A stretch of DNA of 64,000 bases from positions 39,780 through 103,779 of the IMG/VR virus record IMGVR_UViG_3300037424_000906. One strand, 5' to 3'. The DNA comes from a virus. The notes below the pieces were generated by a model. It searched no databases and had not been told where the DNA came from. It saw only the letters and a list, made by a program, of their open reading frames with translations. The position numbers and the translations under genes were made by a program. This document shows positions 1-64,000 of the stretch, one piece after another. Every line of letters begins with the position of its first letter. Within the stretch, counting starts at the first letter, position 1.

Positions 1-2
1 CT

Positions 3-935
3 GAAGCCGCTTGGGACCTCAACAACCCCATCCTCCCCTTGGAGCGCTGCGAACAGATCATCGCCATGATCCCCGAGGTCCCAGGCAGCCAGTGCGTTGC
101 TAGCTACCTTCACGACCAGTTGCGCGAAGCCAGAGAGCAGCAGGCGCGTAACTCGATTGCCGCCCGGGAATGGAAACCTGGGCAGCCCCTCCCTGGGCGC
201 ATTGACCAAGGTCCAGAACGACAGCTCATCAGGTATCTGCGAACCGAACTCGTCAGGTACGGCCTGAACTTCGCTGTTGCCGGACAACAGCTTGACGGCG
301 GCAGCGTGGCACTCAACACTGCGCTGGTTGCCGGATCGGATGTGATCGCGCTCGCCGCGAAAATCCACGGTTGGTGCGAAAGCCACGGCTGGATTGACGG
401 ACCGGACCGGAAATGGCTTGCGGACCTGATCGACGAGGGACTGCGGTGCGGCATCTACCGTGCCGGCCTCTGGTACTACGAACCCGGCGGCAAGCGGAAG
501 TGGTCTGACCAAGGCTGGGAAGACGTGACCGCGCTGCTTCGCGAAACTGATGACGGCCCGGTCGTCATGTCGCACTCGGTCACCGACGGGTTCCCGAACC
601 TGGACATCGCCGAGTGGGACCCGGTCGTCGACGCCGGCTGGATGCCCGAGTGGGCTGCGGATGATGCTGGTCGGGCCGAATGGGATGAGATGTCCGGCGA
701 CGATCAAACCTCCTACCGCTACGAACACGCCAACAAGCAATGGGCCGAACTCTCCGACGACGATCAGTGGCGGCTTGGCATGGAAGGTCTGCGAGCAAAG
801 CGGCCGTGGGCGCGGATCGGCCCCGACACCCTGCGAGCGGAAACGTTCGGACCTGCGGTGACGGTGTACGACCTGCTGGCCCCGGACCGCGATCAGCGGG
901 TGCTGGCTGCGTGCGCCAGCGAAGAGCAGGAGTGA
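3..935 (+). CDS. Hypothetical phage protein, 5'-truncated
   Basis: Frame open from the window start; Trp/Asp-rich; GTGA coupling to the next gene. Confidence 0.75.
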   Translation, partial: EAAWDLNNPILPLERCEQIIAMIPEVPGSQCVASYLHDQLREAREQQARNSIAAREWKPGQPLPGRIDQGPERQLIRYLRTELVRYGLNFAVAGQQLDGGSVALNTALVAGSDVIALAAKIHGWCESHGWIDGPDRKWLADLIDEGLRCGIYRAGLWYYEPGGKRKWSDQGWEDVTALLRETDDGPVVMSHSVTDGFPNLDIAEWDPVVDAGWMPEWAADDAGRAEWDEMSGDDQTSYRYEHANKQWAELSDDDQWRLGMEGLRAKRPWARIGPDTLRAETFGPAVTVYDLLAPDRDQRVLAACASEEQE

Positions 936-1255
936 CGAGCGAGCAGCGGAAGGATCGCCCCTCTGTAGGGGAGGTCGCGTTCGTGTGCACCGACGATGGC
1001 CGACACCCGGAAGCCGCGCTCTTCCACCTCCACGAAGCGGACGGGCAGATCGTGGTGAAGGGCATGCCCAGGGGCGGGCCCGCTGTCGGCGGGCAGGATT
1101 CGCCGTTGGTGCAGTTCCTCGAATCCGGCAGGGTCGCATACAGGTGTCACCTCTGCGCAAGGCCGCGGTCGTGGGAGTTGACTCCGGAGGGCATGCGCGG
1201 CTGGTACGACGACTACGCGCAAACGGAGGAGCGGAAGGTTTATCTGTACTCGTAG
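932..1255 (+). CDS. Small Cys/His putative Zn-binding protein
   Basis: GTG overlaps previous stop, AGGAG SD; CTDDGRH and CHLC motifs. Confidence 0.6.
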   Translation: MTSEQRKDRPSVGEVAFVCTDDGRHPEAALFHLHEADGQIVVKGMPRGGPAVGGQDSPLVQFLESGRVAYRCHLCARPRSWELTPEGMRGWYDDYAQTEERKVYLYS

Positions 1256-1437
1256 CCGCGCCTTCCTTAACTACCGTTCAGTTCGGGTGCCAGAAAACGC
1301 GGGAAAACACGGGCTGAGACCAACTGCCCAGCCAGGTCGGCATGATGCTCGCCGAGCACCGCGACTACATGTTCCCCGACGCCGAACCTGATACGGTTTG
1401 ACTCAAGTCTTCGGGTACGAGAACCGTGCAACGCGTC

Positions 1438-1477
1438 AGCCCCGCCAGTCCTTCGGGATCGGCGGGGCTTCGTCGTG
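1438..1477 (+). terminator. Hairpin terminator
   Basis: AGCCCCGCC...GGCGGGGCT stem with TCGTCGTG tail; same 3' arm and tail recur at 2108-2125. Confidence 0.55.
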
Positions 1478-1609
1478 GGTGCCATGACCGTCCCGGCGGT
1501 AGGCAGCTACGATGATCACGCCAACCGCGCACGGCATCGTAGAGCTCGGGCAGGCTCCTCCGGAGATTCGTCTCTACAGGGAGCGGATTTTCCCTGTCCA
1601 GGAGTTCCG

Positions 1610-1777
1610 ATGCCGAGCCCTACCGGCCGTCTGGCCGATCCGCAGTGGCGACACGAGCGCGCCAAGCTTGCCGCTCAAGCCCGCACAACCCCCGATTACT
1701 ACATCGCACGGCTTGAAGAGGCCGCGTCAGACCTGACTGACGAGCAGCGCGGACGCCTTGCCGCACTCCTGCGGTAG
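1610..1777 (+). CDS. Small helical protein (paralog of 1869-2078)
   Basis: AGGAG SD; DP.W/FR..RA..AA..RT..DY/F.IA.LE...SDLT.E.R.RLAALL shared with the neighbour. Confidence 0.75.
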   Translation: MPSPTGRLADPQWRHERAKLAAQARTTPDYYIARLEEAASDLTDEQRGRLAALLR

Positions 1778-1868
1778 TCTCGTGGGTGCGGCAACCGTAC
1801 GGGTGGCGGAGTTCCCCCGTTGTAATCGCTCTCACCGGGGCGCGAATTCCGCACGCACGGAGAGCTTG

Positions 1869-2078
1869 ATGCCCCGCAATCCCGAATCGCCCGTACAGGG
1901 CGCCATCACAGACCCCGACTTCCGCCGACGTCGCGCGGTGCACGCAGCCAAGTCGCGGACCGGAGTCGACTTCCACATCGCACAACTCGAAGCGGTCGTG
2001 TCGGATCTGACAGCTGAACGGCGGGCGCGGCTGGCCGCACTGCTGTCGTCAGCCGAAGGCAACGCGAGTCGACACTGA
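1869..2078 (+). CDS. Small helical protein (paralog of 1610-1777)
   Basis: GGAGAG SD; aligns with the upstream ORF. Confidence 0.75.
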   Translation: MPRNPESPVQGAITDPDFRRRRAVHAAKSRTGVDFHIAQLEAVVSDLTAERRARLAALLSSAEGNASRH

Positions 2079-2083
2079 TCACT

Positions 2084-2125
2084 GAAGCCCTGTCGTTTCG
2101 TGAGGGACGGCGGGGCTTCGTCGTG
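2084..2125 (+). terminator. Hairpin terminator
   Basis: GAAGCCCTGTCGT...ACGGCGGGGCTTC stem after stop codon, GTCGTG tail. Confidence 0.6.
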
Positions 2126-2203
2126 CGCGCTGCCATGCGGGCAGTGCCGGGCGTTACAGTGGTCACGTGGATTGCGGCACCTTCCGTTGATCGCGGAAGG
2201 GCT

Positions 2204-2261
2204 GGGGGCTCGGATCGAAACCCACGCCGCTGGGTCTGGTTGAACCAGAGAGCCTCCACCA
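2204..2261 (+). ncRNA. Truncated tRNA-like element (acceptor stem plus T-like arm, ends ACCA)
   Basis: GGGGGCTC/GAGCCTCC stem followed by ACCA; TCTGG-TTGAA-CCAGA arm; no canonical D or anticodon arm. Confidence 0.45.
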
Positions 2262-2262
2262 A

Positions 2263-2332
2263 GGGGATAGCGCACGGTGCGCAGGCCGACCTGGCAAGGC
2301 GGCCCCGCTCGGTTCGACACCGAGTGTCTCCA
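2263..2332 (+). tRNA. tRNA-like element with 11-nt anticodon loop (no assignable anticodon)
   Basis: 7-bp acceptor GGGGATA/TGTCTCC; short D arm GCGCA-CGG-TGCGC; GGCCG/CGGCC stem; T arm CTCGG-TTCGACA-CCGAG. Confidence 0.6.
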
Positions 2333-2397
2333 CGCGAGGGGAACCGCCGTGATCGGGCGGGGGAAACCGAGCCGCTCAGGGCTGATCGCCTGGGCGC

Positions 2398-2470
2398 GGG
2401 AACGTAGCTCAGCGGAAAGAGCGCTCGGCACCCGCCGGGAGGACGGTGGTTCGAGCCCATCCGGATCCCA
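2398..2470 (+). tRNA. tRNA-like element with shortened anticodon loop and imperfect acceptor stem
   Basis: TAGCTCAGCGGAAAGAGC D arm; CTCGG-CACCCG-CCGGG; AGGAC variable loop; GGTGG-TTCGAGC-CCATC T arm; ends CCCA. Confidence 0.65.
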
Positions 2471-2481
2471 CGGTCTGCGAC

Positions 2482-2700
2482 GGAGCGTCGAGACGTCGGC
2501 GAGACCGGCAGATGCCGTATCCGCGAGGACGGTGGCGGCGGCCGGACGGCGCACCAGCCAACCGGCCGCCGATCAGCTCAGGACGGAGCCTGGGCGAGCA
2601 GGAACTGAGCCTGGACAGCGAGCAGCCCCCGCGGGTAGAGGCGAGGGCTGTTGTTGGTGGCGCCGGGCGTTACGCAGCGTCGGGCTCCGACAGCCGCTCC
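2482..2700 (+). ncRNA. About 220-nt rod-shaped structured RNA; Ms1/6S-like candidate
   Basis: Nested pairing GGAGCG/CGCTCC, GTCGG/CCGAC, GGCGCACCAGCCAAC/GTTGTTGGTGGCGCC with a central bubble and internal hairpin. Confidence 0.45.
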
Positions 2701-2846
2701 ACGGACTGAAGCCGCTCGACTCGAATGCTGTAGACGAGATCACCCTTGTCGTCACGGAAGTTGACGAACGCGCCGTCCTCGCAGTAGCCCTCCGCCTCAA
2801 CGGTGTCGGTGTCCCTGTTGATGTCACGGACGCGGAACTTGTACAT
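2670..2846 (-). CDS. 58-aa hypothetical protein (not in ORF track)
   Basis: AAAGGAG SD right after the terL stop; MYKFRVRDINRDTDTVEAEGYCEDG... Confidence 0.65.
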   Translation of the reverse strand: MYKFRVRDINRDTDTVEAEGYCEDGAFVNFRDDKGDLVYSIRVERLQSVERLSEPDAA

Positions 2847-2861
2847 GGTTGTGCTCCTTTG

Positions 2862-4298
2862 TTAGGTGGTGCGGATACTGGGGCGGGACTTCGGGTCGCG
2901 GTACTCGCAGAGATAGCGCATCGTGTCTGCGCCATGATCATTTTCCTTGACGGGCTCATCCTTGGTCTTGCCGCCATCCCGGATATCCCAGATGTAGGCG
3001 GGCAGCTCCTCGACCGTGCACGTCGGCTTCTTCGCATCCGCCAAGTCCTGATCGCGGCGAACCAGGGCGTTGCGCAGGAACACCAATCCTGGCTTGCCGT
3101 CCGCTCGCCTACGGAACCTGACCTGGGTGCGCTCGATGCCTTCCTTGACCTTCTTGCCCGCAGCCCGGGTCGGAAGGTTCAGCTCCTTCGCGAGCGTTGC
3201 CCGTCCCTCGGCATCGTGGTCACACACCACGGCCTTCGGCTTCGGCTCGGTCCAGATACGCCCCGACGAAGCGACATCACCGCGGCGCCCGACGTGGCTG
3301 GGGTCTGCCACCGAGACGCATGCCATGATGTCGGCCGCGTGCTGGTCAACGGTCTTGTGGGTGTGGTAGATCTCCCGGTACAGGACCAGCTGCCCGTCGG
3401 GGGTCTCCGCCCACATCTGGCAGCAGAACGGATTGACGAAGCCGAAGTCGACTGCCCAGAACCGAGGCCAGTTCTCGGGGATGTCCGCAACGGTCAGTTC
3501 CCGTCCGAGTTCGGCCTTCTTCTCGGCGGCGTTGGGGATGATGTCGTCCAGGTCAACCAGATGAATGCTCGGATCGAACTCGTCGTAGATGACACCCTCA
3601 GCGGCAGCCCACAGCCCATCGCGTAGTCGCAGCCGGCGCACGCCAGTGAGGGCTTCTAACTTCGACATGTAGTCGGCGCCGCGCTCGGTCAGGGACCCGT
3701 CGGTGTTGACGTAGGCGGGGTTGTCCCTGTGCGTGGAGTGCATCATCTTCATCGCACCGCGGTCGGCGCGGAGCTTCAGGAAATGCAGGGGCGCCCCGGG
3801 GTTGCAGGCGGCGACGATCTGCTTGTAGGTGGGGGCGTTCCCTCGCAGGCGTGTGATGAGGGTTTCGAGGGCCGTCTCCGTGATCTCGGTGGCCTCGTCA
3901 ATGGCTATTCGGTCGAATTCGGACGAAAGGAATTTTTCGGGACGATCGAGGCCCCCAACCAGGATCACCGACCCGTTGCTGTACTTGTACGCGGCGGGCG
4001 CGCGGGCGCTGCCCCCGAACCACGACACGATCCCGGCGCCGAGCGCTTCCAGGATGACGGCGCGCTCGAACGTCACCAGCGTCGTGCCGGTTAGGGAAGC
4101 GTGAGTCTGCCGCACCAGAAGCGACCGGACGCCGGGCACCATAAGGCACGTTATGTGCAATTTAAACAACATTGCGAGGCTCTTACCGGTTCCTGCCGCG
4201 CCAGCCAGGAGAACTTCCGCAGAACGATCCTTCATGAACTCCAGTGCCGCGCCGCGCGGTTCGTAGCGAACGACGACCCCGGTTCCGGTGCTGCTCAT
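2862..4298 (-). CDS. terL: Terminase large subunit (PBSX-like)
   Basis: Walker A GAAGTGKS, Walker B IAIDEA, ACNP coupling motif, nuclease AVDFGFVNP and DHGADTMRY. Confidence 0.95.
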   Translation of the reverse strand: MSSTGTGVVVRYEPRGAALEFMKDRSAEVLLAGAAGTGKSLAMLFKLHITCLMVPGVRSLLVRQTHASLTGTTLVTFERAVILEALGAGIVSWFGGSARAPAAYKYSNGSVILVGGLDRPEKFLSSEFDRIAIDEATEITETALETLITRLRGNAPTYKQIVAACNPGAPLHFLKLRADRGAMKMMHSTHRDNPAYVNTDGSLTERGADYMSKLEALTGVRRLRLRDGLWAAAEGVIYDEFDPSIHLVDLDDIIPNAAEKKAELGRELTVADIPENWPRFWAVDFGFVNPFCCQMWAETPDGQLVLYREIYHTHKTVDQHAADIMACVSVADPSHVGRRGDVASSGRIWTEPKPKAVVCDHDAEGRATLAKELNLPTRAAGKKVKEGIERTQVRFRRRADGKPGLVFLRNALVRRDQDLADAKKPTCTVEELPAYIWDIRDGGKTKDEPVKENDHGADTMRYLCEYRDPKSRPSIRTT

Positions 4299-4519
4299 CG
4301 CCGATCCCATCCCGGCGGGAACATCAGCTCATCCAGCGGCACACCTGACTGGGTGTTCTCGATGTCGATGGACATCATCTGATGGGCAGCTTCCTGGAGC
4401 AGGCAGAGGAAGACCTTCGCCTGCACGGAGGTGATACGCATCTGCCGCTGCATGACGTACTGGCTGAGGGCTGCGTACTCGCGGGCTAAGTCGGCGTCGA
4501 TCGGGTCTGGGCTGCTCAC
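4295..4519 (-). CDS. Hypothetical protein
   Basis: 4-nt overlaps on both sides within the leftward operon. Confidence 0.6.
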   Translation of the reverse strand: MSSPDPIDADLAREYAALSQYVMQRQMRITSVQAKVFLCLLQEAAHQMMSIDIENTQSGVPLDELMFPPGWDRR

Positions 4520-4947
4520 AGCTCTCCCGCGTAGGCGTTGAACGCGGCACGGAAGATGCCACGTATGGCCTGGCCGAGGGCTTCGTCTGCGCAGCGGTCA
4601 CACCCAGGTCCGGTGCAATCAACCTGCGGGATGTAGGGGTACACCATGCCGGGATGCCAGCGGCCGGCGAACGGCATCCACCCAGGGTGCCGCTCAGTCT
4701 CGATGCACCGTGCCCGGCGGCAGTAGCGGATGGTTGCGCGGCCGAACCCGTTGTAGTACGGCCCCCAGTCGTGGCCTTGGTCGCAGAGGGCGGCGAGCAC
4801 GGCGGCTTGCTGCTCGGCTTCATCGGCTGCTAGCAGGAGGGCTGCCGCGTGCTTGCGTGCCGCGTCGGGGCTGAAGCTGTCGGGTCCGTCTTCTGCTTCG
4901 CGGTCGCCGAGGTAGACGAGACCGCGATCTGCCCAGACGGCGCTCAC
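4516..4947 (-). CDS. Hypothetical protein, Cys/His putative Zn-binding
   Basis: CDQGHDW...CRRARC and CTGPGCDRC; coupled to neighbours. Confidence 0.65.
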   Translation of the reverse strand: MSAVWADRGLVYLGDREAEDGPDSFSPDAARKHAAALLLAADEAEQQAAVLAALCDQGHDWGPYYNGFGRATIRYCRRARCIETERHPGWMPFAGRWHPGMVYPYIPQVDCTGPGCDRCADEALGQAIRGIFRAAFNAYAGEL

Positions 4948-5309
4948 GCTGACCACGTCCGCCGGTAGATCCGGCCGCCTACGTACCTGTATTGGTAGCG
5001 GCCTTGGCCATCACGTACTCGTTCACGGCGAGGCGTTCGCCTGTGAAACAGGGTGGCACCAGCAGGATGAGGGAACTCGACATCCGCGCCGAAGTGGAGG
5101 GCCGCGTCTTCCGCCGCTAGCGGGATCACGATGAACGTGGGCGCCCTGCTGGTGGTGCACGTGCTGCCGTTGAACGGTCCGCCGACTATGAGAACGGGAA
5201 ACTGGCGGGCTCTCGGCTGCTTGCACATACCGTTGCAGCGGTTAGGCATGCCCTGCCTGTGGTCCTGGTGGCGTTGCCCGCCGTTCCTGCTACGCCGGAC
5301 GATGCTCAC
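4944..5309 (-). CDS. Hypothetical protein (GGPxxG motif family)
   Basis: LIVGGPFNG and C-terminal YRYVG typical of small actinophage proteins; coupled. Confidence 0.55.
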   Translation of the reverse strand: MSIVRRSRNGGQRHQDHRQGMPNRCNGMCKQPRARQFPVLIVGGPFNGSTCTTSRAPTFIVIPLAAEDAALHFGADVEFPHPAGATLFHRRTPRRERVRDGQGRYQYRYVGGRIYRRTWSA

Positions 5310-5743
5310 CTGCCCACCTCGATGCGGTAGCCGCGGGCGATGGTCTCCACGACCTGGCCCAGTAGATGCCATTGCAGGCTCAGGCTCGGGTCGAACATGC
5401 GCTCGCGGTTGTTGGTGAGTTGCTCGAACCGGTCGAGGAGTAGGCGGTGCGCAGCAACCATGGCAAGTGCGGCAGCTGGCCCATGGAGAGCGATGTGCTC
5501 GGCCTGATTGGGTCCGTGTCCGCCTTCGTCGTAGATGTGGATGTCGTGGCCGACGACGGTGGCGTGCGAGCAGGTGTCAGCGGCGCATTCGGCGGCGTCT
5601 TCGCATGGGTCGGTGGGGCAATGCTCGTCGCAGCGATGGTGGCCGACATGCCAGTTGCCGCTCGCTCCGGGGCTGATGGCTGCGCGTGCTACCTGCTCGA
5701 TGTGGTCAAGCTTGGCCCGCAGCGCGGCGATGAGGTCGCTCAC
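5306..5743 (-). CDS. DUF6221/Ead-Ea22-like protein, copy 1
   Basis: LIA.LRA.LD..E..A.AA..G.W...AEHIA.H.P...L..VAA.R.LL. Confidence 0.75.
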   Translation of the reverse strand: MSDLIAALRAKLDHIEQVARAAISPGASGNWHVGHHRCDEHCPTDPCEDAAECAADTCSHATVVGHDIHIYDEGGHGPNQAEHIALHGPAAALAMVAAHRLLLDRFEQLTNNRERMFDPSLSLQWHLLGQVVETIARGYRIEVGR

Positions 5744-6129
5744 ATCGGCACCTCGATGCCGTAGCCCTGGGCGAGCGCCGCGACCAGTTCATCGGTGCTG
5801 GGCATCCCCGATAAGGGCTCGATACCGTACTTGTCCCACTCAGCGTCCCACCCGTCGCACGACTTCACCCAGTCGAGGATCTTCCGGTCGGCTGCTACTC
5901 GCCCCAGCACCCGGGCCGGGTCGTGACGGGCGATGTGCTGGCGGATTTCGCCGTCGTACCAGCAGCCGTCGTGCGGTCCGCATGCGACCCGGCCGCCATA
6001 CGGGGTGGTGACGAATTCGCCGCGCTTGCCGCCGTCCTCCCAGGTGCCGCCATACGTCTCGGCTGTCGCCTCCGCAATCCGCTCATCCTCGTCGATCGCG
6101 GCCCGGAGCTTGGTGATGAGGTTGTTCAC
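5740..6129 (-). CDS. DUF6221-like protein, copy 2
   Basis: LRAAIDEDERIA...HIARHDPARVLGRVAADRKIL. Confidence 0.8.
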   Translation of the reverse strand: MNNLITKLRAAIDEDERIAEATAETYGGTWEDGGKRGEFVTTPYGGRVACGPHDGCWYDGEIRQHIARHDPARVLGRVAADRKILDWVKSCDGWDAEWDKYGIEPLSGMPSTDELVAALAQGYGIEVPM

Positions 6130-6635
6130 TGGGGTACCTCGATTTCATGGCTTTCGGCCAGCAGCACTAGCGTCAGGCACGGGGCCAGCGTGTAGCCGGG
6201 AACGAAACCTTCGGGTAGAGCACCGGCTTCACCGAATGCCGGGCTCCACGGAGTGGGGTCTTCGGGTCGGCAGGTGGGGCACACCCAGTTTTTGCCCTGG
6301 TCGTCGGCAGCGTGCGGCCACTCGACGTGATCCCACACGGGTGTGTGCAGCTTCAGGATTCCCACCTCGGCTGTCACCCGGAAGAAGGTGCGGGACGGGT
6401 TCTGGCGGGCGATGTGTTCGGCGTTCGCTCGCGGGCGTGGGAAACGAGACCCACTGAACAGGCGGGTGTTGGCTACCTGCTCCCCACGGGGGAACTCTTT
6501 CGTCGGGCAGCTGGGGGCGCAGACGATCTCGCGGCCGGGCTCTCCCTGAACCGTCCAGGCGCCAGCGGTGGCGGACAACGCCAACCGGCCTTCCTCGCTG
6601 ATCGCGTCCCGCAGCCGGGCGATCAGGTCATCCAT
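6126..6635 (-). CDS. DUF6221-like protein, copy 3
   Basis: LIARLRDAI...AEHIARQNPSR...LH...CPTC...PCLTLVLLA. Confidence 0.75.
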   Translation of the reverse strand: MDDLIARLRDAISEEGRLALSATAGAWTVQGEPGREIVCAPSCPTKEFPRGEQVANTRLFSGSRFPRPRANAEHIARQNPSRTFFRVTAEVGILKLHTPVWDHVEWPHAADDQGKNWVCPTCRPEDPTPWSPAFGEAGALPEGFVPGYTLAPCLTLVLLAESHEIEVPQ

Positions 6636-7092
6636 GCTCGGCCTCCGTGTCGTCGCGTTCAGGGATGGGCTCAATGACTGGGCGCTCGCAGTCCTCGTCG
6701 ATGGCGATCGGGATGCCGAACAGATCGCGCAGACCAGATGACAGGCCGGCGGGGAAAGCGGCGTACCGCTTCAGCCAGGCGGGCGTTTCCGGGTCAACCT
6801 CCAACGTGCCAGCGCGCAGCGCGTCGAGGTCGGCGGTTGACATGCGGCACCGCATCGGCTTTTCCGGCGGCGGGTCGAGGCTGGCAACGAGATCGGCGAG
6901 CTGCCTGAGCGTGAACGGTTTCGGTGGTGGCAGCGGCGGCAGGTCCGTGGTGATACCGAGGTTCCTCAGCATGTCGTCTATGCCTGTCGCCAGTTCCTGC
7001 CCAAACAGCGGCGGCGGTTCCCACAGGAACGGCCTGATCAGTCTCGCGTTGACCAGATCCCGCACTGCGGTGAAATCGTCCTCGGCAGTCAC
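6628..7092 (-). CDS. Hypothetical protein
   Basis: GGAGG SD, GTG coupled; C-terminal LFGIPIAIDE. Confidence 0.65.
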   Translation of the reverse strand: MTAEDDFTAVRDLVNARLIRPFLWEPPPLFGQELATGIDDMLRNLGITTDLPPLPPPKPFTLRQLADLVASLDPPPEKPMRCRMSTADLDALRAGTLEVDPETPAWLKRYAAFPAGLSSGLRDLFGIPIAIDEDCERPVIEPIPERDDTEAEHG

Positions 7093-7448
7093 GGTGCCTC
7101 CAACCTGGGCGCGGTGGCGGTGTCGTCGATGACAATCGGGCAGCCGTACAACGCAGGCGAGCGCCCGCCCGCGTAGATGCGTAGGCGCTGCTGACGCTGA
7201 TGCAGCCACCTGACGAACGCACGCTGCTCGCTGGACATGACCACCCGCCAGTCGCCAGCAGGCCGGTTCGCGACTTGGGCGATGAACGCCAGCATGCCGG
7301 TCTCGAACTCCTCCTCGGCACGGATGCGGGCGAGGGCCTCACGGGCGTCGTCGTCGGTCACCACCTGCCCGTCGCCGATGATGGCGTCGTCCATCCGCTG
7401 CAGGTAGCCGCGCATGAACTGCACGTTGAAGTCTTCCTGGAGGGTCAC
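7089..7448 (-). CDS. Hypothetical protein
   Basis: Coupled; C-terminal LYGCPIVIDD. Confidence 0.65.
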   Translation of the reverse strand: MTLQEDFNVQFMRGYLQRMDDAIIGDGQVVTDDDAREALARIRAEEEFETGMLAFIAQVANRPAGDWRVVMSSEQRAFVRWLHQRQQRLRIYAGGRSPALYGCPIVIDDTATAPRLEAP

Positions 7449-8008
7449 TGCGGCTCACCGGAACCATCAGCGGCCGGGCCAGCCGGCGACCGGTTCGCGA
7501 AGTAAGGGGAACGCTGCAGGAACCCGGCATCCTCCTCGGGCTCGCTGCACATCCACTGAACAGCGGAGCTCACCACATGCTGCAGGATCGGCGCCCCGTA
7601 CGACTTCGGAACCGGCGGGGCTGCCGGGTAGACCCGGAACCGGTCTAGGTCAACAACGAACGTGCCCGTGACAGTTCGCTTCCGCATCCGTGGCGGCCGA
7701 CGCCGTGCGAGCCAGCCCATCCACCACCTGTCGCAGTACTGGCGCTTGGCGTGCTGCCACCAACTGTCCGGGGTCTCGAAGCCGTACGCGCGCGTGGTCT
7801 CGACCTGCTCGGGCGGCAGGTTCTGGGTCCACGCTTCAGTGCTGAGCGTGAGCAGCAGGTCATCGGCGAAGAAGCTGTTCATCGACGGGTTGGCTTCGAC
7901 GCGGAGCTGTTCAAGCATGTGCCCGCTGATGCGGTGGGTGGCGGCCAGTTTGCGCAGGTGAAGAGTGATGGTCCCGAAGCTGATGGGCGCGTTGAAGCCG
8001 GGGTTCAT
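7445..8008 (-). CDS. Hypothetical phage protein
   Basis: P.SWWQH.K...W motif common in phage ORFs; coupled. Confidence 0.65.
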   Translation of the reverse strand: MNPGFNAPISFGTITLHLRKLAATHRISGHMLEQLRVEANPSMNSFFADDLLLTLSTEAWTQNLPPEQVETTRAYGFETPDSWWQHAKRQYCDRWWMGWLARRRPPRMRKRTVTGTFVVDLDRFRVYPAAPPVPKSYGAPILQHVVSSAVQWMCSEPEEDAGFLQRSPYFANRSPAGPAADGSGEPQ

Positions 8009-8427
8009 GCCGGGCCGTCCTTGTCGGCGAGGCGGTCGAAGACCAACACGTCTGCCTGGAAGTAAGTGCCGACCCGCCGGTACCGGTACTCGCCTGCCGT
8101 GTCGAGCCATAGGGTCCCGTCGGGGCGCTTGTGGGGCATGTCCAACTGATCCCACAGGTCACCAGAAACGCCGATGCGGTTGTCAGCTTGCGAGACCGTG
8201 ATGGTGCCGTCGTCGGCCTGGCTCATGACGGCGCTGCCATACCTGGTGATCTCGGGGTATGTGTACGCGGAAGGCGCGCCGACCACCACGGTCACATCGG
8301 CAGGCGGGAGGAGTATGTCCTCTCCAGTGCGCGGGTTATGCCAGATGAAGCCCTGCCCGTACATGTCGATCGTGCGGACAAGGGTGCGCAGCTGCTCGAC
8401 GGTGAGACCGTCCAGGTTGTGGGTCAT
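8005..8427 (-). CDS. Hypothetical protein
   Basis: GAGGAG SD, coupled. Confidence 0.65.
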   Translation of the reverse strand: MTHNLDGLTVEQLRTLVRTIDMYGQGFIWHNPRTGEDILLPPADVTVVVGAPSAYTYPEITRYGSAVMSQADDGTITVSQADNRIGVSGDLWDQLDMPHKRPDGTLWLDTAGEYRYRRVGTYFQADVLVFDRLADKDGPA

Positions 8428-8900
8428 GACGCCCACTCCTCGCGCCAGCCGGGACGGTCCGCGTACGGGCGGGCAAGGAGGCGAACGGCTCTACACGCTG
8501 AGCCATCAAGCCAGATGTCACACGCCCTGCAAGCGCGATGGCTCGTGCCAGTGAGCCGGTAGGCCAGGGAAGTCGGCTGCGACGTGAGAGGTGGCACGAT
8601 TTCCATGTCGGGCACGATGTGTAGCTCGTGCATGTCGAGCAGTTCCTGCTTTGCCGTGAGTTCGTCCAGCACTCGCCTTGGGTTCCAGGTGGCGATGTGC
8701 CAAGCGTCGGTAGCTCGTCGGTCTTCATGGTCGGGGCACTGCTCCAATTCGCAGATGAGGTGCCCATCATCGAAGCCGAGCTGCTCGACGCCAACGTGCC
8801 TGGTGCCGTAAGCCGTCCACGGGCCGGGCGTTGCGGCATGGGCGGCTTGCTCGTCGGCGTCCAACTGCTTGCGAAGCCAGGCGATCAGGTCGGCGCTCAT
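8424..8900 (-). CDS. DUF6221-like protein, copy 4
   Basis: AWLRKQLDADEQAAHAATPGPW...HIATWNPRRVL...LLARPYADRPGWREEW. Confidence 0.85.
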   Translation of the reverse strand: MSADLIAWLRKQLDADEQAAHAATPGPWTAYGTRHVGVEQLGFDDGHLICELEQCPDHEDRRATDAWHIATWNPRRVLDELTAKQELLDMHELHIVPDMEIVPPLTSQPTSLAYRLTGTSHRACRACDIWLDGSACRAVRLLARPYADRPGWREEWAS

Positions 8901-8908
8901 TGCATGCG

Positions 8909-9418
8909 TCAAGACAGATCGCCGTCGTCGAAGTCGTCGAAGTCCGACTCTTCGGCGTAATCGAAGAGTTCCCGCTCGACACGGCCAAGGAGCCATCCGG
9001 GATGGTCGCGCATGACGCCGAGGCGGTCCGCGACATACGTCTGACGGTCACCTTCGGCGTTCGCGACCCTGGCAAGGTTTCTCGTGGACTGGCGGGCCCA
9101 CTCGATCAAGTCCCGGTCGGTGGCGTACTCCATCCAGATCCGTTTGCCGTCGCCGAGCGAAAGGATCGCCTCCGGGTGGAACATCCCTGACGGTTTGCCG
9201 GGCTTCGGGTTGCGCTTCTTCGCGAACCCGGTGGCCAAACTCTTGGCGAGCAGGTCAGCCCCGGCGTCACGGACGTGTCCCATGACCGATTCGTCGGCGA
9301 GGCGTGCCCTGATTTCGTCGACGAGGTTCTTGTTGTCGAACCGTCCGGTTACTTGGTCTGTGACGGCTCTTGCGGCTTGGACGACCAGTTCCCGGAGGCG
9401 TGCGTCTGCGGTGCTCAC
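8909..9418 (-). CDS. ParB-associated hypothetical protein
   Basis: GTGA coupled to the ParB-like gene; acidic tail. Confidence 0.75.
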   Translation of the reverse strand: MSTADARLRELVVQAARAVTDQVTGRFDNKNLVDEIRARLADESVMGHVRDAGADLLAKSLATGFAKKRNPKPGKPSGMFHPEAILSLGDGKRIWMEYATDRDLIEWARQSTRNLARVANAEGDRQTYVADRLGVMRDHPGWLLGRVERELFDYAEESDFDDFDDGDLS

Positions 9419-10215
9419 TGAAGTCCGCGTTCCTTCCAGGTGTCGGCCATCTGCTGGAGGGCGGTGATGGCATCGTTGATGACTTCGCGGGTGATGGTCC
9501 GCCCGGGTAGTACCTCGTCGGGGTCGTATTCGGCTGCGGCTGGCGTGTCCCGGGTTTGGGCGAGGGATGGGACGATCTCGCACAGCAGATGTGTCGCAAC
9601 GCGTCGTCGGCGTTTTTCTTCCTCGGCGCGGGCTTTGCGTTCAGCCCACGCGCCAGGCAAGGTCAGTTCGCCTTCGATGACGCGGGTGGCCAGCTCTGGG
9701 TCTTCGGCACGCAGGCGGGCTAGCTGGTTCTCGACGGAGTCGGCAGCAGTCTTGCGCTCGCGGGCGACCTTGTATGCCTCGTCGAGACCGGACGCTCCGG
9801 CAATCACCGCGTCCACTAGGTCCGGAGCATGATCCAGAACCGTTTTCGCGAACGCCACACGGGAATGACTAACGCCTTGGTTTGTTTCAAACCAACGCTG
9901 TGGTTTGCCGGAGACTACGGCGCCTTTTGCTGCCACCATGGCTTGCTGACCCTTGGTCAGGTGCCGCCGAGCGATATTGACCGACAGTGCGTACCCGTCT
10001 GGGTCGTCGCCGTTGTAGGTAGTGAACTCCGGCTCGACCCCGGCCAACTTGCACGCGGCCAGCCTGTTGCGGCCGTCGAGCACCCTGCCCTCACCGTCGA
10101 GGACGACCGCCTGTAGTAGACCGCGCTGCCTGATGTCGGCGGCTAACTCGCGCAGTTCGTCGTCGGCGAGCATCGGGAAGAGGTCGGCGACCGGGTGTAC
10201 ATCGAGCGTGCTCAA
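9415..10215 (-). CDS. ParB/Srx N-terminal domain protein
   Basis: HPVADLFPML...LAADIRQRGLLQ...VLDGRNRLAAC...SVNIARRHLT; GAAAGGA SD with TTG start. Confidence 0.88.
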   Translation of the reverse strand: MSTLDVHPVADLFPMLADDELRELAADIRQRGLLQAVVLDGEGRVLDGRNRLAACKLAGVEPEFTTYNGDDPDGYALSVNIARRHLTKGQQAMVAAKGAVVSGKPQRWFETNQGVSHSRVAFAKTVLDHAPDLVDAVIAGASGLDEAYKVARERKTAADSVENQLARLRAEDPELATRVIEGELTLPGAWAERKARAEEEKRRRRVATHLLCEIVPSLAQTRDTPAAAEYDPDEVLPGRTITREVINDAITALQQMADTWKERGLQ

Positions 10216-10280
10216 GCGAACGTTCCTTTCGGTTGGTTGGGTGGTAGCGGCCGGATCGGCCAAGGCTCCGGGCTGCTGGC

Positions 10281-10517
10281 TCACGCCGATACCTCGCCCG
10301 CCGTGCCGCCGGGCACCTTCCGTTCGGCTTCGACGTGAGCGTCCACATCGGCCCAGGCGTAGCGACACAAGCCGCCGGCGTACGTCCAAGCGGGTCCGAC
10401 GCCTCTGCGTCGCCAGCTTCGCAGCGTGGTCGTCTCGATGTTCAGGTACTCAGCTACCTCGTCAGGTGTGGCCAGCGGTTGCCTCGGCGTCCTGCCGGGT
10501 TTCTCGGATGAGGCCAT
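10281..10517 (-). CDS. MerR/excisionase-like HTH DNA-binding protein
   Basis: ATPDEVAEYLNIETTTLRSWRRRGVGP...RY...DVD. Confidence 0.85.
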   Translation of the reverse strand: MASSEKPGRTPRQPLATPDEVAEYLNIETTTLRSWRRRGVGPAWTYAGGLCRYAWADVDAHVEAERKVPGGTAGEVSA

Positions 10518-10652
10518 GGCGCTCCCTTCGGTGTTTCCGCGTGACCGTGCGGGTTGGTGCGCGATAACGCGTGATGTGGGGCGTGGAAGTGCGTGCTGCC
10601 GCCGTATTTCTTGGTTGCCGTAGCGAAGATCAGCCGTCGCACCAGTTTCATG

Positions 10653-10678
10653 GTACTGACTGATCAATCAGTTAGTAC
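10653..10678. promoter_or_regulatory. Palindromic operator in the divergent region between the terL operon and the virion operon
   Basis: GTACTGACTGAT-CA-ATCAGTTAGTAC, 11/12 arm match; AT-rich. Confidence 0.6.
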
Positions 10679-10707
10679 GGTCACCACCAGGGCGCTACGC
10701 GGCAGGG

Positions 10708-10911
10708 GTGACGGGCATGGTGATCGAAGGCATGCAAGGGCTCGTTGTGCGGCCCGGCGACACCCTGCTCATCGCACTGAACCGCAGGCTCAACGACGAC
10801 GAGTTCGCGGACATGCGAGACCGACTCCGTGGAGAGTGTCCCCAGTTGGACAAGGTCCTCTTCGTTGAGGACGTAGCCGCGCTCGCCGTGTACAGGCCGG
10901 ACGCGTCATGA
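10708..10911 (+). CDS. Small hypothetical protein
   Basis: VVRPGDTLLI motif; ATGA coupling. Confidence 0.65.
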   Translation: MTGMVIEGMQGLVVRPGDTLLIALNRRLNDDEFADMRDRLRGECPQLDKVLFVEDVAALAVYRPDAS

Positions 10912-11165
10912 CGATGGCCGCGCACGCAGCGCCCCGGACCATCCGCAACCCGCTGCCCGCCATGCTCGCCCGCGCGCGAACCGCCGCAGCCAAAGCCAAA
11001 GCCAAAGCCGTCACCCTCCGCTCCGCCAGCCTCCAAATCAGCGGACTCGCCCTGCTGTCCGTATCCGCAGGCCTGCTGTCCATCCCCGCAGGCATCGCAG
11101 CCGCCGGCGTCTCGTGCTTCGTCCTGGAGTTCCTGACGTCCACGCCGCCCGGCAGTCGGCGGTGA
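10908..11165 (+). CDS. Small membrane protein preceding the portal
   Basis: Two hydrophobic segments; GTGA coupled to the portal. Confidence 0.7.
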   Translation: MTMAAHAAPRTIRNPLPAMLARARTAAAKAKAKAVTLRSASLQISGLALLSVSAGLLSIPAGIAAAGVSCFVLEFLTSTPPGSRR

Positions 11166-13213
11166 GGAGCTTGCTCGGCACGATCGTCGACAAAGCACCG
11201 GTACCGCTCGTCTCCCGCAGCGCAGCCCTCACCGGCGGACGCCACGCGTACGCCCCGCGCGGACAGCAAGCTCAACTACGTGCCTACGGGTCCAACGGCA
11301 CCCTGTTCGGGATCGTCAACCGCACCTCGACCGCAACCGCTGCGGTCAACTGGCGGCTGTGGCGCAAAGCCAAAAGCGGCAAGAAAGAAGACCGCACCGA
11401 GGTCACCTCGCACGCGTGCATCGACCTGTGGAACAAGCCCAACGAGTTCTTCACCAACAGGCTCTTCGTCGAAACGGAACAGCAGCACGTCGACTTGACC
11501 GGCGAAGGCTGGATCGTCATCGCCAAGAGCCCGCAGATGAAGAATCTGCCGCTGGAGCTGTGGCCGGTCCCGCCGCACCGGATGCGCCCGGCGGTGTCGC
11601 CGACCGACTACCTGCTCGGCTACATCTACACCTCACCCGACGGCGAAGAAGTACCGCTCGGCAAAGAGGACGTCATCCAGATGCGGATGCCGGACCCCGA
11701 CAACATCTACCGAGGTCTCGGCCCGGTGCAGGCTTTGATGCGGACCCTGGATTCGCAGCGGTACAGCGAGGAATGGAACCGCAACTTCTTCGTCAACGGC
11801 GCTGAGCCCGGCGGCATCATCGAGGTTGAGGAAAGACTCGGAGACGACGAGTTCAACGAGTTCCGCGACCGTTGGGCCGAAGCACACCAGGGCATCGACA
11901 ACGCGCACCGTGTGGCCATCTTGGAAAACAAGATGAAGTGGGTCGACCGCAAATACACCATGCGCGACATGCAGTTCGTCGAGCTGGCCGAGGTCGGCGA
12001 CAACAAACTGTTCGTCGCGTACGGCGTCTCCAAGTCGATGCTCGGCGTCACCGAAAACGTCAACAGGTCAAATGCCGAGTCCGGCAAGGTCATGTTCGCC
12101 GAGTACCTGACGATTCCCAGGCTCGACCGCATCAAGGACATGCTGAACTTCCAGCTCCTGCCGAAGTACGGACCCACCGCCGAAGGCTTGGAGTGGGACT
12201 ACGACGACCCGGTACCGCCGGACGCTGAAGCACGCGACCGCGAGCGGGAGTCGAAAGCCAACGCCACGGCCGCGTACGTGTCGGCTGGGTTCACCGGCGA
12301 GTCCCTGATCAAGCCGCTTGGTCTGCCCGAGGGCATGGTGTGGGAGAAGCCCGAACCCCCGGCACCCGCGTTCGGTGCCGGGCAGCCCGGTGGTGGCAAG
12401 CCAGCTACCAAGCCGGCCGCGCCCGCGCCCAAGCCGAAGTCGGTGCTGGAGCTGTCGTGGCTCAACGCTGCCCCCGCTCCCGAGCCGGTACAGGTCGATG
12501 ATCCGGAACTGCAGCAGGTGCAGGACGACTGGGAGAAGGCGCTCGCCGCGCTCCTGATCGTGTGGGCTGGCATCAGTGCCGCACAGCAGGCGGAGCTACT
12601 CGCCCAGATCACTGCGGCGATTGCTGCTGGCACCGTGGTTGCGCTGGCCGCCTTGGTCGTGTCGACCGCGGCTGCTGCCACGGTCCTTTCGGCGGCGATG
12701 GCTGCGATGGCGTCGACCGCCGCGAAGCAGATGGTTAAGGAAGCTGCCGACCAGGGCAAGAAGCTGCCTGTCCCGAAGGCGTTCCCCGGCCTGAAGCCGG
12801 TCGCTGAGACAGTTGCCGAGCTCCTTGGTCAGGGTCTCGCGCAGGCGGCCGGGCGTGAAGCGGTGCGCGTGTACGCCCCTGGCGTCGCCCCGGAGCAGGT
12901 TGCCGAGCAGGTTGGCGAGCACCTTGCCGGGCTGTCGGATGCGTACCTGCGTGAGCAGCTGGGCGCGGCGATGACGCGGGCGCAGAACGTCGGTCGGCTG
13001 GAGACGGTCAAAGACGTTCCACAAACGATCTACGCAAGTTCAGAAGTTTTAGACCGGGCGACCTGTAAGCCATGCAAAGACATCAATGGAACCGTTTTCG
13101 ACACCTGGCTCGACGCCTGGAAGGCGTATGCCGGCGGCCCCTACCACGCATGCCTCGGACGTAACCGCTGTCGCGGCACCGTCAAGGCCACCTGGAACGA
13201 GGCGGCCGGATGA
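11162..13213 (+). CDS. HK97-type portal fused to a Mu F-like head morphogenesis domain
   Basis: LWNKPN, LTGEGWI, YRGLGPV, NFFVNGAEPGGII, DMQF; C-terminal LDRATCKPC...CLGRNRCRG. Confidence 0.92.
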   Translation: MRSLLGTIVDKAPVPLVSRSAALTGGRHAYAPRGQQAQLRAYGSNGTLFGIVNRTSTATAAVNWRLWRKAKSGKKEDRTEVTSHACIDLWNKPNEFFTNRLFVETEQQHVDLTGEGWIVIAKSPQMKNLPLELWPVPPHRMRPAVSPTDYLLGYIYTSPDGEEVPLGKEDVIQMRMPDPDNIYRGLGPVQALMRTLDSQRYSEEWNRNFFVNGAEPGGIIEVEERLGDDEFNEFRDRWAEAHQGIDNAHRVAILENKMKWVDRKYTMRDMQFVELAEVGDNKLFVAYGVSKSMLGVTENVNRSNAESGKVMFAEYLTIPRLDRIKDMLNFQLLPKYGPTAEGLEWDYDDPVPPDAEARDRERESKANATAAYVSAGFTGESLIKPLGLPEGMVWEKPEPPAPAFGAGQPGGGKPATKPAAPAPKPKSVLELSWLNAAPAPEPVQVDDPELQQVQDDWEKALAALLIVWAGISAAQQAELLAQITAAIAAGTVVALAALVVSTAAAATVLSAAMAAMASTAAKQMVKEAADQGKKLPVPKAFPGLKPVAETVAELLGQGLAQAAGREAVRVYAPGVAPEQVAEQVGEHLAGLSDAYLREQLGAAMTRAQNVGRLETVKDVPQTIYASSEVLDRATCKPCKDINGTVFDTWLDAWKAYAGGPYHACLGRNRCRGTVKATWNEAAG

Positions 13214-15777
13214 ACGCCATGCAGGCGCCGATGACGGGCGCGATGATCGCCCTCGCCCCCAGCATCCAGGACGCAGCCCGGCTCGCTGTTGACGGCGGCG
13301 AATGCCCGACCCAACTGCACACCACCCTCGTCTACCTCGGCGAAGCGGCCGACATCCCGGATGAGGCGCGCGCGCAGATCCTCGACGCGGTCCAGGCGTA
13401 CGCCGAAGGCCGGGCACCTATCGAAGCTGACGGCTTCGCCCTGTCCGTGTTCAACCCCGGCGACGCGACCGACCGCGAAACGTGCATCGCCCTTGGCCTG
13501 TCCGGTGCCGGGCTCGACCCCGCGCATGACGCCATCCTTGCCGCAGTCACCGATGTTGCCGGGCTGGACCTGCCGCCGCAGCACGCGCCCTGGACACCGC
13601 ACACAACCTTGATCCACACCGACGACGTTGCCCAGGTTGCTGCGCTCACCGACAGGGTTGGGCCTGTCACCTTCGACCGGATCCGGGTTGCGTTCGCCGA
13701 CGATGTCGTTGACGTGCTGCTGGGCAAGGTCGTTGACGAGCCTGACGACACGAACCGCACGGAGGCACCCGCAGGCGGCACACCGACGAACGCGGACGTG
13801 ACGGCACCGCGCGCCGAGTACAACCCCGGCCAGCCCCGCGACCACCGCGGCTGGTGGACCGACGGCATGCCCGAGGTAATCGCCTCCGACACGGTGAAAC
13901 TCCTCGGCGGCGACATCACCGTCCAGGGTGTGGCCCGCGACGACGAAGACCACGGCTGGATCCGCATCTCCGACGGCACCTACACCGCGAACGTCGGCGG
14001 CTCGTACGCCACCGCACTCGACCTCCGGATGACCGACCTGCGCGAAGAGATGGACGTTGGGGAAACCCAGCGGGTCATCCAGGGCGAACGTCAGGAAGAC
14101 GGCTCATACCTGTCGGTGCCGCTGTACGCGGTGACGAAAACCGGCCGCGCCCGATACGAACTGAAGATCGCCAACCCCGACGACACCCTCGAAAGCCTCA
14201 CCGAACGCCGTGGTGTGGAAATGACGTACAAGCAGTTCCAGGACGTCGTCGACTCCGCGCAGATGATGTCAGCCGCTCGCCGTGTGAGCACCGACGGTGG
14301 CCCCGTCGACTTCTACCCGGACGGTGACAGCCGTGTGGGTGTGCGGGTCAAGGACGTCCACGGCGATGTCCGCGAAATGTCGTTCAGCGACAAAGAGTGG
14401 GCGAAGATCTCCCACTCCATCGACGTTGTGCGGGTAGGTCAGGACGAGACCGAGCAAGCCCCGGACGATGCCCCGGACGACTGGGATTTCACCCCCGTCT
14501 CCGAGGTCCAGATCCCCACCAGCGTGGGCATGCTCGTTGTTGTCCACGCCGATGATCGGCTGACGATCGCGCCGTTGAGCGGCGACGACTGGCACATCAC
14601 CTGGCCTGCGGACCGCCAGCACCCGATCTGGGAAGCGCTCGACGACGTCGAGACCACCGTCGGCGTCGACAAGCATGCCACCAACACGGCCCGGCTGTTG
14701 CCGATCCGTGCTTTCACCATGCCCTCGGGCGCAGACAGGACAGACATGGGCAGGGCAACTCGTGCCCGTGAAGCACGGATGCGTGCGCGGGCCGACCAGC
14801 AGACGTGGTACCGGATCGAGAACAAGACCAGCCCGGACACGGCGGAGGTCTACCTGTACTCGGAGATCGGGATGTGGGGTGTCTCCGCCGACATGTTCGC
14901 GCGGGAGATGTCCGAGGTCAAAGCCAAAACCATCAACCTGCACATCAACTCCCCAGGTGGGGAGGTCTTCGACGGCGTCGCGATCTACAACACGCTGAAG
15001 AACCACCCCGCCCGCATCGAAGTGAGCATCGACGGCCTTGCCGCGAGCGCGGCCAGTTTCATTGCCTGCGCCGGGGACCGGATCGTCATCATGCGACACG
15101 CGCAGATGATGATCCACGACGCTGCCGGGTTCTGCATGGGCAACGGCAAAGACATGTCGTCCATGGCTGACCTGCTCGAATCGCTGTCCGACACCATCGC
15201 CGACATCTACATGCAGCGCGCCGGCGGCAACATCGCCATGTGGCGTGAGCGCATGCGGGCTGAAACCTGGCTCAACGCCCAGGAAGCCCTAGCGCTGAAG
15301 CTCGTCGACGAGGTTGCCGGAAACCCGCTGGAGCCGGACGCGAAACCGAAGTCGGAATGGGACCTCACCGTGTTCGCGTACGCGGGCCGTGAGCACGCGC
15401 CCGCACCGGTGCTGGTTCCGGTCGCGATGGCCGATGGGCCGACCGACTCCGCGCCCGAGGCCACCGACACCCCCGCCGCCGAAGCTGTTGCCGACGAGAT
15501 GCCCGTAGATGCCCAGGTCGAAGCGGTCACCGAACAGGCCGGTCAGCCTGCGGACGGTGAAGCAACGGCCGAAGTCGAAACCGGCGCATCCGCCGTCGAG
15601 CCGCTCGCTACCGCGCCGACCCCCGAACCCGTGATCGCGCAGGCATCCGCCTGGGCGACGCCCGCATGGCTCGACACCCCCGCCGACCCGTGGCAAAGCC
15701 TCGTCGCCGGACTCACCAACACCGAGCCGTCCACAGCGGACGACCAGCTCGCATCTGCCCAGGAGGCAAACAAGTGA
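13210..15777 (+). CDS. 2H phosphoesterase (Acb1/LigT-like) plus unknown domain plus ClpP-type prohead protease
   Basis: LHTTLVYLG and PHTTL (two HxT motifs); INSPGG, GLAASAASFI, MMIHD, ETWL. Confidence 0.9.
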   Translation: MNAMQAPMTGAMIALAPSIQDAARLAVDGGECPTQLHTTLVYLGEAADIPDEARAQILDAVQAYAEGRAPIEADGFALSVFNPGDATDRETCIALGLSGAGLDPAHDAILAAVTDVAGLDLPPQHAPWTPHTTLIHTDDVAQVAALTDRVGPVTFDRIRVAFADDVVDVLLGKVVDEPDDTNRTEAPAGGTPTNADVTAPRAEYNPGQPRDHRGWWTDGMPEVIASDTVKLLGGDITVQGVARDDEDHGWIRISDGTYTANVGGSYATALDLRMTDLREEMDVGETQRVIQGERQEDGSYLSVPLYAVTKTGRARYELKIANPDDTLESLTERRGVEMTYKQFQDVVDSAQMMSAARRVSTDGGPVDFYPDGDSRVGVRVKDVHGDVREMSFSDKEWAKISHSIDVVRVGQDETEQAPDDAPDDWDFTPVSEVQIPTSVGMLVVVHADDRLTIAPLSGDDWHITWPADRQHPIWEALDDVETTVGVDKHATNTARLLPIRAFTMPSGADRTDMGRATRAREARMRARADQQTWYRIENKTSPDTAEVYLYSEIGMWGVSADMFAREMSEVKAKTINLHINSPGGEVFDGVAIYNTLKNHPARIEVSIDGLAASAASFIACAGDRIVIMRHAQMMIHDAAGFCMGNGKDMSSMADLLESLSDTIADIYMQRAGGNIAMWRERMRAETWLNAQEALALKLVDEVAGNPLEPDAKPKSEWDLTVFAYAGREHAPAPVLVPVAMADGPTDSAPEATDTPAAEAVADEMPVDAQVEAVTEQAGQPADGEATAEVETGASAVEPLATAPTPEPVIAQASAWATPAWLDTPADPWQSLVAGLTNTEPSTADDQLASAQEANK

Positions 15778-17228
15778 AGGGCAACATCGCAATCAGCCCC
15801 GGGCAGCGGCACAAGCTGGCCTGCCTCGGCATCAGCCGCCGCCGCCTCGGCCGGGTCTACAACCGGGCGCTGTCGGTCCCGAGGAACTCGGCAGAGCTCG
15901 CCGAGATGATCGCCGACACGGACCGGGCGAAGGAAATCTTTGCTTCGCCTGAGTCCGCGACCGCGTTCATCACCGACTATGCCGCCGCGCAGCAGGCGCC
16001 GCCCACCGACCTCAGCCGGCAGATCACCGAGGAAGCTCAGCGGGTCGTCGCGCAGATGCTGCGCGACAACGACCAGAAGGACGACAAGGACAGCATCAAG
16101 CGGCTGAACCTTGACCCGCAGCACCGTCCGACCGGCATGTCCAACTCGCACAGGCAGGCGACTCGGTACAACCCGCGCGCGGCCGGTGCACCGCTGGACA
16201 ACATCTTCGGCTCGTTCGAGGACTACGTGCGGGCCACCTGGCACCGGAACAAGTCCGCCGACGCCGTGGAGAAGATCGCGCAGATCCGTAACGCAACCAG
16301 CTCCGTCGTCCCGTCCGAGGGCGGTTTCCTGGTGCCGGAGGTGTTCCGCAGTCAGCTGCTGCAGCTGTCGCTGGAGACGTCGGTGGTCCGGCCCCGGGCA
16401 ACGGTCGTGCCGATGGAAGCACCCCGCGTCCCGTTCCCGATGATCGACTCCACGACGAATGCGGGTTCCGTGTTCGGCGGCATGATCGCCTACTGGGGCG
16501 AGGAGTCCGCGGCATTCACCGAGTCCAGCCCCCGGTTCGGTCGCGCCGTCCTCGACGCCAAGAAGCTGACCGGGTTCGCGTTGGTGCCCAACGAGCTGCT
16601 CCAGGACTCGTTCACGTCGTTCACGGCGCTACTCGAAGGCCTGTGGCCGAAGGCGCTCGCCTTCTTCGAGGACCTCGCGTACATGACCGGCACCGGTGTC
16701 GGCGAACCCCTCGGGTTCATCGGCGCGGGCAACGCCGCGTCCATCGCGATCACGAAGGAAGCGGGCCAGACCGCCAACACGATCAACACCGAGAACGTCA
16801 TCAACATGTACTCGCGGATGTTCCCGGCCAGCCTGAACCAGGCCGTGTGGTACGCGTCGCCGGAAACCCTCGTCCAGCTGTACACCCTGTCCGTCAACGT
16901 CGGCACCGGCGGCGCACCCGTGATGCTGCTGAACATTGCCGGCCCGGGTCCGATGACGATCCTCGGCCGTCCGCTCGTCATCACCGAGAAGGCGTCCCAG
17001 CTGGGTACCCGTGGTGACCTCGTGTTCGCGGATCTCAACTATTACCTCATCGGCGACCGCCAGATGATGTCCATGGATCAGTCGACGGACTATCGGTTCG
17101 CGAACGACCAGACGGCGTACAGGATCTTGCAGCGCGTCGATGGCCGGCCCTGGCTCCAGTCCGCCATCACTCCGGCCAACAGCGGTGACACCTTGTCCGC
17201 TTTTGTCGAGATTGAGACCCGTTCGTGA
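15774..17228 (+). CDS. Major capsid protein, HK97 family
   Basis: AGGAGG SD; EGGFLVPE, W.GE, AKKL...NELLQDS, GTGVGEPLG, ILGRP, RVDG. Confidence 0.93.
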   Translation: MKGNIAISPGQRHKLACLGISRRRLGRVYNRALSVPRNSAELAEMIADTDRAKEIFASPESATAFITDYAAAQQAPPTDLSRQITEEAQRVVAQMLRDNDQKDDKDSIKRLNLDPQHRPTGMSNSHRQATRYNPRAAGAPLDNIFGSFEDYVRATWHRNKSADAVEKIAQIRNATSSVVPSEGGFLVPEVFRSQLLQLSLETSVVRPRATVVPMEAPRVPFPMIDSTTNAGSVFGGMIAYWGEESAAFTESSPRFGRAVLDAKKLTGFALVPNELLQDSFTSFTALLEGLWPKALAFFEDLAYMTGTGVGEPLGFIGAGNAASIAITKEAGQTANTINTENVINMYSRMFPASLNQAVWYASPETLVQLYTLSVNVGTGGAPVMLLNIAGPGPMTILGRPLVITEKASQLGTRGDLVFADLNYYLIGDRQMMSMDQSTDYRFANDQTAYRILQRVDGRPWLQSAITPANSGDTLSAFVEIETRS

Positions 17229-17449
17229 TCACGGCGAAGGTTCTCTGCACGCAGGTCGTCACCTCCGGCGAAGGCGACAGCCGTCAGGCCGGGCTCACGT
17301 TCTCGCCCGACTACGCCGACGGCCGCAACAAGGACTGGTCCCTCGCCACCCCGCACCTGTCGCTGTCCATGACCGTGCGCGGCACCGTCGCGGACAAGTT
17401 CAGCAGCGGCAGGGCGTACGAGCTCCAGTTCGTCGAGGCCACCGACTAG
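17225..17449 (+). CDS. Small conserved phage protein
   Basis: N..W..ATP motif; coupled to the capsid gene. Confidence 0.65.
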   Translation: MITAKVLCTQVVTSGEGDSRQAGLTFSPDYADGRNKDWSLATPHLSLSMTVRGTVADKFSSGRAYELQFVEATD

Positions 17450-17549
17450 CCAACCTGGCGGGCTGCCGCAATCAATCCCGGCAGCCCGCCACCACCCGGG
17501 TCGGCAGTGTCGCCCCGAACCGGACACATGAGACGAAAGAAGGAAAACC

Positions 17550-18056
17550 ATGGCACAGAACGGCCTGGGCGCGGCGTTCAACGTCGGCTCGGTCACGATC
17601 CCCACCGACGCGGTTGCCGGTGCGATCACCGGCGCCCGGATTTCGATGAAGGATGCCGCCTGCTGCTCCTTCGTCGTCGTGACGACGGGCGCCAGCACCG
17701 ACATCACCGACGTGGATCTGCAGGAACACACCGCATCGACGGGTGGCACCTCGCAGGACCTGGACGTCGTCGCCACCTACTACTACAAGTCGGAGACGAC
17801 TCTCGACGGTGACGAGGCCTGGACGAAGGGCACGCAGACCGCCGCGTCGGAGATCACGAACGTGGGTGCGGCATCCGAGGAGCTGCTCCTCGTGGTCGAG
17901 GTTCGGGGAGAGCAGTTGTCCGCCGGCTATGACTACGTGTCTCTCAACGTGCCCGACCTGGGCACGAACGGTACCCGACACGTCGCGATCGTGCCGGTCC
18001 TGACTGGGCTGAAGGTGCAGCGCGCACCCGAGGCTCTGGCCGCCCCCCTGTCCTGA
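17550..18056 (+). CDS. Putative capsid decoration protein
   Basis: AAGGA SD; beta-rich Thr/Ala/Val composition; position after the capsid gene. Confidence 0.6.
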   Translation: MAQNGLGAAFNVGSVTIPTDAVAGAITGARISMKDAACCSFVVVTTGASTDITDVDLQEHTASTGGTSQDLDVVATYYYKSETTLDGDEAWTKGTQTAASEITNVGAASEELLLVVEVRGEQLSAGYDYVSLNVPDLGTNGTRHVAIVPVLTGLKVQRAPEALAAPLS

Positions 18057-18128
18057 CGTAACGGCCGCCCGGCCGACGTGCCGGGCGGTCTCCAACAAGG
18101 GTCTTAAACCCCGAAACGGAGACACCAC

Positions 18129-20351
18129 ATGGCTTCCACGCAGGGCAAGTTCTCGCCCCTGTTCTCCCGCAAAACCGCAGGCGGACCGTTCACGATCGCC
18201 GGTATCGACCAGGTCCCCGGAGACGTGTTCTTCGTCGACTCCGCCGCAACGTCCGCATCGGACGCGGCAACGGCCGGTATCAGCCCCGACCTGCCGTTCG
18301 CGACGCTGGCGTATGCGTTCTCGTCCGACCGGGTCACGTCTGGTGACGTCGTCTATGTGATGCCCGGCCATGCGGAGGACGTCGTTGCCGCCGGGTCGAT
18401 CACGATGGACATCGCCGGGGTACGGGTCGTCGGCCTAGGCCGAGGCACGTCACGGCCGACGTTCACTTTCAAGACCGCGACGACGGCAACGTGGCTGATG
18501 TCGGCTGCGAACGTGGCCGTCGAGAATGTGCTGATCACGACCAGTGGTGTCATCAACATCGCGTCGGCGATCACCGTCACCGGCGCGGACTGCTCACTGA
18601 CCAATGTTGAGATCCGTGACAGTGCAGCCGATTCCCAGTTCGACGACACGATCATCATCGGGACCGGCGGTGCCCGCTGCCGTGTCATCCGGCCGATCAT
18701 CCGATCGCATGCGTCCGGTGACGCTGCCCAGTCGGGAATCCTCATCTCCGCCGCCGTCGACGGGGTCGAGATCGACGACCCGAACATCGACGGCCTGTAC
18801 GCGACCGGGAACATCGAATCGACCGCCGCAGCCACGAACACGATCATCCGCCGCCCGATCCTGCGGCAGCGGCACGCCACCCAGGACGCGGTAATCAACC
18901 TGCACGCATCCAACACCGGGTTTGTCGACGCCGCCCGCATCCGCACCGCGACGAACGACACCGCCGGATTCACCGGCGCATACGTCGGCGCTGCGATGCA
19001 GTTCTACGACATGCTCGTCGTCAACGCCGCCGGTACTGCCGGCTCCTCGCCGGGTACCTTCGCGGTCCCCGACGTGGCCGACGTGCCCGGCAGTGTCTAC
19101 TTCGTCTCCTCGACCGCGACTGGTGCCGCAGACTCGGCGGCGAACGGCACAACGAAAGAGCTGCCGTTCGCGACCCTCTCCTACGCGTTCTCCTCCGACC
19201 GGGTCACCTCGGGCGACACCGTGTATGTGATGCCCAGCCACGCGGAGACCGTCAACGCGGCCGGTGACATCACCATGGACATCGCCGGAGTGACCGTCAT
19301 CGGCCTCGGCAGCGGCTCCAGCCGGCCGACGTTCACGTACGCGACTGACACCGCATCGACGTGGCTGATCAGCGCCGCGAACGTCACGGTCAAGAACGTT
19401 CTGATCACCGCGACCGGGACGATCGACGTCGTCAACGCGATTGCGGTGACCGGCGCCGACTGCCTCCTCGAAGACGTTGAGGTCCGCGAACCGGCTTCGA
19501 CGACACAGTTCGTGGACCCGCTGATCATCAGCACTGGTGCCGCCCGCTGCAGGGTAGTCCGCTACATCTGCCGCTCGCACGCTTCGGGTGACGCGATCCA
19601 GTCCGGAATCCTCATCTCCGCCGTTGTGGACGGTGTTGAGATCGACGACGCCCAGATCGACGGCCTCATGGCCACGGGCTGCATCGAGTCCACCGCCGCC
19701 GCGACGAACACGAAGATCCGACGCAGCGAGCTGCGGCAGCGCCACGCGACGCAGGCCGCAGCAGTCAACCTCCACGCGTCCAACACCGGCATCGTGTCTC
19801 GCGCCGTGGCGTATGTGACGCTGTCGACGGCGCCCGGATTCAACGGCGCCTACGTCGGAACGTCGGCGGTGTTCGACCAGTGCCGGGCTGTCAACACGGC
19901 TGGGTCGAGCACATCCGAGCCGCTGCCGGCACTGGGCCGGCGGGTCGCGAAAGCGACCGGCACGCTCGCCGCGACCACGGTAGCCCTGTTCACCGTTGCC
20001 GGAGGCCGGGTCGGTATCACCGCCATCTACGGCATCGTCGACACCGCAATCACGGTGGCGAACAGCTACAAGCTGGTCAGCAACCCGACCACGGGCACCA
20101 CCATGGATCTGTGCACGGCCACTGACCTCGGCACCAACGACACCCCGGCTGGTGCGGTGCTGTCTATGGCGTCACCGGCGGCGGCGATCACTGGCGGCTC
20201 GAATACCACCGTGTCCACGATCTCCCTGGCTGGGATCGTGCCCATTCCGGTGGGTCAGATCGAGTCCGTGTCGGCTGGTACCGACGGCGAGATCACTTGG
20301 GTCGTGTACTGGGTTCCGTTGGACTCGGGCGCAACGCTGGTGGCCGCCTGA
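18129..20351 (+). CDS. Virion protein with two tandem right-handed beta-helix-like repeats (putative head fibre or spike)
   Basis: 291-aa duplication starting 18207 and 19080; FV.S...PFATL.YA...GD.VYVMP.H.E beta-helix cap. Confidence 0.75.
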   Translation: MASTQGKFSPLFSRKTAGGPFTIAGIDQVPGDVFFVDSAATSASDAATAGISPDLPFATLAYAFSSDRVTSGDVVYVMPGHAEDVVAAGSITMDIAGVRVVGLGRGTSRPTFTFKTATTATWLMSAANVAVENVLITTSGVINIASAITVTGADCSLTNVEIRDSAADSQFDDTIIIGTGGARCRVIRPIIRSHASGDAAQSGILISAAVDGVEIDDPNIDGLYATGNIESTAAATNTIIRRPILRQRHATQDAVINLHASNTGFVDAARIRTATNDTAGFTGAYVGAAMQFYDMLVVNAAGTAGSSPGTFAVPDVADVPGSVYFVSSTATGAADSAANGTTKELPFATLSYAFSSDRVTSGDTVYVMPSHAETVNAAGDITMDIAGVTVIGLGSGSSRPTFTYATDTASTWLISAANVTVKNVLITATGTIDVVNAIAVTGADCLLEDVEVREPASTTQFVDPLIISTGAARCRVVRYICRSHASGDAIQSGILISAVVDGVEIDDAQIDGLMATGCIESTAAATNTKIRRSELRQRHATQAAAVNLHASNTGIVSRAVAYVTLSTAPGFNGAYVGTSAVFDQCRAVNTAGSSTSEPLPALGRRVAKATGTLAATTVALFTVAGGRVGITAIYGIVDTAITVANSYKLVSNPTTGTTMDLCTATDLGTNDTPAGAVLSMASPAAAITGGSNTTVSTISLAGIVPIPVGQIESVSAGTDGEITWVVYWVPLDSGATLVAA

Positions 20352-20442
20352 TGGCTGACGTCGCCGACCGGATGGGGAAGGTCCCGGCTCACGCCGGGGC
20401 CCGCCCCGCCCCCGGCATGTCCGGACGTGCGGCGGTGCGGCC

Positions 20443-20820
20443 ATGACCGTGATGAGGCAGACGCCACCGGTGACGGTGTACGCATCCGCCGCACGCACCG
20501 CCACCCCCACCGCCGTCACAGTCGGGTGCGGACCCAACCGGGGTTTGCACCTGGTCATCGACGTCACCGCGATCACCGCATCACCGTCGGTGGTCCCGAC
20601 GATCGACGGCTACGACCCGCTGTCCGGCATTTACTACAACCTGCTCACCGGCTCGGCGATCACCGGAACCGGAACAACAATTCTCAAGATTTACCCCGGT
20701 ATCGCCACCGTCGCGAACGGCGCCGCAAGTGACGTCGTTCCGGAAACGATCCGCATCACCATGACCCACGCAGATGCGGATTCGATCAGCTACTCCGTCG
20801 CAGCCCACCTGGTCGGCTGA
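20443..20820 (+). CDS. Beta-sandwich structural protein
   Basis: SAARTAT...LVIDVTA motif; virion operon. Confidence 0.65.
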   Translation: MTVMRQTPPVTVYASAARTATPTAVTVGCGPNRGLHLVIDVTAITASPSVVPTIDGYDPLSGIYYNLLTGSAITGTGTTILKIYPGIATVANGAASDVVPETIRITMTHADADSISYSVAAHLVG

Positions 20821-20821
20821 C

Positions 20822-21667
20822 ATGACCGACTACTTCCACACATTGGACCGGGGCAGCGACACGCAGGTCTTCACCGCGACGGACACATGGACGAAACCGT
20901 CCGGGGCCCGGATCGTCGAAGTCCTCCTCATCGCCGGCGGTGGTGGCGGGGCCAGTGGTCGACGTGGCGCTGCCGGAACCGTCCGATGCGGCGGTGGTGG
21001 CGGCAACGGCGGGTCGGTGACCGCATACCGGTTCCTGGCATCAGCTCTGACCGCAACGGTCGCGGTCACGATCGGCACCGGTGGTGCCGGTGGTGCCGCG
21101 CGTACGTCGGACGACACCAGCGGTGCCGCAGGCGGTTCGGGTGTCGCCACAACGTTCGGTGCTTTCGCCCGGGCGGCCGGAACATTAACGGCTGCGGTTG
21201 GCGGCACGGCCTCGGTTGGCACCGGTGGTGTCGCCGGATCCGGATCAACGGCGGGCACCCCCGGTGGGGCCGCGTCCACGTCCGGCGGTGCCGGTGGCAC
21301 CGGGGCCAGCATTTCCGCTGCGATAACCGGCGCCGGTGGTGGCCCTGGCGGTGGCATCACCTCTGGTGACAGTGCGAGTGCCGGCGGGACTGGCGGCTCG
21401 AACTACGTCGGCACTGGCGGCGGCACCGGCGGTGTCGTCGACACCACCGTGCCGACTGTTGGCACGGCTGCTACCGCCGGTCAGGCATTGGGTGGTTGTG
21501 GTGCGGGTGGTGGTGCCGGGTCGATCACGACCGTGGCGCAGTCCGGGGTTGCCGGCGGCCTGTACGGCGGCGGTGGCGGTGGCGGTGGTGCGTCTTTGAA
21601 CGGCAACAACTCCGGTGCCGGTGGTGCTGGTGCTGACGGCGTCGCTCTGATCGTCACCTACTTCTGA
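20822..21667 (+). CDS. Glycine-rich fibre-type virion protein
   Basis: FT..DTWTKP.GA..VEV.LIAGGGGG...GGAGADG.ALIVTY. Confidence 0.8.
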   Translation: MTDYFHTLDRGSDTQVFTATDTWTKPSGARIVEVLLIAGGGGGASGRRGAAGTVRCGGGGGNGGSVTAYRFLASALTATVAVTIGTGGAGGAARTSDDTSGAAGGSGVATTFGAFARAAGTLTAAVGGTASVGTGGVAGSGSTAGTPGGAASTSGGAGGTGASISAAITGAGGGPGGGITSGDSASAGGTGGSNYVGTGGGTGGVVDTTVPTVGTAATAGQALGGCGAGGGAGSITTVAQSGVAGGLYGGGGGGGGASLNGNNSGAGGAGADGVALIVTYF

Positions 21668-21678
21668 GGAGGGTTCGT

Positions 21679-21843
21679 ATGGCTTTGCTGATCTGCGTGA
21701 AGTGCACGACCGCGTACACGGTCGGCGCGCCCGCGTGCCCGCACTGCGGGGGCAAAAAGGCGGTGGAGCAGGGCAGCAAGGGTGATCCGACGCTGACCGT
21801 GCCCGTCGTGGAAGCACCCGTCCAGCCCGTGACGGAGGTGTGA
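21679..21843 (+). CDS. 54-aa Zn-ribbon protein (not in ORF track)
   Basis: AGGAGG SD; CVKC...CPHCG. Confidence 0.7.
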   Translation: MALLICVKCTTAYTVGAPACPHCGGKKAVEQGSKGDPTLTVPVVEAPVQPVTEV

Positions 21844-21844
21844 C

Positions 21845-22555
21845 GTGAGCCCGAAAATCACGCTGCACGGTGGGCCGTCCCACGAAGGCGACCCGCCGCG
21901 GCCATCACGTCGATCGTTCGGTGCCGCGCTTGCTGCCGCCCGGGCAGGGCAGGACGCTCCGCCCGCCGACGCTCCCGCATTGCTGCCGCCGCAGGCCGAG
22001 CCGGTCACGGTGAAGTTCGACCTCACGAACACCGACGAACGGCTCGCCGCACTGATTCGCAGGGTCGTCCGGGTCGACAGCGGCACCGTGGGTGACTCTA
22101 GCGACGCCGCGAAGGTCGACGGCGGCACCGTAACCGGCCCGGTTGTCATCACCCAGGACGACCCGGCCGAGGTGTACGCGACCGGCGGAGTCCTGACCCA
22201 CACGTACATCGTCGGCGAGCAGGGTCCCGAGCCGATCGGTGCCGCCGACCTGGAACGCCTCGACCAGTGGCTCACCGGGCCAGACGAGCCGATGGGCGGC
22301 GTTGAGGCCCCCGCCGACAGCACCATGCACGAACCCGCCACCGAGGTAGAGGGAGGCGAACAGCCATCTCCTGGTACCAGCTCCTCGACATCCTCCGCGA
22401 AGCGCAAGACGACTACCGCGCCCAAGAAAGCGCCCCGCCAGTCGCGTGTTCGTACGACGGCGAACCCCTCGAAGCCGGACCTCGAGGTGGTCTCCACTGC
22501 CGATTCTGCGGACGCACCGCCGACGACCTCCGTTATTGACCCGACCGACGCCTGA
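21845..22555 (+). CDS. Low-complexity Pro/Ala/acidic protein
   Basis: GGAGG SD, GTG start; operon position. Confidence 0.55.
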   Translation: MSPKITLHGGPSHEGDPPRPSRRSFGAALAAARAGQDAPPADAPALLPPQAEPVTVKFDLTNTDERLAALIRRVVRVDSGTVGDSSDAAKVDGGTVTGPVVITQDDPAEVYATGGVLTHTYIVGEQGPEPIGAADLERLDQWLTGPDEPMGGVEAPADSTMHEPATEVEGGEQPSPGTSSSTSSAKRKTTTAPKKAPRQSRVRTTANPSKPDLEVVSTADSADAPPTTSVIDPTDA

Positions 22556-22570
22556 AAGGAGGTGTGACCG

Positions 22571-23632
22571 ATGGCAATCTCAACGCCTGTCTACGTGACC
22601 AGGGAAGAAGTCAAGGCAGCCCTTGACATCAAGGAAACCGCCCGCAGCAACGGGCAGGTTGATCGTGCCATCGAGTCCGCCTCCCGCAGCATCGAAGGGT
22701 TCCTGCACCGCAAGTTTTATCCCCAGGTCGCGACCCGCTACAAAGACTGGCCCAACAACCAGTACGCCCGCCCGTGGCGGCTGTGGCTCGACGCCGACGA
22801 ACTGATCAGCATCACCACGCTCACCTCCGGCGGCGACACCATCGTCGCCGCCGACTACTTCCTCGAACCGGCCAACACCGGCCCGCCGTACACCCACATC
22901 GAAATCGACCTTGACGGCACCGCCTCATGGGGTGGCGGCGACACCCACCAACGCAGCATCGCCATCACCGGCGTGTTCGGACACAGCGCCGACGAAGCCC
23001 CGGCTGGGGCGCTTGCCGAAGCGTTGGACACCACCGAAACCGCTGTGGACGTCACCGACTCGGCGCTGATCGGCGTCGGCCAGATCATCAAGGTCGACTC
23101 GGAACGGATGCTCGTCACCGGCAAAACCATGATGGACACCGCCGTCAACATCGACGCCGCAGACAGCCTCACCGCATCCAACGCCGACGTGTCCATCACC
23201 CTGTCCACCCTCACGAACGCACCCGTCGTCGACGAGATCATCCTCATCGACTCCGAACGCATGCTCGTCGTCGACATCGCCGGATCGGTCCTGACAGTGA
23301 AACGGGCATGGGACGGATCCGTCCTCGCCATCCACGCGGCCAACGCCGACATCTACGCCCCGCGCCGGCTCACCGTCACCCGTGGCGCACTGGGCACCAC
23401 GGCGGCTACGCACGCCGACACGACCGCGGTCGTCAAGCACGTCCCGCCGGCCCTGGTGTCGGAACTGTGCCTGGCCGAGACGCTCAACACCCTGATCCAG
23501 CGCACATCCGGATACGCGCGCACCACCGGGTCCGGGGAGAACGAACGCGAAACGTCGGGCCGTGGGCTGAGGCAGATCCGTCAGGACGCGTGGATCGCGT
23601 ACGGGCGCAAAGCTCGGATGCGATCGATATGA
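22571..23632 (+). CDS. Head-to-tail adaptor with inserted repeat domains
   Basis: YVTREEVK.ALD...AIESASR.IE; two IDSERMLV repeats; VPPALV.ELC. Confidence 0.8.
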   Translation: MAISTPVYVTREEVKAALDIKETARSNGQVDRAIESASRSIEGFLHRKFYPQVATRYKDWPNNQYARPWRLWLDADELISITTLTSGGDTIVAADYFLEPANTGPPYTHIEIDLDGTASWGGGDTHQRSIAITGVFGHSADEAPAGALAEALDTTETAVDVTDSALIGVGQIIKVDSERMLVTGKTMMDTAVNIDAADSLTASNADVSITLSTLTNAPVVDEIILIDSERMLVVDIAGSVLTVKRAWDGSVLAIHAANADIYAPRRLTVTRGALGTTAATHADTTAVVKHVPPALVSELCLAETLNTLIQRTSGYARTTGSGENERETSGRGLRQIRQDAWIAYGRKARMRSI

Positions 23633-24021
23633 CCACGTACACGGTCAACGTCAACGTGTCCGGGCCCATCTTCGACGGCCGCGCCCAGGCCGCCATCGAC
23701 GACACCCTCGCGGAAACGGTGTGGGAGTTGGCGAAGGAAGGCCGGGGCATGCTCGGCGTCCGCTTCGTCCGCGACTTCAAAGAGCCGACCGGCTACTACG
23801 AATCCCGGGTTGAGGCGCAGAAGGTCACCCGCGAGCTGGCCCGCATCCACGACAACGGTGTGGTCTACGGGCCGTGGCTGGAAGGGACCGGATCCCGCAA
23901 CTACCCGGTCACCCGGTTCAAGGGCTACGGGATCTTCCGTGAGGTCACGCAGGAACTGCAGCGCAAAGCGCCCGAGGTGTGCACGCGGATCCTCGCCCGG
24001 CATATCGGGGAGATGGGCTGA
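23629..24021 (+). CDS. HK97 gp10-like neck/tail completion protein
   Basis: PTGYYES, VYGPWLEGT..RN. Confidence 0.75.
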   Translation: MTTYTVNVNVSGPIFDGRAQAAIDDTLAETVWELAKEGRGMLGVRFVRDFKEPTGYYESRVEAQKVTRELARIHDNGVVYGPWLEGTGSRNYPVTRFKGYGIFREVTQELQRKAPEVCTRILARHIGEMG

Positions 24022-24479
24022 TGGCACTCAACACGCAGGCAACCATCGACGCGCTCATGTCGCACGCCCAGGCGTTGGGTCTGTTCGAGCAGTTCGTCGG
24101 CCACGAACCGATCTCCGCCCTCGGCAACGGACTGACTGGTGGGACGTGGGTCAGTGAGATCCAGCCGTACGCCAAGGCGTCCGGTCTGGCAAGAACGGCC
24201 GCGGTCTCGGTCTACGCCGTGCGCCTGTACACACCGGCCGCCCAGCAACCACTGGACGCGATCGACCCGGCCTTGACGAACGCCACGGACCTGCTGATGG
24301 AGGCGTACTCCGGTGACTTCGACCTCGGCGGCAACGTCCGCAACATCGACCTGCTCGGCGAATCGGGTTACCGCCTGCTCGCGAAGGCTGGTTGGCAGAC
24401 GCTCGGCGACATCACCATGCGAATCATGAACATCACTGTCCCAGTGATCATCAACGACGCCTTCACGCAGGCCAGCTAG
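24021..24479 (+). CDS. Putative tail terminator
   Basis: Position; DFDLGGNV motif. Confidence 0.7.
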   Translation: MALNTQATIDALMSHAQALGLFEQFVGHEPISALGNGLTGGTWVSEIQPYAKASGLARTAAVSVYAVRLYTPAAQQPLDAIDPALTNATDLLMEAYSGDFDLGGNVRNIDLLGESGYRLLAKAGWQTLGDITMRIMNITVPVIINDAFTQAS

Positions 24480-24488
24480 GAGGATGAC

Positions 24489-25238
24489 GTGGCAAAACAG
24501 TCGGGACTTGGGGACAACTGCTATGTGGCCGGATACGACCTCAGCGGCGACATCGGTTCCCTGTCGAAGATCGGCGGCGGGCCGAAGCCGCTGGTCGTGA
24601 CAGCGATCGACAAAAGCGCGTTCGAGCGCATCGGTGGTATCCGTGACGGCGGCCTGGAGTACATGGCGTTCTTCAACGACGCCGCGAGCCAGGCCCACCC
24701 ACGACTGTCAACGCTGCCCCGAACCGATCAGATCGTCACGTACTGCCGGGGCACCACATTGGGCAATCCGGCGGCGGCGTGCGTGGCCAAGCAGCTCAAC
24801 TATGACGGCACCCGAGGTGCGGACGGGTCCTTCACCTTCACCGTGCAGGCGCTCGCGAACGCGTACGGGCTGGAATGGGGTCGACAGCTCACCGCAGGCA
24901 AACGCACCGACACGGCGGCAACGAACGGGACTGGCGTCGACTTCACCTCGGCGTCCACGTTCGGCCTTCAGGCGTACCTCCACGTCTTCTCCTTCGTCGG
25001 CACCGACGCCACTATCAAGATCCAAGAGTCGTCGGATAACGGCGCCGACGTCTACGCCGACGTGACCGGCGGCGACTTCACCGCAGTCACGGTAGGCCCG
25101 ACATCTCAACGCATCGCCACATCGGCGACGCTGGCCGTGGAACGGTACCTGCGGGTTGTCACCACCACTTCGGCCGGCTTCACATCACTGGTGTTCTCGG
25201 TGACCGTGATGCGCAACCTGACGGCGACGGCCTTCTGA
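24489..25238 (+). CDS. Tail-tube-like protein with extra C-terminal beta domain
   Basis: AKQSGLG...TAIDKSAFERIGGIRD...FFND, paralogous to 26419-26841. Confidence 0.7.
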   Translation: MAKQSGLGDNCYVAGYDLSGDIGSLSKIGGGPKPLVVTAIDKSAFERIGGIRDGGLEYMAFFNDAASQAHPRLSTLPRTDQIVTYCRGTTLGNPAAACVAKQLNYDGTRGADGSFTFTVQALANAYGLEWGRQLTAGKRTDTAATNGTGVDFTSASTFGLQAYLHVFSFVGTDATIKIQESSDNGADVYADVTGGDFTAVTVGPTSQRIATSATLAVERYLRVVTTTSAGFTSLVFSVTVMRNLTATAF

Positions 25239-25681
25239 TGGGGCGCCCACTCAACCGCATCGTCCCGAACTTGCCGGCTGCGGCGTACAAGACCTATGGC
25301 ATCAGGTCACCCATGGCCACGCACTTCCGGCCTGCGACGTGTGCGGAGGTCGACTGTCAGCCCTACCAGTTCGGTTGGGTTACCACGGTTCCGGCTGGGT
25401 CGCAGGACGAGGCGGTGATTCGCCGTGCCGGCCGACGCTTCTTCGAGGAGCGGGTGGGCGGCGGGTTTATCCAGTTCAAGTTTCCGCCCGGGCAGTCGTG
25501 TTTCAAGGTGTCGACGCATCGGGTGTCGTTGCAGCGTCCGGAGAACTTCGTGGTGCTGGGCGGTGACTGGAGGGGAAACCCGACGGGGTCGCCTGCGGTG
25601 AAGCACACCAAGCCGGAGTTCTGGATCGAAGACTTCGCGGGGCACCAGGACAGGCTGAAAACCGCCCGGGAAAGGGGGTAA
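25238..25681 (+). CDS. Conserved hypothetical tail-region protein
   Basis: ATCAEVDC..Y..GW, F.PGQ.CF...H, GDWRGNP. Confidence 0.7.
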   Translation: MGRPLNRIVPNLPAAAYKTYGIRSPMATHFRPATCAEVDCQPYQFGWVTTVPAGSQDEAVIRRAGRRFFEERVGGGFIQFKFPPGQSCFKVSTHRVSLQRPENFVVLGGDWRGNPTGSPAVKHTKPEFWIEDFAGHQDRLKTARERG

Positions 25682-25722
25682 GCGATGTCGTTAATGGACA
25701 AAGAATCCACTAGAATTGGTCT

Positions 25723-26370
25723 ATGGTCCCCGATTCTAGAGCCTGCACAAAGTGCAGGCTTGACAAGCCCCTGTCCGAGTTCTCTAAGGCACCTCGCGGC
25801 AAGTACGGACGAAAGGCTTCCTGCAAGGCGTGCGACGCGGCGCGCTTCCAGGCCGACTACGTCCCCGCAGTGCCCGACGAGCAGGCCAGGCGCAAGCGAT
25901 ACACCGGCCGTCAGGACGGTCCAAAGACTTGCAACAGATGCCATGTTGCAAGAGATCGAACAGAGTTCCACTCGGGCCATGAAGGCAAGTACGGTCCTGT
26001 CCTCAAGAGCATTTGCAAGCCCTGCCATGCTGCCGCCACCCGTGAGTGGTACAGCCGGAACAGCGATCAGAGCAATACGAACCGCCGCAGGCTTCAACTC
26101 AAGAAGGACTACAACCTCACGCCCGAACAATATGAGGCAATGGTCGTTGCGCAAAACGGCGTCTGCGCCATCTGCAAGAGGCCAGAAAGAACCAAGCGCA
26201 ACGGGAAAGTCATGCGCATGTCCGTCGATCACTGCCGCGAGACGGGGCTTATCAGGGCACTCCTGTGCCATTCATGCAACCGTGCGCTCGGCCTCCTCGG
26301 CGACAGCGTCGAACACATGCGCAAGGCAATCGAGTACCTGCTGCTGCATCGCGCAAAAGCAGTCGAGTAA
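25723..26370 (+). CDS. Endonuclease VII-type HNH homing endonuclease
   Basis: Two CxxC...CKxC repeats; QNGVCAIC...VDHC..TG.IRALLC.SCN.ALG. Confidence 0.9.
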   Translation: MVPDSRACTKCRLDKPLSEFSKAPRGKYGRKASCKACDAARFQADYVPAVPDEQARRKRYTGRQDGPKTCNRCHVARDRTEFHSGHEGKYGPVLKSICKPCHAAATREWYSRNSDQSNTNRRRLQLKKDYNLTPEQYEAMVVAQNGVCAICKRPERTKRNGKVMRMSVDHCRETGLIRALLCHSCNRALGLLGDSVEHMRKAIEYLLLHRAKAVE

Positions 26371-26418
26371 CGGAGGGTGGCCACTACTGCCCTCCACTTA
26401 CCAAGGAGGGCAGTAGCC

Positions 26419-26841
26419 ATCTCGAAGGAATCCGGCCTTTCGTGGACCTCAATGTCCATTGACGACAGTGGTGGCACGCTACGTGATCTCAGGAATGACA
26501 TCACGACGTTCAACTTCAGCACCCCGCGCGCCGTGCAGGACACGACCGGCATCGACAAGTCGGCGATGGAGCGGCTGTTGCTGCTCGCGGACCTGTCCTT
26601 CTCCTGGTCCGGGGTGTTCAACGACGGCACGAACGCGTCCCACGACGTTTTCAAAACCGCGCCCTCCACCAGCGTGGCCAGGGAGATCCTCCTCAACGTG
26701 TCGGGGCAGATCCTCGGCACCACACCTCAGGTGACGGTGCTGCTGACCGACTACGCACTGACGCGTGCGGCGGACGGATCACTCACCTGGCAGGTGCCGG
26801 GGGTCCTTGCCGGCGGCGAAATTCCCACGTGGACCACGTGA
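26419..26841 (+). CDS. Major tail (tube) protein; probable ATC start (alternative GTG at 26377)
   Basis: SKESGL...RAVQDTTGIDKSAMERLLLLAD...GVFND; AAGGAGG upstream of ATC. Confidence 0.75.
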   Translation: MSKESGLSWTSMSIDDSGGTLRDLRNDITTFNFSTPRAVQDTTGIDKSAMERLLLLADLSFSWSGVFNDGTNASHDVFKTAPSTSVAREILLNVSGQILGTTPQVTVLLTDYALTRAADGSLTWQVPGVLAGGEIPTWTT

Positions 26842-26934
26842 TCACGTTGGGTGGCCTCCGCAAATACATGGAGGCCACCCACTGCCGCCAGGCCTGTTCC
26901 AACAAGAAGCGTTCACAGGAAAGTGGGGCCTGAT

Positions 26935-27399
26935 GTGGCCGGTTACGTACGCAAGAACCTGAAGCTGGTCTTCGACGATGAGGAGTTCGAGGGCCTGGTC
27001 GTCTTCGCCCGGCGACTGAACATCGGCCAGCTCCTCGACCTGACCGCGTTGCAGAGCTTGAAGGATCTGGCCGACGACTCGCCGGAGGTTCGCGAAAAGC
27101 TCCAGGAGGTCTTCAACCTCCTGGCGTCGCTGATCAAGTCCTGGAACCTCGAAGAGCTTGAGGACGAGGACGACGACGACGACGACAGCCCACGCAAGCC
27201 CGTACCGGTGACCGGTGAGGCGCTCGCTGCGCAGGACCTCGGGTTTGTCATGGCCATGGTCAACGCGATCCAGGACGCGTCCGCTGGTGTGTCCGCCCCT
27301 TTGGGACGGAGCTCATCCGCTGGGCAGCAGTCCCTGGAGGCGTCGATGCCGATGGAGATCGCGTTGCCGAACCAGGAGAGCTTGCTGACGCCCGCCTGA
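26935..27399 (+). CDS. Tail assembly chaperone (short form)
   Basis: Between tail tube and tape measure; IKSWNL motif. Confidence 0.8.
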   Translation: MAGYVRKNLKLVFDDEEFEGLVVFARRLNIGQLLDLTALQSLKDLADDSPEVREKLQEVFNLLASLIKSWNLEELEDEDDDDDDSPRKPVPVTGEALAAQDLGFVMAMVNAIQDASAGVSAPLGRSSSAGQQSLEASMPMEIALPNQESLLTPA

Positions 27400-27524
27400 T
27401 TTTGGGCCTCTGCGACCGCTTCCACTGCCTTCCGTCACACCTGCTCGCCGAGGACGCGAACCTACTCCGCCTGTTGAAGATCGAACACCTTGGACGCCGA
27501 GAGGAGGGGTCTGCTGATGAGTGA
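27297..27524 (+). other. Programmed -1 frameshift (CCCTTTG) and extended chaperone frame
   Basis: In-frame C-CCT-TTG; -1 frame gives ...LILGLCDRFHCLPSHLLAEDANLLRLL..., stop overlapping the TMP start. Confidence 0.75.
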
Positions 27525-29913
27525 CGGCTACGTTGAGATTCGCATCAAAGGCACGAACGCCTCCAAGCCTGCGTTCAAGGAAGCCGAAGCCGACGCCAAA
27601 GACCACGGGAACAAGGTCACCACGATCCTTGGCCAAGCAGGCGAGCGTGCCGGTGAGGCCCTGGGCGAGGGCATCAAGCGCGGCTCGGACGGCAAGCTTC
27701 GTGATGCCAGAGGCAGGTTCGTCAAGGAAGGCAAAGGCCTCGGCGAGGGTCTAGGCGAGGGCATCAAGGACGGCCTCGGCGACGGCGTCAACGCGGGCAC
27801 CTCGATGTTCGGCCGCTTCCTGGACACCATCGTCGGCATGGCGTCGGTCACGACGGAAGGCGTCGGTAAAACACTGGCGTCGCTTTTTCCTGCGGGCGCG
27901 TCTTTTCTCGGCCTCACTGCGGCAACGGGCGGCGTGAACCTCCTCGTCGGTGCGTTCTTGCTGTTGGTCGCTGCTGCTGCGGCAGCGCTCGCGGGGCTGA
28001 TCGTGCTGGCGCCGACGCTGCTCCTGATCGGCGGTGCGGCCGGATCGGTGACAACCCTGCTGGTAGGGCTCGGCGGTGCGGTCGCGGTGCTGGGTTTGGG
28101 CCTGGGTGGCCTGTCGGATGCGTGGACCGCGTACGGCCTGTCCGCCAGCGGTGGTGGTGTGTCCTCGGCCGCTGCCGCACGGCAGGTGGTGCAGGCGCAG
28201 CGTGAGGTGAAGTCCGCGACCCTCGACCTCGCGGACGCGCAGAATGCTGCCCGGCAGGCGCAGGAGGCGGTGACGCAGGCGCGGCTGGATGAGTCGGAGC
28301 GGCTCAGTGACCTGCAACGGAATCTGGCGTCGGCACAGCGGGATGAGGAAGGCGCGATCCTCGCGGTCACCCGGGCGGAGCAGCGTTTGCGTGAGGTGCG
28401 CCGGCAGCCGGGTCGTACCGCCCTGGACGTGAAGGAAGCCGAGCTTGCTCTGCGTCAGGCTGTGGGCGCGGTCGATGACATGCGGGACCACGTCGATGAC
28501 CTGAGCAAGGAGCAGGCTGCCGGCGCGAAGAAGGGCGTCGAAGGCAGCGACGCGGTGCAGTCCGCTCTGGAGCGTCAGAAGCAGGCGCAGCGCAGCCTGG
28601 AGCAGGCGACGTGGCGGCTCGCCGACGCGCAGAAGGCTGTTGCTGAGGGTGCGGGCGGTGCGGCTGGTGGGGTGGACAAGTTCGCGGAGGCGATGGCGAA
28701 GTTGTCGCCGAACGCGCAGGCTTTGATCAAGACTTTGATCGCGTTGAAGCCGAAGTTCGACGAACTGAAGAAGTCGACGCAGGACCGGCTTCTTGAGGGT
28801 ATCGACACCTCGGTCAAGGATCTGGCTACGAAGTGGCTGCCGACGCTCGGCCCGATGTTGGGTGGGCTTGCTGGCAGCTTCAACAAGGTTGGCAAGTCGC
28901 TGCTTGATTCGCTGGGCAAGAAAGATTTCATCGAGAACATCTCCACCGCCATGGCCGGGTTCGGGCGGTTCGTGGAGCGTGTGGGTGGGGCGATCTCGGG
29001 CCCGCTCGTGGACGCGTTCGGCCGTCTGGCTGCCGCGTCTGCGCCGTTCTTGGAAACCCTGGGCGACAAGATCGCCGGTTTGGTGGAGAACTTCTCTGCG
29101 TGGATCAAGACCGCTGACGAATCCGGCTCCCTGACGTCGTTCATGGAGAGTGCGTCGAGGGCGCTCTCGGATATCTGGTCGATTGGCGGCCTGACGATTG
29201 ACATCCTCGGTGAGATCGTGTCGACCTTGTGGCCGGGTTCAAAGCGGGAGTCGTCGACCTTCCTCGGTGGTGTGATCGTTCGGATGCAGGAGTTTCGGGA
29301 CTGGCTTGCTGATCCGGAGAACAAGCAGAAGATCCAGGACTGGATTGAGCGCATCCAGGATTTGGGCAAGGCCGCTTTTTGGGTGGCTGACAAGGTCGGC
29401 GGTTTGATCGACATGGTTAGTGGTTGGGTCGACAGGGTCAGTGAGTGGGCTACTGCGGTCGGCAAAACCAAAGACAAGATCAAGAAAAATGCTTCCGGTC
29501 TGTTCGACGGGCTGAAGGACGCGTTCAAATCCGCCCTGAACTGGATCATCGACCGGTGGAACGGGCTGCGATTCACACTGCCCAGCGTCAACCTTTTCGG
29601 CAACGAAATCGGTGGCGGCAGCATCGGCACCTCGCACATCAACCGCTTCGCCCAAGGCGGTATCGGCGGCGGCCTGGCCTGGGTCGGCGAACGCGGACGT
29701 GAACTCGTCAACCTGCCGCAAGGGTCGCAGGTCATCCCCCATGGAAGCAGCGAAGCCATGGCTGCGGGCGGCGGGGGTGGGGGTGCCCGTGAGGTGCGTC
29801 TGATCATCGAGCTGCGTAACGCAACAACCGAGGTCGCGAACCTCATTCGGAAGATCGTCAACGTCGAAGGCGGCGGGGACGTCTCCGTCGCGTTCGGGAA
29901 AGCATCGAGGTAA
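27517..29913 (+). CDS. Tape measure protein
   Basis: GGAGG SD; hydrophobic segments, coiled coil, KLSPNAQ, FAQGG...WVGERGRELV. Confidence 0.92.
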   Translation: MSDGYVEIRIKGTNASKPAFKEAEADAKDHGNKVTTILGQAGERAGEALGEGIKRGSDGKLRDARGRFVKEGKGLGEGLGEGIKDGLGDGVNAGTSMFGRFLDTIVGMASVTTEGVGKTLASLFPAGASFLGLTAATGGVNLLVGAFLLLVAAAAAALAGLIVLAPTLLLIGGAAGSVTTLLVGLGGAVAVLGLGLGGLSDAWTAYGLSASGGGVSSAAAARQVVQAQREVKSATLDLADAQNAARQAQEAVTQARLDESERLSDLQRNLASAQRDEEGAILAVTRAEQRLREVRRQPGRTALDVKEAELALRQAVGAVDDMRDHVDDLSKEQAAGAKKGVEGSDAVQSALERQKQAQRSLEQATWRLADAQKAVAEGAGGAAGGVDKFAEAMAKLSPNAQALIKTLIALKPKFDELKKSTQDRLLEGIDTSVKDLATKWLPTLGPMLGGLAGSFNKVGKSLLDSLGKKDFIENISTAMAGFGRFVERVGGAISGPLVDAFGRLAAASAPFLETLGDKIAGLVENFSAWIKTADESGSLTSFMESASRALSDIWSIGGLTIDILGEIVSTLWPGSKRESSTFLGGVIVRMQEFRDWLADPENKQKIQDWIERIQDLGKAAFWVADKVGGLIDMVSGWVDRVSEWATAVGKTKDKIKKNASGLFDGLKDAFKSALNWIIDRWNGLRFTLPSVNLFGNEIGGGSIGTSHINRFAQGGIGGGLAWVGERGRELVNLPQGSQVIPHGSSEAMAAGGGGGGAREVRLIIELRNATTEVANLIRKIVNVEGGGDVSVAFGKASR

Positions 29914-29917
29914 GGCA

Positions 29918-30436
29918 ATGGCCCACCGCTATCGCAGTTGGAACGGACCCGCTCCGACTACCGCCGCGCAGGTCGCGGTCACGACAGGCACCGTCATCAA
30001 GACCATGCTTCAGATCGCCACTCCGGCGACCAGGCAGCTGACGCTGATCAGTTGGGGTTTCTCGCTGACCGCACCACCGGCGACGACGAGCACCGGCATC
30101 GTGGAACTGCTCGACACCGATGTTGCCGCGACGGTCACCGCCCATGTGGCGGCAGGCGTGCAGCCGCTTGTGCCGGGCCAGCCGGCATCGCTGATGACGT
30201 TGGGAACGGGGGCGACGGGCTACACCGCCACCGCCGAGGGTTCGACTACCGCATCGCGGGTGCATGACGTAATTGAGGTGCCCGGCCTGACCGCCGGCGG
30301 TGATGGTATTGCGCCGTACGTGTTCCAGTGGATGCCGGATGAGCGGCCGATCATTGCCGTGTCCAGGTTCCTGCGGGTGCGGGTGACGTTCGCCGCAGCC
30401 GTTTCGATGATCACCTACGTGACCTGGGACGAGTAG
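29918..30436 (+). CDS. Putative tail protein
   Basis: Follows TMP; beta-rich. Confidence 0.6.
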   Translation: MAHRYRSWNGPAPTTAAQVAVTTGTVIKTMLQIATPATRQLTLISWGFSLTAPPATTSTGIVELLDTDVAATVTAHVAAGVQPLVPGQPASLMTLGTGATGYTATAEGSTTASRVHDVIEVPGLTAGGDGIAPYVFQWMPDERPIIAVSRFLRVRVTFAAAVSMITYVTWDE

Positions 30437-30438
30437 TA

Positions 30439-32586
30439 GTGGCGTCGACTGCGGCACGGTGGGCGAACTGGGTACGGCGCGGCCGGCCCGGCGCGAGCAT
30501 GCCCGGACCGCTGTCTGCCGTCACGTTCCCTACGTCGCCCTTGCGCCCCCGGGGTCGCCTGGCTCTGGGCGCCGATCTGTCTGCTGACCCTTTGACGTGG
30601 ACGTGGACGGACATCACCACGTACATGCGCTGGGATAGTGGGGTCGACACCTCGGATGGGCGCGGGGATCATTCGTCGCTGGTCACTACCGGATCAACGT
30701 CTGCGACGCTCACCAACGACGGCCGGTTCAGCACCCGGAACCCGTTCGGCCCGTACTGGGGTTTGCTGACGCCGAACACGCCGATTTGGTTGGAGTTGGA
30801 CGCGGGCGCGGGCATGTACACGGTGGTGCAGCATTTCGTCAACGAGTGGCCGACCAGGTGGGCGCCGGGCGCTTTGGACTGTGTCACGCCGATCAAGTGC
30901 TCCGGCGTCCTGCGCCGGTTGCAGAAAGGCGACGCTCTTGCCGATCCCATGGAACGCGCCATTTTCGCCGAGTCCGGTTTGCTGGGTTACTGGAGGATGT
31001 ATGACCCGGTCGGGTCGACTGGTTTCGTGTCCGCGCTGCCGGGTGGCGGCCCGCCGATGTTGGCGGCCATGGTGGAGCCCGATTATGCGGTCGTTACCCA
31101 GCCACCGGGCGGCGGCGAAGATCTAGCTGCGAGACTCAATGACTCCTATGTGCAAACGCAGGTAATGAACGTCGCGGCCCCTTGGTCGTTTGAATTTTCG
31201 CTGAGGCGTCCCGAGGACGCAGTTGACGATTATCCGATCTTGTATCTTTCGTTTCTCCTGGACGGGGTCTCGACATTACTTGGCGTCACGGCTGCACCGG
31301 CTGCGGATGCAACCACTGAGCTTTGGTATCACTACTACGTCACTGGCGAGCAGGTCGGATCTGACGCGGTGATCAGTGCTTGGCGCAACGGCGAGGCCCG
31401 ACCGGGCGTAACATACGCAGGACAGACGCTGGGTTCTTTGAATCGCCTGTCCTCGAATACGCAGTCCGCGTTGGATGACTACAGCCTGGCCGAGGTTGCC
31501 GTCTATAGCGGCACAGCCGCGGACTACGCAACACACTCCAGTGCCCTGCAAGCGCATGTCGGCGAAATGGCCCATGAGCGCATTATCCGCGAGTGCGGCT
31601 ACTCGGGTATACCGATCCAGTGTTCGGCCGCCCAGTCCACAGTGCTGGGTCCGCAGCCAACGGGAACATTGATTGACGTTCTTCGCGACGCCGAGCGCGC
31701 AGACATGGGCGTCCTCTACGAGGCTGGCTGGGGGCTTGGGTATCAGCCGCTCCGGGACCGATATGACGCACCGGTCAGCATGGCGTTGGACTTCGACGAG
31801 GGCCACGTAGACGGCGAGCCGGAACCGGCAGATGACGATGCAACTCTGGTGAACCGCTGGAAAGTCACCCGCGATGGTGGCTTGTTCGCGGTAGAGGAAG
31901 ACGAGACCTCGCGACTGGGGATCCAGGCCGGTGGGCCCGGTTTGTACGCGGACTCGGTCACCGTCAACGTCCAGAGCGATGACCAGTTGCCGCATCACGC
32001 CCGGTGGCGGATACACCGCGACACCCTCGACGAAGACCGCTGGCCGCAGATCGATTTCAACTTCGCGACCATAGGCGGCCAGGCGCTGATCCCAACGTGG
32101 GTGACGTTGGGCTACGGGGCACGAATCACCCTGGACAACCCGCCACCGCAGGTCAACCAAGCTCAGATCAACCTCGTCATCGAAGGCAAAAGGCAGTTCT
32201 TCAACAGCCTGAAGTGGACGGCAAGCATCAACGCCTCGCCGGCGTCCACCTACCAGGTGGCCCGGTATGGGACGTCGCCGCAGTACATCCGCTACGACAC
32301 CCGCGGCTCGACGCTGACCGCCGACGTGTCCGACAGCGCCACCAGTTGGTCGGTGACGGTCGCATCTGGATACCCGCTGTGGGTGACCACCGCGACGCAT
32401 CCCGACCGTTTCGCACCGGCAGGGCAGCCCATGTACCTGCTCGTCGGCGGCGTCGTCTACGAGTGCACGGCCATCGTCGGCGCGTCATCACCGCAAACGT
32501 TCACGGTGGTCCGCCTGGCCACCGACAAGACACATCTGGCCGGTGCCCCCATCCGGGTCTACCAGTCGCCGATCTACGGGCTCTGA
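30439..32586 (+). CDS. Minor tail/baseplate protein with LamG-like insert
   Basis: WTDIT, GR, L.N.DGRFS..NP.GPY; LLGYWRM.D. Confidence 0.8.
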   Translation: MASTAARWANWVRRGRPGASMPGPLSAVTFPTSPLRPRGRLALGADLSADPLTWTWTDITTYMRWDSGVDTSDGRGDHSSLVTTGSTSATLTNDGRFSTRNPFGPYWGLLTPNTPIWLELDAGAGMYTVVQHFVNEWPTRWAPGALDCVTPIKCSGVLRRLQKGDALADPMERAIFAESGLLGYWRMYDPVGSTGFVSALPGGGPPMLAAMVEPDYAVVTQPPGGGEDLAARLNDSYVQTQVMNVAAPWSFEFSLRRPEDAVDDYPILYLSFLLDGVSTLLGVTAAPAADATTELWYHYYVTGEQVGSDAVISAWRNGEARPGVTYAGQTLGSLNRLSSNTQSALDDYSLAEVAVYSGTAADYATHSSALQAHVGEMAHERIIRECGYSGIPIQCSAAQSTVLGPQPTGTLIDVLRDAERADMGVLYEAGWGLGYQPLRDRYDAPVSMALDFDEGHVDGEPEPADDDATLVNRWKVTRDGGLFAVEEDETSRLGIQAGGPGLYADSVTVNVQSDDQLPHHARWRIHRDTLDEDRWPQIDFNFATIGGQALIPTWVTLGYGARITLDNPPPQVNQAQINLVIEGKRQFFNSLKWTASINASPASTYQVARYGTSPQYIRYDTRGSTLTADVSDSATSWSVTVASGYPLWVTTATHPDRFAPAGQPMYLLVGGVVYECTAIVGASSPQTFTVVRLATDKTHLAGAPIRVYQSPIYGL

Positions 32587-32601
32587 GGGGAGTGAGCTGA
32601 A

Positions 32602-33177
32602 GTGGCAGGTTCAACAGGCCAGGTCCTGGCCGGGAACTTCATCCTGGCCGAGGATTTGCAGGCCGAGATCGATGAGGCCATGTCGTGGGCGCAACCACTG
32701 TCGATCATCAAGGCGGCGACGGGTGCGACCCGCACGTCCACGACCACATCAACCGACGACTCCGAGCTGACGCTGACGTTTCCAGCCGGAACAGCAGGCC
32801 GCACCTACGAATTCTTCATGGACCTGATCCTCCTCTCGGCGGCAAACGCCGCTGGGGACTTCCGTGGGCGGATCGCATGGACGAACACAGCCTCCGTGCG
32901 CATGTTCCTGGCCGGTCTCGACCCGGCACTCGCTTCCGGCTCCGGCGGAGATTTCAACGGTGTCGCGGCGAACTCCGGCAGCCTGGACGTGGCAACACCA
33001 ACCGATGAGCTGGCAATCGGCTGCTCGACCACGGCGACACTGTCGCGGCTGCACGGCTACCTCGTCACGGACACCGCTGACGTCGTGGCCATCCTTCAAT
33101 GGGCGCAGCTGGCCAGCAACGCCAACGCGACATCGGTGCTGGCGGGCTCCCGCTGGACCGCTCGCAGGGTTGCGTGA
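32602..33177 (+). CDS. Putative tail fibre/receptor-binding protein
   Basis: DDSELTL, LQWAQ...T.VLAGS motif; last tail gene. Confidence 0.65.
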   Translation: MAGSTGQVLAGNFILAEDLQAEIDEAMSWAQPLSIIKAATGATRTSTTTSTDDSELTLTFPAGTAGRTYEFFMDLILLSAANAAGDFRGRIAWTNTASVRMFLAGLDPALASGSGGDFNGVAANSGSLDVATPTDELAIGCSTTATLSRLHGYLVTDTADVVAILQWAQLASNANATSVLAGSRWTARRVA

Positions 33178-33187
33178 GGTGGCGGAC

Positions 33188-34216
33188 ATGGCAGCCCAGT
33201 ATCCCGACATTCCATACGATGGCCCGCCGAAGAGCTACGGGAAAACAAGCTACCCGAAACGCTACATAGCCATCCACAACACCAGCAACGACGCCACGGA
33301 CACCGGCGAGGCCGACTACGCGCAGCGCCGGACAGACGGCACCAGCAGCCACTACTACGTTGACGCCAACTCGATCACACAAAGTCTCACCACCGAACTC
33401 GGTGCCAACCATGCCGGTTCGACGACCGGCAACCGCCACGCGATCTCGTACGAGATCACCGGAGTCAACGGATGGTCACGCGCCCGGTGGATGTCATCGG
33501 TTGCCTGGTCCTTGCTGGCCCGTCAGATCGCCCGCGACTGCCGCAAGCACGGCATCGTGCCGCAACTACTCACCGTCGCTCAGATGCAGGACGGCAAAGC
33601 GACCGGCATCGTCACGCACGACCTGATGCGCCGGGCGTGGCACGGCACTACGCACACCGACCCGGGCCCCAATTTCCCACTCGATCACCTGCTCGCGCTG
33701 GTTAAGGCGGAGCTGGACGGAGGAATGACCATGGCCGATTACGGCAAGTACGGCAAACCCAAACTCATCACCGACGCCAAGCTCGGCGACCGCCCCTCGG
33801 ATCTCCTACTCGCAGAGATGTGGACCGAGTCGCACCTGGGCTGCGGTGCCTACGGCACTCCGCCGGCCCGAGGCGGGCTGATCGCCCGCCTGGACCGGAT
33901 CGAGGACGGGCAGGCGGCTTCGGCAGCACGGGAGCAGGCGTCGGCTGCCCGGGAAATCTCGGCGGCAACGTCGATCGACCTGCTGTCTGCGGCGGTAACC
34001 GCACTGGCCACCGGCGGCGGGGTGGACTCGGCGCCGATCCTGGCTGAGATCCACGAGGTGGCCGGGCAGATCGGCGAGCTGCAGGCGGAACTGGATGCGG
34101 CCAACGCCCGCGCGGATGCGGCTGCCCAGCGCGCGGAAGCGGCCGAGGCGCACGAGAACCAGTTGCTGGCGCAGGCGTACGCCGCCGCGAGCACGGACCC
34201 CCGCCCGGCCGGCTGA
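33188..34216 (+). CDS. Endolysin, N-acetylmuramoyl-L-alanine amidase
   Basis: IAIHNT, SSHYYVD, NHAG, SYEI, VTH, HTDPG.NFP; C-terminal coiled coil. Confidence 0.9.
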   Translation: MAAQYPDIPYDGPPKSYGKTSYPKRYIAIHNTSNDATDTGEADYAQRRTDGTSSHYYVDANSITQSLTTELGANHAGSTTGNRHAISYEITGVNGWSRARWMSSVAWSLLARQIARDCRKHGIVPQLLTVAQMQDGKATGIVTHDLMRRAWHGTTHTDPGPNFPLDHLLALVKAELDGGMTMADYGKYGKPKLITDAKLGDRPSDLLLAEMWTESHLGCGAYGTPPARGGLIARLDRIEDGQAASAAREQASAAREISAATSIDLLSAAVTALATGGGVDSAPILAEIHEVAGQIGELQAELDAANARADAAAQRAEAAEAHENQLLAQAYAAASTDPRPAG

Positions 34217-34497
34217 TGCTGGATGTCATCGCCCCGTTCGCGGTTCCCGGCGGCGCTGCCGGGATCGCACTGGCCACGGTATGGCTGGTGCTGACCGGCA
34301 GGCTCATCCCGCTCAGCACCGTCGACAGGCTCCTCGAAGTCAAGGACAGGGAACTGCAGACGGTCACCGCCGGGTACGAAGCGGAGAAAGCCCGCAACGA
34401 GCTTCTGTCCCGGCAGGTGAACGAGTTGATGGAGCTTTCACGGACCACGGTCGGGATCGTCAACGCGATCCCAAGAGCAAGGGACACGGCCGCATGA
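34216..34497 (+). CDS. Holin-like membrane protein
   Basis: One TM segment, GRLIP, coiled coil; coupled to the lysin. Confidence 0.7.
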   Translation: MLDVIAPFAVPGGAAGIALATVWLVLTGRLIPLSTVDRLLEVKDRELQTVTAGYEAEKARNELLSRQVNELMELSRTTVGIVNAIPRARDTAA

Positions 34498-34694
34498 GGT
34501 GGCCACGGCGGCGGGTGCGGCTGCCCGCTGTGGACCCCGAGGTGTTGCGGTCCGCGCAGGAGTCGGTGCGGCGGCTGGAAGAGACACGTGAGCAGATGGG
34601 GGAGGTGGACCGCATGGTCCAAGCGCTGAAGGAGATACGAACTCGGAACAACTTCGCGGGCATGATCGCGGCTGCTTGGCGTGAACACCGGTGA
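34494..34694 (+). CDS. Small lysis-cassette helical protein
   Basis: R.RNNFA..I motif; ATGA/GTGA coupling. Confidence 0.7.
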   Translation: MRWPRRRVRLPAVDPEVLRSAQESVRRLEETREQMGEVDRMVQALKEIRTRNNFAGMIAAAWREHR

Positions 34695-35014
34695 CGCTCC
34701 TGACCGAGGTGTTGCGGGTGACCACCCTGTTCGGGGTGATCACGTTCATGGCCACCTATCACCTACTGGCCCCATGGTGGCGGTCGGAGATGGGCCGAAA
34801 CATCATGACGCTGGCAACGTCGAGTGCCCTGTTCCTGCTGCTGGGTGTGCTCCAGCAGGTGTTCGGGCCCGACTACCCCGGCCAGGAGCTGCTGCGGGTG
34901 CTGGCCTATGCGGGCATCGGCGCGGCCTGGTGGTGGCGGTGGGTGGTCCTGATCAGGGTCCAGGTCGGCGGGCGGGACACCATGCCGGAAACAGCCGATC
35001 AGGCCAGTCACTGA
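34691..35014 (+). CDS. Putative 3-TM holin
   Basis: Y....PWWRSEMGRNIM; three hydrophobic segments. Confidence 0.75.
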   Translation: MTLLTEVLRVTTLFGVITFMATYHLLAPWWRSEMGRNIMTLATSSALFLLLGVLQQVFGPDYPGQELLRVLAYAGIGAAWWWRWVVLIRVQVGGRDTMPETADQASH

Positions 35015-35029
35015 ACCGAGGAGGAAACC

Positions 35030-35281
35030 ATGCCGGACCCAGCACCAACTCAGACACGCCACCCGTGGCGGGCAACCGCCCGGACCGTGTTCGCGGCAAC
35101 GGTGGCCTTGCTGTCGCTGCTGCCGTATGCGGCTACGACCGCGGGCATTGATGCGACACCGGCGGTAGCTCAGACCCTCGTCGTTGCGGGCGCTATAACG
35201 CGCGTGCTCGCGATGCCGGGCGTTGACGGGTGGCTGCGGAGGTTCCTGCCGTGGCTGGCCGCTGAGCCGAAAGCGAAGTGA
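35030..35281 (+). CDS. Putative 2-TM holin
   Basis: TQTRHPWRATART...ITRVLAMPGVD.WL. Confidence 0.8.
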   Translation: MPDPAPTQTRHPWRATARTVFAATVALLSLLPYAATTAGIDATPAVAQTLVVAGAITRVLAMPGVDGWLRRFLPWLAAEPKAK

Positions 35282-35329
35282 CCGTGATCGCTGGCGCGCC
35301 CGAGGAGATCACCCCGGACGCCTGATCTA

Positions 35330-35380
35330 CGACGAGGACGCCCCCGCTTCCCGTGATGGGAGGAGGGGGCGTCCTCGTCG
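35330..35380. terminator. Bidirectional hairpin terminator
   Basis: CGACGAGGACGCCCCC...GGGGGCGTCCTCGTCG between convergent genes. Confidence 0.8.
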
Positions 35381-35385
35381 CGTCG

Positions 35386-35889
35386 TCAGTTAATGCTGAC
35401 CAGCGAGCAGGTTTGGCCGCCTTTGGCGTCGAGGTAGACGGTGGTCGACTCGGACGCGGTGGAGCCGCCCGCGATGGTGGACACGTAGTCGATGCCGTCG
35501 CCTACCCGCGATCCGCCGGAGTCTTTGACCTCGAACTTCGCGATGAAACCTTCGCCGCTGGTGCCGTTGTTGGTGACCTTGTAGCTGATCTCTGCGGTCG
35601 GCAGGAGATCGCCGTCGGAGATCTTGCACGAGGTGATCTCCACGGTCGGATCAGGCGTCACCCCGTCACTGAACCCGGACAGGACCGGCGACAGGAAACA
35701 CAGCGCGATCGGGCCGACGCAACACACCAGGATGATGCCGGTGATCACCGCGAACAACGCGCCGACGGAGAGGTTGAGGAACTTCTTCGACCCGTCTCCG
35801 GACTGCTTGATGTGCATGTACGGCGGAGGCCCAGGATGGTGCGGAGGTACGGGCGGGTAGGGCGGTCCGGACTGCGGCGGGTAGCTCAT
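35386..35889 (-). CDS. Membrane-anchored Ig-like (FxLYD-like) protein; possible exclusion moron
   Basis: Pro-rich N-terminus, TM with CC, VTNNG...F...F...D..G.RV. Confidence 0.7.
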   Translation of the reverse strand: MSYPPQSGPPYPPVPPHHPGPPPYMHIKQSGDGSKKFLNLSVGALFAVITGIILVCCVGPIALCFLSPVLSGFSDGVTPDPTVEITSCKISDGDLLPTAEISYKVTNNGTSGEGFIAKFEVKDSGGSRVGDGIDYVSTIAGGSTASESTTVYLDAKGGQTCSLVSIN

Positions 35890-36061
35890 GGCGGTCCTCA
35901 GCGTGTGGGGCGGCGCGGCGCGCTGCATGAAGCGTCCATCCTCCAAGCCGTGTTGGCGGACGTCGATGGGCTGTTCGGGCGGGCGGGTTGACAGATCATT
36001 GGTCAACGGTGGACAGATGATTCGTCAATCTGCCCACGCGCACGAGTGGGGGAGGTCCGCG

Positions 36062-36292
36062 GTGGCTCGTATGCCGGGCAGGGTTGCCCGCCCGTGGTGC
36101 CCGGTGTGCCGTACACCGCCGGGCCCGGATTGCCCATCGCGTAGCCGCTCGCCGCGGCAGGTTCGCCGGGATCTGGCGCGTACGCTGAGGCGCGAGGTTC
36201 AGGGTGCAGGCGTAGCTCAGCTTGGCCAGAGCACGTCACACCGCCCGAAGGAGACGAGGTCGCCGGTTCGAATCCGGTCCGCCTGGCCCTGA
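36062..36292 (+). CDS. Small basic Cys protein reading through the tRNA-like element
   Basis: GGAGG SD; MARMPGR...CPVC...DC, Arg-rich. Confidence 0.5.
   Translation: MARMPGRVARPWCPVCRTPPGPDCPSRSRSPRQVRRDLARTLRREVQGAGVAQLGQSTSHRPKETRSPVRIRSAWP
36206..36289 (+). tRNA. tRNA-like element with expanded anticodon loop
   Basis: CAGGCG/CGCCTG acceptor; TAGCTCAGCTTGGCCAGAGC D arm; CGTC-15 nt-GACG; GCCGG-TTCGAAT-CCGGT. Confidence 0.65.
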
Positions 36293-36396
36293 ATCCTCTA
36301 CTTCCACCCTGACGCCTGATAGCCTGCTCGTGCCCGGAGGGCTGGCGGTGAGGTGCTCCGGCACGGTCTACACCTTGGCCCTATGGCCAGCACGAA

Positions 36397-36432
36397 CGAA
36401 ATGCCCCGGCTCTCACGAGTCGGGGCATTTCG
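36397..36432. terminator. Bidirectional terminator
   Basis: CGAAATGCCCCGGCT...AGTCGGGGCATTTCG. Confidence 0.8.
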
Positions 36433-36443
36433 CTGTTCGTGGG

Positions 36444-36686
36444 TCAGATGGGCCGCACGGTCCCAGTTGCCTGGTCGTACCCGAGCCGGCTGTATGCCTT
36501 GTCCCTGTGTCGACGAACGTGCAGGGCGATTGCGTCGAGGTTGACGGTGGTGCCCTCGTTCTTGAGCCGGTTGACGCCCTTCAGGGCGGCGTTGTCGGCG
36601 TTCCCAGCTTCGACGGCGTATGCCGCGATGGTCTGCCCAGACAGGTAGGTGGTGTCGATGCGGACGGTGTACTTGTCCACGGTCAC
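36444..36686 (-). CDS. Hypothetical protein
   Basis: GAGGAG SD; coupled to the HicB-like gene. Confidence 0.6.
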   Translation of the reverse strand: MTVDKYTVRIDTTYLSGQTIAAYAVEAGNADNAALKGVNRLKNEGTTVNLDAIALHVRRHRDKAYSRLGYDQATGTVRPI

Positions 36687-37189
36687 TCCTCAGTGGTCTT
36701 GCGGGGTCGGCCGCTTTTGCGGTTCCACCGCTGCTCGAACTTGACGATGCTGTCGCGCGTCCAGACCCGGCCGCGGCTGGTCTCGCCGATTGCCGCAGGG
36801 AACTCCGGGTGCGTGTCGGCAAGCTCGGCGGCGCGCTGGCGGGACACTTCCAGCAGTTCGCCGATCTCGGTGGTGCCGAGCAGGTCCAGGGTTCGCGGGT
36901 GTGCGATTTCCTGCTGGTAGATGTCTTCGGGCAGGACCCGAATCTCGGTAGGGTCGCCCGGCGTCCCGAAGGTAGCGGTGTGGGCTTCGCGGGCGGCACG
37001 TAGGGCTGCGTCGGTGGCCTGCCGCAGGGTGGCCGCCTCCACCGTCATGCCCAGGCGCACGTGGGTGCCGTCCGCAGTGACGAACCCGTAGCCGGGCAGG
37101 TCTGCGAGGCTGTCGTGCTGGTCGTCGGTGAGTTCGGCGGGTGGCTGCGGGTAGGCGACGATGGCCGTCCATCTGGTGGTGTGTGTCAT
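36683..37189 (-). CDS. HicB-like antitoxin with C-terminal AlpA-type HTH
   Basis: TVEAATLRQA; LLGTTEIGELLEVSRQR...FP.......GRVW; follows the HicA-like gene. Confidence 0.65.
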   Translation of the reverse strand: MTHTTRWTAIVAYPQPPAELTDDQHDSLADLPGYGFVTADGTHVRLGMTVEAATLRQATDAALRAAREAHTATFGTPGDPTEIRVLPEDIYQQEIAHPRTLDLLGTTEIGELLEVSRQRAAELADTHPEFPAAIGETSRGRVWTRDSIVKFEQRWNRKSGRPRKTTEE

Positions 37190-37268
37190 GCTGGGGTTCT
37201 CCATCTCTTGCTTCCGTCGAGGTTCGGATGGTGGTGGGGCCACGGTGCACTCGTGGCCCCACCTGCTT

Positions 37269-37472
37269 TTAGTTCCCCTCGGGGAACTTCAGCCCAAAAC
37301 CGCGCAGCGTGTTGACCATCGTTCGCCATTCGGCAACGGTGATCGGGGTGCGCTCAAACGTCAGCGTGGCGATCTCCTTGCCGAAGACCCACGTGCCGTT
37401 GCGGGTCTGGCGGACCCAGAATCCCTGACGAGCCGCTGCCGCGACGATTTTGTCCATCCGGTCGTTTCTCAT
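37269..37472 (-). CDS. HicA-like small protein
   Basis: A.RQGFWV.QTRNG.W.F...TP.........LR.FG; GGAGG SD. Confidence 0.6.
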   Translation of the reverse strand: MRNDRMDKIVAAAARQGFWVRQTRNGTWVFGKEIATLTFERTPITVAEWRTMVNTLRGFGLKFPEGN

Positions 37473-37721
37473 TTTCACCTCCATCCCTTGCTTCCGTCAA
37501 GACTTATCTTATCGAAAAGCCCTGCGTTGAGCAAGGAAATCTAGGGAAGTGTCAAGGACACGACAACAAAGCGGCCCGCCTCCCAGTGGGAAACGGGCCG
37601 CAAGATGTCCGCGAAGTTGTCTGCAATCCCAGGCATCTTGACCTGCTGCTACGCGGTTATGTTCGGGTTTTTGTCCGTCAACATGTCCGCGCTGCTGTCT
37701 GCTCTTTCGGCTCCAACACGC

Positions 37722-38156
37722 TCACTCCCACGCTCCCGACCGCTGGACCTTCAGGAGCATGTCGGCAGGGTAGACCTCGCGCACGTAGCCGACCCACGGC
37801 CCCTCGGTGATGACGACCTGCGGCACGTCCGGGTTGTCGGTCGGGCCGATGATCCGGCCGATGCTGTCGCGGTGCCAGGACAGGGCCACGTGGTCACCGA
37901 TGTGCACCTGCTCGCCGTTGTCGGCAAGCCAGCTGGGCGCATCTGCCGGCGCGGGGCGACTGGCTCTCAGCCTGTCGTGGATGGTCTGCACGACCATCGT
38001 GGACGAGTTCCAGTCGTGAGCCCGGTTGGCGGCGTAGACCTGCTGGATTTCGTCGGCCTGCAGGGCAGACCCTTCGTGCCAACGTTCCTCGTCGAAGCCT
38101 TGCCAGTCGCGTTCGAGCACGTCACGCTCCCTAAGGTGGGAAGGTGTGACGGTCAC
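37722..38156 (-). CDS. Hypothetical protein with SH3-like C-terminus
   Basis: NGEQVHIGDHV...GRI; start uncertain. Confidence 0.5.
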   Translation of the reverse strand: MTVTPSHLRERDVLERDWQGFDEERWHEGSALQADEIQQVYAANRAHDWNSSTMVVQTIHDRLRASRPAPADAPSWLADNGEQVHIGDHVALSWHRDSIGRIIGPTDNPDVPQVVITEGPWVGYVREVYPADMLLKVQRSGAWE

Positions 38157-38317
38157 CCGGTTGCGGGCGGGTGACCGTCGCACCTGTTCCGGACGGATCG
38201 CGGTAGACGAGCTGCGCCTAGCTTTGGGGCGACGCCCACCGCGACCGTGCAATGACGGTACGTGCCAGCGGCGGGCATCTATTGGTACGTGGTGTACCGG
38301 GTTACATGGCGTAACCC

Positions 38318-39535
38318 CTACGGCTCGAACTCGACCCGCTGGGCGAGTGCTTCCGCCGCCGCCCTGATCGACGCCCCGCCCTCGGTCACCAACCGGTCAA
38401 CCATGTCCCGGGCTGCCGGCGAGAACCGCACACACTCCGGTGACACGTTCACGGCCTGCGTGAGGAGCAGCAGCGTGCCTTCCCGGGATCCTTCCAAATC
38501 GGTGCCGCGTGCCAGCTCGATGTAGTGCCTGGCACGGCGCTCGATGCTCGGGATCGACGCGGGGTCCAGGGATCGTGCCCGCCGCTGCGCCTGGTCGGGG
38601 TCGCCGAGGTCCACGGACACCATGACCGCGACAACGTCAACGAGGACCGGGCCGACGCGCGTCCACGGGTGTACGTACCCGGCGGGTAATGCCCGGCGCA
38701 CGATCTCCGCTGCCGTGTCCCATTCAGCCCAGGCGCCTTGGTCGCCGTTGCGGCCCCGGGTGAGGGCTGCGCACAGGTGCAGGTCCGCGAACATGGCAGC
38801 CCACTCCGGTCCGCCGGCGGCAACCCTGGGCTCGATGAGGGCTTTGGCTTCGGCGAGCCGTTCGATGGCCTCATCGGAGCGTCCGACTGCCCGCAACAGG
38901 TGGGCGGCGTACCAGGATGCTCCGGCGATGGTGAGGGGGTCGTCGGCGTCGAGGGCGGCGCTCATGGCCCGGTCGCAGGTGAGCCACACCAACTCCCGGT
39001 CGCCGTGCCAGGCAAGGTACGCCTGGGCGAGGTGGTAGGACTCGGCGAGCATGGCCAACGATTGGCGCCGGGTTGTGCCTTCGTGGAGGCGGGCCGCTCG
39101 TTGTGCTTGGTCGAGGAGTGAGGGCAACAGCGCCCCGGTTTCGGTGCGCTGCCTCGGGGAGGTGTGCCAGGTGCGCCAGGCGGCGTCTACGGCACCGCGT
39201 AGGTATTCGGGGGTGGGTGCGTCGCCTTCTACGGTGAGCCGCCAGCTGGTGCCGGTGAGGGCTTGGCGGACTTCGGGGACGCCGGGGTGGGCTTGGCGTC
39301 CGGTGAGGCTGAGTTGGACGGTGGGTCCGTAGAGGTCGCCGAGGTCGCGTACGCCGAGGTGTGGTGCCAGTTTTTGGGCGGCATTGAGGGTGAGGCTGCG
39401 GCGGCCGGTTTCGACGAACTTGATCAGGGTGGCGCTGATTCCGGCGAGACCGGCGAGACGTTCGCGGGAGAGTCCGGCACGCCTGCGTAGGGCTTCGACT
39501 CGGCGGCCGACTTCGGGGTCTGGCTGCTGTGGCAT
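38318..39535 (-). CDS. XRE-family HTH regulator with helical/TPR-like C-terminal domain
   Basis: GRRVEALRRRAGLSRERLAGLAGIS...KFVETGRR; GGGAG SD. Confidence 0.88.
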   Translation of the reverse strand: MPQQPDPEVGRRVEALRRRAGLSRERLAGLAGISATLIKFVETGRRSLTLNAAQKLAPHLGVRDLGDLYGPTVQLSLTGRQAHPGVPEVRQALTGTSWRLTVEGDAPTPEYLRGAVDAAWRTWHTSPRQRTETGALLPSLLDQAQRAARLHEGTTRRQSLAMLAESYHLAQAYLAWHGDRELVWLTCDRAMSAALDADDPLTIAGASWYAAHLLRAVGRSDEAIERLAEAKALIEPRVAAGGPEWAAMFADLHLCAALTRGRNGDQGAWAEWDTAAEIVRRALPAGYVHPWTRVGPVLVDVVAVMVSVDLGDPDQAQRRARSLDPASIPSIERRARHYIELARGTDLEGSREGTLLLLTQAVNVSPECVRFSPAARDMVDRLVTEGGASIRAAAEALAQRVEFEP

Positions 39536-39775
39536 GGCTACTCCCGTCGCGGGGTACATGGTGTACCACCAACGGTAAGGCCGGGCGTGGTGTGATCGCC
39601 AGGATGCTGATGTGTCAGGTCTTGGGGCATGCCGTGCGCCCGCCGTGCCCGGATCGGGGGTGGCAAGTTCGCTGATCACCGCAGGGTAGAATTTGAGGCA
39701 CAACAACAAAAAAGCGGGCCCGGCAGGTGCTGATACACCAGATGCCAGGCCCTTGATCGCCCTGGGAGGCGACCC

Positions 39776-40708
39776 ATGAAAAGCGTAGACCCTCCTCCGC
39801 CCCGAACGGATGTTCGGTTGCTGCTGCCAGCTCCGCTTGGCCCGCCCGAGATGAGCACTCCGGTTCTGCCGGCGGATGAGCGCGTGGAGGTCAGCTTCGG
39901 GCCCGATCGTGACCTCAGGCCAGGAGGCCTGTTCCCTGGGACGATCCTCTCGGCAAAGGACGACCGCGGACGCGTCCTCAGCGGCTCAGACCTTCGCGTC
40001 TATCTCGCGTTGCGCACCCTCCACAGCCCTGTTCCCGGTGATGACCCCCGCGTCGCAGAGATCGCCAGCAGGGCCAACGTGTCTCTGTCTGTCACTGGGA
40101 AAAGCATTCTGCGGCTCCGCGAGATGGGGTTACTCAAGAACCCTCGGCACTCCGACACCAAGCCGGAGCCTGTAAACCGCGTGCGCAGGGTGATCAGCAA
40201 CGAAGAAGGCCCGGTACTCACGTCTGGCAGGCCGGTGCCGATCCAAAAATCGACTCGGACGACGGAGGGCTTGTCGCTGGCGCAAGGGCCGGTCCCGGTT
40301 CTTCGCCAAGTCTCTGCTCCCCGACGAGTTCCAATCAATGCGCGGCGAACGTGTGTGTATAGGCACTACGACGCTGATGATGTGCTGCTCTACGTTGGGA
40401 TGACCAGTACGCCGTCAACGCGTGAGACGAGCCACGTAGCGTCTGCCATCTGGCACGGCCTGAGCAAACGGCGAACCGAGACCTGGTACCCGAACCGGCG
40501 CGATGCTGAACAGGCCGAGACTGAAGCGATTAGTCGTGAGTACCCCCTGTTCAACATCGACGGCAACGTGACCGAGGAGTCGCAGCGCCGCGTGTGGATC
40601 TACCTCAATGGCAAGGAACTGCTCGCGCTCTGGGACATTCACCAGCGGCGGATCAAGTTGGGCAGTAAGCCGAAGCGTCGCAGCAAGAAGCCGAACCACG
40701 CGGCCTGA
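39776..40708 (+). CDS. Winged-HTH plus GIY-YIG domain protein
   Basis: LRVYLAL...EIASRANVS...LRLREMGL; VYRHYD....LLYVGMT...R...H...E.EAI..E.PLFN. Confidence 0.8.
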   Translation: MKSVDPPPPRTDVRLLLPAPLGPPEMSTPVLPADERVEVSFGPDRDLRPGGLFPGTILSAKDDRGRVLSGSDLRVYLALRTLHSPVPGDDPRVAEIASRANVSLSVTGKSILRLREMGLLKNPRHSDTKPEPVNRVRRVISNEEGPVLTSGRPVPIQKSTRTTEGLSLAQGPVPVLRQVSAPRRVPINARRTCVYRHYDADDVLLYVGMTSTPSTRETSHVASAIWHGLSKRRTETWYPNRRDAEQAETEAISREYPLFNIDGNVTEESQRRVWIYLNGKELLALWDIHQRRIKLGSKPKRRSKKPNHAA

Positions 40709-40762
40709 AACGCGGCTGGACCACCGCCAACCTTGGCGGTGGTCCAGGGCGGGCCGGGCGGT

Positions 40763-40963
40763 TCAGGCCGTGTAGCTCGGATGCAGCGGCTTCGCAGTAA
40801 CCCCGGCCGGGAGCGGCACGGCCGTGTAGGTGCTGGTCGTACCGAACTTGCTGTGGGCGATCCGTGTGACGTTCGCCGTGACCTGCTGGGCGGTGGCGAG
40901 GTCGCCGAAGGTGCCGTAGTGGCCGAGGACGATGCCCCGGTTGGTGCTTCTGATCGTGTACAT
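40763..40963 (-). CDS. Hypothetical protein
   Basis: GAGGAG SD. Confidence 0.6.
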   Translation of the reverse strand: MYTIRSTNRGIVLGHYGTFGDLATAQQVTANVTRIAHSKFGTTSTYTAVPLPAGVTAKPLHPSYTA

Positions 40964-40972
40964 CGGGGCTCC

Positions 40973-41179
40973 TCAGATGTCGAGGGTCGGAGTGGTGGCG
41001 TGGGCTGCGTGCTGGGCGCGTAGTTCGGGCGACGGGGTCAGGTGCGCGTTCTTGCACCACGGGTCGGGGCAGTCGTGCCAGACGCCGCACCACTTCTGCT
41101 CGTAGGTCGCGTTCGTCATGTCGCGCAAGACCATCGGTCCGTGCCCTCGGGCGCACTCAGGTGCGGTTGGCTGCGTCAT
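40973..41179 (-). CDS. Small Zn-ribbon protein
   Basis: C..GHGPM...EQKWCGVWHDC...C; AAGGAG SD. Confidence 0.7.
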   Translation of the reverse strand: MTQPTAPECARGHGPMVLRDMTNATYEQKWCGVWHDCPDPWCKNAHLTPSPELRAQHAAHATTPTLDI

Positions 41180-41219
41180 GGCTGCTCCTTCGGTTCGTGC
41201 GGATGGGGGTGGGCGCCGT

Positions 41220-41540
41220 TTAGCCTGCAAGTTCGCCGGCCAGTTCGGGAAAGCAGCGCCGCACTGCGGTCAGCGCCCAGGCGTCGAACGCCTCATCTTC
41301 ACCAGCGGGGACGTCGTCATAGAAGGAGCACTCGAACCCGCCCATGCCACCGCGCTTCAGCACGTTGCGGATCGCGTCCTCGACCTGCTTGCGGGTGAGA
41401 TCGTCGGGCAACTCGTCGGCGTCGTGGTCGGTGGAGTAGTGGTAGATGAGGATGCCCTGGAGCAGGTGTGCGTCCAGTTCGAATTCCAGGCGCACCTTGG
41501 CGATCTTCTTCGTGCCCCTGCGCCAGTTGAACTTGATCAC
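41220..41540 (-). CDS. Hypothetical protein
   Basis: GGAGG SD, coupled. Confidence 0.6.
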   Translation of the reverse strand: MIKFNWRRGTKKIAKVRLEFELDAHLLQGILIYHYSTDHDADELPDDLTRKQVEDAIRNVLKRGGMGGFECSFYDDVPAGEDEAFDAWALTAVRRCFPELAGELAG

Positions 41541-41731
41541 ATCTCCTCCACTCGGGTGATGTCTTCGTCGGCGATCGCCTCGTAGGCGTGGTTCTTGATG
41601 TGAAGCAGGATGTGCGGGGCTTTGCCCGGGACTTTCACGGCACCGACGAGCACGCCGATGACCGTGCTGCCGTCCGGGCGCGTGACGCACACCCGCTTGT
41701 TGAGCATGGCGACGAGGCTCCAGCGGCTCAT
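41537..41731 (-). CDS. Small Sm/SH3-like hypothetical protein
   Basis: RV.VT..DG.TV.GVL pattern; coupled. Confidence 0.55.
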   Translation of the reverse strand: MSRWSLVAMLNKRVCVTRPDGSTVIGVLVGAVKVPGKAPHILLHIKNHAYEAIADEDITRVEEM

Positions 41732-41961
41732 CGGGTGCCTCGCTCCGCGACCCAGGCCAGGCCGAGATCGGTCAGCGCGTAGTTGCGGGTGCCCGAGCCG
41801 ACCTTGCGGAGCAGCCGGTCACGGACCAGCTTCCTGGCCACGGTCAGTTCGGAGCCGGACAGGTAGCGGTAGGTGCCACCACAGCGGGTTGCCCCACGCA
41901 CCGCGTTCAGCACGATCGCGCCAGCCTCGGTAACGTCGGGTAGCTGCGGAACGGTGGTCAT
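41728..41961 (-). CDS. Small winged-helix-like protein
   Basis: ARKLVRDRLL...YALTDLG. Confidence 0.6.
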   Translation of the reverse strand: MTTVPQLPDVTEAGAIVLNAVRGATRCGGTYRYLSGSELTVARKLVRDRLLRKVGSGTRNYALTDLGLAWVAERGTR

Positions 41962-41995
41962 CGTGGTCCTTCCGGTTAATGCGGGGGTGGGTGGG

Positions 41996-42538
41996 CTAGT
42001 GGGTTGCCGAGTGCTCTCGGGCGGCGCGGGAGGCGTAGGAGTGCTCCTCTATGCGCGAGGACTTCCACGGGCAGTCCATGCACCGGGCGCGGTAGAGCGT
42101 TCCTGCCGGGTTCCACACGTAGGTGCCATCCGTGAGCCGGACCTTGCGGTCCAGCCCGATGCTGATCACCTCGGTGCGGTGGTGACCGACCAGGACGATC
42201 GTGAAGTCGTGCGACTCCTCGGCGCTCATCGGATGGCCGGGGCACTCACGCGGGGCGTCCGGGTTCCGGTGCCGATCGATGCAGTCGGCGGCGCAAATGA
42301 TGAGCCACCCGCCCTGCTCGGTGAGCAGTACCCGCCCCTCCGAGCGTCCGCCACCAACGGGCTCGACCGCGTTGACCCAGACCCGAGCAAATCGGCGGTC
42401 CGCACGCTCCGGCCGCACCTCGGCGCCCAGCTTCAGCGGGCGCAGTGCCGCCGCCGCTTCGGTCTTGGTCGCGTACCGCTTGATGTCCGCGCCAGCGTGG
42501 TCACGCATGTCGCGCAGGTTGAGCGGGGTGCTGGACAT
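41996..42538 (-). CDS. Hypothetical Cys/His protein
   Basis: GAGGAG SD; ARCMDCPW...A.EH. Confidence 0.6.
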   Translation of the reverse strand: MSSTPLNLRDMRDHAGADIKRYATKTEAAAALRPLKLGAEVRPERADRRFARVWVNAVEPVGGGRSEGRVLLTEQGGWLIICAADCIDRHRNPDAPRECPGHPMSAEESHDFTIVLVGHHRTEVISIGLDRKVRLTDGTYVWNPAGTLYRARCMDCPWKSSRIEEHSYASRAAREHSATH

Positions 42539-42630
42539 CTCGGCTCCTCGAGTAGTTGGTTGACGGCCATCGTCAGGGGCGACCTCATCGCCCGACGCGC
42601 CTGCCTCTCGGCGGTGCGTTTCGGCCTTGC

Positions 42631-42852
42631 TCAGTCCTCGTAGCAGTAGCAGCCGTCGCAGTTCATGCAGACTCCGCAGCCCTGGCACTTGGACGACAGG
42701 TGGCAGCCGCAGATCGGGTTGCAGTCGTGCTCGCTGGACCAGTAGGCCGGTCCACCGGCGGTGCCCTGGGCGTGATTGCGGACGTACTGGATCGTGCCGT
42801 CCCAGTCGGTGCTGGAGTGGTCGTACTGGACGCCGAGCGGGTCGTGCGGCAT
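42631..42852 (-). CDS. Small Cys-rich protein
   Basis: GAGGAG SD; C-terminal cluster of nine Cys. Confidence 0.65.
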   Translation of the reverse strand: MPHDPLGVQYDHSSTDWDGTIQYVRNHAQGTAGGPAYWSSEHDCNPICGCHLSSKCQGCGVCMNCDGCYCYED

Positions 42853-42961
42853 GGCTTGCTCCTCGGGTGGTCGGGGTGGTTCGGAGTGGGCGTTTGGGAG
42901 TCGAACCCGGTGGTGCACCTGTCGCCCCTGGAGGGGCGGCCGTGTGGCCGCCCCGGTCCGG

Positions 42962-43438
42962 TCAGCGGGTGTGAAGTTCGGCAACGGGGATCAGCTCGAC
43001 GTAGTCCACGTCACCGGTCGGCCAGTAGCCGGCGCTGTTGTGCCGGTAGCAGGTCCGGACCGCGCCTCCCGCCTTGAACCAGATGCGGTGGGTCGGCCCC
43101 GTCGCGCAGGTGTCGCACTCGGCGTGGCGCTCGTAGGCCACGCGCAACTCGGTCGCCTGGTCAATCTGCCCGTTCACCGTCAGCGCCTCGGCGTGTACGT
43201 CGTCCATGTCGACGCTGAGGATGGCGAGCACCTTCATGCCCTCGATGGTCAGGCGTCCGAGGCGCTCGGATGCGCTGGAGAAATCCAGCAGGCCGAGCCG
43301 CACCAGAGCGTGCATGGTCGCGCGGTATCCGAAGACTTCGTTGCCGTTCGTGCCGGTGAGGATGGTGTAGCGCTGGGTCTTGGTGAGCTTGTCCGCGATC
43401 TGGCTGGCGGTCTTGGTGGCGGTGCTCGACTGCGTCAT
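42962..43438 (-). CDS. Winged-helix plus Zn-finger protein, leaderless
   Basis: ATMHALVRLGL...LTIEG; CDTC...CYRH. Confidence 0.65.
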   Translation of the reverse strand: MTQSSTATKTASQIADKLTKTQRYTILTGTNGNEVFGYRATMHALVRLGLLDFSSASERLGRLTIEGMKVLAILSVDMDDVHAEALTVNGQIDQATELRVAYERHAECDTCATGPTHRIWFKAGGAVRTCYRHNSAGYWPTGDVDYVELIPVAELHTR

Positions 43439-43534
43439 GAGACAAGTATTGCAAGATGTCTTGGCTTCCACAAGTTATTGGCCTAGTACTTTCGGCCATT
43501 TGTACTTAGCCAAGTACATTGCTAAACTACGGGC

Positions 43535-43786
43535 GTGACAACCATCAACGACGTCAAAGCCGCCTACGCCAAAATCGAAGAAGCCGAGGTCAACTACCGG
43601 GCCACCTTGCGCCAAGCCCTCGCAGACGGCGTCATACAGGCCGACCTCATGCGAGCACTGGAACGCAACCGGGAAACCCTGCGCCAAGACGCCATGCCCG
43701 AAGAAGAGCGAACTGCGCTCCGCACCAAAGAACTCGAACGCCAGCGCGCTCGACGAGAAGCGGCAAAGACAGGCGGCCGGAAGTGA
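43535..43786 (+). CDS. Small HTH regulator, divergent and leaderless
   Basis: A.ADGV.QADL.......RET.R; TGTACTT-N4-AAGTACA palindrome upstream. Confidence 0.7.
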   Translation: MTTINDVKAAYAKIEEAEVNYRATLRQALADGVIQADLMRALERNRETLRQDAMPEEERTALRTKELERQRARREAAKTGGRK

Positions 43787-43791
43787 CCAAC

Positions 43792-44151
43792 ATGGGAAAG
43801 ATCGGCAAGGACCGCGACCTGCCAGCGGTCACTCAACCGCCAGAATTGACAGATGACCAGAAAAGGTTCGTCGGCTCCGCCACCTACCGCGAACTCATGC
43901 TGGAGTCCATCGCGATGCATGTGCGGTACTCCCTCCACCCGGAGAGCGGATACACGCGCACCGACTCCAGCATGGCGGCCACCGCCAAGCAGATACTGAT
44001 CTCCCTGAACGCCCACAAAACGAAGCGATCTGGCGTCGAGGTGCCCGTGGCCTACGTGTTGTACAGCGTGCGCAAAGAGGTCGAGGAGCGGGAGAAGCGA
44101 TTCCGCCCGGCACCCTCGGCGTGCGCAACGGATGCGGAGGACGCGTCATGA
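43792..44151 (+). CDS. Hypothetical protein
   Basis: Follows the HTH gene. Confidence 0.5.
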   Translation: MGKIGKDRDLPAVTQPPELTDDQKRFVGSATYRELMLESIAMHVRYSLHPESGYTRTDSSMAATAKQILISLNAHKTKRSGVEVPVAYVLYSVRKEVEEREKRFRPAPSACATDAEDAS

Positions 44152-44236
44152 CCCCGCAAACCCCTGCGACGTAGATCCCCATACGTGCACGACGACGCCC
44201 CGGCCTGCAACAGGACCGGGGCGTCTGCCGTACGGG

Positions 44237-44698
44237 TCAGAAAATGTACGGGGGCTGCGGCTCCGGGTCGGCATCCCGGACCACCTTCGTCCAGTGGTGT
44301 CCGAACCTGCCGAAGCCATCCTCGCCCCCGTGGACGAACCCAGACCGGTAGTGCGGGTTGCGGGCGTCGTCGGCGACGTAAGCAACCTGCCGCTGATCGG
44401 CGTGGTGCCGGGTACGCGCGGCGACCAGGGCTGTGAACACGCCCTGCCGCCGGCTCTCCGCCATCACGTAGTGGCTTTCGCCCTGGACGTAGCCGCGCAG
44501 TTGCCGGGCTGCGACCCAGCCGAGCACCTTGTCGTCCGGGGTGAACGCGACCCACCAGGTCTTGTTCGGGGCCATGGCTATCGTGCCGTCGCTCTCGGAG
44601 CGGATAGTGGCGACCATGTCCGAGTTGTTGAACACCGGGTTCGTGAGCTCCCAGAACCTTTCGTCGGCGGTGGTCAGGTGCAAGATTTCGTAGTTCAC
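44237..44698 (-). CDS. GNAT-family acetyltransferase
   Basis: YV..ESRRQGVFTAL motif A; Y...GF. Confidence 0.8.
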   Translation of the reverse strand: MNYEILHLTTADERFWELTNPVFNNSDMVATIRSESDGTIAMAPNKTWWVAFTPDDKVLGWVAARQLRGYVQGESHYVMAESRRQGVFTALVAARTRHHADQRQVAYVADDARNPHYRSGFVHGGEDGFGRFGHHWTKVVRDADPEPQPPYIF

Positions 44699-44715
44699 GT
44701 CAGGTCCTCTCGTGG

Positions 44716-44925
44716 TCAGTTCGTGCCGCCGGCGTGCTCCGCGGCGTCACGGGCGGCGAGCAGGCGCAGCGCATCGGCGATGACCGCGCGGGCGCCGGGG
44801 TTGTTGTCGGCGATGAGGTCGGCGATGACCTGGTCCGCGCTGGCGTCATCGCTGGCGGCCTGGGCGGCGGCAAGCTGGTCAAGACGCGGGGTCAGGTACG
44901 TACGGATGGGATCGGGCTCGGACAT
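44716..44925 (-). CDS. Small helical protein
   Basis: AAGGGAG SD. Confidence 0.55.
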   Translation of the reverse strand: MSEPDPIRTYLTPRLDQLAAAQAASDDASADQVIADLIADNNPGARAVIADALRLLAARDAAEHAGGTN

Positions 44926-45020
44926 GGGTGCTCCCTTGCTGGGGTCGGGCTGGAATGTCTGCTTGTAATACAGGTAACCCAACAGGGCGGGCCCGGAGCA
45001 AACGCTCCGGGCCCATTGGG

Positions 45021-45527
45021 TCAGTGCAGGCGCAGTGCCCGCAGTCCCAGGTTGAGGTAGGTCTCGGCGGACGGAACACCGATGCCCATCTCGGCGGCGA
45101 TCTCCCGGGCGTTCATGCCCTGGAAGGCCCACATCTCCAGCGCCTTACGGCGGGAGGGCGGGAGCTCGGCCAGGGCCGCCATGACGTACAGGGCGGTGTC
45201 TGGGTCGCCCATGGACAGCCCGGCGTTGACCATCGTCTCCTCGACATTGTCGGGCCGGTCCGCGAACTCCTCGGCGTAGCCGACCAGCTGGGGGCGGCGG
45301 CGGGTAACCATGTCCAGCACCTGGTAGTGCACCGCCCGGCGCAGCCAAGTCTTCGCGCGGCCGGGGTGCAGCGCGTCGTACCGGCCCAGGGCCATCTCGA
45401 AGACGTCCTGCACGGCATCCTCGGCGTCGGCGTGCGACAGGCCTTCCGCGATCGCGACCCGCACCAGGTAGGCGCGGTGCTCGCGGAAGAGGTCTTCCAC
45501 CGTGATGAAGGTGAATGGCTCGGCCAC
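45021..45527 (-). CDS. ECF-type RNA polymerase sigma factor
   Basis: DAEDAVQDVF, TWL (region 2); ALAELP...R.AL.M..FQGM...EIAAEMGI (region 4). Confidence 0.9.
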   Translation of the reverse strand: MAEPFTFITVEDLFREHRAYLVRVAIAEGLSHADAEDAVQDVFEMALGRYDALHPGRAKTWLRRAVHYQVLDMVTRRRPQLVGYAEEFADRPDNVEETMVNAGLSMGDPDTALYVMAALAELPPSRRKALEMWAFQGMNAREIAAEMGIGVPSAETYLNLGLRALRLH

Positions 45528-45565
45528 TTTGACTCCCTCTGTTGAGTTTTCAATCCCCCGTGCTT

Positions 45566-45605
45566 ATGTAGATAGTCTACATCTTAAAATGTAGAGCGTC
45601 TACAT
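45566..45605. promoter_or_regulatory. Tandem palindromic operator pair
   Basis: ATGTAGA-N3-TCTACAT at 45566 and 45589, upstream of the sigma gene. Confidence 0.8.
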
Positions 45606-45629
45606 TTAAGGGTGTCGGTTGTGCGACAC

Positions 45630-46268
45630 TCAAGAACGAGACGGCCCGCTCTTCCGGTCCGCGACACCCTGGTCATATACGCGCCTGGCAGCCTGGCAGA
45701 CATCACACTGGCACCCACGGTTGTAGCCAGACATCCCATGGCTCGGCGGCTCCGCAGCGCCCTGCCGAATCGCCTCACGCTGGCGACCGAGCGCCGCCAC
45801 CCGCGCAGCCCGAACAGCCTCGATACTCCGCCCGGTCGGGCCCCTCTTCGCCTTGCGCGGGGCCATGTAGCCCGACTTGCAGATGGCAGCGACCCGCCAC
45901 GACTTCAGACCGGTGATCTCGCAGATCTCCGACCGCGGCACCAAGTCGCGGTCGGCGCACTGGATCGCGGCATCACGACGGTCCCTAGCTGCGATGTACG
46001 CAGCTTCGACCGCCGCCACCTCGGCCGCCACGCTCGGCAGGTCATGAAGAGGCCCTGGCCACACCAGGGTGTTGGCAAGGTTGATTTTCCGGATGCCCGC
46101 CCTGCTCAGGCCGAAGATCTTCGCGCAAGAGATCTCCGAGATCTCCTGAGCCCTGGCCAGCTTGATCATCCGGTTGCGGTAGACGACGGCCGCACCTAGA
46201 CGGTCTTTGTGCTCACGGAGGGACCGTGCCCGGCGGCGCAGGATACCCAGGTGCTCCTCCCTCGTCAC
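45630..46268 (-). CDS. Tandem-HTH plus HG..GY..GC.C..C Zn-finger protein
   Basis: Two RN/D..I..A......EI..I.GL repeats; HGMSGYNRGCQCDVC. Confidence 0.7.
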   Translation of the reverse strand: MTREEHLGILRRRARSLREHKDRLGAAVVYRNRMIKLARAQEISEISCAKIFGLSRAGIRKINLANTLVWPGPLHDLPSVAAEVAAVEAAYIAARDRRDAAIQCADRDLVPRSEICEITGLKSWRVAAICKSGYMAPRKAKRGPTGRSIEAVRAARVAALGRQREAIRQGAAEPPSHGMSGYNRGCQCDVCQAARRVYDQGVADRKSGPSRS

Positions 46269-46624
46269 CGCTCCCCGAGATCTTTGAGCAGTGTCATCCG
46301 GTCGATGCCCGTCCGCCTTGCCGCCGCTGACCGGTTGCTGCCGTCAGCCCTCAGCATCACCGCGAGCTGACGACTGGCCGCCAACTCCAACGCCATACGC
46401 GTTCGCGTCGCGGTGAGAATCCGGCCGGCGTCGTCCGGGTCGACCTCGCCCAGGATGTACTGCATCGCCGCGCTCATCGCCGCGGTCCACAGGTCGATTT
46501 CGTCGGGGTCCGGGTAGCGGACGTCGATCCGGTCGGACTCCTCGCGGAGCCGGTCAACCTGATCGGCGGTCAGGGCGGGACGCCCCTCGGGGCCGAGCCA
46601 GATCATCAGGTCGTCGCGGGTCAT
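46265..46624 (-). CDS. HTH regulator (C-terminal HTH)
   Basis: GGAGG SD; SAAARRTGIDRMTLLKDLG. Confidence 0.75.
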   Translation of the reverse strand: MTRDDLMIWLGPEGRPALTADQVDRLREESDRIDVRYPDPDEIDLWTAAMSAAMQYILGEVDPDDAGRILTATRTRMALELAASRQLAVMLRADGSNRSAAARRTGIDRMTLLKDLGER

Positions 46625-46635
46625 GGGGTGCCTCC

Positions 46636-46959
46636 TCAGGCGTAGATGCGGGCGATCAGCTCGTCGCTGACCGGGGTGACGGAGACGATCCGGGTGGGGC
46701 AGACGAGCAGCGCGCCCGCGTGGGCATCCTCGTCGTCCTCGTGGGAGTAGTAACCGTCCAGCTCTACGACGACGCAGTCCTCGTCTACCCAACCGGATGC
46801 GGCCTGGAAGTAGGTGATGAGTCCGTCGATCGAGCCGCAGACTGAGACGCCGTGGCGGGCGGGCGCCCATTCGTCGGACCAGTTGCGCGACTCCCAGGTG
46901 CTCTCGTCGAGCAGGTCGGCGAGGTTGCGGGTTGCGGACTGGATCCGGAAGAACGTCAT
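46636..46959 (-). CDS. Hypothetical protein, leaderless
   Basis: Start codon lies within an operator; FRIQ...GVSVC. Confidence 0.7.
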   Translation of the reverse strand: MTFFRIQSATRNLADLLDESTWESRNWSDEWAPARHGVSVCGSIDGLITYFQAASGWVDEDCVVVELDGYYSHEDDEDAHAGALLVCPTRIVSVTPVSDELIARIYA

Positions 46960-46996
46960 GTAGACAGTCTACATCAAATATGTAGACCGTCTACAT
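46958..46996. promoter_or_regulatory. Second tandem palindromic operator pair
   Basis: ATGTAGA-N3-TCTACAT at 46958 and 46980. Confidence 0.8.
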
Positions 46997-47081
46997 TAAT
47001 AGGTGTCAGCTGCACGACACCACCCACACGCAGCAACGCCCCGAACCTGACACAGGCCGGGGCGATTGCTGAGCCGGGAGA

Positions 47082-47573
47082 TCAGTTGATCGGGCCGAGG
47101 ACCACCGCGAGCAGCTCATCACCACACGGCTCGTGCGGGTCGTACGCGTCCTCGGCCTCGTCCGGAGTGAGCGAGTAGGTGTCACCCGCCCACGTGGATC
47201 TGGGCACGTACCAGGCAGCCTCCACGGGCAGGGCGAGCGGCGAATAGCCGTTGCCCTCAGCGTCCTTCGCCAGCACCACCACGGCGTCATCAGGCATGTC
47301 TGCGAGCAGCATGCGCAGCTGGGCAACCGTGATGTGGTAGTCCTGCCGGTGATGGCTGGTGGTGTTGGTGGTGCGAGCCAAGCCGTTGAGGCCGGTCATG
47401 ACCGGCCGTACGGGCGGCTTGTCCTCCTCCCGCAGCTGGAACCGTGGAGCACGTAACCCTGCTGTTCCCGGGCATCGGCCCAGCTGCTTGGGCCCGCCGT
47501 GCAGCTTGCGCTGGTTATCGCATCGGGCGCAGCGCGCGTCCGGCCCCGGATCTGGCAACCTGCCGCCTACCAC
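47082..47573 (-). CDS. Conserved phage protein (D.EGN.YSPL family), possible N-terminal Zn finger
   Basis: TVAQL...L..MPDD..VVLAKDAEGNGYSPL...VVL.P.N; start uncertain (47573 or 47399). Confidence 0.65.
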   Translation of the reverse strand: MVGGRLPDPGPDARCARCDNQRKLHGGPKQLGRCPGTAGLRAPRFQLREEDKPPVRPVMTGLNGLARTTNTTSHHRQDYHITVAQLRMLLADMPDDAVVVLAKDAEGNGYSPLALPVEAAWYVPRSTWAGDTYSLTPDEAEDAYDPHEPCGDELLAVVLGPIN

Positions 47574-47971
47574 GACACCCCTACCGCCCGCGCGAGCATC
47601 CGCAGCCGGCGTTCCACCCGGACATCCCTGCCGCAGTTGCAGACGTCTCCGGCATCGTCGTCGGCGCAGGTTCCGCCGTCGACCTCCTCGGTGGCCACGG
47701 CGCAGGTGAACCAGCTGTCGCCCTCGACGACCAGGTGCGTCTCGGCCAGGACGTCGTCGAGCGACTCGCGGAGAGCGGCAACCTGCTCCAGCGCTACGTG
47801 CGGGCTCCAGCGGGCCATGTGTTTTGCGTCGGCGGTGTCGAAGTGGTCCATGGACCACAGGTCGCGGGCGGTGAACCAGTGGTTCGGGTCCGGGTGAAGC
47901 GCTGCCGCGGACTGGGCTAACCGCTCGGTCTCGGCGAGCGCGGCCCGGATCTGCCCGGCAAGGTCGCTCAC
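47567..47971 (-). CDS. DUF6221-like protein, copy 5
   Basis: IRAALAETERLA...DAKHMARWSP. Confidence 0.7.
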   Translation of the reverse strand: MSDLAGQIRAALAETERLAQSAAALHPDPNHWFTARDLWSMDHFDTADAKHMARWSPHVALEQVAALRESLDDVLAETHLVVEGDSWFTCAVATEEVDGGTCADDDAGDVCNCGRDVRVERRLRMLARAVGVSW

Positions 47972-48399
47972 CACGCCACCTCCGGTAGTTCAATGCCGTA
48001 CCCAGCGGCGAGCTGCACGACGATCTCGTACATGGCGGCACCGTGCTCGATCTGGGACCGGTCGCCCGCCTCCGCGCGTTCGTCGTACTTCGCGCAGTGG
48101 GCAACGGCGTGGTCGAGCAGGCGGCGGTCAACTGCTACCTTCCGCAGCTCGCGCTTCGGGTCGTGGTGGGCGATGTGCTGAGCCTGTTCGCCCGTCACGC
48201 CGCCTGGCTTACTCATCAGGTTGATGCCAGAACCCCACGGAATGTTCGGGCTGTCGACGCACTCCCCGTGGTCTTCCCACACCCCGTCGTCGAGCCTCGC
48301 GCCGGAGTCGATCGCATCGGGGTGGTTGAGCGCGGCTGAGGCGAGACGTTCAGTCTCGTCCATCGCGGCCCGGACGCGGGTAACCAGGTCATTGTTCAT
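47968..48399 (-). CDS. DUF6221-like protein, copy 6
   Basis: RAAMDETERLA...HIAHHDPKRELRKVAVDRRLL...LAAGYGIE. Confidence 0.8.
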   Translation of the reverse strand: MNNDLVTRVRAAMDETERLASAALNHPDAIDSGARLDDGVWEDHGECVDSPNIPWGSGINLMSKPGGVTGEQAQHIAHHDPKRELRKVAVDRRLLDHAVAHCAKYDERAEAGDRSQIEHGAAMYEIVVQLAAGYGIELPEVAW

Positions 48400-48656
48400 G
48401 ACGGATCCTTCGTCTCGCCAGCGGGCGGGTACTCGACACCGGGCACGATTCGGTCTGCCAGGTCCGGCCGTTCGAGCTTGAACCGGTCAGACCCAGCAGT
48501 CTCGTCCTCGCTTACCAGCGGGCGCAGGTAGTCGTAGAGCAGGGCCAGGTGCTCCATGCGGGCTGGCGGCTCGATGATGCGGCGCGTCTCCTCCTGCCAC
48601 CGCCAGGTCGGGCTGTCCACGGCCGGGGGCGGGTTACTGCTCGTCTCGTTGCTCAT
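48396..48656 (-). CDS. Hypothetical protein
   Basis: GAGG SD; ATGA coupling. Confidence 0.5.
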   Translation of the reverse strand: MSNETSSNPPPAVDSPTWRWQEETRRIIEPPARMEHLALLYDYLRPLVSEDETAGSDRFKLERPDLADRIVPGVEYPPAGETKDPS

Positions 48657-48776
48657 AGCCTCATCATCTCGCTCAACTCGGGTTGGAACCTCGGTCACTA
48701 CTTCCAACTCCCGGGGCGGTCCGGTTGGAACCTCGCCCGGGTTGCCTACCGCGCAAACATCGGCAACAGTTGACCC

Positions 48777-49001
48777 ATGACGACCAGTGTGGAACTGCGC
48801 ACCACGCAGACGCAGGATGTGTCCGCCGTACGCGCCCAGGTCGCCGCGCAGGTAGCCAAGCTACGTGCAGCGGCGCAGGCCGTACTCCTCGTCGGTGGCA
48901 CGCCCGACCTCGTCCAACAGACTGTCACCGCCGCGATGGCCGACACGCACCTGATGCCGTCATCGATCCAGAACCGCGCCCTCATCGAGGGTGCCCCGTA
49001 A
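48777..49001 (+). CDS. Small hypothetical protein convergent on traB
   Basis: High-GC codon bias; shared hairpin at 49017-49048. Confidence 0.55.
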   Translation: MTTSVELRTTQTQDVSAVRAQVAAQVAKLRAAAQAVLLVGGTPDLVQQTVTAAMADTHLMPSSIQNRALIEGAP

Positions 49002-49061
49002 GCGCACTCGTGCGACGAAGGGGCTGGCGCTACCGTGCCGGCCCCTTCTCCGTGCTTACTA

Positions 49062-51176
49062 CTACGGGACAAAGTCGGCATGAACGTAGAGTCCCTGGAC
49101 CCCCGGCTTGCACAACACGCCATCGTCGACGAGCTCCGCCAGGTACTTCTGCCGGGTGTCGCGGTGGACTGTCATCCCTTCCCGGTCCATGGCTTCGCCG
49201 ATCTTGCCGGACTTCACGCCGTCCGCGCCGAACGAGTGCACGAACGCGACAATGAACGACTTGGGAGCGTTGGTCGCGGCTTCGATGATCGCCCCCATCA
49301 GCGCCTCGTCTCCGGTCGTGCCGGTGCGGTCGGCGTAGTCGTCCGCCCCGGCCTGGATCAGGTCGGAGAATGTCGGCTCCGCAGTGGGAGCGGTGCTGGC
49401 CGGCTCGACCTCGAACCCGTCTACGATCTGGTCGAGCTGCGCGTCGAACCACTCCTGACCGCGTTTGCCGACCGCGGCCCGGCCCGTGATCCGCATGAGC
49501 TTCTCGGCTGCCGCCTGTGCCGCTCCCAACGCGCTGTTGATGTCCAGCGGTTCCCCGCTGACCTTTCCCGCTGACACCGGGGCGTCGTCGTCTCCGTGGC
49601 TGTCGTCGGGCATGCCGAGGCTGATCAGGATGTGCCTGGACCTGTGCCACCGCTTCGTCCACCGGTCTCCCGCGATCTTCAGCGCCCGCGGGTCAAGGTC
49701 GGGGTGGTGGTGCTCGGTCGCGGAGCTCAACTCCACGATCTGGTCGGGCTTGAGGTTGTAGCCCATGTACTGCACCGGGGGTGCCTTCTTGATCCGGATG
49801 AAGGCGTTCCCGGGGTACTGCAGGTCGTCGGAGGACAGATTGCGGTTCCAGCCCATGACGTACGCGATCTCCTCGTCCCCACCGACCGTGGCGCAGATCC
49901 GTACGGACGACTGGGCTCGGATACCGGGCGGGATGACGTCGCCGGTCCCCCGCAAGCCGGTGAAGTGAACGTTGAACCCGGAATCGCGGCCGACGCGCTG
50001 GAGCTTCTCCAGGAGCGCCCGCAGCTGGTATGACGGTCCGGACTCGCCGACGACCTCGGCGCCTTCGTCGACGAAGACCTCGAACGCCGGCAACGTCCTG
50101 CTGATCGGCAGGAGTGTGGCGTTCGCCTGCCTTTTGACCTCGAACGCGGACTTCTTCCGGTCGAGCGCAATGTCGATGAGCATCTGCACTAGCAGAATGC
50201 CTTCTTGGACGTTGTCGGCGACAGCGCCGATGACCGCCTTCTTGACTACGCCCATCGCGAGCGGGTACAGGAACGGCATGGCCAGGCTGCCGGCGTTGAG
50301 GTCGATGACGACGCTGATCGAGTCCACGTTCGTGGCACATTTGCCGATCATCGTGGTGAGGACGGTTGTTTTGCCTGACCCCTTCTCTCCGATCGTCAGG
50401 CTTGAATCCTGCCGGAACCCGACGTAGACCTTCTGCCCGTTCTTGTAGACGCCGATGTCTTTCGGGTCGTTGACCGAGGTGGGGCGGTAGTCCCTCGGGA
50501 ATGGGGCTTCCACGGCCAGGGCGTTCACGGTCATGACGTCCATCAGGACCGCGCCCTGGTTGACGCCGACCCGGAACGTCACCGTGCAGCCCAGGTCCAG
50601 CTTCGCCGCCCCGGCCAGGCTTTGCCCGTAGGGGGCAAGGTTCTTCCATGTCACCCCGGGCGGTGGGTCCATGTCGAATGTGTAGCCGGTGTCGTCGGGC
50701 CACGCCTCGATACCGACGATCTTCACCTTGTATCGGGTGAGAGACAGGATGCGCTGCGCCCATTCCGCGGCCATCTCCGAGCGGTCTGCGGCGCGGCCCT
50801 CGTCTGGGGCTGGGTCGACGAAGGCGGAGACGGCGTTCGGTGTGAACGCCGGCGAGAGGATGCCTGCAGCTAACGCAACGCTGGGCAGTGCGGTCCAGAC
50901 CCAGAAGTTCTCGGGTCCCCCCTTCAGGAGCCAGACGACCCACGCACCGGCGGCGAGGAAGCAGCCAATGCGGAACCAGACGATGCTGGGTGCTGTGCCG
51001 AGGCGGCGGCCGAAGACGTACGTGGCGGTTGCTGCTGCCAGCGTTGGCAGTAGCGGGGCGGGTGATGGCATGTCGGTGGCGAGGCCGAGCAGGCCGAGGA
51101 GCACAGCCCCGAGTGTGGCGTTGATCGGCCCAGAGATCGGGCCGTGGTTGAAGGTGCCGACTTCACGAGCCGTCAT
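49062..51176 (-). CDS. traB: FtsK/SpoIIIE-family conjugative DNA translocase (Streptomyces TraB type)
   Basis: N-terminal TM segments, Walker A GEKGSGKT, Walker B VFVDEG, C-terminal winged helix; neighbouring Spd-like and GntR genes. Confidence 0.85.
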   Translation of the reverse strand: MTAREVGTFNHGPISGPINATLGAVLLGLLGLATDMPSPAPLLPTLAAATATYVFGRRLGTAPSIVWFRIGCFLAAGAWVVWLLKGGPENFWVWTALPSVALAAGILSPAFTPNAVSAFVDPAPDEGRAADRSEMAAEWAQRILSLTRYKVKIVGIEAWPDDTGYTFDMDPPPGVTWKNLAPYGQSLAGAAKLDLGCTVTFRVGVNQGAVLMDVMTVNALAVEAPFPRDYRPTSVNDPKDIGVYKNGQKVYVGFRQDSSLTIGEKGSGKTTVLTTMIGKCATNVDSISVVIDLNAGSLAMPFLYPLAMGVVKKAVIGAVADNVQEGILLVQMLIDIALDRKKSAFEVKRQANATLLPISRTLPAFEVFVDEGAEVVGESGPSYQLRALLEKLQRVGRDSGFNVHFTGLRGTGDVIPPGIRAQSSVRICATVGGDEEIAYVMGWNRNLSSDDLQYPGNAFIRIKKAPPVQYMGYNLKPDQIVELSSATEHHHPDLDPRALKIAGDRWTKRWHRSRHILISLGMPDDSHGDDDAPVSAGKVSGEPLDINSALGAAQAAAEKLMRITGRAAVGKRGQEWFDAQLDQIVDGFEVEPASTAPTAEPTFSDLIQAGADDYADRTGTTGDEALMGAIIEAATNAPKSFIVAFVHSFGADGVKSGKIGEAMDREGMTVHRDTRQKYLAELVDDGVLCKPGVQGLYVHADFVP

Positions 51177-51237
51177 GGTCTTCTCCTGGAATGTGGCGGT
51201 CGGGACCACCAGGCGGTGGTCCCGACCGGTGGATGGG

Positions 51238-52518
51238 TCAGTTGTCCTTCAGGAAGGTGCTCACGTCGGCGCGCGCCTCAGCGGCGAGGGACACGCGCGG
51301 GTCGCTGGTCTTCTTGTCCTCTTCGGCGTGCAGGGCCTTGAAGCCCGGGTACAGGGCCTCGGAGATCCCTACCAGCGTTCCGGCTGACTTGGCCAGCGTG
51401 TTGAGGGTGTCCTTGATGCCCGGGTGCAGGATCTCGAACTCCTCGCCGTGTTTGGCCACGGATGCGAGGACGGCCGCGAAGTCCTCGACGACCTGCGGGA
51501 GGGACTTCAGGTCCTCGCCGAACTTCTGCAGGCTGGCGCGGTGGTAGCCGGATGCTGCGTTGCGTGCGTCCTCGGACGCCTGCGAAAACGGGTACGGGCC
51601 GGGCATCGTTCCTCCTGTGTTGGCCTTGGTGCGGGTGGTTGGGGTTTCTTCGTCGAAGATGCTGGTCTTGATCCGTGGCTTCGCGTCTTCGGCCCAGTCG
51701 TCGGGGGGCGTGAGCTCGATGGGGTCGACCTGCGTCACCTGCTCGTCTCTGCGTCGCGCACGGACGACGTCGGCCGGGGTCTCCTCCTGTCCCTCCTTCT
51801 TGTCTTTCTTGCCTTTCTTCTCCGGCTTCGGCTCCCAGGCGAGTCCGTCTTTGAACGCCGCCCAGAACGGGCTGGACGGCGATTCGCCGCGGTGGCCACG
51901 GCGAATCGGTGCGCCGGATCCACCGCCAGGCGCGAACGTTTCGCGCCTTCCACGACGACCTGGTGCCGGTGTGCCGACACGGCTGCCGACACCGGTTCCC
52001 GGCGTGCCGGCTCCGCCTTTCGGCTGTCGCTGCCGCCACCTGGCCAGCGGGCCGGTTCCCGGGCCAGTGCCGGAGCCAGTGCCACTCTTGGACTTGAGGC
52101 CCAGCATCCGGCGTAGGCCGCGGGGGGAGCCGGTGCGGGTTCCGCCGCCGGAGCTGCTAGAGCCGGAGCTGCCGGAGCGGCCGGAGCCGGGCAGGCCGCC
52201 GCTACGCGGGGATCTGTTCGTCCAGCTGCGCGTCCTCGGCCCTGATGCGCCGTGGCGGTTGCGGCGGCGAAAGTAGTGCCGGGCAACGACTCCGACAACG
52301 AGCACGGCGACGTTGGCGAGCGCGGCCAGCCACATTCCCAGCCACAGGAACAGGGCCAGCTCGACACTGCCGAGTAGCAGCGCGGCTGTGAGTATCTCGG
52401 TGCCGGTCGGACGCCATCGCCGCGCCGCCCGGTTCGGCGCTGTTGCCGTTGCGGGCGCGGTAGGTGCTGCGGTCGGTGCCGGGTTCGTGGCGGTGCCGGG
52501 CTGAGCGGGTGCGGTCAT
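51238..52518 (-). CDS. TraB-associated membrane protein (AICE/Spd-like)
   Basis: Two TM segments, Gly/Ser/Arg linker, helical C-terminus; directly upstream of traB. Confidence 0.7.
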   Translation of the reverse strand: MTAPAQPGTATNPAPTAAPTAPATATAPNRAARRWRPTGTEILTAALLLGSVELALFLWLGMWLAALANVAVLVVGVVARHYFRRRNRHGASGPRTRSWTNRSPRSGGLPGSGRSGSSGSSSSGGGTRTGSPRGLRRMLGLKSKSGTGSGTGPGTGPLARWRQRQPKGGAGTPGTGVGSRVGTPAPGRRGRRETFAPGGGSGAPIRRGHRGESPSSPFWAAFKDGLAWEPKPEKKGKKDKKEGQEETPADVVRARRRDEQVTQVDPIELTPPDDWAEDAKPRIKTSIFDEETPTTRTKANTGGTMPGPYPFSQASEDARNAASGYHRASLQKFGEDLKSLPQVVEDFAAVLASVAKHGEEFEILHPGIKDTLNTLAKSAGTLVGISEALYPGFKALHAEEDKKTSDPRVSLAAEARADVSTFLKDN

Positions 52519-52553
52519 GGTTCTCCTCGTATCCGGCGTGTCTGACGGGCGGG

Positions 52554-52799
52554 TCAGGGGCGCGTGTCGGCGCGTCGGGCGAGCGCGTGGGCACCGAAGG
52601 ATGCGCCGGCGAAAACGATGACGGCACCCAGGACCGGCGCGAAGAGCCCGTTCCAGCCCTGAGCGCCTGCGATCATCGCGGCAAGCAGGAACGCGGTGGT
52701 TCCGGCGAGGCCGGAAGCGATGTTGGCGCCGACACGCAAGTTACTCCCGCCCTGGGCCCCGTCCTGGGGGCTGCGGGCGGGGCTGGTGTTCTGGGGCAT
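52554..52799 (-). CDS. Small 2-TM Spd-like protein
   Basis: GGAGGAG SD; two hydrophobic helices. Confidence 0.65.
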   Translation of the reverse strand: MPQNTSPARSPQDGAQGGSNLRVGANIASGLAGTTAFLLAAMIAGAQGWNGLFAPVLGAVIVFAGASFGAHALARRADTRP

Positions 52800-52812
52800 G
52801 GGCTCCTCCGGA

Positions 52813-52941
52813 TGTCGGGTTGTCGGTGTCGGACTGTCGGAGTGTCGGGCCGAGTAGCGGGGTGGTGAGGCTTTGAGCTGGGGAAACTGGGGTGGGAGGG
52901 GGTGGTTGAGACTGTCGGACCGACACTCCGACACTCCGACA
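52813..52941. repeat. clt-like cluster of TGTCGG repeats, mostly 8-bp period
   Basis: TGTCGG at 52813, 52821, 52827, 52835, 52843, 52913; CCGACA at 52920, 52928, 52936. Confidence 0.75.
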
Positions 52942-52960
52942 AAGACGCGCCCTGCGCTGG

Positions 52961-53095
52961 TTAGTTCTGCGTGCGCCACCGGTCGTCGTACACGCCGTCG
53001 TCGTCTTCGTTGTCGCCGTAGTCGTCGTCCGGCTCTTCCTTGACGTAAACCGTCTCGGCCTTGCCGTCCTCGTCGTAGCGGGTCTCGTAGCCCAC
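52961..53095 (-). CDS. 44-aa highly acidic peptide
   Basis: GAGAGG SD; MGYETRYDEDGKAETVYVKEEPDDDYGDNEDDDG... Confidence 0.55.
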   Translation of the reverse strand: MGYETRYDEDGKAETVYVKEEPDDDYGDNEDDDGVYDDRWRTQN

Positions 53096-53204
53096 GTCAG
53101 TGCCTCTCGATCGGTGGTTCCGGACGCTGGTGCTGGTGCCGCGCTGGCTTGGCGTCCACCGCACCCCACCGGCACGCGGCTGGTGGGGCACGGAAGCTGC
53201 CAGG

Positions 53205-53351
53205 TCAGCGGCTCTGCGTGGCACCGCAGGAGCAGGTGGAGATGGTGGCCACGACCTTGCCGTTCCGGTCCCTCTCGACGTGGGAGAAGGCGAAGCGGTG
53301 GACGTGGGCGGGCGTGATGGGGGTCGTCTTGCGGAACGGGTTGCCAGCCAT
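53205..53351 (-). CDS. 48-aa HxH...CxC peptide
   Basis: GGGAG SD; HVHRF...CSCG. Confidence 0.55.
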   Translation of the reverse strand: MAGNPFRKTTPITPAHVHRFAFSHVERDRNGKVVATISTCSCGATQSR

Positions 53352-53451
53352 GCTGTTCTCCCTGTCGGGTCGGGGTGGGGGTGGTGCTGGTCGTCTGCGA
53401 TGGCGGGCACCGCGTCGGGCCGTGGTGATGAGCTCGGCCCGCGCGAAGCCG

Positions 53452-53652
53452 TCAGAAGGCTTCGGGGTGCTCGATCCAAGCGACAGCCTGGACGGGGATG
53501 AGCACGGTTCCGGTGTCGGCGTTGAGGCGCAGGACTCCGCCCGTCCCCCTGAGCCAGCTCTCCACGAGCCGTACGTTTTGGCTGCCGACATCGAAGGTGT
53601 GCCGCTCGCCGTTGAGGAGTACGACCGTCATTCGGGGCTGGGCGGTGGGCAT
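53452..53652 (-). CDS. Small hypothetical protein
   Basis: GGAGG SD; beta-rich. Confidence 0.6.
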   Translation of the reverse strand: MPTAQPRMTVVLLNGERHTFDVGSQNVRLVESWLRGTGGVLRLNADTGTVLIPVQAVAWIEHPEAF

Positions 53653-53691
53653 GGGTTCCTCCGGTGGGTGTCGTAGGTGTCGTACGAGTTG

Positions 53692-54804
53692 TCAGGCGGA
53701 CGTGGTGCGCTGGTCGGCGTTCACCTGTTCGTCGGCGAACAGCACGCCGAGGAGGTCGTCCGCGTCCTGCTCGAACGTGGAGGCTGGCCCGCTGATGGAC
53801 TGCTGGTTCGTACGAGCACCGTTTCCGCTGGAAAACGGTGCGACGTCGGTATGCCGCTGCTCGCCGTCCGGACCTGTCGCGAGCGTGTTCGCCTTGTACT
53901 TCGCCACGATCGGCGACACCGTGTTGGGCTTGATGAACAACTGGTACTGGGCCAGCCACCGCACCACATCAATCGGGCGGGCGTGAGGACCGAACTGCGG
54001 CAGGTCCAGGGCGTAGCGCACACAGGCGGAGATGCTCACCAGTTGCCGCATTGCCGTCGCATGCTCGTCGTCGATGTCGGCGGGGATCAGCTGCGATGGC
54101 ATCGCAGACACCGGGCGGCTGATCGCATCGATCCTCGGCGGGTACGGGCCTGGTCGTCCGATGCCGGGCTGCGACGGCTGTACCGACGTCGGCATGATCT
54201 CGCCGACGATGACCGAACGTCGGGCATCGTCGGCTGCGAGCGCGAGTGCGAGGTCGGTCGCCCGTCGTGCGGTGCCCAGCTCGACCGTACGATCCCGCCA
54301 CTCGGCAACGGTGCGTCGTACACCGTTGGCGTACGCGTACGTCACGATGCCCTTACGACGTGCCCGACGGTCGGCCCGACGCTCGCGGCGCTTCCGCCGG
54401 AACTCTGCGAACACTGGCGCGTATCGGTCCTTGACGTCGGTGTGCCACAGGATCAGCGACAGGATTGCCGCCGCAGGCAATGCGATGGCGAGGGTCAGCG
54501 TCGGGTCGTGTGCGTGGTTGTAGATCGCAAGGGCGGCGGACAGGAGCGCACCGAGGCTGACGCCGACCCGGGTGAGGATGTCGGTCTCGTCGCGGAGCCT
54601 GCCCCGGGTGGAGTACGCCGCGAACGTCACCGCGAAACCCTCCAGGAACAGCGTCAGGCCGATCGCGGCGGGCAGCCACAGGCCGGCCCGGTAGAAGCTG
54701 TCAGCGGTGTTGTAGCCGACTGCGATCACGCCGACGCCGTACATGGCGCGGATGAGGATCCGGTACCCCCAGTGCAGGGGCGGCTGGTCGGTCTCGGTGG
54801 TCAT
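53692..54804 (-). CDS. DUF2637/SpdA-SpdB-like membrane protein
   Basis: Four TM segments with N..H motif, basic linker, helical C-terminus; GAAGGA SD. Confidence 0.7.
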   Translation of the reverse strand: MTTETDQPPLHWGYRILIRAMYGVGVIAVGYNTADSFYRAGLWLPAAIGLTLFLEGFAVTFAAYSTRGRLRDETDILTRVGVSLGALLSAALAIYNHAHDPTLTLAIALPAAAILSLILWHTDVKDRYAPVFAEFRRKRRERRADRRARRKGIVTYAYANGVRRTVAEWRDRTVELGTARRATDLALALAADDARRSVIVGEIMPTSVQPSQPGIGRPGPYPPRIDAISRPVSAMPSQLIPADIDDEHATAMRQLVSISACVRYALDLPQFGPHARPIDVVRWLAQYQLFIKPNTVSPIVAKYKANTLATGPDGEQRHTDVAPFSSGNGARTNQQSISGPASTFEQDADDLLGVLFADEQVNADQRTTSA

Positions 54805-54852
54805 CGGTGTCGTGTCCTTCTCGGTGAGGTGGCGGGTCGGGCGGGGCTGGGG

Positions 54853-55123
54853 TTAGACGGCGCCGATCTGGACCGGCATGGACTCCACAGAGTGGATGCG
54901 GAACCCGAGGCAACTGACCGCCTCGTGCTGGACCGCCCACAGGCCGGCGGCGATCAGCCCGGCCTCGTCGCACCGCCAGGACGCGATGGGCTGACCCTTG
55001 CCGACGAGGTAGGCGTTGATGTGGGAGGGCTTACCGGCGTGCGGGTCGCAGTGGGGCGGTGACCATGTACCGGGCGTCGGTTTTCGGCGGGTCGATGATG
55101 GTCGGCAGTTTGGTGGTGGGCAT
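54853..55123 (-). pseudogene. Small gene apparently frameshifted at the C4 run (55053-55056)
   Basis: GAGG SD and ATG give 30 aa then TAA; the +1 frame continues HCDPHAGK... to 54853. Confidence 0.45.
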
Positions 55124-55177
55124 GGCGGGTCCTCTCGGGTGGGATGAGCCGGGAGCACGTAGCTCCCGGCGGCTGGG

Positions 55178-55327
55178 TCAGCGGCAGTTCTGGGGGCTGG
55201 CCTTGAGGTTGTCGATCAGGCGCTCCTGGCGGGCGCGCACCGGGGAGGTTGGGCTGAGCGCCTGCATGGTTTTGCGGGCGGAGGCGAGCTGGGCGGCGGT
55301 CTTGGTGGCGCTGCTGGTCTGCGGCAT
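55178..55327 (-). CDS. 49-aa peptide
   Basis: GAGG SD; MPQTSSATKTAAQLA... Confidence 0.55.
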   Translation of the reverse strand: MPQTSSATKTAAQLASARKTMQALSPTSPVRARQERLIDNLKASPQNCR

Positions 55328-55355
55328 GGGTGGTCCTCTCGGGTGGGGGTGGGGG

Positions 55356-55871
55356 TCAGGCGGCGTTGGCGAGCTGCCCGGTGAGGGCTTCAGCGGCGGC
55401 GCGGCGGTTCGCGGCGAGCATCTGGCCCCACGGGGATAGCGGCTTCTCGCGGCGTCCGGCGGTGAGCGGGGTGACGGTGGCGAGAGCGGGCACGAGCTCG
55501 ACGGCCGGGGCGGTCACGGCGGCGGGTTGCGTGGTGGCGACGAGTTCGGCGTAGTCGGCCTTGAACGCGTTGTCGTTGCGGATCTCCTGCGGGGTGCGGA
55601 GCTTCTCGCGCAGTGCCCGGAGCTTGCCGATGGTGCCGCTGCTGCGGTAGTAGGAGTGCCCGCCCGCGTAGTTGCGTAGGTCCTCATCGGCTGCCGTGCG
55701 GATCGCTTTGATGCAGCGCTTGCACAGCTGGGCGGCGGTGGCGTTCGCGAGGGGGATGGAGCTGGTGTAGATCGTGACGCGGTCGCCGGCACCGCAGTGG
55801 GCGCGGCCCTTGATGTCGAGGTGGAGCTTCGCGGTGGGGGAGGCGGTTACCGGGGCAACGATCGCGGTCAT
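55356..55871 (-). CDS. Hypothetical H..C..CxxC Zn-binding protein
   Basis: KLH...AHCG...LCKRC; GGAGG upstream. Confidence 0.7.
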   Translation of the reverse strand: MTAIVAPVTASPTAKLHLDIKGRAHCGAGDRVTIYTSSIPLANATAAQLCKRCIKAIRTAADEDLRNYAGGHSYYRSSGTIGKLRALREKLRTPQEIRNDNAFKADYAELVATTQPAAVTAPAVELVPALATVTPLTAGRREKPLSPWGQMLAANRRAAAEALTGQLANAA

Positions 55872-55883
55872 GCCTCCACCATA

Positions 55884-55919
55884 GTTCATAGTGCTATTGC
55901 ATGCAACAGTACTGTGAAC
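55884..55919. promoter_or_regulatory. 36-bp imperfect palindrome at divergent promoters
   Basis: GTTCATAGTGCTATTGCA|TGCAACAGTACTGTGAAC, 15/18 match. Confidence 0.7.
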
Positions 55920-55928
55920 ATATAGTGA

Positions 55929-56318
55929 GTGAATCACCAACATCCCGATCTCCCCAAGCACCGCCCACCCGCCTACGCTGAGCGCATGGCAAAAGAGGAG
56001 TCTGCAGTGAACTACGAGCTGGTCGAGGTACTCGGCCGCATCCTCTGCAGACAAGCCCTCACGCACGTCGACCCACTCGAACGGGCCGCCGCACTCGACG
56101 AGCTAAGACCCACGGCTGACGCGCTGCACACCTACCTCATCGAGAAGCGCGGAGAGGTCATGAGGCAGGCACTCGAACGGAAGCAGACGACCAACGTCGC
56201 ACTCGCCAAGCGGCTCAGAGTGTCCCGCGCCCGAATCACCGCGATGATCAGCGACGGGAAGAAAGCCAAGGCGAAGCGGGAAGCTGCAGCTGAGGATGGT
56301 CGGGAGCCAACCAGCTGA
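55929..56318 (+). CDS. HTH regulator, probable repressor of the transfer operon
   Basis: NVALAKRLRVSRARITAM; divergent across the palindrome. Confidence 0.7.
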   Translation: MNHQHPDLPKHRPPAYAERMAKEESAVNYELVEVLGRILCRQALTHVDPLERAAALDELRPTADALHTYLIEKRGEVMRQALERKQTTNVALAKRLRVSRARITAMISDGKKAKAKREAAAEDGREPTS

Positions 56319-56328
56319 AAGGCAGCCA

Positions 56329-56901
56329 GTGGCCAAGGCGCCCCCGAACCACCGACCCTGCACACATCGCCTCATCTACCGCCTGACGTGCGACGATTAC
56401 AACCAACTGATTGCTCGCGCCGAAGGACGGTGTGACCGTTGTGGCGAGGAGTCACGCCGACTCTGTGTAGATCATGACTACGGCATCGGGTCGCACGCAG
56501 TACGTGGATTCGTGTGCAACCGATGCAACACGATCATTTGCAAGGTCGAAACCTTCGACCGGCGAGTTGGTCCCGACGACGCCACGCTTGCCTATCTGGC
56601 GAACCCGTTTCACTCGCTGATCTCGTTCGACATCATGGACACGCGCGAGGCGAAGCTGCTTTTCAGGATGAGACCCGCGCCCCGGCTCGACTGGGCTTAC
56701 TACAACAGGTCCCAACCCAGAATGATCGACATCACAGACGCTCCCGAGACCCTCGGCATTTCGTTCGACGCTGTCGAAGATCTCAGGCTTCGGGGCCGGT
56801 TGCCGACGGTCAAGGTTGGAGGCAAGACTGTGGTCCGTCACACGGCGCTACGGCAGCTGAAGATGCTGATGCCCTACCAGCCCATACGTGCGGGCGGTTA
56901 G
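56329..56901 (+). CDS. Endonuclease VII domain plus excisionase-like HTH
   Basis: GRCDRC...VDHDY...VRGFVCNRCN; ETLGIS...V..L...GRLPTVKVGG. Confidence 0.8.
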   Translation: MAKAPPNHRPCTHRLIYRLTCDDYNQLIARAEGRCDRCGEESRRLCVDHDYGIGSHAVRGFVCNRCNTIICKVETFDRRVGPDDATLAYLANPFHSLISFDIMDTREAKLLFRMRPAPRLDWAYYNRSQPRMIDITDAPETLGISFDAVEDLRLRGRLPTVKVGGKTVVRHTALRQLKMLMPYQPIRAGG

Positions 56902-57134
56902 TTTTCACCGTGTCTTCGGGCGCCCGTGGCAATCCGACTACGGGCGCCCTGCGTCGCCCAACGCCCAGCCCTCAGGCCACCGCGACCCATCCTGGGGCAC
57001 CTCGGCGGCAGTCGGCACGTCAGCCTGAGCGGCAGCGGCCCGGACAATGCCCGCAGCCTCCCAGGCGGCCTTGCTCGCATCCGCCCACCGATCATCACGC
57101 ATCCGCCTCGGGCCTCGCTGTAGCCGGCCCGCGC

Positions 57135-57347
57135 TCACCACAGAAAGCCCGCGAACACCAGGGCCACGAACAACAGCAGCGGCAACCATGCCGCAACCCG
57201 CACGACGGCAAGCAGCAGCCGGCGCGACCGGCGAGCACGCGCCTGTGGGGGAGCGGGAGGCCCGGCGCCGATCCGGAACGCGGTCACCCGGGGTGGGGCA
57301 GGTGGGGCTGGTGGGGCATGACCGATCCGGATCGTCGCGGAAGTCAT
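57135..57347 (-). CDS. Small Pro-rich membrane protein
   Basis: C-terminal TM; coupled to 57344-57484. Confidence 0.55.
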   Translation of the reverse strand: MTSATIRIGHAPPAPPAPPRVTAFRIGAGPPAPPQARARRSRRLLLAVVRVAAWLPLLLFVALVFAGFLW

Positions 57348-57484
57348 GGCGCGCTCTGGTCGTCGGCGTGGTCCTGCTCGGTCCAGCCACGCATGCGGTC
57401 GGCCTGCGACATGCGCACGTCGGCCAGGTAACGAGCCCACGCGCGGGCAAGCGTGCCGCGCAGGGCAGTAATGCGGTGGCGCAT
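57344..57484 (-). CDS. 46-aa peptide (not in ORF track)
   Basis: GGAGGAGG SD; ATGA overlap. Confidence 0.5.
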   Translation of the reverse strand: MRHRITALRGTLARAWARYLADVRMSQADRMRGWTEQDHADDQSAP

Positions 57485-57913
57485 ACGTCCTCCTCCAGGG
57501 ATGAGTGTGCCCTGCCCGGTCGCCTCTCACCGCACCGCGGCCCGCCGGGCAGCGCAGTACAGCTGGGCAACGACCGGGCAGGGCGCCGGGGCAGGTTCAC
57601 CACATCTTTGGACCGCTTCCCGCCCCGGGTTCCCGGACCGTCATGGCGGGCGAGGCCTGTCAGCCAATCCGGGGTCTCTGCCCGAGGTGGCCGGCCGCTC
57701 GATGAAAGTACGCCGGCCACCTCGGGTGTCCCCTCCGCCGGGGAACGCGTACGGGGTACGCGGACAGGAGCGGAGGGGGTGCGTGAGCCACTGGTTGTCG
57801 ACTCCGGGGACTCGCGTGTCAGGTTATTCGAATAAGATGGACAAGTGCAACTAGCTGTAGCGGTCAAAGAAGCAGTCATGGTCGAATCGGGGCGTCGACT
57901 CCGGAGGTTCACC

Positions 57914-58150
57914 GTGTCTAAACCGCTGCCCATGACCACTGATCAGATCATCGAAGACATCACCGCCCGCATCGAATCGGGCGAGCTGGAACCAGGCGAC
58001 CGATTGCCGACATACGCCGACCTACGCACCTTGTACTCGGTCGGGCACGGCACCGCCGCGCGGGTGATCCTGCTGCTGAAGGAACGCGGCCTCGTGGTCG
58101 GCCTCCACGGCAAGGGCGTCTACGTGGCCGAAAGGAAGAAAGAGCAGTGA
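57914..58150 (+). CDS. GntR-family winged-HTH regulator (Kor-like)
   Basis: QIIEDI...I.SGEL.PGDRLPT...GLV....GKGVYV. Confidence 0.88.
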   Translation: MSKPLPMTTDQIIEDITARIESGELEPGDRLPTYADLRTLYSVGHGTAARVILLLKERGLVVGLHGKGVYVAERKKEQ

Positions 58151-58902
58151 CGGAGGCGGAGCGTTTCTGGGTGAAGGTCACTGGGGCAGACGTTGCCGAA
58201 TGCTGGCTCTGGGTTGGGGCGAAGAACCCTCAAGGCTACGGGCGCTTCACCGCCATGGCCGAGGGCCGCAACCGCACTGTCGCGGCCCACCGTTGGTCAT
58301 ATCAGTACATGCGGGCCGAGATCATTCCGTACAACCTCTGCCTCGACCACCTGTGCTCCAACCCGCCATGCGTGAACCCCTGGCACCTGGAGCCAGTGAC
58401 GTGGGGCGTGAACTCGCGGCGGTCGTCCCAGCGAGGCCGGGCTCACGGTGCCTACATGAACCCGTCGGAGGCTCCGGCCAACCACAAAAATACCTCTCCC
58501 ATGTACATGCGGGTCGTGGCGGACCTCCGTAGCCGCCATGCGGAGGGAACTCTTGACTTCGAGGTCACGCCTCAGCAGATTGCCCGTCGCACGAACCTGA
58601 CGATGTCCAGCGCCGAAGCAGCCGCTTCGTGGCTTGCTGCCGAGGGGATCGCGGATTCGTGCTGGCTGCGGTCGAGTAAGCCACGGGAAGCCGTTGGCGT
58701 GGTTCGGGAAGTGCCGCACATCCCTTCACCCCGGGGCTTAATCAGGCTTGAGGGAGATCCAGGCGTCACCCTCGCACTACCGGATGGTCAACTCCTCTGG
58801 GCTAGCACCGAGGAGTACGACTACCGAGACCGTGCCGAGTTCGAGGCCGAGATTGCAGAACTAGCTGCAGCCAAGGCCGGCATGCCCTTGCGTGAGGCGT
58901 GA
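58147..58902 (+). CDS. HNH endonuclease fused to a GntR-like HTH
   Basis: RFW.KV...CWLW.G....GYG.F...AHR...DHLC.NP.CVNP.HLE.VT..N; P.Y.RVVADLR. Confidence 0.85.
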   Translation: MTEAERFWVKVTGADVAECWLWVGAKNPQGYGRFTAMAEGRNRTVAAHRWSYQYMRAEIIPYNLCLDHLCSNPPCVNPWHLEPVTWGVNSRRSSQRGRAHGAYMNPSEAPANHKNTSPMYMRVVADLRSRHAEGTLDFEVTPQQIARRTNLTMSSAEAAASWLAAEGIADSCWLRSSKPREAVGVVREVPHIPSPRGLIRLEGDPGVTLALPDGQLLWASTEEYDYRDRAEFEAEIAELAAAKAGMPLREA

Positions 58903-58986
58903 CCGGCATGGTTAAGCGATGGTCGTCAACCTGTTGCCCCTAGGGCCCTAGGCCCCTACCTTCTGAAACGTTCATAGCCTGCGCAA

Positions 58987-59400
58987 GTGCCTGCCGCTGC
59001 GCTCGATCGCGCTTCCGGCGTCTCCCTATACCGACAGCTCGCCCAGGATCTGCGCCGCCGCATCAAGGCCGGCGAGTGGGCGCCGGGAGGACGTCTGCCG
59101 TCGGAGGCTGTGCTGTGCCATGAGTACGACCTGGGCCGGGATGCGGTCCGGCGTGGGTTGGCGATTCTGCGTGACGCGGACGTGATCGTCACCCGGTCGG
59201 GTCAGCAAGCCCGGGTCGCGCAGCGTAGCGACGACGGTGAGGTGATCGTGCTGCCGCCGGGTTCGGAGTGGTGGGCGCGCCTGGCAACGTCGGAGGAGTG
59301 TCGCGAAAACGGCTGGCCGCTTGGGTCGATAGCGGTCGTGGTCCGTCGTGGTTCTGTGACCAGGTTGTTCGGGGCGCATCTGCACAGGTTCCGGACCTAA
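58987..59400 (+). CDS. GntR-family regulator
   Basis: LYRQLA.DLR.RI.AGEW.PG.RLPSE..L..EY. Confidence 0.88.
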   Translation: MPAAALDRASGVSLYRQLAQDLRRRIKAGEWAPGGRLPSEAVLCHEYDLGRDAVRRGLAILRDADVIVTRSGQQARVAQRSDDGEVIVLPPGSEWWARLATSEECRENGWPLGSIAVVVRRGSVTRLFGAHLHRFRT

Positions 59401-59754
59401 CACCTGTCTGGTTACCGACAGTGATGGACTGGGTGTCCGGTTTAGTGAAGGTGAACGCGAACGGGTGACGACGCCCGCCGACCCTTGACGGATGTCGATT
59501 CCGGCAAATACTGGCATCGGGGACATCGATCATTAAGCCATGACTGAAACACTCCCCCGAACGGTCAGGTGTCCTAACCGGTGAGATGCGACGTAACAGC
59601 CACGTGAACAACCGCAGGTCAGATGATCGCGTGATCGTTCAACCCTCACGGACAGTGCATATGCAAATGCATCCGTGAAGAGCATGCTGAAACCTCGTTC
59701 ATTCAGGTCACTCAGGTCCGGGCGGGGGGCCTGTCTCAACGAGGAGGCAGCAGG

Positions 59755-60210
59755 TTGCAGCACAACAAGATCGAGGCATACTCCAAAACCGCCGTCAGCG
59801 TCGGAGTCATCGGACTCTTCGTCGTCGGTACATGGGCCCTCGCGGGGACCCCGAAAGCTTGGTCTCCAAGCTGGTACATTCTGGCCGCCTCGCTCTTGAT
59901 CGTCACCTCCACCCTCCTCGGCGGCTGCTGTGGACTGCTGGCCTCCTGGGTCGGAGGGCTTCTCGCAAGTCTGTGCACCGATCTTGCAGGCAGAGAGCGG
60001 GACTGGCTACGCCGCAACGGCGAGCTGTCCACCGCGCTGGAAGACATCACGGCGAAACTGTCCTCGATGGCCACGACACTGGCAGCCGTTGAGCAGCGGC
60101 AGACGGACGGGTATCTGTGCGCGTATGTCGACGGCATGTCGGGTCGGGAGCCGGCGGTGAAGCGAGGGGCACTACACCTCGTACCGCAAAGCCCGTTCGA
60201 TCAGGACTAG
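59755..60210 (+). CDS. Membrane protein with coiled coil
   Basis: GAGGAGG SD, TTG start, two TM segments. Confidence 0.65.
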   Translation: MQHNKIEAYSKTAVSVGVIGLFVVGTWALAGTPKAWSPSWYILAASLLIVTSTLLGGCCGLLASWVGGLLASLCTDLAGRERDWLRRNGELSTALEDITAKLSSMATTLAAVEQRQTDGYLCAYVDGMSGREPAVKRGALHLVPQSPFDQD

Positions 60211-60254
60211 CTGCATGCGAAACTGGCCGCGGTCGTCCGATGCGATGACCGCGG

Positions 60255-60497
60255 TCAGTCTTGTTTGCCCAGCACCGCCTCGGCGAGCTCGGCGTCGATT
60301 ACGGCGGCAAGCTGGCCAGCTGCGGCAGCTTCAGTGGCGGTGAACGGCGGAAGGCTCGCGGCGATCTGGGCCGCTCGCTCCTGGAGCTCGGCGTCGGTCC
60401 ATGGCGTCAGGCGCCGTGCGGGTCGGATTCGGGGCTGGGGAACGTCGTCAGATGTGACGACTGTTGCGCCCTGGAATCTTTCGACTGTTGCGGTCAC
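60255..60497 (-). CDS. Small protein; candidate recombination directionality factor
   Basis: Leaderless, next to the integrase, shares its promoter sequence with cro. Confidence 0.55.
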   Translation of the reverse strand: MTATVERFQGATVVTSDDVPQPRIRPARRLTPWTDAELQERAAQIAASLPPFTATEAAAAGQLAAVIDAELAEAVLGKQD

Positions 60498-60539
60498 GTC
60501 ACAAAGCTACAGCCCTGCCGGGTGTTGCGCCACCGTCAC
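60486..60539 (-). repeat. Copy of the cro promoter/start (inverted repeat of 62857-62911)
   Basis: GTGACGGTRGCGCAACACCCG..GCTGTAGCTT..GTGACGTGACCGCAACA in both. Confidence 0.85.
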
Positions 60540-60542
60540 TTT

Positions 60543-62012
60543 TTATTCGGTTGGCCGATCGTTGCGGACTGGTTCAATGACCACCCGATCCGGGTCAAAG
60601 CGTCGGGGTGCGCGGCGGTCAAGTGGCATAATCAGCACTTTCTTGCCGCGTAACGCTCGTTGGATCATTGCTCTTCTCCGGTCAGTGGAGGAGTTGTCCC
60701 ACCGCAACTGCCACTCAGAGTGTGACGCCATGGTCATTTCAGGCGTCACTTCTTCCAGCGTGGGCATGTCGCCGAGCCGGGCCAGCTGCGTACGTAGCTC
60801 ATCTAGGCGCCGGTCGAGCGGTCCTACGGCAGCGTCATGCCTGGCGAGGTCCATCTCTCCGCGCCCCAGTCTGGCTGCCAGTTCGGTTGCCGTGTGTTCG
60901 ATCTCGGCTATCTGCTTATCAAGATCGTTCTTTTGTTCGCGGGCACTCCGCAAGGCGGCCTCAACCGCCGTGGCATGTCGAGGGTCGGCAAGGATGTTCA
61001 CGACGATCTGACCCATGTACTTGTCGAGTTCACGCTGGTCAATGGAGAGACGGCCGCATCCCTCACCCCGGCGCGGATGGCACCAGTACTGTCGGCGAAT
61101 CTCCCCGTTGGGGTAAGGCGTCAGGTTGCCGCGAGGTCTGCCCGTAAGCCGGTTCTGGCATCGCCCACAATGCACAAACGCAGAGCACAGGTAGATCGGG
61201 GAGACCGGACGCCCGTGCCGCCGAGCCGCATAGATGGCGCAGATCCGTTCCCAGTCACCCTTCTCCAGAATCGGGGCGCCCGGCATTGTCGCGACAATCT
61301 CCCCCTTGTGCTCAACCAAGCCCGCGTTACGCGGTCTGAGAATGACCTGGCGCAGCGCGACCAGGTCCCAGGCGTTGCCGTAGGAAGTGAGGACGCCGCG
61401 GGCGTTCAGATCCACAGCTATGGCGCTCTGGGAGTCCCCAGTGAGCAACCGGGCTGCAATGGAACGCAGCTCTTCGGCCTCCGCCCGGCGGTGGGTTACC
61501 CCGTCCTGCTCGAATCCGTACGGGCGGACGGTGTGGTTGGACTCTCCAGACATGGCCTTGAGCCTCTTGCCCCTGCGGACGCGGGTGGAGAGCCGATCTG
61601 ACTCGTAGGCCGCACTGTTCATCTGCTCCCGGAAGTGCTTCTTGCCGGATGCGCTGGTGAGGTCATATTCGCCTTCGGAGTCCAGGATGATCAGACCTCG
61701 TTCGGCGGCTGCGATCAGCCGCTCGCCTTCGGCTGGGCGGCGGCTGAATCTGGCGAGGTCGAAGACGACGGCACCGCCTGTCTCCCCGACTTCAAGCCGG
61801 CGCATGAGTTCGTCCCAGCCCGGTCGTTTAGCGCGAGGGTTCCAGGCGGAGCGCCCTGGGTCGCTGAGGGTCTCGCCGACGAGAGCGCCGCGCTCGATGA
61901 TGCGTCCCTTGCAGTCCTGTGCTTGCCCCTCGGAGGAGCGTTGGCGTTCGTCTCCTAGTCGGCTGGTGCGGGTATAGATGTCGAGGATGAGTTCGCCTTT
62001 AGGTTTCGCCAT
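60543..62012 (-). CDS. int: Large serine integrase
   Basis: IYTRTS, D.GRSA, RPG, DLARFSR; recombinase domain; CGRC...YWC....C Zn ribbon; coiled coil. Confidence 0.95.
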   Translation of the reverse strand: MAKPKGELILDIYTRTSRLGDERQRSSEGQAQDCKGRIIERGALVGETLSDPGRSAWNPRAKRPGWDELMRRLEVGETGGAVVFDLARFSRRPAEGERLIAAAERGLIILDSEGEYDLTSASGKKHFREQMNSAAYESDRLSTRVRRGKRLKAMSGESNHTVRPYGFEQDGVTHRRAEAEELRSIAARLLTGDSQSAIAVDLNARGVLTSYGNAWDLVALRQVILRPRNAGLVEHKGEIVATMPGAPILEKGDWERICAIYAARRHGRPVSPIYLCSAFVHCGRCQNRLTGRPRGNLTPYPNGEIRRQYWCHPRRGEGCGRLSIDQRELDKYMGQIVVNILADPRHATAVEAALRSAREQKNDLDKQIAEIEHTATELAARLGRGEMDLARHDAAVGPLDRRLDELRTQLARLGDMPTLEEVTPEMTMASHSEWQLRWDNSSTDRRRAMIQRALRGKKVLIMPLDRRAPRRFDPDRVVIEPVRNDRPTE

Positions 62013-62033
62013 GGATTCCCCTTTTCCGCTTGG

Positions 62034-62077
62034 GTCACTAATCGTACATCGACCTGGGTCAGTGTTTGATTAGTAAC
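62034..62077. other. Candidate attP
   Basis: 21-bp imperfect inverted arms (16/21) around central TG at 62055-62056, just upstream of int. Confidence 0.6.
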
Positions 62078-62164
62078 AACTCTCTGACCAGCAGGTTTAC
62101 TGACAAAGAAAGCCCCGGATGCGAATGTTCGCGTCCGGGGCAAGGTCTTGGCGGCGACGGACAG

Positions 62165-62668
62165 TCAAGCGGGGGAGGCCATGCCTTCCCCTGTTTCGCG
62201 TCCTGGTGGTGGTACTTGGCGCCGCCGCTTGAATAGCTTTTCGTCCTCGGCGAGCTGCGCGAGATACCGCTCGCGGTCGTGCCTAAGGTTCTGTCGGTGC
62301 CGGTTCAGCATCGTGTCCCGGTCGTCTTCGTCAATGTCAAGCGCCATGATCTTCTGTACGACGACGTCGTCCGGATCAAGGTCATGTAGGCGCGGGTCTC
62401 GTGCGGGTAGCGCCGGCGGCTCTTCGTCGCTGGCGAGTAGGCCAGCGGCGGCCAGCGCGAGCCGTGGGTCAACCTTGAGTACGGCGGCGACCTTCTCGAC
62501 GAGTTCGACGCTTTCGGGCTTCTGCTTGCCGGTCTCCCAACGCCATACCGTCTCCCTGGCCACCCCGACGAGAGTGGCTAGTGCCTGCTGGCTCATCTTC
62601 GCGGCCTTGCGTTCGCGCGCGACGAACGTGGCCCAGTCGTCACGTTCGATGCCCCGAGTGTTGCGCAT
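62165..62668 (-). CDS. Immunity repressor (XRE HTH), leaderless
   Basis: MSQQALATLVGVARETVWRWETG; TACTCT -10 six nt upstream of ATG. Confidence 0.88.
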   Translation of the reverse strand: MRNTRGIERDDWATFVARERKAAKMSQQALATLVGVARETVWRWETGKQKPESVELVEKVAAVLKVDPRLALAAAGLLASDEEPPALPARDPRLHDLDPDDVVVQKIMALDIDEDDRDTMLNRHRQNLRHDRERYLAQLAEDEKLFKRRRQVPPPGRETGEGMASPA

Positions 62669-62856
62669 ACGCAAAGAGTAAAGACCATAGTCGGGTCCCC
62701 ACCTGGGGTGGGACTGTTGCGGCCCCGTCTCGTGATGGCCACGCAACGTTGCGCGCCGTGCCCTTCTTGTGGCTGTTACCTGCTTCTCTCCGCGTTGCAT
62801 AAACGCAACACTAGGGTTCATCAATGTCTGCCGCAAATCATCCGAACGGGTGAGGT

Positions 62857-62911
62857 GTGACGGTAGCGCAACACCCGATCCCGCTGTAGCTTGTGTGACG
62901 TGACCGCAACA
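62857..62911 (+). promoter_or_regulatory. Early promoter/operator with CGCAACA sites
   Basis: TAGCTT -10 ahead of leaderless GTG; CGCAAC motif clustered 62659-62936. Confidence 0.7.
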
Positions 62912-63256
62912 CTTGATGGACTGGCAGACGCAACAGACGTCACACCCGCAAGCACGCTGCGGTTCGACGTCATCAAGCCCCGCGCCGCCCAGATCCTGAA
63001 AATCCCAGTCGAAGACGTCAGCGACATTGTTCTCGGTGAGCTGTTCGGTGTCAGCCGCGAAACGGTCTGGCGCTGGAACGCAGGGCGCTTCGGGCCCCGC
63101 GGGACCAGGCTCCGCGACATGGCGAATTACCTCGGCCTGACGGTCGAGGAGATCGTGGCAGCCAAGGCGCCGTCCACTCCGCCAACCACCCCGGTCCGGC
63201 CCGCTGCACCGACCACGCCTACCGCGCCAGCCCGGCCGAAGAAGGCTGCGGCATGA
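62900..63256 (+). CDS. Cro-like HTH protein
   Basis: LFGVSRETVWRW, recognition helix matching the repressor; divergent. Confidence 0.85.
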   Translation: MTATLDGLADATDVTPASTLRFDVIKPRAAQILKIPVEDVSDIVLGELFGVSRETVWRWNAGRFGPRGTRLRDMANYLGLTVEEIVAAKAPSTPPTTPVRPAAPTTPTAPARPKKAAA

Positions 63257-63352
63257 GCGGGCGGTCCAAGTGAGCGCGGGCGGCAACGACAGTTGCCCGT
63301 TCCCGCCACCCCCGCCCCCACCGCCACCCACGAAGTTCAGAGAGGAGCAGTC

Positions 63353-63871
63353 GTGAACAGGAACTTTGCGACCGACATGCGGGCCGTCATGGACGCCGAG
63401 ACCGCCCATGGTCCGTACACCTCGGCGCTCATCGCCGAGCAGATCGTGGAGAAGCTCCGCGCCACCGACCCCGATCTGCTTCAGGGCTGGCTTGACATGC
63501 AGGCCGTCGGCTTCCTTCGTCACGCAATCAACCTGCGCGACTGCTCTCAGCGTTCTCATGCTCGCGCCACGGCTGGCCGCTCAGTCTTCCGCGATGCCGC
63601 CGATGCGGCCGACGACGGCGACGCCGGACCACTGAGCGCGTTCCTCGCCACGGTCTACGTGGTGGAGGACGGGTCGCGGGTGCGGCTATCGGAGATGCGG
63701 CAGCCGGAGCTGATCTACGCAGCTGACGACTACGGCAAGCGGGCCGCCGAGAACCTCCTCCAGGAGGCGTTCTTGCGGGCCCTCGCGAAGAAGGTCGGCA
63801 CGGGCCGCGTGTCTGACCACTACGACGACTCGAAGCTCACCGAGTTGTGGCTGAGCATCACGAGCCGCTGA
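63353..63871 (+). CDS. Hypothetical protein directly preceding the 48-bp array
   Basis: GAGGAG SD, GTG start; stop codon is part of array unit 1. Confidence 0.8.
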   Translation: MNRNFATDMRAVMDAETAHGPYTSALIAEQIVEKLRATDPDLLQGWLDMQAVGFLRHAINLRDCSQRSHARATAGRSVFRDAADAADDGDAGPLSAFLATVYVVEDGSRVRLSEMRQPELIYAADDYGKRAAENLLQEAFLRALAKKVGTGRVSDHYDDSKLTELWLSITSR

Positions 63872-64000
63872 CTACCCTGCCCCGCCCATTTCTGCCCCAG
63901 CCGACCCCGCACGAATCGACAATCCTACCCCGCCCTGCCCCCGCCGCCCCAAGCCCACCCGACCCGACTACCCGTGCCTTCCCAGCCCGTGCCAACACCT
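63869..64000 (+). repeat. 48-bp-unit array with internal 5-nt NNCCN lattice (truncated)
   Basis: YGAC heads at 63869, 63917, 63965; CC at positions 3-4 of most following pentamers. Confidence 0.75.

Follow-up and report, generated by a model that had tools for sequence, protein, structure and literature searches.

A conserved cassette of tRNA-Ala-like RNAs with abnormal anticodon arms in an actinophage genome

What are the tRNA-shaped RNAs encoded back to back in a short non-coding gap of an actinophage genome, and are they genes in decay or RNAs that selection maintains? The locus lies in a 64,000-nucleotide stretch of the IMG/VR record IMGVR_UViG_3300037424_000906 (positions 39,780 to 103,779; hereafter the window), from the 104-kb, high-GC genome of a soil or sediment actinophage. 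Positions 2079-2670 of the window carry no codon-position GC signal, i.e. are non-coding, and form a convergent gap at the end of a plus-strand operon, flanked by TerL and small unknown ORFs. Folding of this gap is far stronger than that of shuffled sequences (z -5.17). ARAGORN made three tRNA-like calls in the real genome and none in 10 shuffled genomes, and two of the three (units 2 and 4 below) lie on the same strand, 65 nt apart; the back-to-back tRNA-like units described by a sequence-only reading of this DNA are thus above chance. The features of the cassette and its surroundings, in window coordinates, are:

2083..2120, plus strand: terminator-like hairpin of 17 bp, from folding; follows the stop of ORF 1758-2078 and lies outside the conserved cassette
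2146..2160, plus strand: left edge of the cassette with the -10-like hexamer TACAGT (2155-2160); homology to L090 and run X3 from 2145
2180..2200, plus strand: leader hairpin, 6-8 bp, UGAUCG in the loop; six pairs invariant relative to L090, loop and closing pairs variable
2204..2261, plus strand: unit 1, an acceptor-like minihelix, from folding; ends A-CCA, one base 5' of unit 2
2263..2333, plus strand: unit 2, a tRNA-Ala(GGC)-like gene called by ARAGORN; 71/71 identical in L090
2334..2397, plus strand: unit 3, a two-hairpin spacer; UGAUCG in the loop of each hairpin, at 2344-2360 and at 2375-2394
2398..2471, plus strand: unit 4, a tRNA-shaped RNA; Rfam tRNA 37.2 bits, E 5e-6; ARAGORN tRNA-? 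(cc)
2506..2571, plus strand: downstream conserved segment with a 15-bp hairpin (2536-2571); homology to about 2545, where the L090 contig ends
36207..36286, plus strand: third tRNA-like gene; Rfam tRNA 31.2 bits; ARAGORN tRNA-Arg(CCG), 82 nt

A second phage (L090; run X3, from another study) carries the same cassette and the same upstream gene. The hairpin at 2083-2120 belongs to a stretch of 842 bp, window 1304-2144, that is absent from L090, where the upstream context differs and the cassette is intact. A terminator followed by a TACAGT -10 had been read at the start of the array; hairpin and hexamer are both present, but a sigma-70 scan of the region calls no promoter, and we regard the hexamer, which is kept in L090, as a candidate promoter element. 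The 12 nt at 2146-2157 recur as a direct repeat at 2662-2673, with an estimated probability of 0.15-0.2 by chance. A mobile element bounded by this repeat was considered and rejected: no terminal inverted repeats were seen, and the repeat may be fortuitous.

Comparison of the two phages argues for selection on the RNAs. Identity to L090 is 100% for unit 2, 98.3% (57/58) for unit 1 and 94.6% for unit 4, compared with approximately 86% for coding flanks and 83-84% for spacers; at the divergence of the flanks, the perfect match of unit 2 has a P of 2e-5. The single difference in unit 1 turns an A-U pair into G.U. Over all stems we counted three double compensatory changes and five one-sided changes that keep pairing, against 0-1 in slid controls (n=2 lineages), covariation that rests on few events, two lineages being all that are known. 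The G.U pairs, both shared and newly arisen, are interpretable on the plus strand only. The two phages do not differ in the acceptor and T-arm parts; the changes fall in the lower half of the tRNA fold and preserve pairing. Random decay across all arms had been named as an outcome that would speak against functional mimics; the one relative, L090, instead displays compensatory, pairing-keeping changes, in units that surpass the coding flanks in identity. Collectively, these data support the view that the units are structured RNAs of tRNA descent under selection rather than genes in decay. Other searches were negative. Contigs from runs X2 and X4 match only small parts of the stretch, among terminase relatives, with TerL identities reaching 61%, none of 80 loci in IMG/VR and 7 in genomes had a tRNA-like array beside TerL, and the INPHARED phage collection yielded no DNA match. 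Scanning IMG/VR with exact and degenerate DNA patterns of units 1, 2 and 4 and of the third tRNA-like gene returned nothing related, and the L090 gene upstream of the cassette has no relatives in IMG/VR.

Unit 2 has a 7-bp acceptor stem with G3.U70 and A73, together with a canonical T arm. It lacks the 8-9 linker (U8/N9), its D hairpin comprises 5 bp and a 3-nt loop, and its anticodon helix is 7 bp long with an A/G mismatch and the loop CUGGCAA. In the ARAGORN fold this is a 7-nt loop with U33 and A37 and a C-G closing pair after the mismatch, whereas ViennaRNA favours, by approximately 6 kcal/mol over the 7-nt-loop form, a bulged 8-bp helix capped by a GGCA tetraloop. Neither fold contains the 11-nt anticodon loop previously assigned to this unit, and the statement that no unit has a 7-nt loop is insecure because ARAGORN draws unit 2 with one, which the preferred fold buries. 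The Rfam tRNA model gave unit 2 no score in a 145-nt search, even at E 10. Given this missing score from the general tRNA model and the predicted collapse into a tetraloop, unit 2 may not decode; it may also be a working tRNA-Ala(GGC).

Unit 1, in which an acceptor stem, a T-like arm and ACCA had been recognized at 2204-2261, indeed folds as an 8-bp acceptor-like helix (G1-C, G2-C, G3.U) that encloses a 4-bp hairpin and a T-like hairpin (5 bp, 5-nt loop) and ends in ACCA. The drawn fold has an energy of -24.8 kcal/mol, compared with -26.2 kcal/mol for the minimum-energy structure. There is no anticodon arm, ARAGORN makes no call, and the Rfam tRNA model reports nothing at E 10 in the 145-nt search. 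The alanine identity elements G3:U70 and A73 can be read directly in the sequence.

Several features tie the cassette to actinobacterial tRNA-Ala genes. A model built on units 1 and 2 (R1) matched tRNA-Ala genes only when 302 actinobacterial genomes were searched. As had been noted, each of the three tRNA-like units has CC-A-C at its end, which is also how the actinobacterial tRNA-Ala genes terminate. Likeness is to the chromosomal tRNA-Ala(GGC) genes of Streptosporangiales type, which have the same acceptor end (GGGG.../...CUCC-A-C), G3.U70, GGC anticodon and GGUUCGA T loop, encode the tRNA without a full CCA, and have a TANNNT -10 element. In both settings a leader hairpin abuts G1 (...CUCCC-ACAA-GGGG in the chromosomal genes, ...CCUCC-ACCAA-GGGG in the phage). 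Unlike the chromosomal genes, phage unit 2 retains neither U8/N9 nor the greater part of the D loop, and its anticodon helix of 7 bp with a mismatch differs at positions 32 and 38 and throughout the stem. Resemblance between the chromosomal leader and unit 1 is modest (z 2.2-3.6); unit 1 is larger and branched, with G3.U70 and a true ACCA end. Judged from these likenesses, the cassette RNAs are derived from a host-type tRNA-Ala gene, and unit 1 may be just the counterpart of the leader hairpin in such genes. Against host-type tRNAs, unit 2 aligned over short common stretches only and unit 4 gave no significant BLAST match. An attP or other remnant of a tRNA integration site was rejected, there being no adjacent integrase and no long exact core common to host-type tRNAs.

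Unit 4 is the unit that scores as a tRNA in Rfam, where the gathering threshold of the tRNA model (RF00005) is 29 bits; a gathering-threshold run over the whole window listed no tRNA. The canonical D and T arms and the 4-6 nt loop previously read at 2398-2470 were recovered: U8, A14, G18G19 and the T loop UUCGAGC are in place, and the anticodon arm has a 5-bp stem and a 6-nt loop, CACCCG, with no U33. Its acceptor stem is weakened by two mismatches or, alternatively, a 1x2 internal loop, and the alanine identity pair G3:U70 exists only in the ARAGORN register, an alternative register having no G.U. Relative to L090, the acceptor and T arm have no changes, G2428C and C2435G compensate each other in the pair that closes the 6-nt loop, G2438A makes a U.G pair into U-A, and A2417U falls in the D loop. 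A minimum-energy rod fold of unit 4 was rejected because these substitutions break the rod and keep the anticodon stem of the cloverleaf. We know of no natural bacterial tRNA with a 6-nt anticodon loop.

Units 4 and 1 therefore depart from the canonical arrangement of a 5-bp stem, 7-nt loop, U33 and purine 37, and unit 2 has the loop only as ARAGORN draws it. Because their codon-reading arms are abnormal, at least two units probably do not read codons. The sequence-only reading, which made all units non-decoding, thus stands for units 1 and 4, which are unable to decode normally, but not for unit 2, which may decode. Likewise, the acceptor and T-arm features are largely kept, as it stated, but a 7-nt loop is possible in unit 2, and its expectation of pseudo or undetermined ARAGORN calls was borne out by unit 4 (tRNA-? 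(cc)) and contradicted by unit 2 (tRNA-Ala(GGC)).

Unit 3 agrees with the further multi-hairpin unit previously placed at 2333-2397. It is 83% identical to L090; the pairs 2377/2392 and 2378/2391 each show a double compensatory change, and one C-G pair is replaced by U.G. An alternative long hairpin also fits these changes. HDV-like theta ribozymes start at the 3' end of phage tRNAs and form P1 from approximately their first 7 nt (PMC10879173). Such a reading of unit 3 was rejected because it offers no P1 helix, with no complement to its first 7-11 nt within the unit, and no HDV-type Rfam match. Further downstream, 2521-2535 repeats 2435-2449 of unit 4, and the conserved segment at 2506-2571 may represent either a terminator or the decayed remains of a fifth unit. 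The proposal that the array serves as a processing signal for a downstream RNA found no specific support: conservation relative to L090 is lowest in the stretch directly 3' of unit 4 (2476-2505). When the region was searched with Rfam models, accepting E values up to 10, no Y RNA/YrlA family matched; HDV-type, GOLLD/ROOL and other non-tRNA families likewise gave nothing, and tmRNA models gave only the fragment hit described below.

Elsewhere in the genome, the acceptor, D and T arms of the third tRNA-like gene are canonical, but its anticodon arm, with 4 bp and 15 nt, is aberrant. This gene follows the lysis genes, in the gap where the late/lysis operon ends. The phage also encodes an RNA ligase like Rnl1 of phage T4 (PF09511; phrog_562, 7e-68; PDB 2c5u, 4e-10), a second RNA ligase (PF09414) and a 2H phosphoesterase domain (PF13563). 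The ligases are 12-25 kb from the cassette and unlinked to it. A Pnkp-type kinase/phosphatase (two Pfam families, AAA_33 plus PNK3P), a CCA-adding enzyme and a FemAB-type transferase were not found in the phage, and a Ro60/TROVE gene (PF05731) is absent from the phage record. The RNA-repair enzymes that the phage does encode fit a conflict over tRNA cleavage.

We propose, tentatively and with somewhat less than even confidence, that the cassette yields matured and probably alanine-accepting tRNA mimics or backups directed against host defences that cut tRNA. On this proposal, 2146-2575 would be a self-contained plus-strand small-RNA cassette, drawn from a host-type tRNA-Ala gene and selected in at least two phage lineages. 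A single precursor transcript would be matured by host enzymes, with RNase P cutting at each G1, 3' trimming and CCA addition, giving two or three tRNA-shaped RNAs, each with the acceptor/T-arm top half preserved. Since G3.U70 and A73, the complete set of alanine identity elements, are present in units 1 and 2, AlaRS would probably charge both. Unit 2 could then act as a cleavage-resistant stand-in for tRNA-Ala(GGC), and units 4 and 1 as non-decoding mimics that tie up host factors which bind tRNA and are not themselves consumed. The Rnl1-type ligase, the second ligase and the 2H phosphoesterase domain would take part in the same anticodon-nuclease contest. A stricter version is unlikely: a dedicated anti-tRNase decoy operon in which unit 4, as a product mimic, jams an anticodon nuclease, and unit 1 is an alanine-accepting minihelix released by RNase P or a minimal tmRNA-like domain. 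Excision of the wobble base by RloC-type nucleases followed by religation leaves a tRNA with a 6-nt loop. Were the decoy operon real, the tRNA set of this phage, with unit 2 and the third gene, would be non-canonical throughout and accompanied by RNA-repair enzymes.

Simpler accounts need to be weighed. The cassette could be an ordinary phage tRNA gene, with unit 2 a working tRNA-Ala(GGC) serving a GCC-rich genome, unit 1 an inherited leader, unit 3 a spacer and unit 4 structural at most. GCC is the commonest alanine codon of the phage (59 per 1000), and GCC plus GCU, both read by a GGC anticodon, make up 7.6% of counted phage codons. The ARAGORN call with its 7-nt loop, G3.U70, A73 and canonical T arm, the complete conservation of unit 2, and the layout common to chromosomal tRNA-Ala(GGC) genes (-10 element, leader hairpin of modest z, then G1) all favour this account. 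We nevertheless consider it somewhat unlikely: unit 2 lacks the 8-9 linker, its D loop has 3 nt, its 7-bp anticodon helix contains a mismatch, it remains below the Rfam reporting level, and its 7-nt-loop form costs approximately 6 kcal/mol relative to the tetraloop form. Nor does the account explain why compensatory change preserves the 6-nt loop in unit 4, why unit 1 is 98% conserved with an encoded ACCA, or why the anticodon arm of the third gene is aberrant. RNase P and RNase Z read the top half of tRNA, and the invariant parts here are the top halves, so the units might instead punctuate the transcript, as cleavage sites for these enzymes, as 3'-end protectors of the plus-strand operon or as a means of releasing a downstream RNA, their mature forms having no function. 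The position at an operon end in a convergent gap, and a second tRNA-like element at the end of the late/lysis operon, suit this idea. It is quite unlikely, given that the strong hairpin at 2083-2120 and the conserved -10-like hexamer part the cassette from upstream genes, L090 keeps the cassette in a different upstream context, and the segment right after unit 4 is the least conserved; moreover, cleavage signals require no selection on the anticodon stem of unit 4 or the inner hairpin of unit 1.

Minihelices with G3:U70 are substrates of AlaRS, which raises a very unlikely alternative in which charged unit 1, perhaps with units 2 and 4, is a non-decoding alanine carrier, either a minimal tmRNA-like domain (SmpB, stalled ribosomes) or a donor to a non-ribosomal acceptor. 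The first five acceptor pairs of unit 1 equal those of host-type tmRNA (GGGGG/CCUCC), A73 and an encoded CCA are present, and the CGGAUCGA motif after its 5' strand resembles tmRNA CGGUUUCGA (alignment z of approximately 3.2). Unit 1 resembles the chromosomal tRNA-Ala leader at least as strongly, though, and neither a tag reading frame, pseudoknots, an ARAGORN or Rfam tmRNA call, a 7-nt T loop nor a FemAB-type transferase accompanies the tmRNA likeness. Highly improbable is a doublet-decoding (-1 frameshifting) role for unit 4, in which the two-base anticodon cc read by ARAGORN would recognize codons starting with GG in programmed phage frameshifting. The compensatory change in the closing pair would hold its loop size, but unit 4 has no U33, a weak acceptor stem and no linked frameshift site, and we know of no natural bacterial precedent for a doublet-decoding tRNA. 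Finally, captured host tRNA genes or integration leftovers decaying without function could account for the poor tRNA scores of all three tRNA-like genes and for the 12-nt repeat that brackets the gap. This neutral origin is disfavoured, and there is very little chance that it is correct: conservation of units 1, 2 and 4 far exceeds that of adjacent protein-coding DNA, their changes are compensatory, no integrase is adjacent, host-type tRNAs have no long exact core in common with the units, and the repeat alone could be chance.

If the units are matured, alanylated and protective, as the preferred reading of mimics or backups predicts, tRNA decoys or non-cleavable stand-ins would constitute a counter-defence of actinobacterial phages. 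The alanine system reads the acceptor stem only, so clear-cut tests of maturation, alanylation and protection are possible. In any case, within approximately 400 nt selection protects tRNA shapes unable to decode normally, among them a cloverleaf with a 6-nt loop.

Comparison with known RNAs sets the cassette apart. Unit 1, an acceptor helix (G3.U70, A73, CCA) that stacks on a T-like hairpin and has no anticodon, resembles the tRNA-like domain of tmRNA and alanine minihelices. Unlike tmRNA, it has no mRNA-like part or pseudoknots, and its T-like loop has 5 nt instead of 7. Identity as a tmRNA was rejected on the absence of a tag reading frame, pseudoknots and ARAGORN or Rfam matches (ARAGORN -m, none; best Rfam hit 8.4 bits, a permuted-tmRNA model over the T arm of unit 2). 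Y RNAs of the YrlA type in bacteria and phages are non-decoding tRNA mimics bound by Ro60/Rsr, with tRNA-like acceptor, T and D parts, and some are phage-encoded; this identity was likewise rejected, with no Rfam match at E up to 10 and no Ro60 gene in the phage. Species 1 and 2 (rnaC/rnaD) of the phage T4 tRNA cluster are stable non-tRNA RNAs co-processed with phage tRNAs. They are apparently unrelated in sequence to the cassette units, and to our knowledge have neither alanine identity nor a cloverleaf with a 6-nt loop. Phage tRNAs are increasingly viewed as weapons against host enzymes that cut tRNA, and in the published anti-nuclease cases that we know of, the tRNAs are of the ordinary decoding kind and differ by point changes. 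Van den Berg et al. (2023, eLife; PMC10264068) proposed that phage tRNAs evade host anticodon nucleases through changes in the anticodon loop, and linked nuclease-insensitive tRNAs to phage RNA ligases. The tRNAs of that study (PMC10264068) are canonical and decoding, bear point changes and occur in tRNA-rich mycobacteriophages. Like them, the units described here are phage copies of host tRNAs altered in the anticodon-loop region; unlike them, they have non-canonical bodies, one with a 6-nt loop and one with no anticodon arm at all.

The non-coding gap that holds the cassette (window ~2146-2575, plus strand) lies between a long plus-strand gene block that stops at 2078 and a minus-strand block, comprising the large terminase (TerL) gene and a 58-aa ORF, that stops at 2670. 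The intervening 592 nt carry no codon-position GC signal, and their predicted fold is more stable than that of shuffles (-329.5 versus -292.9 kcal/mol; z -5.17). Across the complete 104-kb genome ARAGORN called three tRNA-like genes. Two lie in this gap, both on the plus strand with 65 nt between them; ten shuffled genomes yielded none. The following features were delineated.

Window 2180-2200, plus strand: leader hairpin, upstream of unit 1
Window 2204-2261, plus strand: unit 1, called by no program
Window 2263-2333, plus strand: unit 2, called by ARAGORN as tRNA-Ala(GGC)
Window 2334-2397, plus strand: unit 3, a spacer with two hairpins
Window 2398-2471, plus strand: unit 4, Rfam tRNA model 37.2 bits (E 5e-6)
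Window 2862-4310, minus strand: TerL

Unit 1 is an 8-bp helix beginning G-C, G-C, G.U that encloses two hairpins, one of 4 bp and one of 5 bp with a 5-nt loop, and its 3' A-CCA tail ends one base ahead of G1 of unit 2. The acceptor of unit 2 is 7 bp long and carries G3.U70 and A73; the unit also has a canonical T arm and a D hairpin of 5 bp with a 3-nt loop, lacks the 8-9 linker and was never reported by the Rfam tRNA model. The 11-nt anticodon loop assigned to it by the sequence-only reading is one possible drawing: ARAGORN closes a canonical CUGGCAA loop with a 7-bp helix containing one A/G mismatch, and ViennaRNA puts a GGCA tetraloop on a bulged 8-bp helix, a form favored by ~6 kcal/mol over the one with the CUGGCAA loop. 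The accompanying claim that no unit possesses a 7-nt anticodon loop holds for unit 4, in which the loop on the anticodon stem has 6 nt (CACCCG) and lacks U33, but is not secure for unit 2 given the ARAGORN drawing. Unit 4 further displays U8, A14, G18G19, a variable loop of 5 nt and a T arm of canonical form; the acceptor contains two mismatches or, in an alternative register, a 1x2 internal loop. Downstream, 15 nt at 2521-2535 (plus strand) match, at 93%, the part of unit 4 that spans anticodon stem, variable region and T stem (2435-2449), and are directly followed by a 15-bp hairpin (2536-2571, plus strand); the stretch 2521-2571 may represent a fifth unit that has decayed or else the cassette terminator. 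A 12-nt exact direct repeat (2146-2157 and 2662-2673) flanks the entire non-coding module, its second copy overlapping the convergent 58-aa ORF at the stop codon; terminal inverted repeats were not seen, and the chance probability of the direct repeat is estimated at ~0.15-0.2.

An independent Logan contig from the source sample was identical along the whole stretch, and a public run from another freshwater sample (X2) contained identical pieces, among them 2100-2250. A diverged copy of 2145-2538 was present in a freshwater sediment run from a different study (X3), and a JGI metagenome scan with a unit 2 pattern retrieved a contig of this lineage, L090 (2,228 bp). This syntenic relative has coding blocks 86-91% identical to those of the phage, and both cassette tRNA-like calls of ARAGORN recur in it. 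A 106-110-aa gene precedes the cassette in both, with an extra 842 bp between the two in the phage only (window 1304-2144; two small ORFs and a hairpin at 2083-2120). Identity to L090 was 84% for the leader, 98.3% for unit 1 (P 0.002), 100% for unit 2 (P 2e-5), 83% for unit 3 and 94.6% for unit 4 (P 0.017), all P values being at 14% divergence; the 30 nt downstream of unit 4 were hardly alignable. Within unit 4 of L090, G2428C and C2435G exchange the pair closing the 6-nt loop, G2438A converts U.G to U-A and a fourth change, A2417U, falls in the D loop, while acceptor and T arm have none. The sole change in unit 1 converts an A-U pair to G.U. In unit 3, the second hairpin shows two adjacent double compensations and the first a C-G to U.G change. 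Overall, three double compensatory changes were observed versus zero to one in slid-partner controls; a shuffle control (61/500) was uninformative with two sequences. ViennaRNA predicts a lower-energy rod fold for unit 4 that the L090 substitutions disrupt; thus, the comparative data favor the cloverleaf with a 6-nt loop. The G.U pairs of the cassette work on the plus strand only. Random decay across all arms, which would have counted against the sequence-only reading, was not seen in the two lineages compared, where the changes preserve structure. We conclude from these two known lineages that the units are functional structured RNAs, not decaying genes, and that the acceptor/T-arm half is their most protected part.

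UGAUCG occupies the loops of three cassette hairpins (2188, 2350 and 2383, plus strand), and GGAUCG lies in a single-stranded part of unit 1 (2212). The GAUCG core is conserved at 4/4 cassette sites in L090, with C for the preceding U at the leader-hairpin site (2188). Loop-loop pairing is conceivable because UGAUCG is nearly self-complementary; the motif is also frequent genome-wide (85 copies in 64 kb).

The window, bases 39780-103779 of an IMG/VR virus record of 103,779 bp, has 65% G+C and derives from a sediment metagenome. The sequences closest to the phage TerL belong to Thermobifida and Streptomyces phages and to Streptosporangiaceae/Streptomyces prophages (identity <=64%), which argues that the host is probably a high-GC actinobacterium. 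One TerL relative (P0003) contains intein domains, and locus L083 has a group II intron at its start. In the early phage region, genes for a GIY-YIG and an HNH endonuclease adjoin each other, and one for endonuclease VII is also present (L100:918-2365, equal to 20918-22365 of the whole record G000; L099:19589-20000).

A covariance model built from units 1 and 2, R1, was run against 151 genomes from the order to which a Streptosporangiaceae genome belongs and 151 from its class. Top scores reached ~41 bits. Seven of the eight order-level matches retrieved as loci were tRNA-Ala(GGC) genes, the remaining one (30.6 bits) being without an ARAGORN tRNA, and all four retrieved at class level were tRNA-Ala(UGC) genes; no match was a true cassette homologue. 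Candidate-host tRNA-Ala(GGC) genes have a -10 TANNNT element and then a leader hairpin ending ...CUCCC-ACAA directly ahead of G1, a layout equal to that of unit 1 followed by unit 2. The 5' leader hairpin (GGGAGUC...GACUCCC), ACAA and G1 are common to such genes in several of the order's genomes (L102-L105, ~40 nt upstream), with a variable hairpin interior; this leader has not, to our knowledge, been described. Unit 1 is about as similar to the leader (z 2.2-3.6) as to host tmRNA with its ends joined (z 3.2), whose first five acceptor pairs and CGG.UCGA motif also occur in unit 1, and neither likeness is strong enough to decide the origin of unit 1. No close host tRNA to unit 4 was found in the genomes tried. 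The best match to its D-to-T region in Streptosporangiaceae bacterium NEAU-GS5 is a chromosomal tRNA-like gene (L091:1496-1569) with an 8-nt anticodon loop and a 4-base ARAGORN anticodon, ctgg.

Elsewhere, the phage encodes RNA-repair proteins and the third tRNA-like gene.

L100:8461-9825 (G000 28461-29825) and L099:16784-17443: two RNA ligases, one of T4 Rnl1 type (PF09511; phrog_562, 7e-68), the other a second ATP-dependent RNA ligase (PF09414/phrog_548 family)
Window 13210-15777, plus strand: fusion of a 2H phosphoesterase domain and a ClpP-type prohead protease, 855 aa
Window 36207-36286, plus strand: third tRNA-like gene (Rfam tRNA 31.2 bits), in the gap after the lysis cassette

The Rnl1-type ligase matched PDB structures 2c5u (4e-10), 5tt6 and 9do4 at about 1e-10. 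In the 855-aa protein, adjoined by the portal gene (11114-13213), the 2H domain (PF13563, 30.8 bits) is N-terminal and the protease domain C-terminal; the protein could be packaged in the head as an enzyme that heals RNA ends or acts on cyclic nucleotides. Neither a Pnkp-type kinase or phosphatase nor a CCA-adding enzyme, Ro60 or FemAB transferase was found in the phage. The third tRNA-like gene combines canonical acceptor, D and T arms with an abnormal anticodon arm (4 bp plus 15 nt). It is not repeated in the rest of the genome, and a search of five genomes gave no close host tRNA. Among the alanine codons of ten confident phage genes, GCC ranks first (59 per 1000; 76 with GCT), and the phage therefore depends heavily on tRNA-Ala(GGC).

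The acceptor/T-arm half of tRNA is read most of all by AlaRS, for which G3:U70 and A73 suffice even in minihelices, and also by RNase P, 3'-end enzymes, the CCA-adding enzyme and EF-Tu. The anticodon arm is read by anticodon nucleases such as PrrC, RloC, some VapC toxins and colicins. Invariant top halves, lower halves remodeled under a pairing constraint, alanine identity and genes for RNA repair together fit RNAs that are matured and probably alanylated, and are consistent with their being poor or non-substrates of anticodon-arm nucleases. Escape of phage tRNAs from such nucleases through anticodon-loop changes has been hypothesized (PMC10264068). We tentatively favor a mixed role, quite possible if short of probable, for which we infer transcription, processing, charging and protein interaction alike. 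Unit 2 would replace tRNA-Ala(GGC) as a nuclease-resistant stand-in, and units 4 and 1, as non-decoding look-alikes, would occupy host factors that bind tRNA. Unit 4 could also act as a product mimic, because excision of the wobble base by an RloC-type enzyme and subsequent ligation would produce a 6-nt loop.

The main and more mundane rival, which we consider unlikely, is that unit 2 is a plain working tRNA-Ala inherited together with the leader hairpin. It would explain neither why unit 4 is under selection nor why unit 1 encodes ACCA. Less probable still are roles purely as processing or stability signals, as a tmRNA-like carrier of alanine or as a -1 frameshifter, and the reading as neutral relics.

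The cassette does not belong to the tmRNA, Y RNA/YrlA or HDV-like ribozyme families, whose sets of defining features were looked for in it and not found. Unit 4 exceeds the Rfam tRNA threshold yet departs from the 7-nt-loop rule, and unit 2 bears tRNA-Ala identity without passing the general tRNA model. Nearest in print are the nuclease-insensitive phage tRNAs, which are canonical decoders; the T4 tRNA cluster, through its stable RNAs, and the YrlA tRNA mimics are also close. The strongest points are clear selection, in the two lineages known, on a cloverleaf whose anticodon loop has 6 nt and on a minihelix of alanine type.

Follow-up and report, generated by a model that had tools for sequence, protein, structure and literature searches.

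We propose that an endonuclease cassette entered the start of the tail-tube gene of this virus, and that the tube gene is rescued by termination-coupled reinitiation at an AUC codon under a gated leader. We regard this account as probable without considering it settled: the anatomy of the locus, the homologies, the conservation, and the statistics were observed directly, while four points are inferred, with no expression or N-terminal data at hand: that translation reinitiates, how the switch operates, where the promoter lies, and that the endonuclease is active. In the window (the whole 64-kb stretch of DNA that was analyzed; Table 1), a free-standing Endonuclease VII-type cassette would have inserted itself among the first codons of the gene for the tail tube, so that the native tube start (SD and ATG 25685/25694) would now open a 243-codon ORF. 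This ORF appears to have no protein role and to offer a stop-free path over the cassette to the UAG at 26414-26416, which lies within the conserved module GGAGGGCAGUAG-CC-AUC. The SD of the module may hold the terminating ribosome, and the AUC, two bases past the stop and nine past the SD, would serve as the tube start codon. In the predicted leader gate, helix 2:3 would bury the SD and the AUC, and helix 1:2, or a passing ribosome, would free both. The HNH gene lacks an SD and would probably be read from a leaderless transcript of its own.

Table 1. Features of the interrupted tail-tube locus (window positions).
Feature	Position	Strand	Remarks
Upstream virion-module gene, 147 aa	25238..25681	+	conserved; TAA stop 25679-25681
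Resident (ancestral-type) tube start: SD AAAGGGGG, 6 nt, ATG TCG	25671..25690	+	ATG at 25685
"Conveyor" ORF, 243 codons	25685..26416	+	other frame across the whole HNH gene
Cassette-borne 5' copy of tube codons 1-5 (ATG GAC AAA GAA TCC)	25694..25708	+	29 nt before HNH ATG
TAGAAT (TANNNT hexamer)	25711..25716	+	6 nt before HNH ATG; candidate -10 box
Endonuclease VII-family (His-Me/HNH) putative homing endonuclease gene, 215 aa, without SD	25723..26370	+	
Leader element 1 (GGAGGGTGG)	26372..26380	+	begins 1 nt past HNH stop
In-frame GTG, rival start, 14-codon extension	26377..26379	+	
Leader element 2 (CTACTGCCCTCC), anti-SD arm	26384..26395	+	
Stop-restart motif AAGGAGGGCAGTAGCC	26403..26418	+	SD, TAG 26414-26416, CC spacer
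Tail-tube gene, 140 aa, predicted ATC start	26419..26841	+	

A putative free-standing homing endonuclease lies within the first codons of the tube gene

Profile searches assigned the ORF at 25723-26370 to the Endonuclease VII family of His-Me/HNH nucleases (Pfam PF02945, E=3e-22, profile positions 3-80 of 82) and to phrog_2633 (E=1e-40). HNH homologs of 43-55% identity occupy the same junction in L209, L065, L217, L218, and L220, and the GC content of the HNH gene is 56-61%, versus 64-67% in the flanks. The window cassette and these five relatives share a common anatomy: tube codons 1-4, including an ATG, duplicated on the 5' side, a TANNNT hexamer 6 nt 5' of the HNH ATG (6/6 cassettes), a leader with two mutually exclusive hairpins, and a TAG stop followed by 2 bases and a weak start. 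The window copy at ATG 25694, which shares one frame with ATG 25685, has aligned counterparts in L217, L218, and L220 (ATG GCT AAG GAA, likewise 29 nt from the HNH ATG) and in L209 (ATG GCC). HNH-free relatives have their ATG/GTG/TTG starts where the resident start at 25685 stands, and homologs of the 147-aa gene lie directly 5' of the tube gene at about 110 loci. The HNH gene is missing from Streptomyces phage Dagobah and from most of the approximately 110 tube loci; L033 encodes a tube 93% identical to that of the window, yet carries no HNH gene. Presence in some alleles, absence from close relatives, and the lack of an intron are expected of a free-standing homing endonuclease, and the insert fits this pattern. 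The sequence comparison suggests that it is such an element of Endonuclease VII type, without intron or intein; cleavage and homing are inferred.

A sequence-only reading of the locus had described an intron-less homing element placed after codon 2 of the tube gene and had called for comparison with HNH-free homologs. Such alleles exist, with Dagobah and most relatives starting at the ATC position, and these alleles support the insertion. Its location within the first codons holds, but the break falls after approximately codon 4-5 of the cassette-borne copy, because the cassette carries its own tube start. The ATG at 25685, the ATC at 26419, the 12-bp stem, and the alternative pairing reported there are all in the sequence at the positions given.

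Because TANNNT stands 6 nt before its ATG, the HNH gene is probably on its own leaderless transcript, with TANNNT as a candidate promoter element, a function that is inferred. Scanning 25500-27000 for E. coli-type promoter and terminator consensus sequences found none, so the promoter idea rests on the conserved spacing alone. A soil sequencing run contains a 254-nt HNH fragment with 2 differences, and no RNA sequencing runs matching the locus were listed. A full-length identical copy is present in a sediment metagenome DNA run, which is probably the source itself.

The interrupted gene is predicted to encode a tail-tube protein

The 140-aa product was modeled with AF2 (pLDDT 75), and the best Foldseek matches of the model were the tail-tube proteins monocin MttP, 80alpha, and lambda gpV (probability 1.0, TM 0.55-0.60). 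As modeled, the product has a siphovirus tail-tube fold. Its gene is also placed as a siphovirus tube gene should be, before chaperone and tape-measure genes, and a tape-measure-like ORF of 807 aa begins at 27490, 3' of it. The tube ORF is intact and conserved, its nearest aligned relatives having 76-80% identity (alignment A2).

Read from the ATC, the tube N-terminus aligns with homologs starting with M, V, or L, and the position of ATC 26419 is an ATG in HNH-free relatives. In the HNH-free Dagobah, MAKETGLGW begins one base past the upstream stop, and most of approximately 130 IMG/VR relatives also start at the ATC-equivalent position. ATC TCG AAG GAA at 26419 comes straight after AAGGAGGGCAGTAGCC, with the SD AAGGAGG 9 nt 5' of the ATC. 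Within this family, roughly 10% of tube genes start with ATA/ATC/ATT. ATH/ACG tube starts occur only where an insert separates the upstream gene and the tube gene: a gap of less than 14 nt between the two was seen for none of the 26 ATH/ACG starts, and 58 of the 87 canonical starts had a gap of at most 22 nt. An RTG located 9 nt upstream in L009, L013, and L033 was rejected as a designed start; it belongs to an extended SD/upstream stop that precedes canonical starts as well.

A stop-restart motif precedes weak start codons in many actinophages

The leader GGAGGGCAGTAGCC, usually with AA or RA ahead of it, is found in about 40 distinct actinophage or prophage contexts as a signal of 14-16 bases. 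The codon behind it is ATC in 23, ATT in 14, and ATA in 3 of 40 contexts; TTG follows in 3 contexts, and ATG or GTG never does in actinophage contexts. The stop within the motif is always TAG, never TAA or TGA, and its position two bases before the start is invariant. The exact 18-mer occurs in 29 IMG/VR contigs and a relaxed pattern in 51, and the motif is also present in actinomycete prophages and in cultured (plaque-forming) mycobacteriophages. Tube, capsid, baseplate, lysin, and other virion genes lie behind it, and for capsid and baseplate genes of cultured phages the ATH lines up with the annotated start. An AUH at the start position of orthologs and behind an SD is what near-cognate initiation of the infC type requires, and it is what the sequences show. 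No ATG, GTG, or TTG is in frame between the nearest in-frame stop and the ATH in 37/40 contexts, with 0 canonical starts in 710 codons in frame, against 21 and 10 in the other two frames, a depletion that points to purifying selection. HNH genes of 3 families stand directly 5' of the motif in at least 14 contexts, in both orientations, and an ORF with a possible start ends at the motif TAG in 30 of the 40.

These comparisons support the ATC start that the sequence-only reading had proposed. The SD/ATC restart, whose SD it had called new, is present, but is not specific to the insertion: the module did not arise with it and is a conserved unit before many genes. The annotated starts of some cultured mycobacteriophage genes behind the motif are probably too far downstream, and misannotation is predicted for Chandler-type gp13 (Pipefishvirus) and ScoobyDoobyDoo gp132. 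In L091 the motif and an ATA precede a Micromonospora aminotransferase-like gene, a match that may be due to chance because 15 matches in 596 Gb are close to random expectation. A literature search for the 16-mer gave no match. Several readings of the motif were discarded. It was rejected as a multi-copy regulatory site, with one copy in the window even when 3 mismatches are allowed. It was also rejected as the leader of infC itself because the spacer differs, host infC having AGGAGG-N4-ATC. Comparing the spacer by eye with the 3' region of 16S rRNA and with initiator tRNA showed no convincing pairing, and the idea was dropped.

A tube gene that is simply dead, its start codon lost in a decaying element, could be imagined from the non-canonical start and from the origin of the record, a metagenome-derived virus contig. 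We give this idea almost no credence, as the ORF is intact and the protein conserved, the same arrangement recurs in about 40 contexts that include plaque-forming mycobacteriophages, and the depletion of in-frame canonical starts upstream points to purifying selection. The sequence-only reading had further considered that the HNH gene might sit in a self-splicing intron, or be skipped by ribosomal bypassing, either restoring ATG-TCG-AAG. The insert is indeed flanked by ATG TCG and ATC TCG, and T4 gene 60 is a precedent for a bypass element within an endonuclease cassette (10.1101/2022.08.31.505936). However, non-coding sequence around the HNH ORF amounts to just about 40 nt 5' and 50 nt 3', and an Rfam scan of 24000-28000 with E values up to 10 returned only chance matches and no intron family. 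L083 and L070 have the motif and ATH with no insert at all, the spacers from the upstream stop to the motif being only 20-34 nt. For bypassing, the gap would be 731 nt, against 50 nt in T4, and matched take-off and landing codons are missing elsewhere: the flanking codons are TCG/TCG in the window, but CCG and GCG in L005, with none at the CAG-TAG site, so the codon match needed for bypassing is lacking. Both alternatives are left without support, and we consider them highly improbable.

The leader can form two mutually exclusive structures

The stem 26384-26395/26405-26416 is perfect over 12 bp, and RNAfold lengthens it by GGGUGGC/GCCAUCU, burying the AUC too; the motif at 26403-26418 doubles as the right arm of this closing hairpin. 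The closed hairpin has a predicted energy of -30.9 kcal/mol (z = -3.8), and 0/200 shuffles were as stable. Alternatively, GGAGGGUGG (26372-26380) can form a 9-bp helix with CUGCCCUCC (-15.9 kcal/mol) that leaves the SD through the AUC single-stranded, the closed state being 15 kcal/mol more stable than the open one. Seven leaders have an equivalent of element 1 and both alternative helices, with compensating changes in L127 and L217, which gives comparative support to the RNA switch previously proposed from the sequence; its response is inferred. Formal support for the closing stem from covariation is only weak (one compensatory pair; 140/500 shuffles score equally high). The window leader is closer to those of L082 and L209 than to that of L033, the nearest tube relative.

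The leader also bears on whether GTG 26377 is the tube start, possibly used by ribosomes that reinitiate past the HNH stop, which would give a 154-aa protein with 14 extra residues. This codon is in frame, 7 nt past the TAA at 26368-26370, and would be the likely choice of gene callers. Nevertheless, GGAGG directly abuts it with no spacer, it lies within the outer stem, and its 14 codons correspond to leader RNA elements and not to conserved protein. In L082 and L209, the homologous leaders offer no canonical start in frame, L082 having an in-frame stop 18 codons upstream, and 37/40 motif contexts have no equivalent start. A GTG start is in our judgment improbable.

A reading frame is open across the endonuclease gene in several cassettes

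As the sequence-only reading had it, the frame from ATG 25685 remains open for 243 codons and stops 2 nt before the ATC, at the TAG inside the motif. TAG 26414-26416, CC, and ATC, with the SD within the upstream ORF, make up the arrangement that termination-reinitiation demands. Synonymous shuffling of the HNH gene left the window frame open in 67-80 of 3000 trials. L217, L218, and L220 also have this frame open, and there it survived 96, 185, and 1 of 3000 shuffles, respectively. Four of the 6 cassettes have a frame open from the 5' ATG to the TAG that shuffles keep open in 0.03-6% of cases. The 4 tests are not fully independent because the cassettes are related by descent, and L209, the closest relative in anatomy, has lost the conveyor frame. 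Antisense open frames over the minus-strand HNH genes of L061 and L071 were dismissed as a triviality of codon usage and not counted as evidence, because 3000/3000 shuffles were open.

No startable ORF ends at the TAG in 8 to 10 motif contexts (e.g., capsid L077, L082, L209), so AUH must also be able to start without reinitiation. The same cassette and ATC start could be served by de novo initiation, in which the 30S subunit would bind the perfect SD in the open 1:2 state, the weak codon would make the yield IF3-sensitive as in infC, and the long ORF would be incidental or merely helpful. Motif and ATH without a feeding ORF (L077, L073, L075, L082, L199, L209, L214, and L103) fit this proposal, as do the conserved open-state helix and the infC genes of the hosts Nonomuraea, Actinomadura, and Micromonospora, which start with AGGAGG-N4-ATC; an ATC start of Streptomyces infC and the repression of non-canonical starts by IF3 have been reported (PMC5472188). 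It is harder to reconcile with the conveyor frame being open in 4 diverged cassettes, with the more stable closed state (by 15 kcal/mol), in which the AUC is buried as well, and with the invariant TAG two bases 5' of the start. De novo initiation seems to us rather unlikely, if still a serious candidate. Coupled reinitiation, which the sequence-only reading had inferred, gains comparative support from the frame open in the 4 cassettes; the coupling itself, and what the leader switch responds to, are inferred and not demonstrated.

More tentatively, and with more doubt than confidence, we suggest that GGAGGGCAGUAG-CC-(AUH/UUG) is a dedicated portable stop-restart signal of actinobacteriophages. 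In this scenario homing endonucleases from no fewer than 3 HNH families would carry it along or be drawn to it, and it would permit any DNA insert before an essential virion gene. Translation of the gene would need either upstream ribosomes or low IF3, neither ATG nor GTG would be tolerated because a strong start would uncouple the gene or else recreate the endonuclease target, and the overlapping ORF would be selected only as a ribosome conveyor. An ORF conserved merely to carry ribosomes over a mobile element would, if true, be an unusual selected reading frame. The locus would offer a concrete and widespread route by which selfish endonuclease genes enter the starts of essential phage genes without killing them, with ATA/ATC/ATT starts used systematically in actinophage virion genes. 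The compact 16-nt element has testable rules: the start is always weak, the stop always TAG, and the spacer fixed.

Comparison with known systems

Like the window, infC, which starts with AUU/AUC and is autoregulated by IF3, has a near-cognate AUH start behind a strong SD, but its spacer is 4 nt instead of 9 nt, whereas the fixed GCAGTAGCC spacer of the window holds a stop codon, and insertions and endonuclease genes go together with the module; any IF3 dependence of the window start would be by analogy. Coat-replicase/lysis coupling in MS2 resembles the window in that the upstream ORF ends a few bases from the restart with the SD inside it, and MS2-type hairpins likewise hide SD and start until upstream ribosomes open them. 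Unlike in MS2-type coupling, the upstream ORF in 4 cassettes runs across an endonuclease gene and apparently lacks a protein role, only weak codons serve for the restart, and genes unrelated to one another share a conserved 14-mer.

Start-associated sequences (SAS) of Cluster K mycobacteriophages are short conserved SD-containing sequences just 5' of starts, present in many copies per genome before canonical starts. The motif described here is likewise a conserved SD-bearing sequence 5' of actinophage starts, but occurs once in this 64-kb window and before ATH/TTG only. As with the T-even Seg/Mob endonucleases, an HNH-type gene occupies a site in or between conserved genes, is sporadic among relatives, and has co-converted flanks (the window leader resembles L082/L209, not L033). 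In contrast to those endonucleases, the insertion falls within the first codons with the gene start duplicated, and 3 HNH families in both orientations share a downstream module.

The bypass device of T4 gene 60 spans a 50-nt gap, and a stop codon and an SD-like element take part in it. Like the window, mobA/gene 60 has a free-standing endonuclease gene in an essential gene together with a cis translational device (10.1101/2022.08.31.505936). Unlike in gene 60, take-off and landing codons that match are lacking as a general feature, and the peptide would not be made as one continuous chain: a new chain would begin at an AUH/UUG two bases past the UAG, the gap being the whole cassette, and the module of the window precedes many different genes.

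An ATC at the ancestral start of a tail-tube gene

The window comes from a 103.8-kb IMG/VR virus record, and the features that the sequence-only reading had described at this locus, an HNH homing endonuclease gene just behind the start of the tail-tube gene and an ATC, the proposed restart, after it, were all found in the sequence at 25238-26841 (see table). The cassette is lower in GC (56-61%) than its flanks (64-67%). The 140-aa product of the ATC ORF has a predicted tail-tube fold (AF2 pLDDT 75; Foldseek probability 1.0 against monocin MttP, the 80alpha tube and lambda gpV), and a tape-measure-like ORF of 807 aa lies downstream.

Features of the window locus, endonuclease types and cultured-phage loci
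Feature	Position	Strand	Evidence or remark
Conserved 147-aa gene	start of region 25238; TAA 25679-25681; upstream of HNH
ATG TCG	25685		sequence
215-aa endonuclease ORF	25723-26370		PF02945 (Endonuclease VII) E=3e-22; phrog_2633 E=1e-40
Leader, 48 nt	between 215-aa endonuclease ORF and ATC ORF		sequence
ORF opening ATC TCG AAG GAA	from 26419		sequence
Endonuclease VII type	upstream of motif	plus
NUMOD-like HNH	upstream of motif	either
HNH_3 type of Compostia	upstream of motif	either
Mycobacterium phage Chandler KP027207 (L187)	701-924		gp13 annotated 43 aa, GTG start
Mycobacterium phage ScoobyDoobyDoo MZ820085 (L189)	813-1031		220-nt unannotated gap before baseplate gene 132

That reading had taken the ATC as the restart codon of the tube gene, and comparison with HNH-free homologs places it at the ancestral start. 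At this junction Streptomyces phage Dagobah lacks an HNH, and its ATG GCC AAG GAG opens MAKETGLGW one base past the stop of the upstream gene. The roughly 130 IMG/VR relatives mostly have a canonical codon there; the tally in an unbiased set of 80 was ATG 50, GTG 13, TTG 7, ATC 4, ATT 4, ACG 1 and CTG 1 (in the CTG case the ATG start is the next codon). The gap between upstream stop and tube start was below 14 nt in 0 of 26 loci with ATH (ATA, ATC or ATT) or ACG, whereas it was 22 nt or less in 58 of 87 canonical loci, indicating that non-canonical codons occur only where something has been inserted. Tube genes with ACG, ATC or ATT at the start position behind an insertion, without the conserved 16-mer described below, were also seen (loci L009-L011, L128/L138, L134, L183, L013 and L033; in L128/L138 a TGA lies in frame three codons before the weak start position), so weak starts at the tube junction are not restricted to that motif.

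Three further observations concern the window itself. A 249-aa ORF two genes upstream (MAKQSGLGD..., 24489-25238) shares the N-terminus of the tube protein and is about 35% identical to it across some 85 residues, and because the pair is also kept in relatives we regard it as a tube-like paralog of unknown role. Right after the tube stop, a perfect 11-bp hairpin without a T-run (26849-26880; GGGTGGCCTCC / GGAGGCCACCC, 10-nt loop) may serve for attenuation or RNA stability between the tube and chaperone genes. At 2398-2469, beside tRNA-Ala, ARAGORN reports a tRNA-like gene whose two-base anticodon (cc) is undetermined.

A conserved, proposed stop-restart motif before weak starts

The ATC is preceded by a motif combining a Shine-Dalgarno sequence (SD), a TAG stop and CC (26403-26418). 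Twenty-nine IMG/VR contigs contain the 18-mer AAGGAGGGCAGTAGCCAT, and in 27 of them the next base gives ATA, ATC or ATT; the other two have ATG and appear unrelated to the actinophage contigs, with leaders and first codons that by eye, without a GC figure, resemble lower-GC (proteobacterial-type) DNA. Relaxing the first base added further contexts. The 40 distinct contexts start with ATC (23), ATT (14) or ATA (3), and 37 of them have no in-frame ATG, GTG or TTG between the nearest in-frame stop and the ATH; these segments contain no canonical start in 710 in-frame codons versus 21 and 10 in the other two frames. An ORF with a possible start ends at the TAG in 30/40 contexts. Replacing TAG by TAA, TGA or TGG returned only chance-level matches (4/5 with ATG), and searching the motif followed by NTG returned only TTG, in tube loci, with no ATG or GTG in actinophage DNA. 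About 40 independent assemblies make a sequencing error at 26421 unlikely; the only public run with the full sequence is probably its source.

In GTDB genomes the motif stands at tube genes of Micromonosporaceae, Nonomuraea, Streptosporangiaceae and Actinomadura prophages; matches outside actinobacteria are about as many as expected by chance. One exact motif with ATA, possibly a chance match, lies on a Micromonospora sp. chromosome (L091, 5059); a branched-chain aminotransferase-like gene has its canonical ATG 12 codons further downstream, and an NRPS-like ORF (judged by length and sequence without a family search) is adjacent.

Besides tube genes, the motif precedes a major capsid gene (L077; in alignment its ATC falls on the ATG annotated for the capsid genes of KimJongPhill and Zuko), genes for a head protein and for minor tail proteins (PHROG matches), a small CxC protein gene, and lysin-like, tape-measure-sized and acidic scaffold-like ORFs (N-terminal sequence and size only, no family match).

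It is also present in cultured mycobacteriophages. In Chandler-type phages (Pipefishvirus, Cluster B3), gene 12 ends ...CAG GGA GGG CAG TAG CC, followed by ATC GGA TGT AAC TGC. The N-terminus read from this ATC, IGCNC..., is common to metagenomic homologs behind the exact motif, and the annotated GTG lies 24 codons downstream; gp13 is probably a 67-aa protein starting two bases past the gene 12 TAG. Compostia (L188) carries an HNH gene 38 nt upstream of the gp13-position ATC and retains the motif. In the myovirus ScoobyDoobyDoo (Myrnavirus, Cluster C), the gap holds a NUMOD-like 30-codon ORF ending ...GGQ-TAG, then CC ATC GCA AAG ACA in frame with gp132 (baseplate J). Aligned to relatives, this ATC falls at their GVG start position, matching the GTG of Gordonia phage CherryTomatoes gp129 and standing one codon before the TTG of Rahel gp139, where the junctions are 10-12 nt; the annotation probably leaves out 37 residues of gp132. 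The arrangement is therefore found in structural genes of viable phages, and this, together with its conservation, contradicts the idea that the tube gene is decaying.

Inserts at the motif and the window's cassette family

In at least 14/40 contexts the motif has a homolog of one of three HNH families immediately upstream, and the genes downstream belong to at least four families. These loci share only the 14-16-mer, the DNA between endonuclease gene and motif being unrelated. Other motif loci have small ORFs of unknown function in the endonuclease's place, or merely 20-34 nt. One such insert at the same junction is a ~70-aa protein family (motif VVIDIKAGEPVKVY; L066 3693-3914, L072 5682-5906, L088 3136-3345, L074) without a Pfam match, each member ending GGQ-TAG inside the motif; unrelated small ORFs take the slot in L067 and L086.

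Six cassettes at the tube junction (the window's, L217, L218, L220, L209 and L065) encode endonucleases 43-55% identical, and five follow a common plan from which L065 deviates in part. Located 29 nt ahead of the HNH ATG is a 5' copy of the tube start, SD plus ATG GCT AAG GAA (tube codons 1-4); the window's version reads ATG GAC AAA GAA TCC (25694) and follows, in frame, the resident ATG TCG TTA. The HNH ATG lacks an SD, and a TANNNT hexamer stands exactly 6 nt before it in 6/6 cassettes (TAGAAT four times, TATGGT, TAAACT). This is the geometry of actinobacterial leaderless promoters, which makes the hexamer a putative promoter element, inferred from its spacing alone. The HNH stop lies 37 nt before the motif's GGAGGG in four cassettes. 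The leader then runs through element 1 (GGAGGG), element 2 (CTACTGCCCTCC), a 9-nt loop and the motif to ATH or TTG.

In the window, L217, L218 and L220, the frame from the 5' ATG crosses the entire endonuclease gene and stops at the motif's TAG; 80, 96, 185 and 1 of 3000 synonymous shuffles, respectively, left this frame open. In L065 the endonuclease ORF itself terminates at that TAG, and in L209 the leader is 8 nt shorter and the arrangement is broken.

The leader as a proposed two-state switch

The sequence-only reading had also proposed an alternative pairing that frees the SD, and both helices are present in 7/7 homologous leaders. In the window, the closed state (element 2 with the motif, plus an outer stem pairing with GCCAUCU) has a predicted -30.9 kcal/mol (z = -3.8); the open state (elements 1 and 2, 9 bp; -15.9 kcal/mol) leaves SD through AUC unpaired. 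L127 compensates in the closing helix (UAG/CUA to UGG/CCA) and at the same time starts with GTG and lacks the TAG and CC of the motif, and L217 has elements 1 and 2 altered together; with so little variation in the right arm, the formal covariation count is weak. A GTG at 26377 is in frame with the tube gene and could be its start instead of the ATC, but it abuts the SD, sits in the stem and is missing from homologous leaders.

The leader occurs without an endonuclease in L082 and L127, and another leader is found in L033, the relative nearest to the window by its tube protein (93% identity). From these sequence comparisons, endonuclease and leader probably came into the window's lineage together by recombination.

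Proposed mechanism and relation to known systems

The most likely reading is a stop and restart at AUC, with reinitiation inferred. Ribosomes on the late-operon mRNA would begin at the old tube start, read the frame across the cassette, melting the hairpin on the way, and stop at UAG; the SD, 5-11 nt upstream, would keep them in place for a restart at the AUC two bases on. An intron or bypassing across the cassette, which would instead join the tube gene to its old start, found no support. Some motif contexts have no ORF feeding into them, so de novo initiation at AUH behind this SD must also be possible. Host infC genes begin at the ATC of AGGAGG-N4-ATC, and Streptomyces infC starts with ATC under IF3 control (PMC5472188). 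The weak codon may hold the tube gene dependent on upstream ribosome traffic or a low-IF3 state, or may keep the 3' copy from recreating the endonuclease target; these roles are not separable from our data.

Our literature search found no description of a fixed 14-16-nt stop-restart module tied to weak starts, of its recurrence before many virion genes across actinophages, of its association with three HNH families, or of an ORF kept open solely to cross a cassette. Already known are free-standing endonucleases, near-cognate starts, translational coupling and the T4 mobA/gene 60 cassette.

Follow-up and report, generated by a model that had tools for sequence, protein, structure and literature searches.

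The window (the whole stretch analysed, 64,000 nucleotides) covered the final 64 kb of one IMG/VR virus contig of 103.8 kb. It contained a leftward operon ending in a gene for a TraB-type translocase (hereafter the pump), and a rightward series of regulatory genes starting with a divergent one. The following features were recognized:

48682–48731, no strand assigned: GTTGGAAS repeat set of three copies, two direct and one inverted, 330–380 bp beyond traB
49017–49048, minus strand: G+C-rich hairpin read from the sequence, 13 nt past the traB stop codon
49062–51209, minus strand: gene for a TraB/Tra-family dsDNA translocase of 715 aa, assigned by profile, motifs, AF2 and Foldseek
about 49065–49370, minus strand: C-terminal wHTH-like domain of the pump
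50061–50078, minus strand: Walker B motif of the pump (VFVDEG)
50367–50390, minus strand: Walker A motif of the pump (GEKGSGKT)
about 50844–51134, minus strand: transmembrane (TM) helices of the pump
51197–51228, minus strand: stem-loop separating traB from the partner gene, the 14-bp stem perfect and the loop of 4 nt
51238–52518, minus strand: partner gene, 426 aa, with two TM helices, a linker rich in Gly, Ser and Arg, and a ~100-aa C-terminal domain
52554–52799, minus strand: small membrane protein gene, 81 aa, two TM helices
52813–52941, no strand assigned: repeat element, nine TGTCGG/CCGACA copies in 129 bp
52961–53652, minus strand: three small ORFs (67, 48 and 66 aa) inside the operon, no assigned function
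53692–54804, minus strand: SpdB-like membrane protein gene, 370 aa, with three to four TM helices at the N-terminus and, at the C-terminus, a conserved HTH-like block
54853–55889, minus strand: opening genes of the leftward operon, encoding 101, 49 and about 171–177 aa, no family match
55884–55919, no strand assigned: imperfect 36-bp palindrome in the divergent promoter region
55986–56318, plus strand: small divergent gene for an HTH regulator of 110 aa, no curated family matched
56296–56901, plus strand: ORF with an Endonuclease VII domain and HTH_17 (excisionase-like)
57845–58150, plus strand: first short GntR-type wHTH gene, 101 aa
58147–58902, plus strand: HNH endonuclease gene between both GntR genes
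58987–59400, plus strand: second short GntR-type (HutC-like) wHTH gene, 137 aa
60543–62012, minus strand: large serine integrase gene, the only recombinase found in the contig

Judged from profile comparisons and the structural model, the pump is a membrane-anchored FtsK-type motor akin to the Tra proteins of plasmids. The family profile matched pIJ101 Tra with a probability of 98.1% (hhalign, E 1.3e-13), the alignment spanning 292 columns in the motor. Matches in the PDB were to the conjugation coupling protein TcpA (1e-12) and FtsK (1e-10), and the best Foldseek matches of the model were the FtsK motor (1.6e-17) and TcpA. The pump also matched PHROG 31069, 'FtsK/SpoIIIE-like' (4e-74). Pfam FtsK_SpoIIIE (PF01580), which at its curated cut-off is the criterion of AICE surveys (PMC3218068), scored 15.2 bits on the pump, below the 24-bit cut-off and with no match at E ≤ 0.01; a precomputed Pfam domain was absent from all 60 pump homologs listed. 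Residues G279, K280, D381, E382 and R351 were invariant in 82 relatives. The true start is probably the ATG at 51176, giving 704 aa, as in the database copy (P0003) and a homolog (P0004).

The AF2 model of the pump (mean pLDDT 87.7) began with four TM helices, continued into an FtsK-like motor and ended in a helix-helix-helix-strand domain at the C-terminus. The helices were placed at residues 26–45, 53–70, 74–97 and 102–122 with a pLDDT >90, and a hydropathy scan also found segments. The C-terminus (residues 614–715) had the order helix-helix-helix-strand-strand, with a pLDDT of 94–97 from residue 650; a single-sequence model of this domain alone reached a pLDDT of 44.5. Weak matches of the family profile to the winged helices of Fur and ArgR (E 0.03–0.06) were obtained.

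An earlier note, made from the letters of the window, had placed a TraB-type translocase at the end of a leftward operon, and this was borne out both by the pIJ101 Tra match and by the hairpin at 49017–49048. Since this hairpin follows the stop codon, traB ends the leftward unit, and the hairpin likely closes transcription; a consensus terminator scan omits it because it lacks a T-run. The stem at 51197–51228 is a possible attenuator or RNA-stability element. Three genes for membrane proteins (two, two and three to four predicted TM helices) share the unit with traB. The note had called them Spd-like: their presence and predicted topology stood, and the likeness to Spd proteins comes down to position, topology and one embedding search. 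In that search (ESM-Atlas features), the 370-aa protein adjoined SpdB clusters (0.94; 211/256 features) and DUF2637 clusters, a lead only; hhalign against pIJ101 SpdB gave 0.8%, and DUF2637 (PF10935) did not match the protein. The C-terminal domain of the partner was found encoded directly upstream of this TraB family in prophages, in phage Hiyaa (gp101) and on plasmid pTH1.

On the minus strand, the repeat element at 52813–52941 consisted of three copies of TGTCGGAG, one CCGACA, a C-rich spacer of ~65 nt and five CCGACA at 6–8-bp steps, followed by the ribosome-binding site and start of the 81-aa 2-TM gene. No other hexamer cluster along the 103.8-kb contig ranked as high (Poisson P about 1e-13). 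The clt-like repeats proposed in the earlier note exist, with nine copies, but their position two genes upstream of traB and upstream of the partner gene differs from that on the plasmids pSQ10 and pFQ12, which encode the same TraB family and have unique repeat clusters directly after traB. In the equivalent element of Streptomyces relatives, a conserved C-rich spacer is surrounded by only two to three motif copies, an arrangement that resembles an operator-promoter no less than a clt. The element in the window is a candidate clt or a candidate operator. A second candidate cis site, or alternatively the promoter or operator of the next unit, is the GTTGGAAS set; three of the five matches in the window fall within its 50 bp (48682–48731).

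The divergent HTH gene and the two GntR genes were both found as the earlier note had described them. The former lies behind the 36-bp palindrome, a candidate operator; the latter are short, are not immediately divergent from the leftward operon, and an effector domain was not detected in either protein.

The carrier, as read from its genes, is an uncultured temperate, siphophage-like tailed phage of ~104 kb with a serine integrase and a full set of virion genes. Terminase, portal, capsid, tape measure, endolysin and a single, serine-type integrase are encoded in the window, and the left arm of the contig carries phage early genes. The contig had a GC content of 65%, and among named organisms Polymorphospora and Sphaerisporangium carried the closest relatives of the pump; the host is presumably a high-GC bacterium with mycelial growth. 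The label 'Streptomyces-type' is apt for the mechanism and not for the source. Codon usage (RSCU) of the module was like that of the rest of the phage (r 0.95–0.98), consistent with the claim that the module resides in a virion-encoding phage. Searches of the contig for TrwC relaxase, VirB4, tyrosine integrase, Prim-Pol, RepAM and ParA yielded none, in line with the absence of a relaxase, a T4SS and a separate integrase stated before, and a Rep domain was not found among the module ORFs. The ParB-like proteins of the contig matched phage nuclease-type families, and a ParA-type ATPase was not found alongside them. No direct repeat of at least 15 bp flanks the module.

Relatives of the pump occurred on both plasmids and phages. 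The same TraB family was present in the 10.5–22-kb plasmids pADI95-16c, pAGRA3207_2, pSQ10 and pFQ12 and in the 55-kb pTH1, which additionally carries a NUDIX gene. In pSQ10, pAGRA3207_2 and pTH1, the gene order was divergent GntR, small genes, large membrane/HTH protein, partner and TraB. TraB-family genes were also present in pZL12 and in the phages P1312, Hiyaa, Galactica, Keanu and Spocter; outside pZL12, the records annotate them as 'FtsK-like DNA translocase', 'DNA segregation ATPase' or 'hypothetical'. NZ_CP108596.1, filed as a circular 'plasmid' (51.8 kb) from Streptomyces sp. NBC_01177, was a complete phage with genes for a serine recombinase, DUF2637, partner and TraB. IMG/VR provirus records with a TraB-family gene also carried TerL and/or tape measure genes.

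That the parts make up a TraB-type module is very probable. As to function, we favour, at a probability of roughly 0.55, a module for dsDNA transfer and spreading that resides in a temperate phage. Because a plasmid-type pump, membrane partners and a repeat site are carried together, the phage may spread without virus particles, and capsid-free spread of its DNA is plausible. We infer the following course. The divergent HTH repressor, perhaps with both short GntR proteins, would hold the leftward operon off. Upon derepression, the SpdB-like, 2-TM and partner proteins would form a membrane complex with the hexameric motor TraB, whose C-terminal winged-helix domain would dock on short phage repeats, with 52813–52941 and 48682–48731 as candidates. 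The phage genome, whether circular, excised or replicating, would then be pumped by the motor in double-stranded form through the membranes or cross-walls of hyphae and would reach adjacent compartments or a mycelium in contact, so that spread could take place within or between mycelia. Arriving DNA would be established by the serine integrase or by the phage's own replication.

An unlikely alternative is that the phage captured the module from a plasmid or AICE and gains no spread route from it, the module either decaying or acting solely as a kil/kor-type addiction or growth-arrest cassette. In the tree, TraBs from phages were intermixed with those from plasmids, implying that capture happened repeatedly; TraB/TraR pairs behave as kil-kor systems (PMC4447253), and the regulatory part is interspersed with homing endonuclease genes. 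However, every ORF of the module is intact and the catalytic residues are retained, its codon usage appears ameliorated to that of the phage, and the TraB-plus-partner pair has been kept in at least four separate phage lineages, all of which argue against a passenger.

We consider a segregation role rather improbable, in which the pump would act like FtsK, SpoIIIE or SffA and move phage or prophage DNA through septa as they close, either clearing it or delivering it, for example into spore compartments or into hyphal compartments during replication, and so would serve vertical inheritance instead of horizontal transfer. The motor fold is FtsK-like, a close prophage homolog (G005/G002) bears an extra FtsK-gamma-like C-terminal domain, and the authors of the P1312 study took ORF63 for a DNA segregation protein (PMC4569894). 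Furthermore, an integrating lifestyle is no precondition for the pump, as Hiyaa has the TraB-family gene and no detectable integrase. Against segregation, the nearest relatives of known setting are transfer genes of small plasmids in Kor/Spd-type operons, an integrated prophage would have no need for a segregation pump of its own, and the conserved membrane partners and the repeat site fit a transfer apparatus.

A role in host takeover, exclusion or defence, in which the membrane ATPase and pore-forming partners alter the envelope or expel or block foreign DNA, is very unlikely. PHROGs classes the family as 'moron, auxiliary metabolic gene and host takeover', and PADLOC gave a weak match to mad8 (1.1e-5, 70 residues), but this match is confined to the Walker B region, the gene set fits no known defence system, and homology and synteny favour plasmid transfer operons. 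It is highly improbable that an assembler joined an 8.8-kb module piece from another replicon to the phage arms: in the probable source run, Logan contigs break off at 47025/47048 and 55850/55875, flanking this piece, and none of the listed contigs bridges either position, but depths are alike across the pieces (13.5, 12.1 and 11), codon usage is the same in module and phage, neither junction has a repeat, and the combination of phage and TraB occurs in the closed records NZ_CP108596.1, P1312, Hiyaa and pZL12.

The proposed transfer and spreading module can be compared with several known systems. The Tra/TraB-clt-Spd-TraR(KorA) systems of Streptomyces plasmids (pIJ101, pSVH1, pWTY27) have a membrane-anchored FtsK-like motor with a C-terminal DNA-binding domain; the pump is homologous to pIJ101 Tra and has a predicted domain of this kind. 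As in the module, small and membrane proteins are encoded in the operon, GntR-type regulators are present, and short repeats recur at 8-bp steps (PMC4447253, PMC3583192). In contrast to these and to the plasmids of the same subfamily, the carrier here is a phage; its immediate divergent regulator is a non-GntR HTH protein, its GntR proteins differ from the plasmid regulators in having no detected effector domain, and SpdA/SpdB sequence matches were not obtained for the module. AICEs of the pSAM2, SLP1 and pMEA300 type share an integrase, a TraB-type translocase, Spd-like genes, GntR-type regulators and prophage-like upkeep (PMC2440964, PMC3218068). They are defined by Int, Rep (RepSA, RepAM or Prim-Pol) and Tra bounded by att sites (PMC3218068), whereas the window combines Int and Tra with no Prim-Pol or RepAM found, and the phage is set apart by its 104 kb, its full virion set and the lack of att-like direct repeats around the module.

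The Streptomyces plasmid-phage pZL12 (phage ZL12, GQ919031) likewise unites virion genes and a TraB-family gene in one replicon, and there, too, the TraB gene comes last in its operon, which encodes a membrane protein and a large protein upstream and is divergent from a GntR gene. [quoted passage not shown] The pump shared 24.5% identity with pZL12.71c (tblastn, E 1e-15), the two TraBs fell on different branches of the tree, and their partner proteins had no detectable similarity. In P1312 (Thermobifida), the Streptomyces phages Hiyaa, Galactica, Keanu and Spocter, and NZ_CP108596.1, TraB had 27–33% identity to the pump, with the partner domain encoded directly before it; a serine recombinase is likewise present in P1312 and NZ_CP108596.1. 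These public phages differ from the present one in TraB lineage, host and genome size. The combination of a phage with a TraB-type module is already on record in pZL12, P1312, the Hiyaa-type phages, NZ_CP108596.1 and the IMG/VR proviruses and is not new in kind, and Spd homologues on actinophages have been suggested to spread phage DNA (PMC4447253).

The module is a leftward operon ending in the traB ORF.

Features of the module (window coordinates, strand, description)
49062-51209, (-), traB ORF, encoding a TraB-type FtsK-like dsDNA translocase (the pump)
51238-52518, (-), 426-aa protein (the partner), encoded just upstream of traB
52554-52799, (-), 81-aa protein with two transmembrane helices, its gene preceding that of the partner
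52813-52941, repeat element in the gap ahead of the 81-aa protein gene
53692-54804, (-), 370-aa protein

The pump contained both a Walker A (GEKGSGKT) and a Walker B motif (VFVDEG). Pfam and NCBIfam searches gave nothing for the pump or for the membrane genes of the module; PF01580 scored 15.2 bits on the pump, under the cut-off of 24. PHROG 31069 ('FtsK/SpoIIIE-like') was matched at 4e-74. An exhaustive HMMER search yielded a family of 557 representative clusters at E ≤ 1e-3 (245 at ≤ 1e-30), with nearly all proteins approximately 700 aa long. Named relatives came from Streptomyces, Kitasatospora, Polymorphospora and Sphaerisporangium and were mostly annotated as 'hypothetical protein'. A family profile built from 82 members aligned with the classical Streptomyces transfer protein, Tra of pIJ101, at an hhalign probability of 98.1% (E 1.3e-13, 292 columns), and with solved structures of the conjugation coupling protein TcpA (1e-12), EssC/YukB and FtsK (1e-10). 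These structural matches needed the family profile, as phmmer of the single sequence against the PDB returned noise alone. The single protein as a query against viral contigs recovered no related loci, and a metagenome scan with alignment A5 gave nothing. A PADLOC mad8 identity was dropped, the match being confined to the Walker B region.

The AlphaFold model of the pump (pLDDT 87.7) predicted four N-terminal membrane helices, a motor, a disordered linker and, with confidence, a C-terminal domain in the order helix-helix-helix-strand-strand, and Foldseek ranked the FtsK motor (1.6e-17) and TcpA at the top for this model. The predicted architecture is that reported for TraB of pSVH1 and pWTY27 (PMC4447253, PMC3583192). 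The C-terminus may be a winged helix, as suggested solely by the order of its secondary structure and weak profile matches to Fur and ArgR; a single-sequence fold of this domain gave an unusable model.

Two membrane helices and a stretch rich in Gly, Ser and Arg were found in the partner, together with a C-terminal domain of approximately 100 aa. This domain showed weak but consistent similarity to the protein encoded directly upstream of TraB at each of the five IMG/VR loci, in Hiyaa (gp101) and in pTH1. Judged from sequence, the 426-aa protein is a conserved TraB partner, for which no published name was found. The 61 nt that separate the partner gene from the probable traB ATG contain a perfect inverted repeat of 14 bp with a 4-nt loop (51197-51228). 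The 370-aa protein had three to four membrane helices and a conserved C-terminal block, and an ESM-Atlas feature search placed it next to SpdB and DUF2637 clusters (0.94). It gave an hhalign probability of 0.8% with pIJ101 SpdB, had no match to PF10935 and did not resemble the membrane proteins of pZL12, Hiyaa, pSQ10 or pTH1. The label 'Spd-like' used in the earlier note is therefore a reading from position and topology. Taken together, the module very probably consists of parts of an actinomycete plasmid system for dsDNA transfer and spreading.

The parent of the window is a single 103,779-bp contig, of which the window covers bases 39780-103779; it is recorded as a 'linear' IMG/VR virus with a CheckV completeness of 92% and a GC content of approximately 65%. 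Virion and lysis genes were assigned by PHROG matches.

Phage genes assigned by PHROG matches (window coordinates, strand where noted, product)
2862-4310, (-), large terminase
11171-13213, portal
13210-15777, prohead-protease fusion
15774-17228, major head protein
27490-29913, tape measure
33170-34216, endolysin
38318-39559, (-), large regulator

The left arm of the contig, outside the window, encoded RecE/RecT, ParB-like nucleases, a replication initiator and an RNA ligase. A large serine integrase (60543-62012, -) was the sole recombinase across the contig, and no host genes were found beside the phage. The region had no megablast match among phages or plasmids. Within or adjoining the replication-initiator gene (phrog_3926), ATGGCA occurred six times in 50 bp (contig positions 22874-22923, G000:C1; L010:2874-2923), and this cluster may represent candidate iterons of a phage origin.

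The probable source run held 99% of sampled words. Its Logan contigs extended up to 47025, then from 47048 to 55850 and from 55875 to 63621, at depths of 13.5, 12.1 and 11. None of the Logan contigs listed bridged 47025-47048 or 55850-55875, and the two joins are probable rather than established at read level. An assembly chimera of the module and the phage arms is nevertheless unlikely, because depth was even, codon usage of the module matched that of virion, early and right-arm genes (r 0.95-0.98) and closed phage genomes with the same combination of phage and TraB module exist. The module parts are intact and at home in the phage.

The pump family was found on plasmids as well as on phages.

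Plasmids with the pump family
pADI95-16c, 10.5 kb
pAGRA3207_2, 16 kb
pSQ10, 18 kb
pFQ12, 22 kb
pTH1, 55 kb

Plasmids of such small size have space for little except replication and transfer. An operon order of divergent GntR gene, several small genes, large membrane or HTH protein, partner and TraB was common to pSQ10, pAGRA3207_2 and pTH1; the operon of pTH1 had an extra NUDIX gene, as is also seen in AICEs (actinomycete integrative and conjugative elements). Phages with the pump family were Hiyaa, Galactica, Keanu, Spocter, Thermobifida phage P1312 and pZL12, the last with an operon layout like that of the three plasmids, divergent GntR gene included. The family also occurred on five IMG/VR records, three of which had a TerL and/or tape measure gene. 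The 51.8-kb circular 'plasmid unnamed1' of Streptomyces sp. NBC_01177 (NZ_CP108596.1; L031:1-22907, L034:1-28859) was a complete temperate siphophage genome with TerS, TerL, portal, HK97 protease, capsid, tape measure and serine recombinase, and it also encoded a DUF2637 protein, partner and TraB. Its annotated 243-aa partner gene is preceded by an 845-bp 'gap', which appears to be the unannotated Gly/Arg-rich N-terminal part of this gene, with a GTG start near L031:18496. In an IMG/VR prophage (G005; G002 identical), the TraB homolog carried, besides the usual C-terminal domain, an additional C-terminal extension (L008:~11900-12388; ...QRKLRITWDTTATLMTHLEQHHIVGP...) that reads like an FtsK gamma domain. 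A literature search found no publications on Hiyaa or pSQ10.

In a FastTree tree of the motor region rooted with pIJ101 Tra, phage-borne genes fell in at least four places.

Places of phage-borne genes in the tree
1, the window and its relative P0004 (53% identical), beside a Polymorphospora protein, support 0.95
2, clade of Hiyaa, NBC_01177 and IMG/VR records, support 0.95
3, P1312 within a clade holding pTH1 and pAGRA3207_2, support 0.997
4, pZL12, elsewhere in the tree

The plasmids pSQ10, pFQ12 and pADI95-16c branched among phage-borne TraB groups. Since phage and plasmid TraBs were interleaved, phages took the gene from a plasmid pool, or swapped it with this pool, several times.

No hexamer cluster anywhere in the contig was stronger than the one formed by nine copies of TGTCGG/CCGACA in 52813-52941 (Poisson P ~1e-13 against the window background). 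On the coding strand, this element consisted of three TGTCGGAG, one CCGACA, a C-rich spacer of approximately 65 nt, five CCGACA at 6-8-bp steps and a ribosome binding site. Four IMG/VR loci and the NBC_01177 phage had a counterpart layout ahead of the partner gene (motif arm, C-rich spacer, inverted or palindromic motif arm, ribosome binding site). The motifs varied among these counterparts (GACTGCAGTC, GACTCCGA, GTCGTCG), and the spacer core GAACAGC(GC/C)AAA(A)CCCCC was common to three of the IMG/VR loci (L004, L006, L007). An RNA stem was rejected as the common denominator: the elements of the window and L008 folded clearly better than shuffles (z -5.4 and -6.4), those of L004, L006 and L007 did not (z -0.6 to -2.7). 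As only two of the five elements fold in this way, what they have in common is a DNA site recognised by a sequence-specific protein. In the Streptomyces homologs, residues of the recognition helix varied in step with the motif, in three groups only and confounded by relatedness.

In actinomycete plasmids, the TraB C-terminal domain reads a cis-acting repeat site, clt. Unique short-repeat clusters, all candidate clt sites, were found directly behind traB in pSQ10 (L028:10930-11074, all nine CGTAAC/CGTTAC copies of the 9.4 kb scanned) and pFQ12 (L032:6940-7071, six to seven copies of TGACGCAA), and approximately 1 kb behind traB in P1312 (L002:9612-9725, seven copies of ACCGGTCC). The P1312 cluster falls within two overlapping annotated ORFs (061/062), which may not be genes. 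Whereas the clusters of pSQ10 and pFQ12 lie behind traB, the main cluster of the window lies ahead of the 81-aa protein gene, and a small set alone was present behind its traB (GTTGGAAS, three copies at 48682-48731). Both 52813-52941 and the GTTGGAAS set are candidate clt sites. Alternatively, 52813-52941 could be an operator, by analogy with the TraR site located upstream of spdB3 in pSVH1 (PMC4447253).

A 36-bp palindrome (55884-55919) preceded the start of the leftward unit, opposite a 110-aa HTH gene, and a hairpin was found past the traB stop codon; a promoter scan found none. Further right, two short GntR-type wHTH genes were interleaved with an endonuclease VII/HTH_17 ORF and an HNH gene. 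At 57845-59400, the HNH gene lies between the two GntR-type genes, which look truncated, each with its own wHTH and without an effector domain; the HNH gene shares 4 bp with the first of them, at the stop of the latter. In a freshwater-sediment run of another study, contigs were nearly identical to the segment 56092-56586 (3' end of the HTH gene and endonuclease VII ORF), with 0-2 differences in 215-240 bases, and pieces over its flanks were more divergent; the segment may be a mobile endonuclease cassette shared among relatives. As evidence of habitat this run was dropped, since it held short, partly divergent pieces only.

Other genes downstream of the module (window coordinates, strand where noted, product)
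44237-44698, GNAT gene
45021-45527, (-), ECF-type sigma factor (Sigma70_r2 and r4_2), a few genes downstream
47567-48399, two DUF6221 genes

The palindrome ATGTAGAC(A/C)GTCTACAT occurred twice at 46958-46997, directly ahead of the leftward gene 46636-46959, and looks like an operator pair for some repressor.

The absence of a relaxase, T4SS and separate integrase, asserted in the earlier note, was borne out, as no TrwC, VirB4 or tyrosine integrase was found; Prim-Pol, RepAM and ParA were also not present. For att sites of the module's own, no flanking direct repeat of at least 15 bp was found, which is weak evidence against them because insertion by a serine integrase would leave none.

We consider virion-independent movement of phage dsDNA across hyphal membranes or cross-walls the most likely use of the module, with a probability of roughly 0.55. 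A first rival is that the pump serves septal segregation, and the P1312 paper interpreted that phage's own copy as a segregation ATPase (PMC4569894). The module could otherwise be a passenger or kil-kor cassette, or act in takeover or exclusion. Extending virion-independent movement to a general proposal is more tentative, and we regard it as possible but doubtful: integrating tailed phages of filamentous actinomycetes would be widespread, unrecognised 'conjugative prophages', whose excised genome is pumped as dsDNA by their own TraB-partner-Spd apparatus into neighbouring hyphae, without receptors or capsids. In phage-borne lineages, the docking site would have shifted from behind traB to the repeat-spacer-repeat element ahead of the partner gene, where it would also gate expression of the pump.

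Should the pump indeed move phage DNA, temperate actinophages would gain a second way of spreading that needs neither capsid nor lysis and is indifferent to receptor resistance. Estimates of host range, lysogen spread and gene flow among the actinomycetes of soil and sediment, a group with many antibiotic producers, would change, and the boundary between prophages and AICEs would be blurred. The question is directly testable, as cultured stand-ins (the NBC_01177 element, P1312 and Hiyaa) have the same gene set; the contig is one further example, uncultured, whose repeat element is unusually strong.

Virion-independent spread of phage DNA by such modules is not a new idea. The plasmid-phage pZL12 is described as proficient in transfer (PMC3583192, PMC4487206), and a role in spreading phage DNA was suggested by Thoma et al. 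(2015) for the Spd homologues of actinophages (PMC4447253). The contig adds an integrating, serine-integrase example from its own lineage, probably not from Streptomyces, and the clearest case of a repeat-spacer-repeat element ahead of a partner-traB pair.
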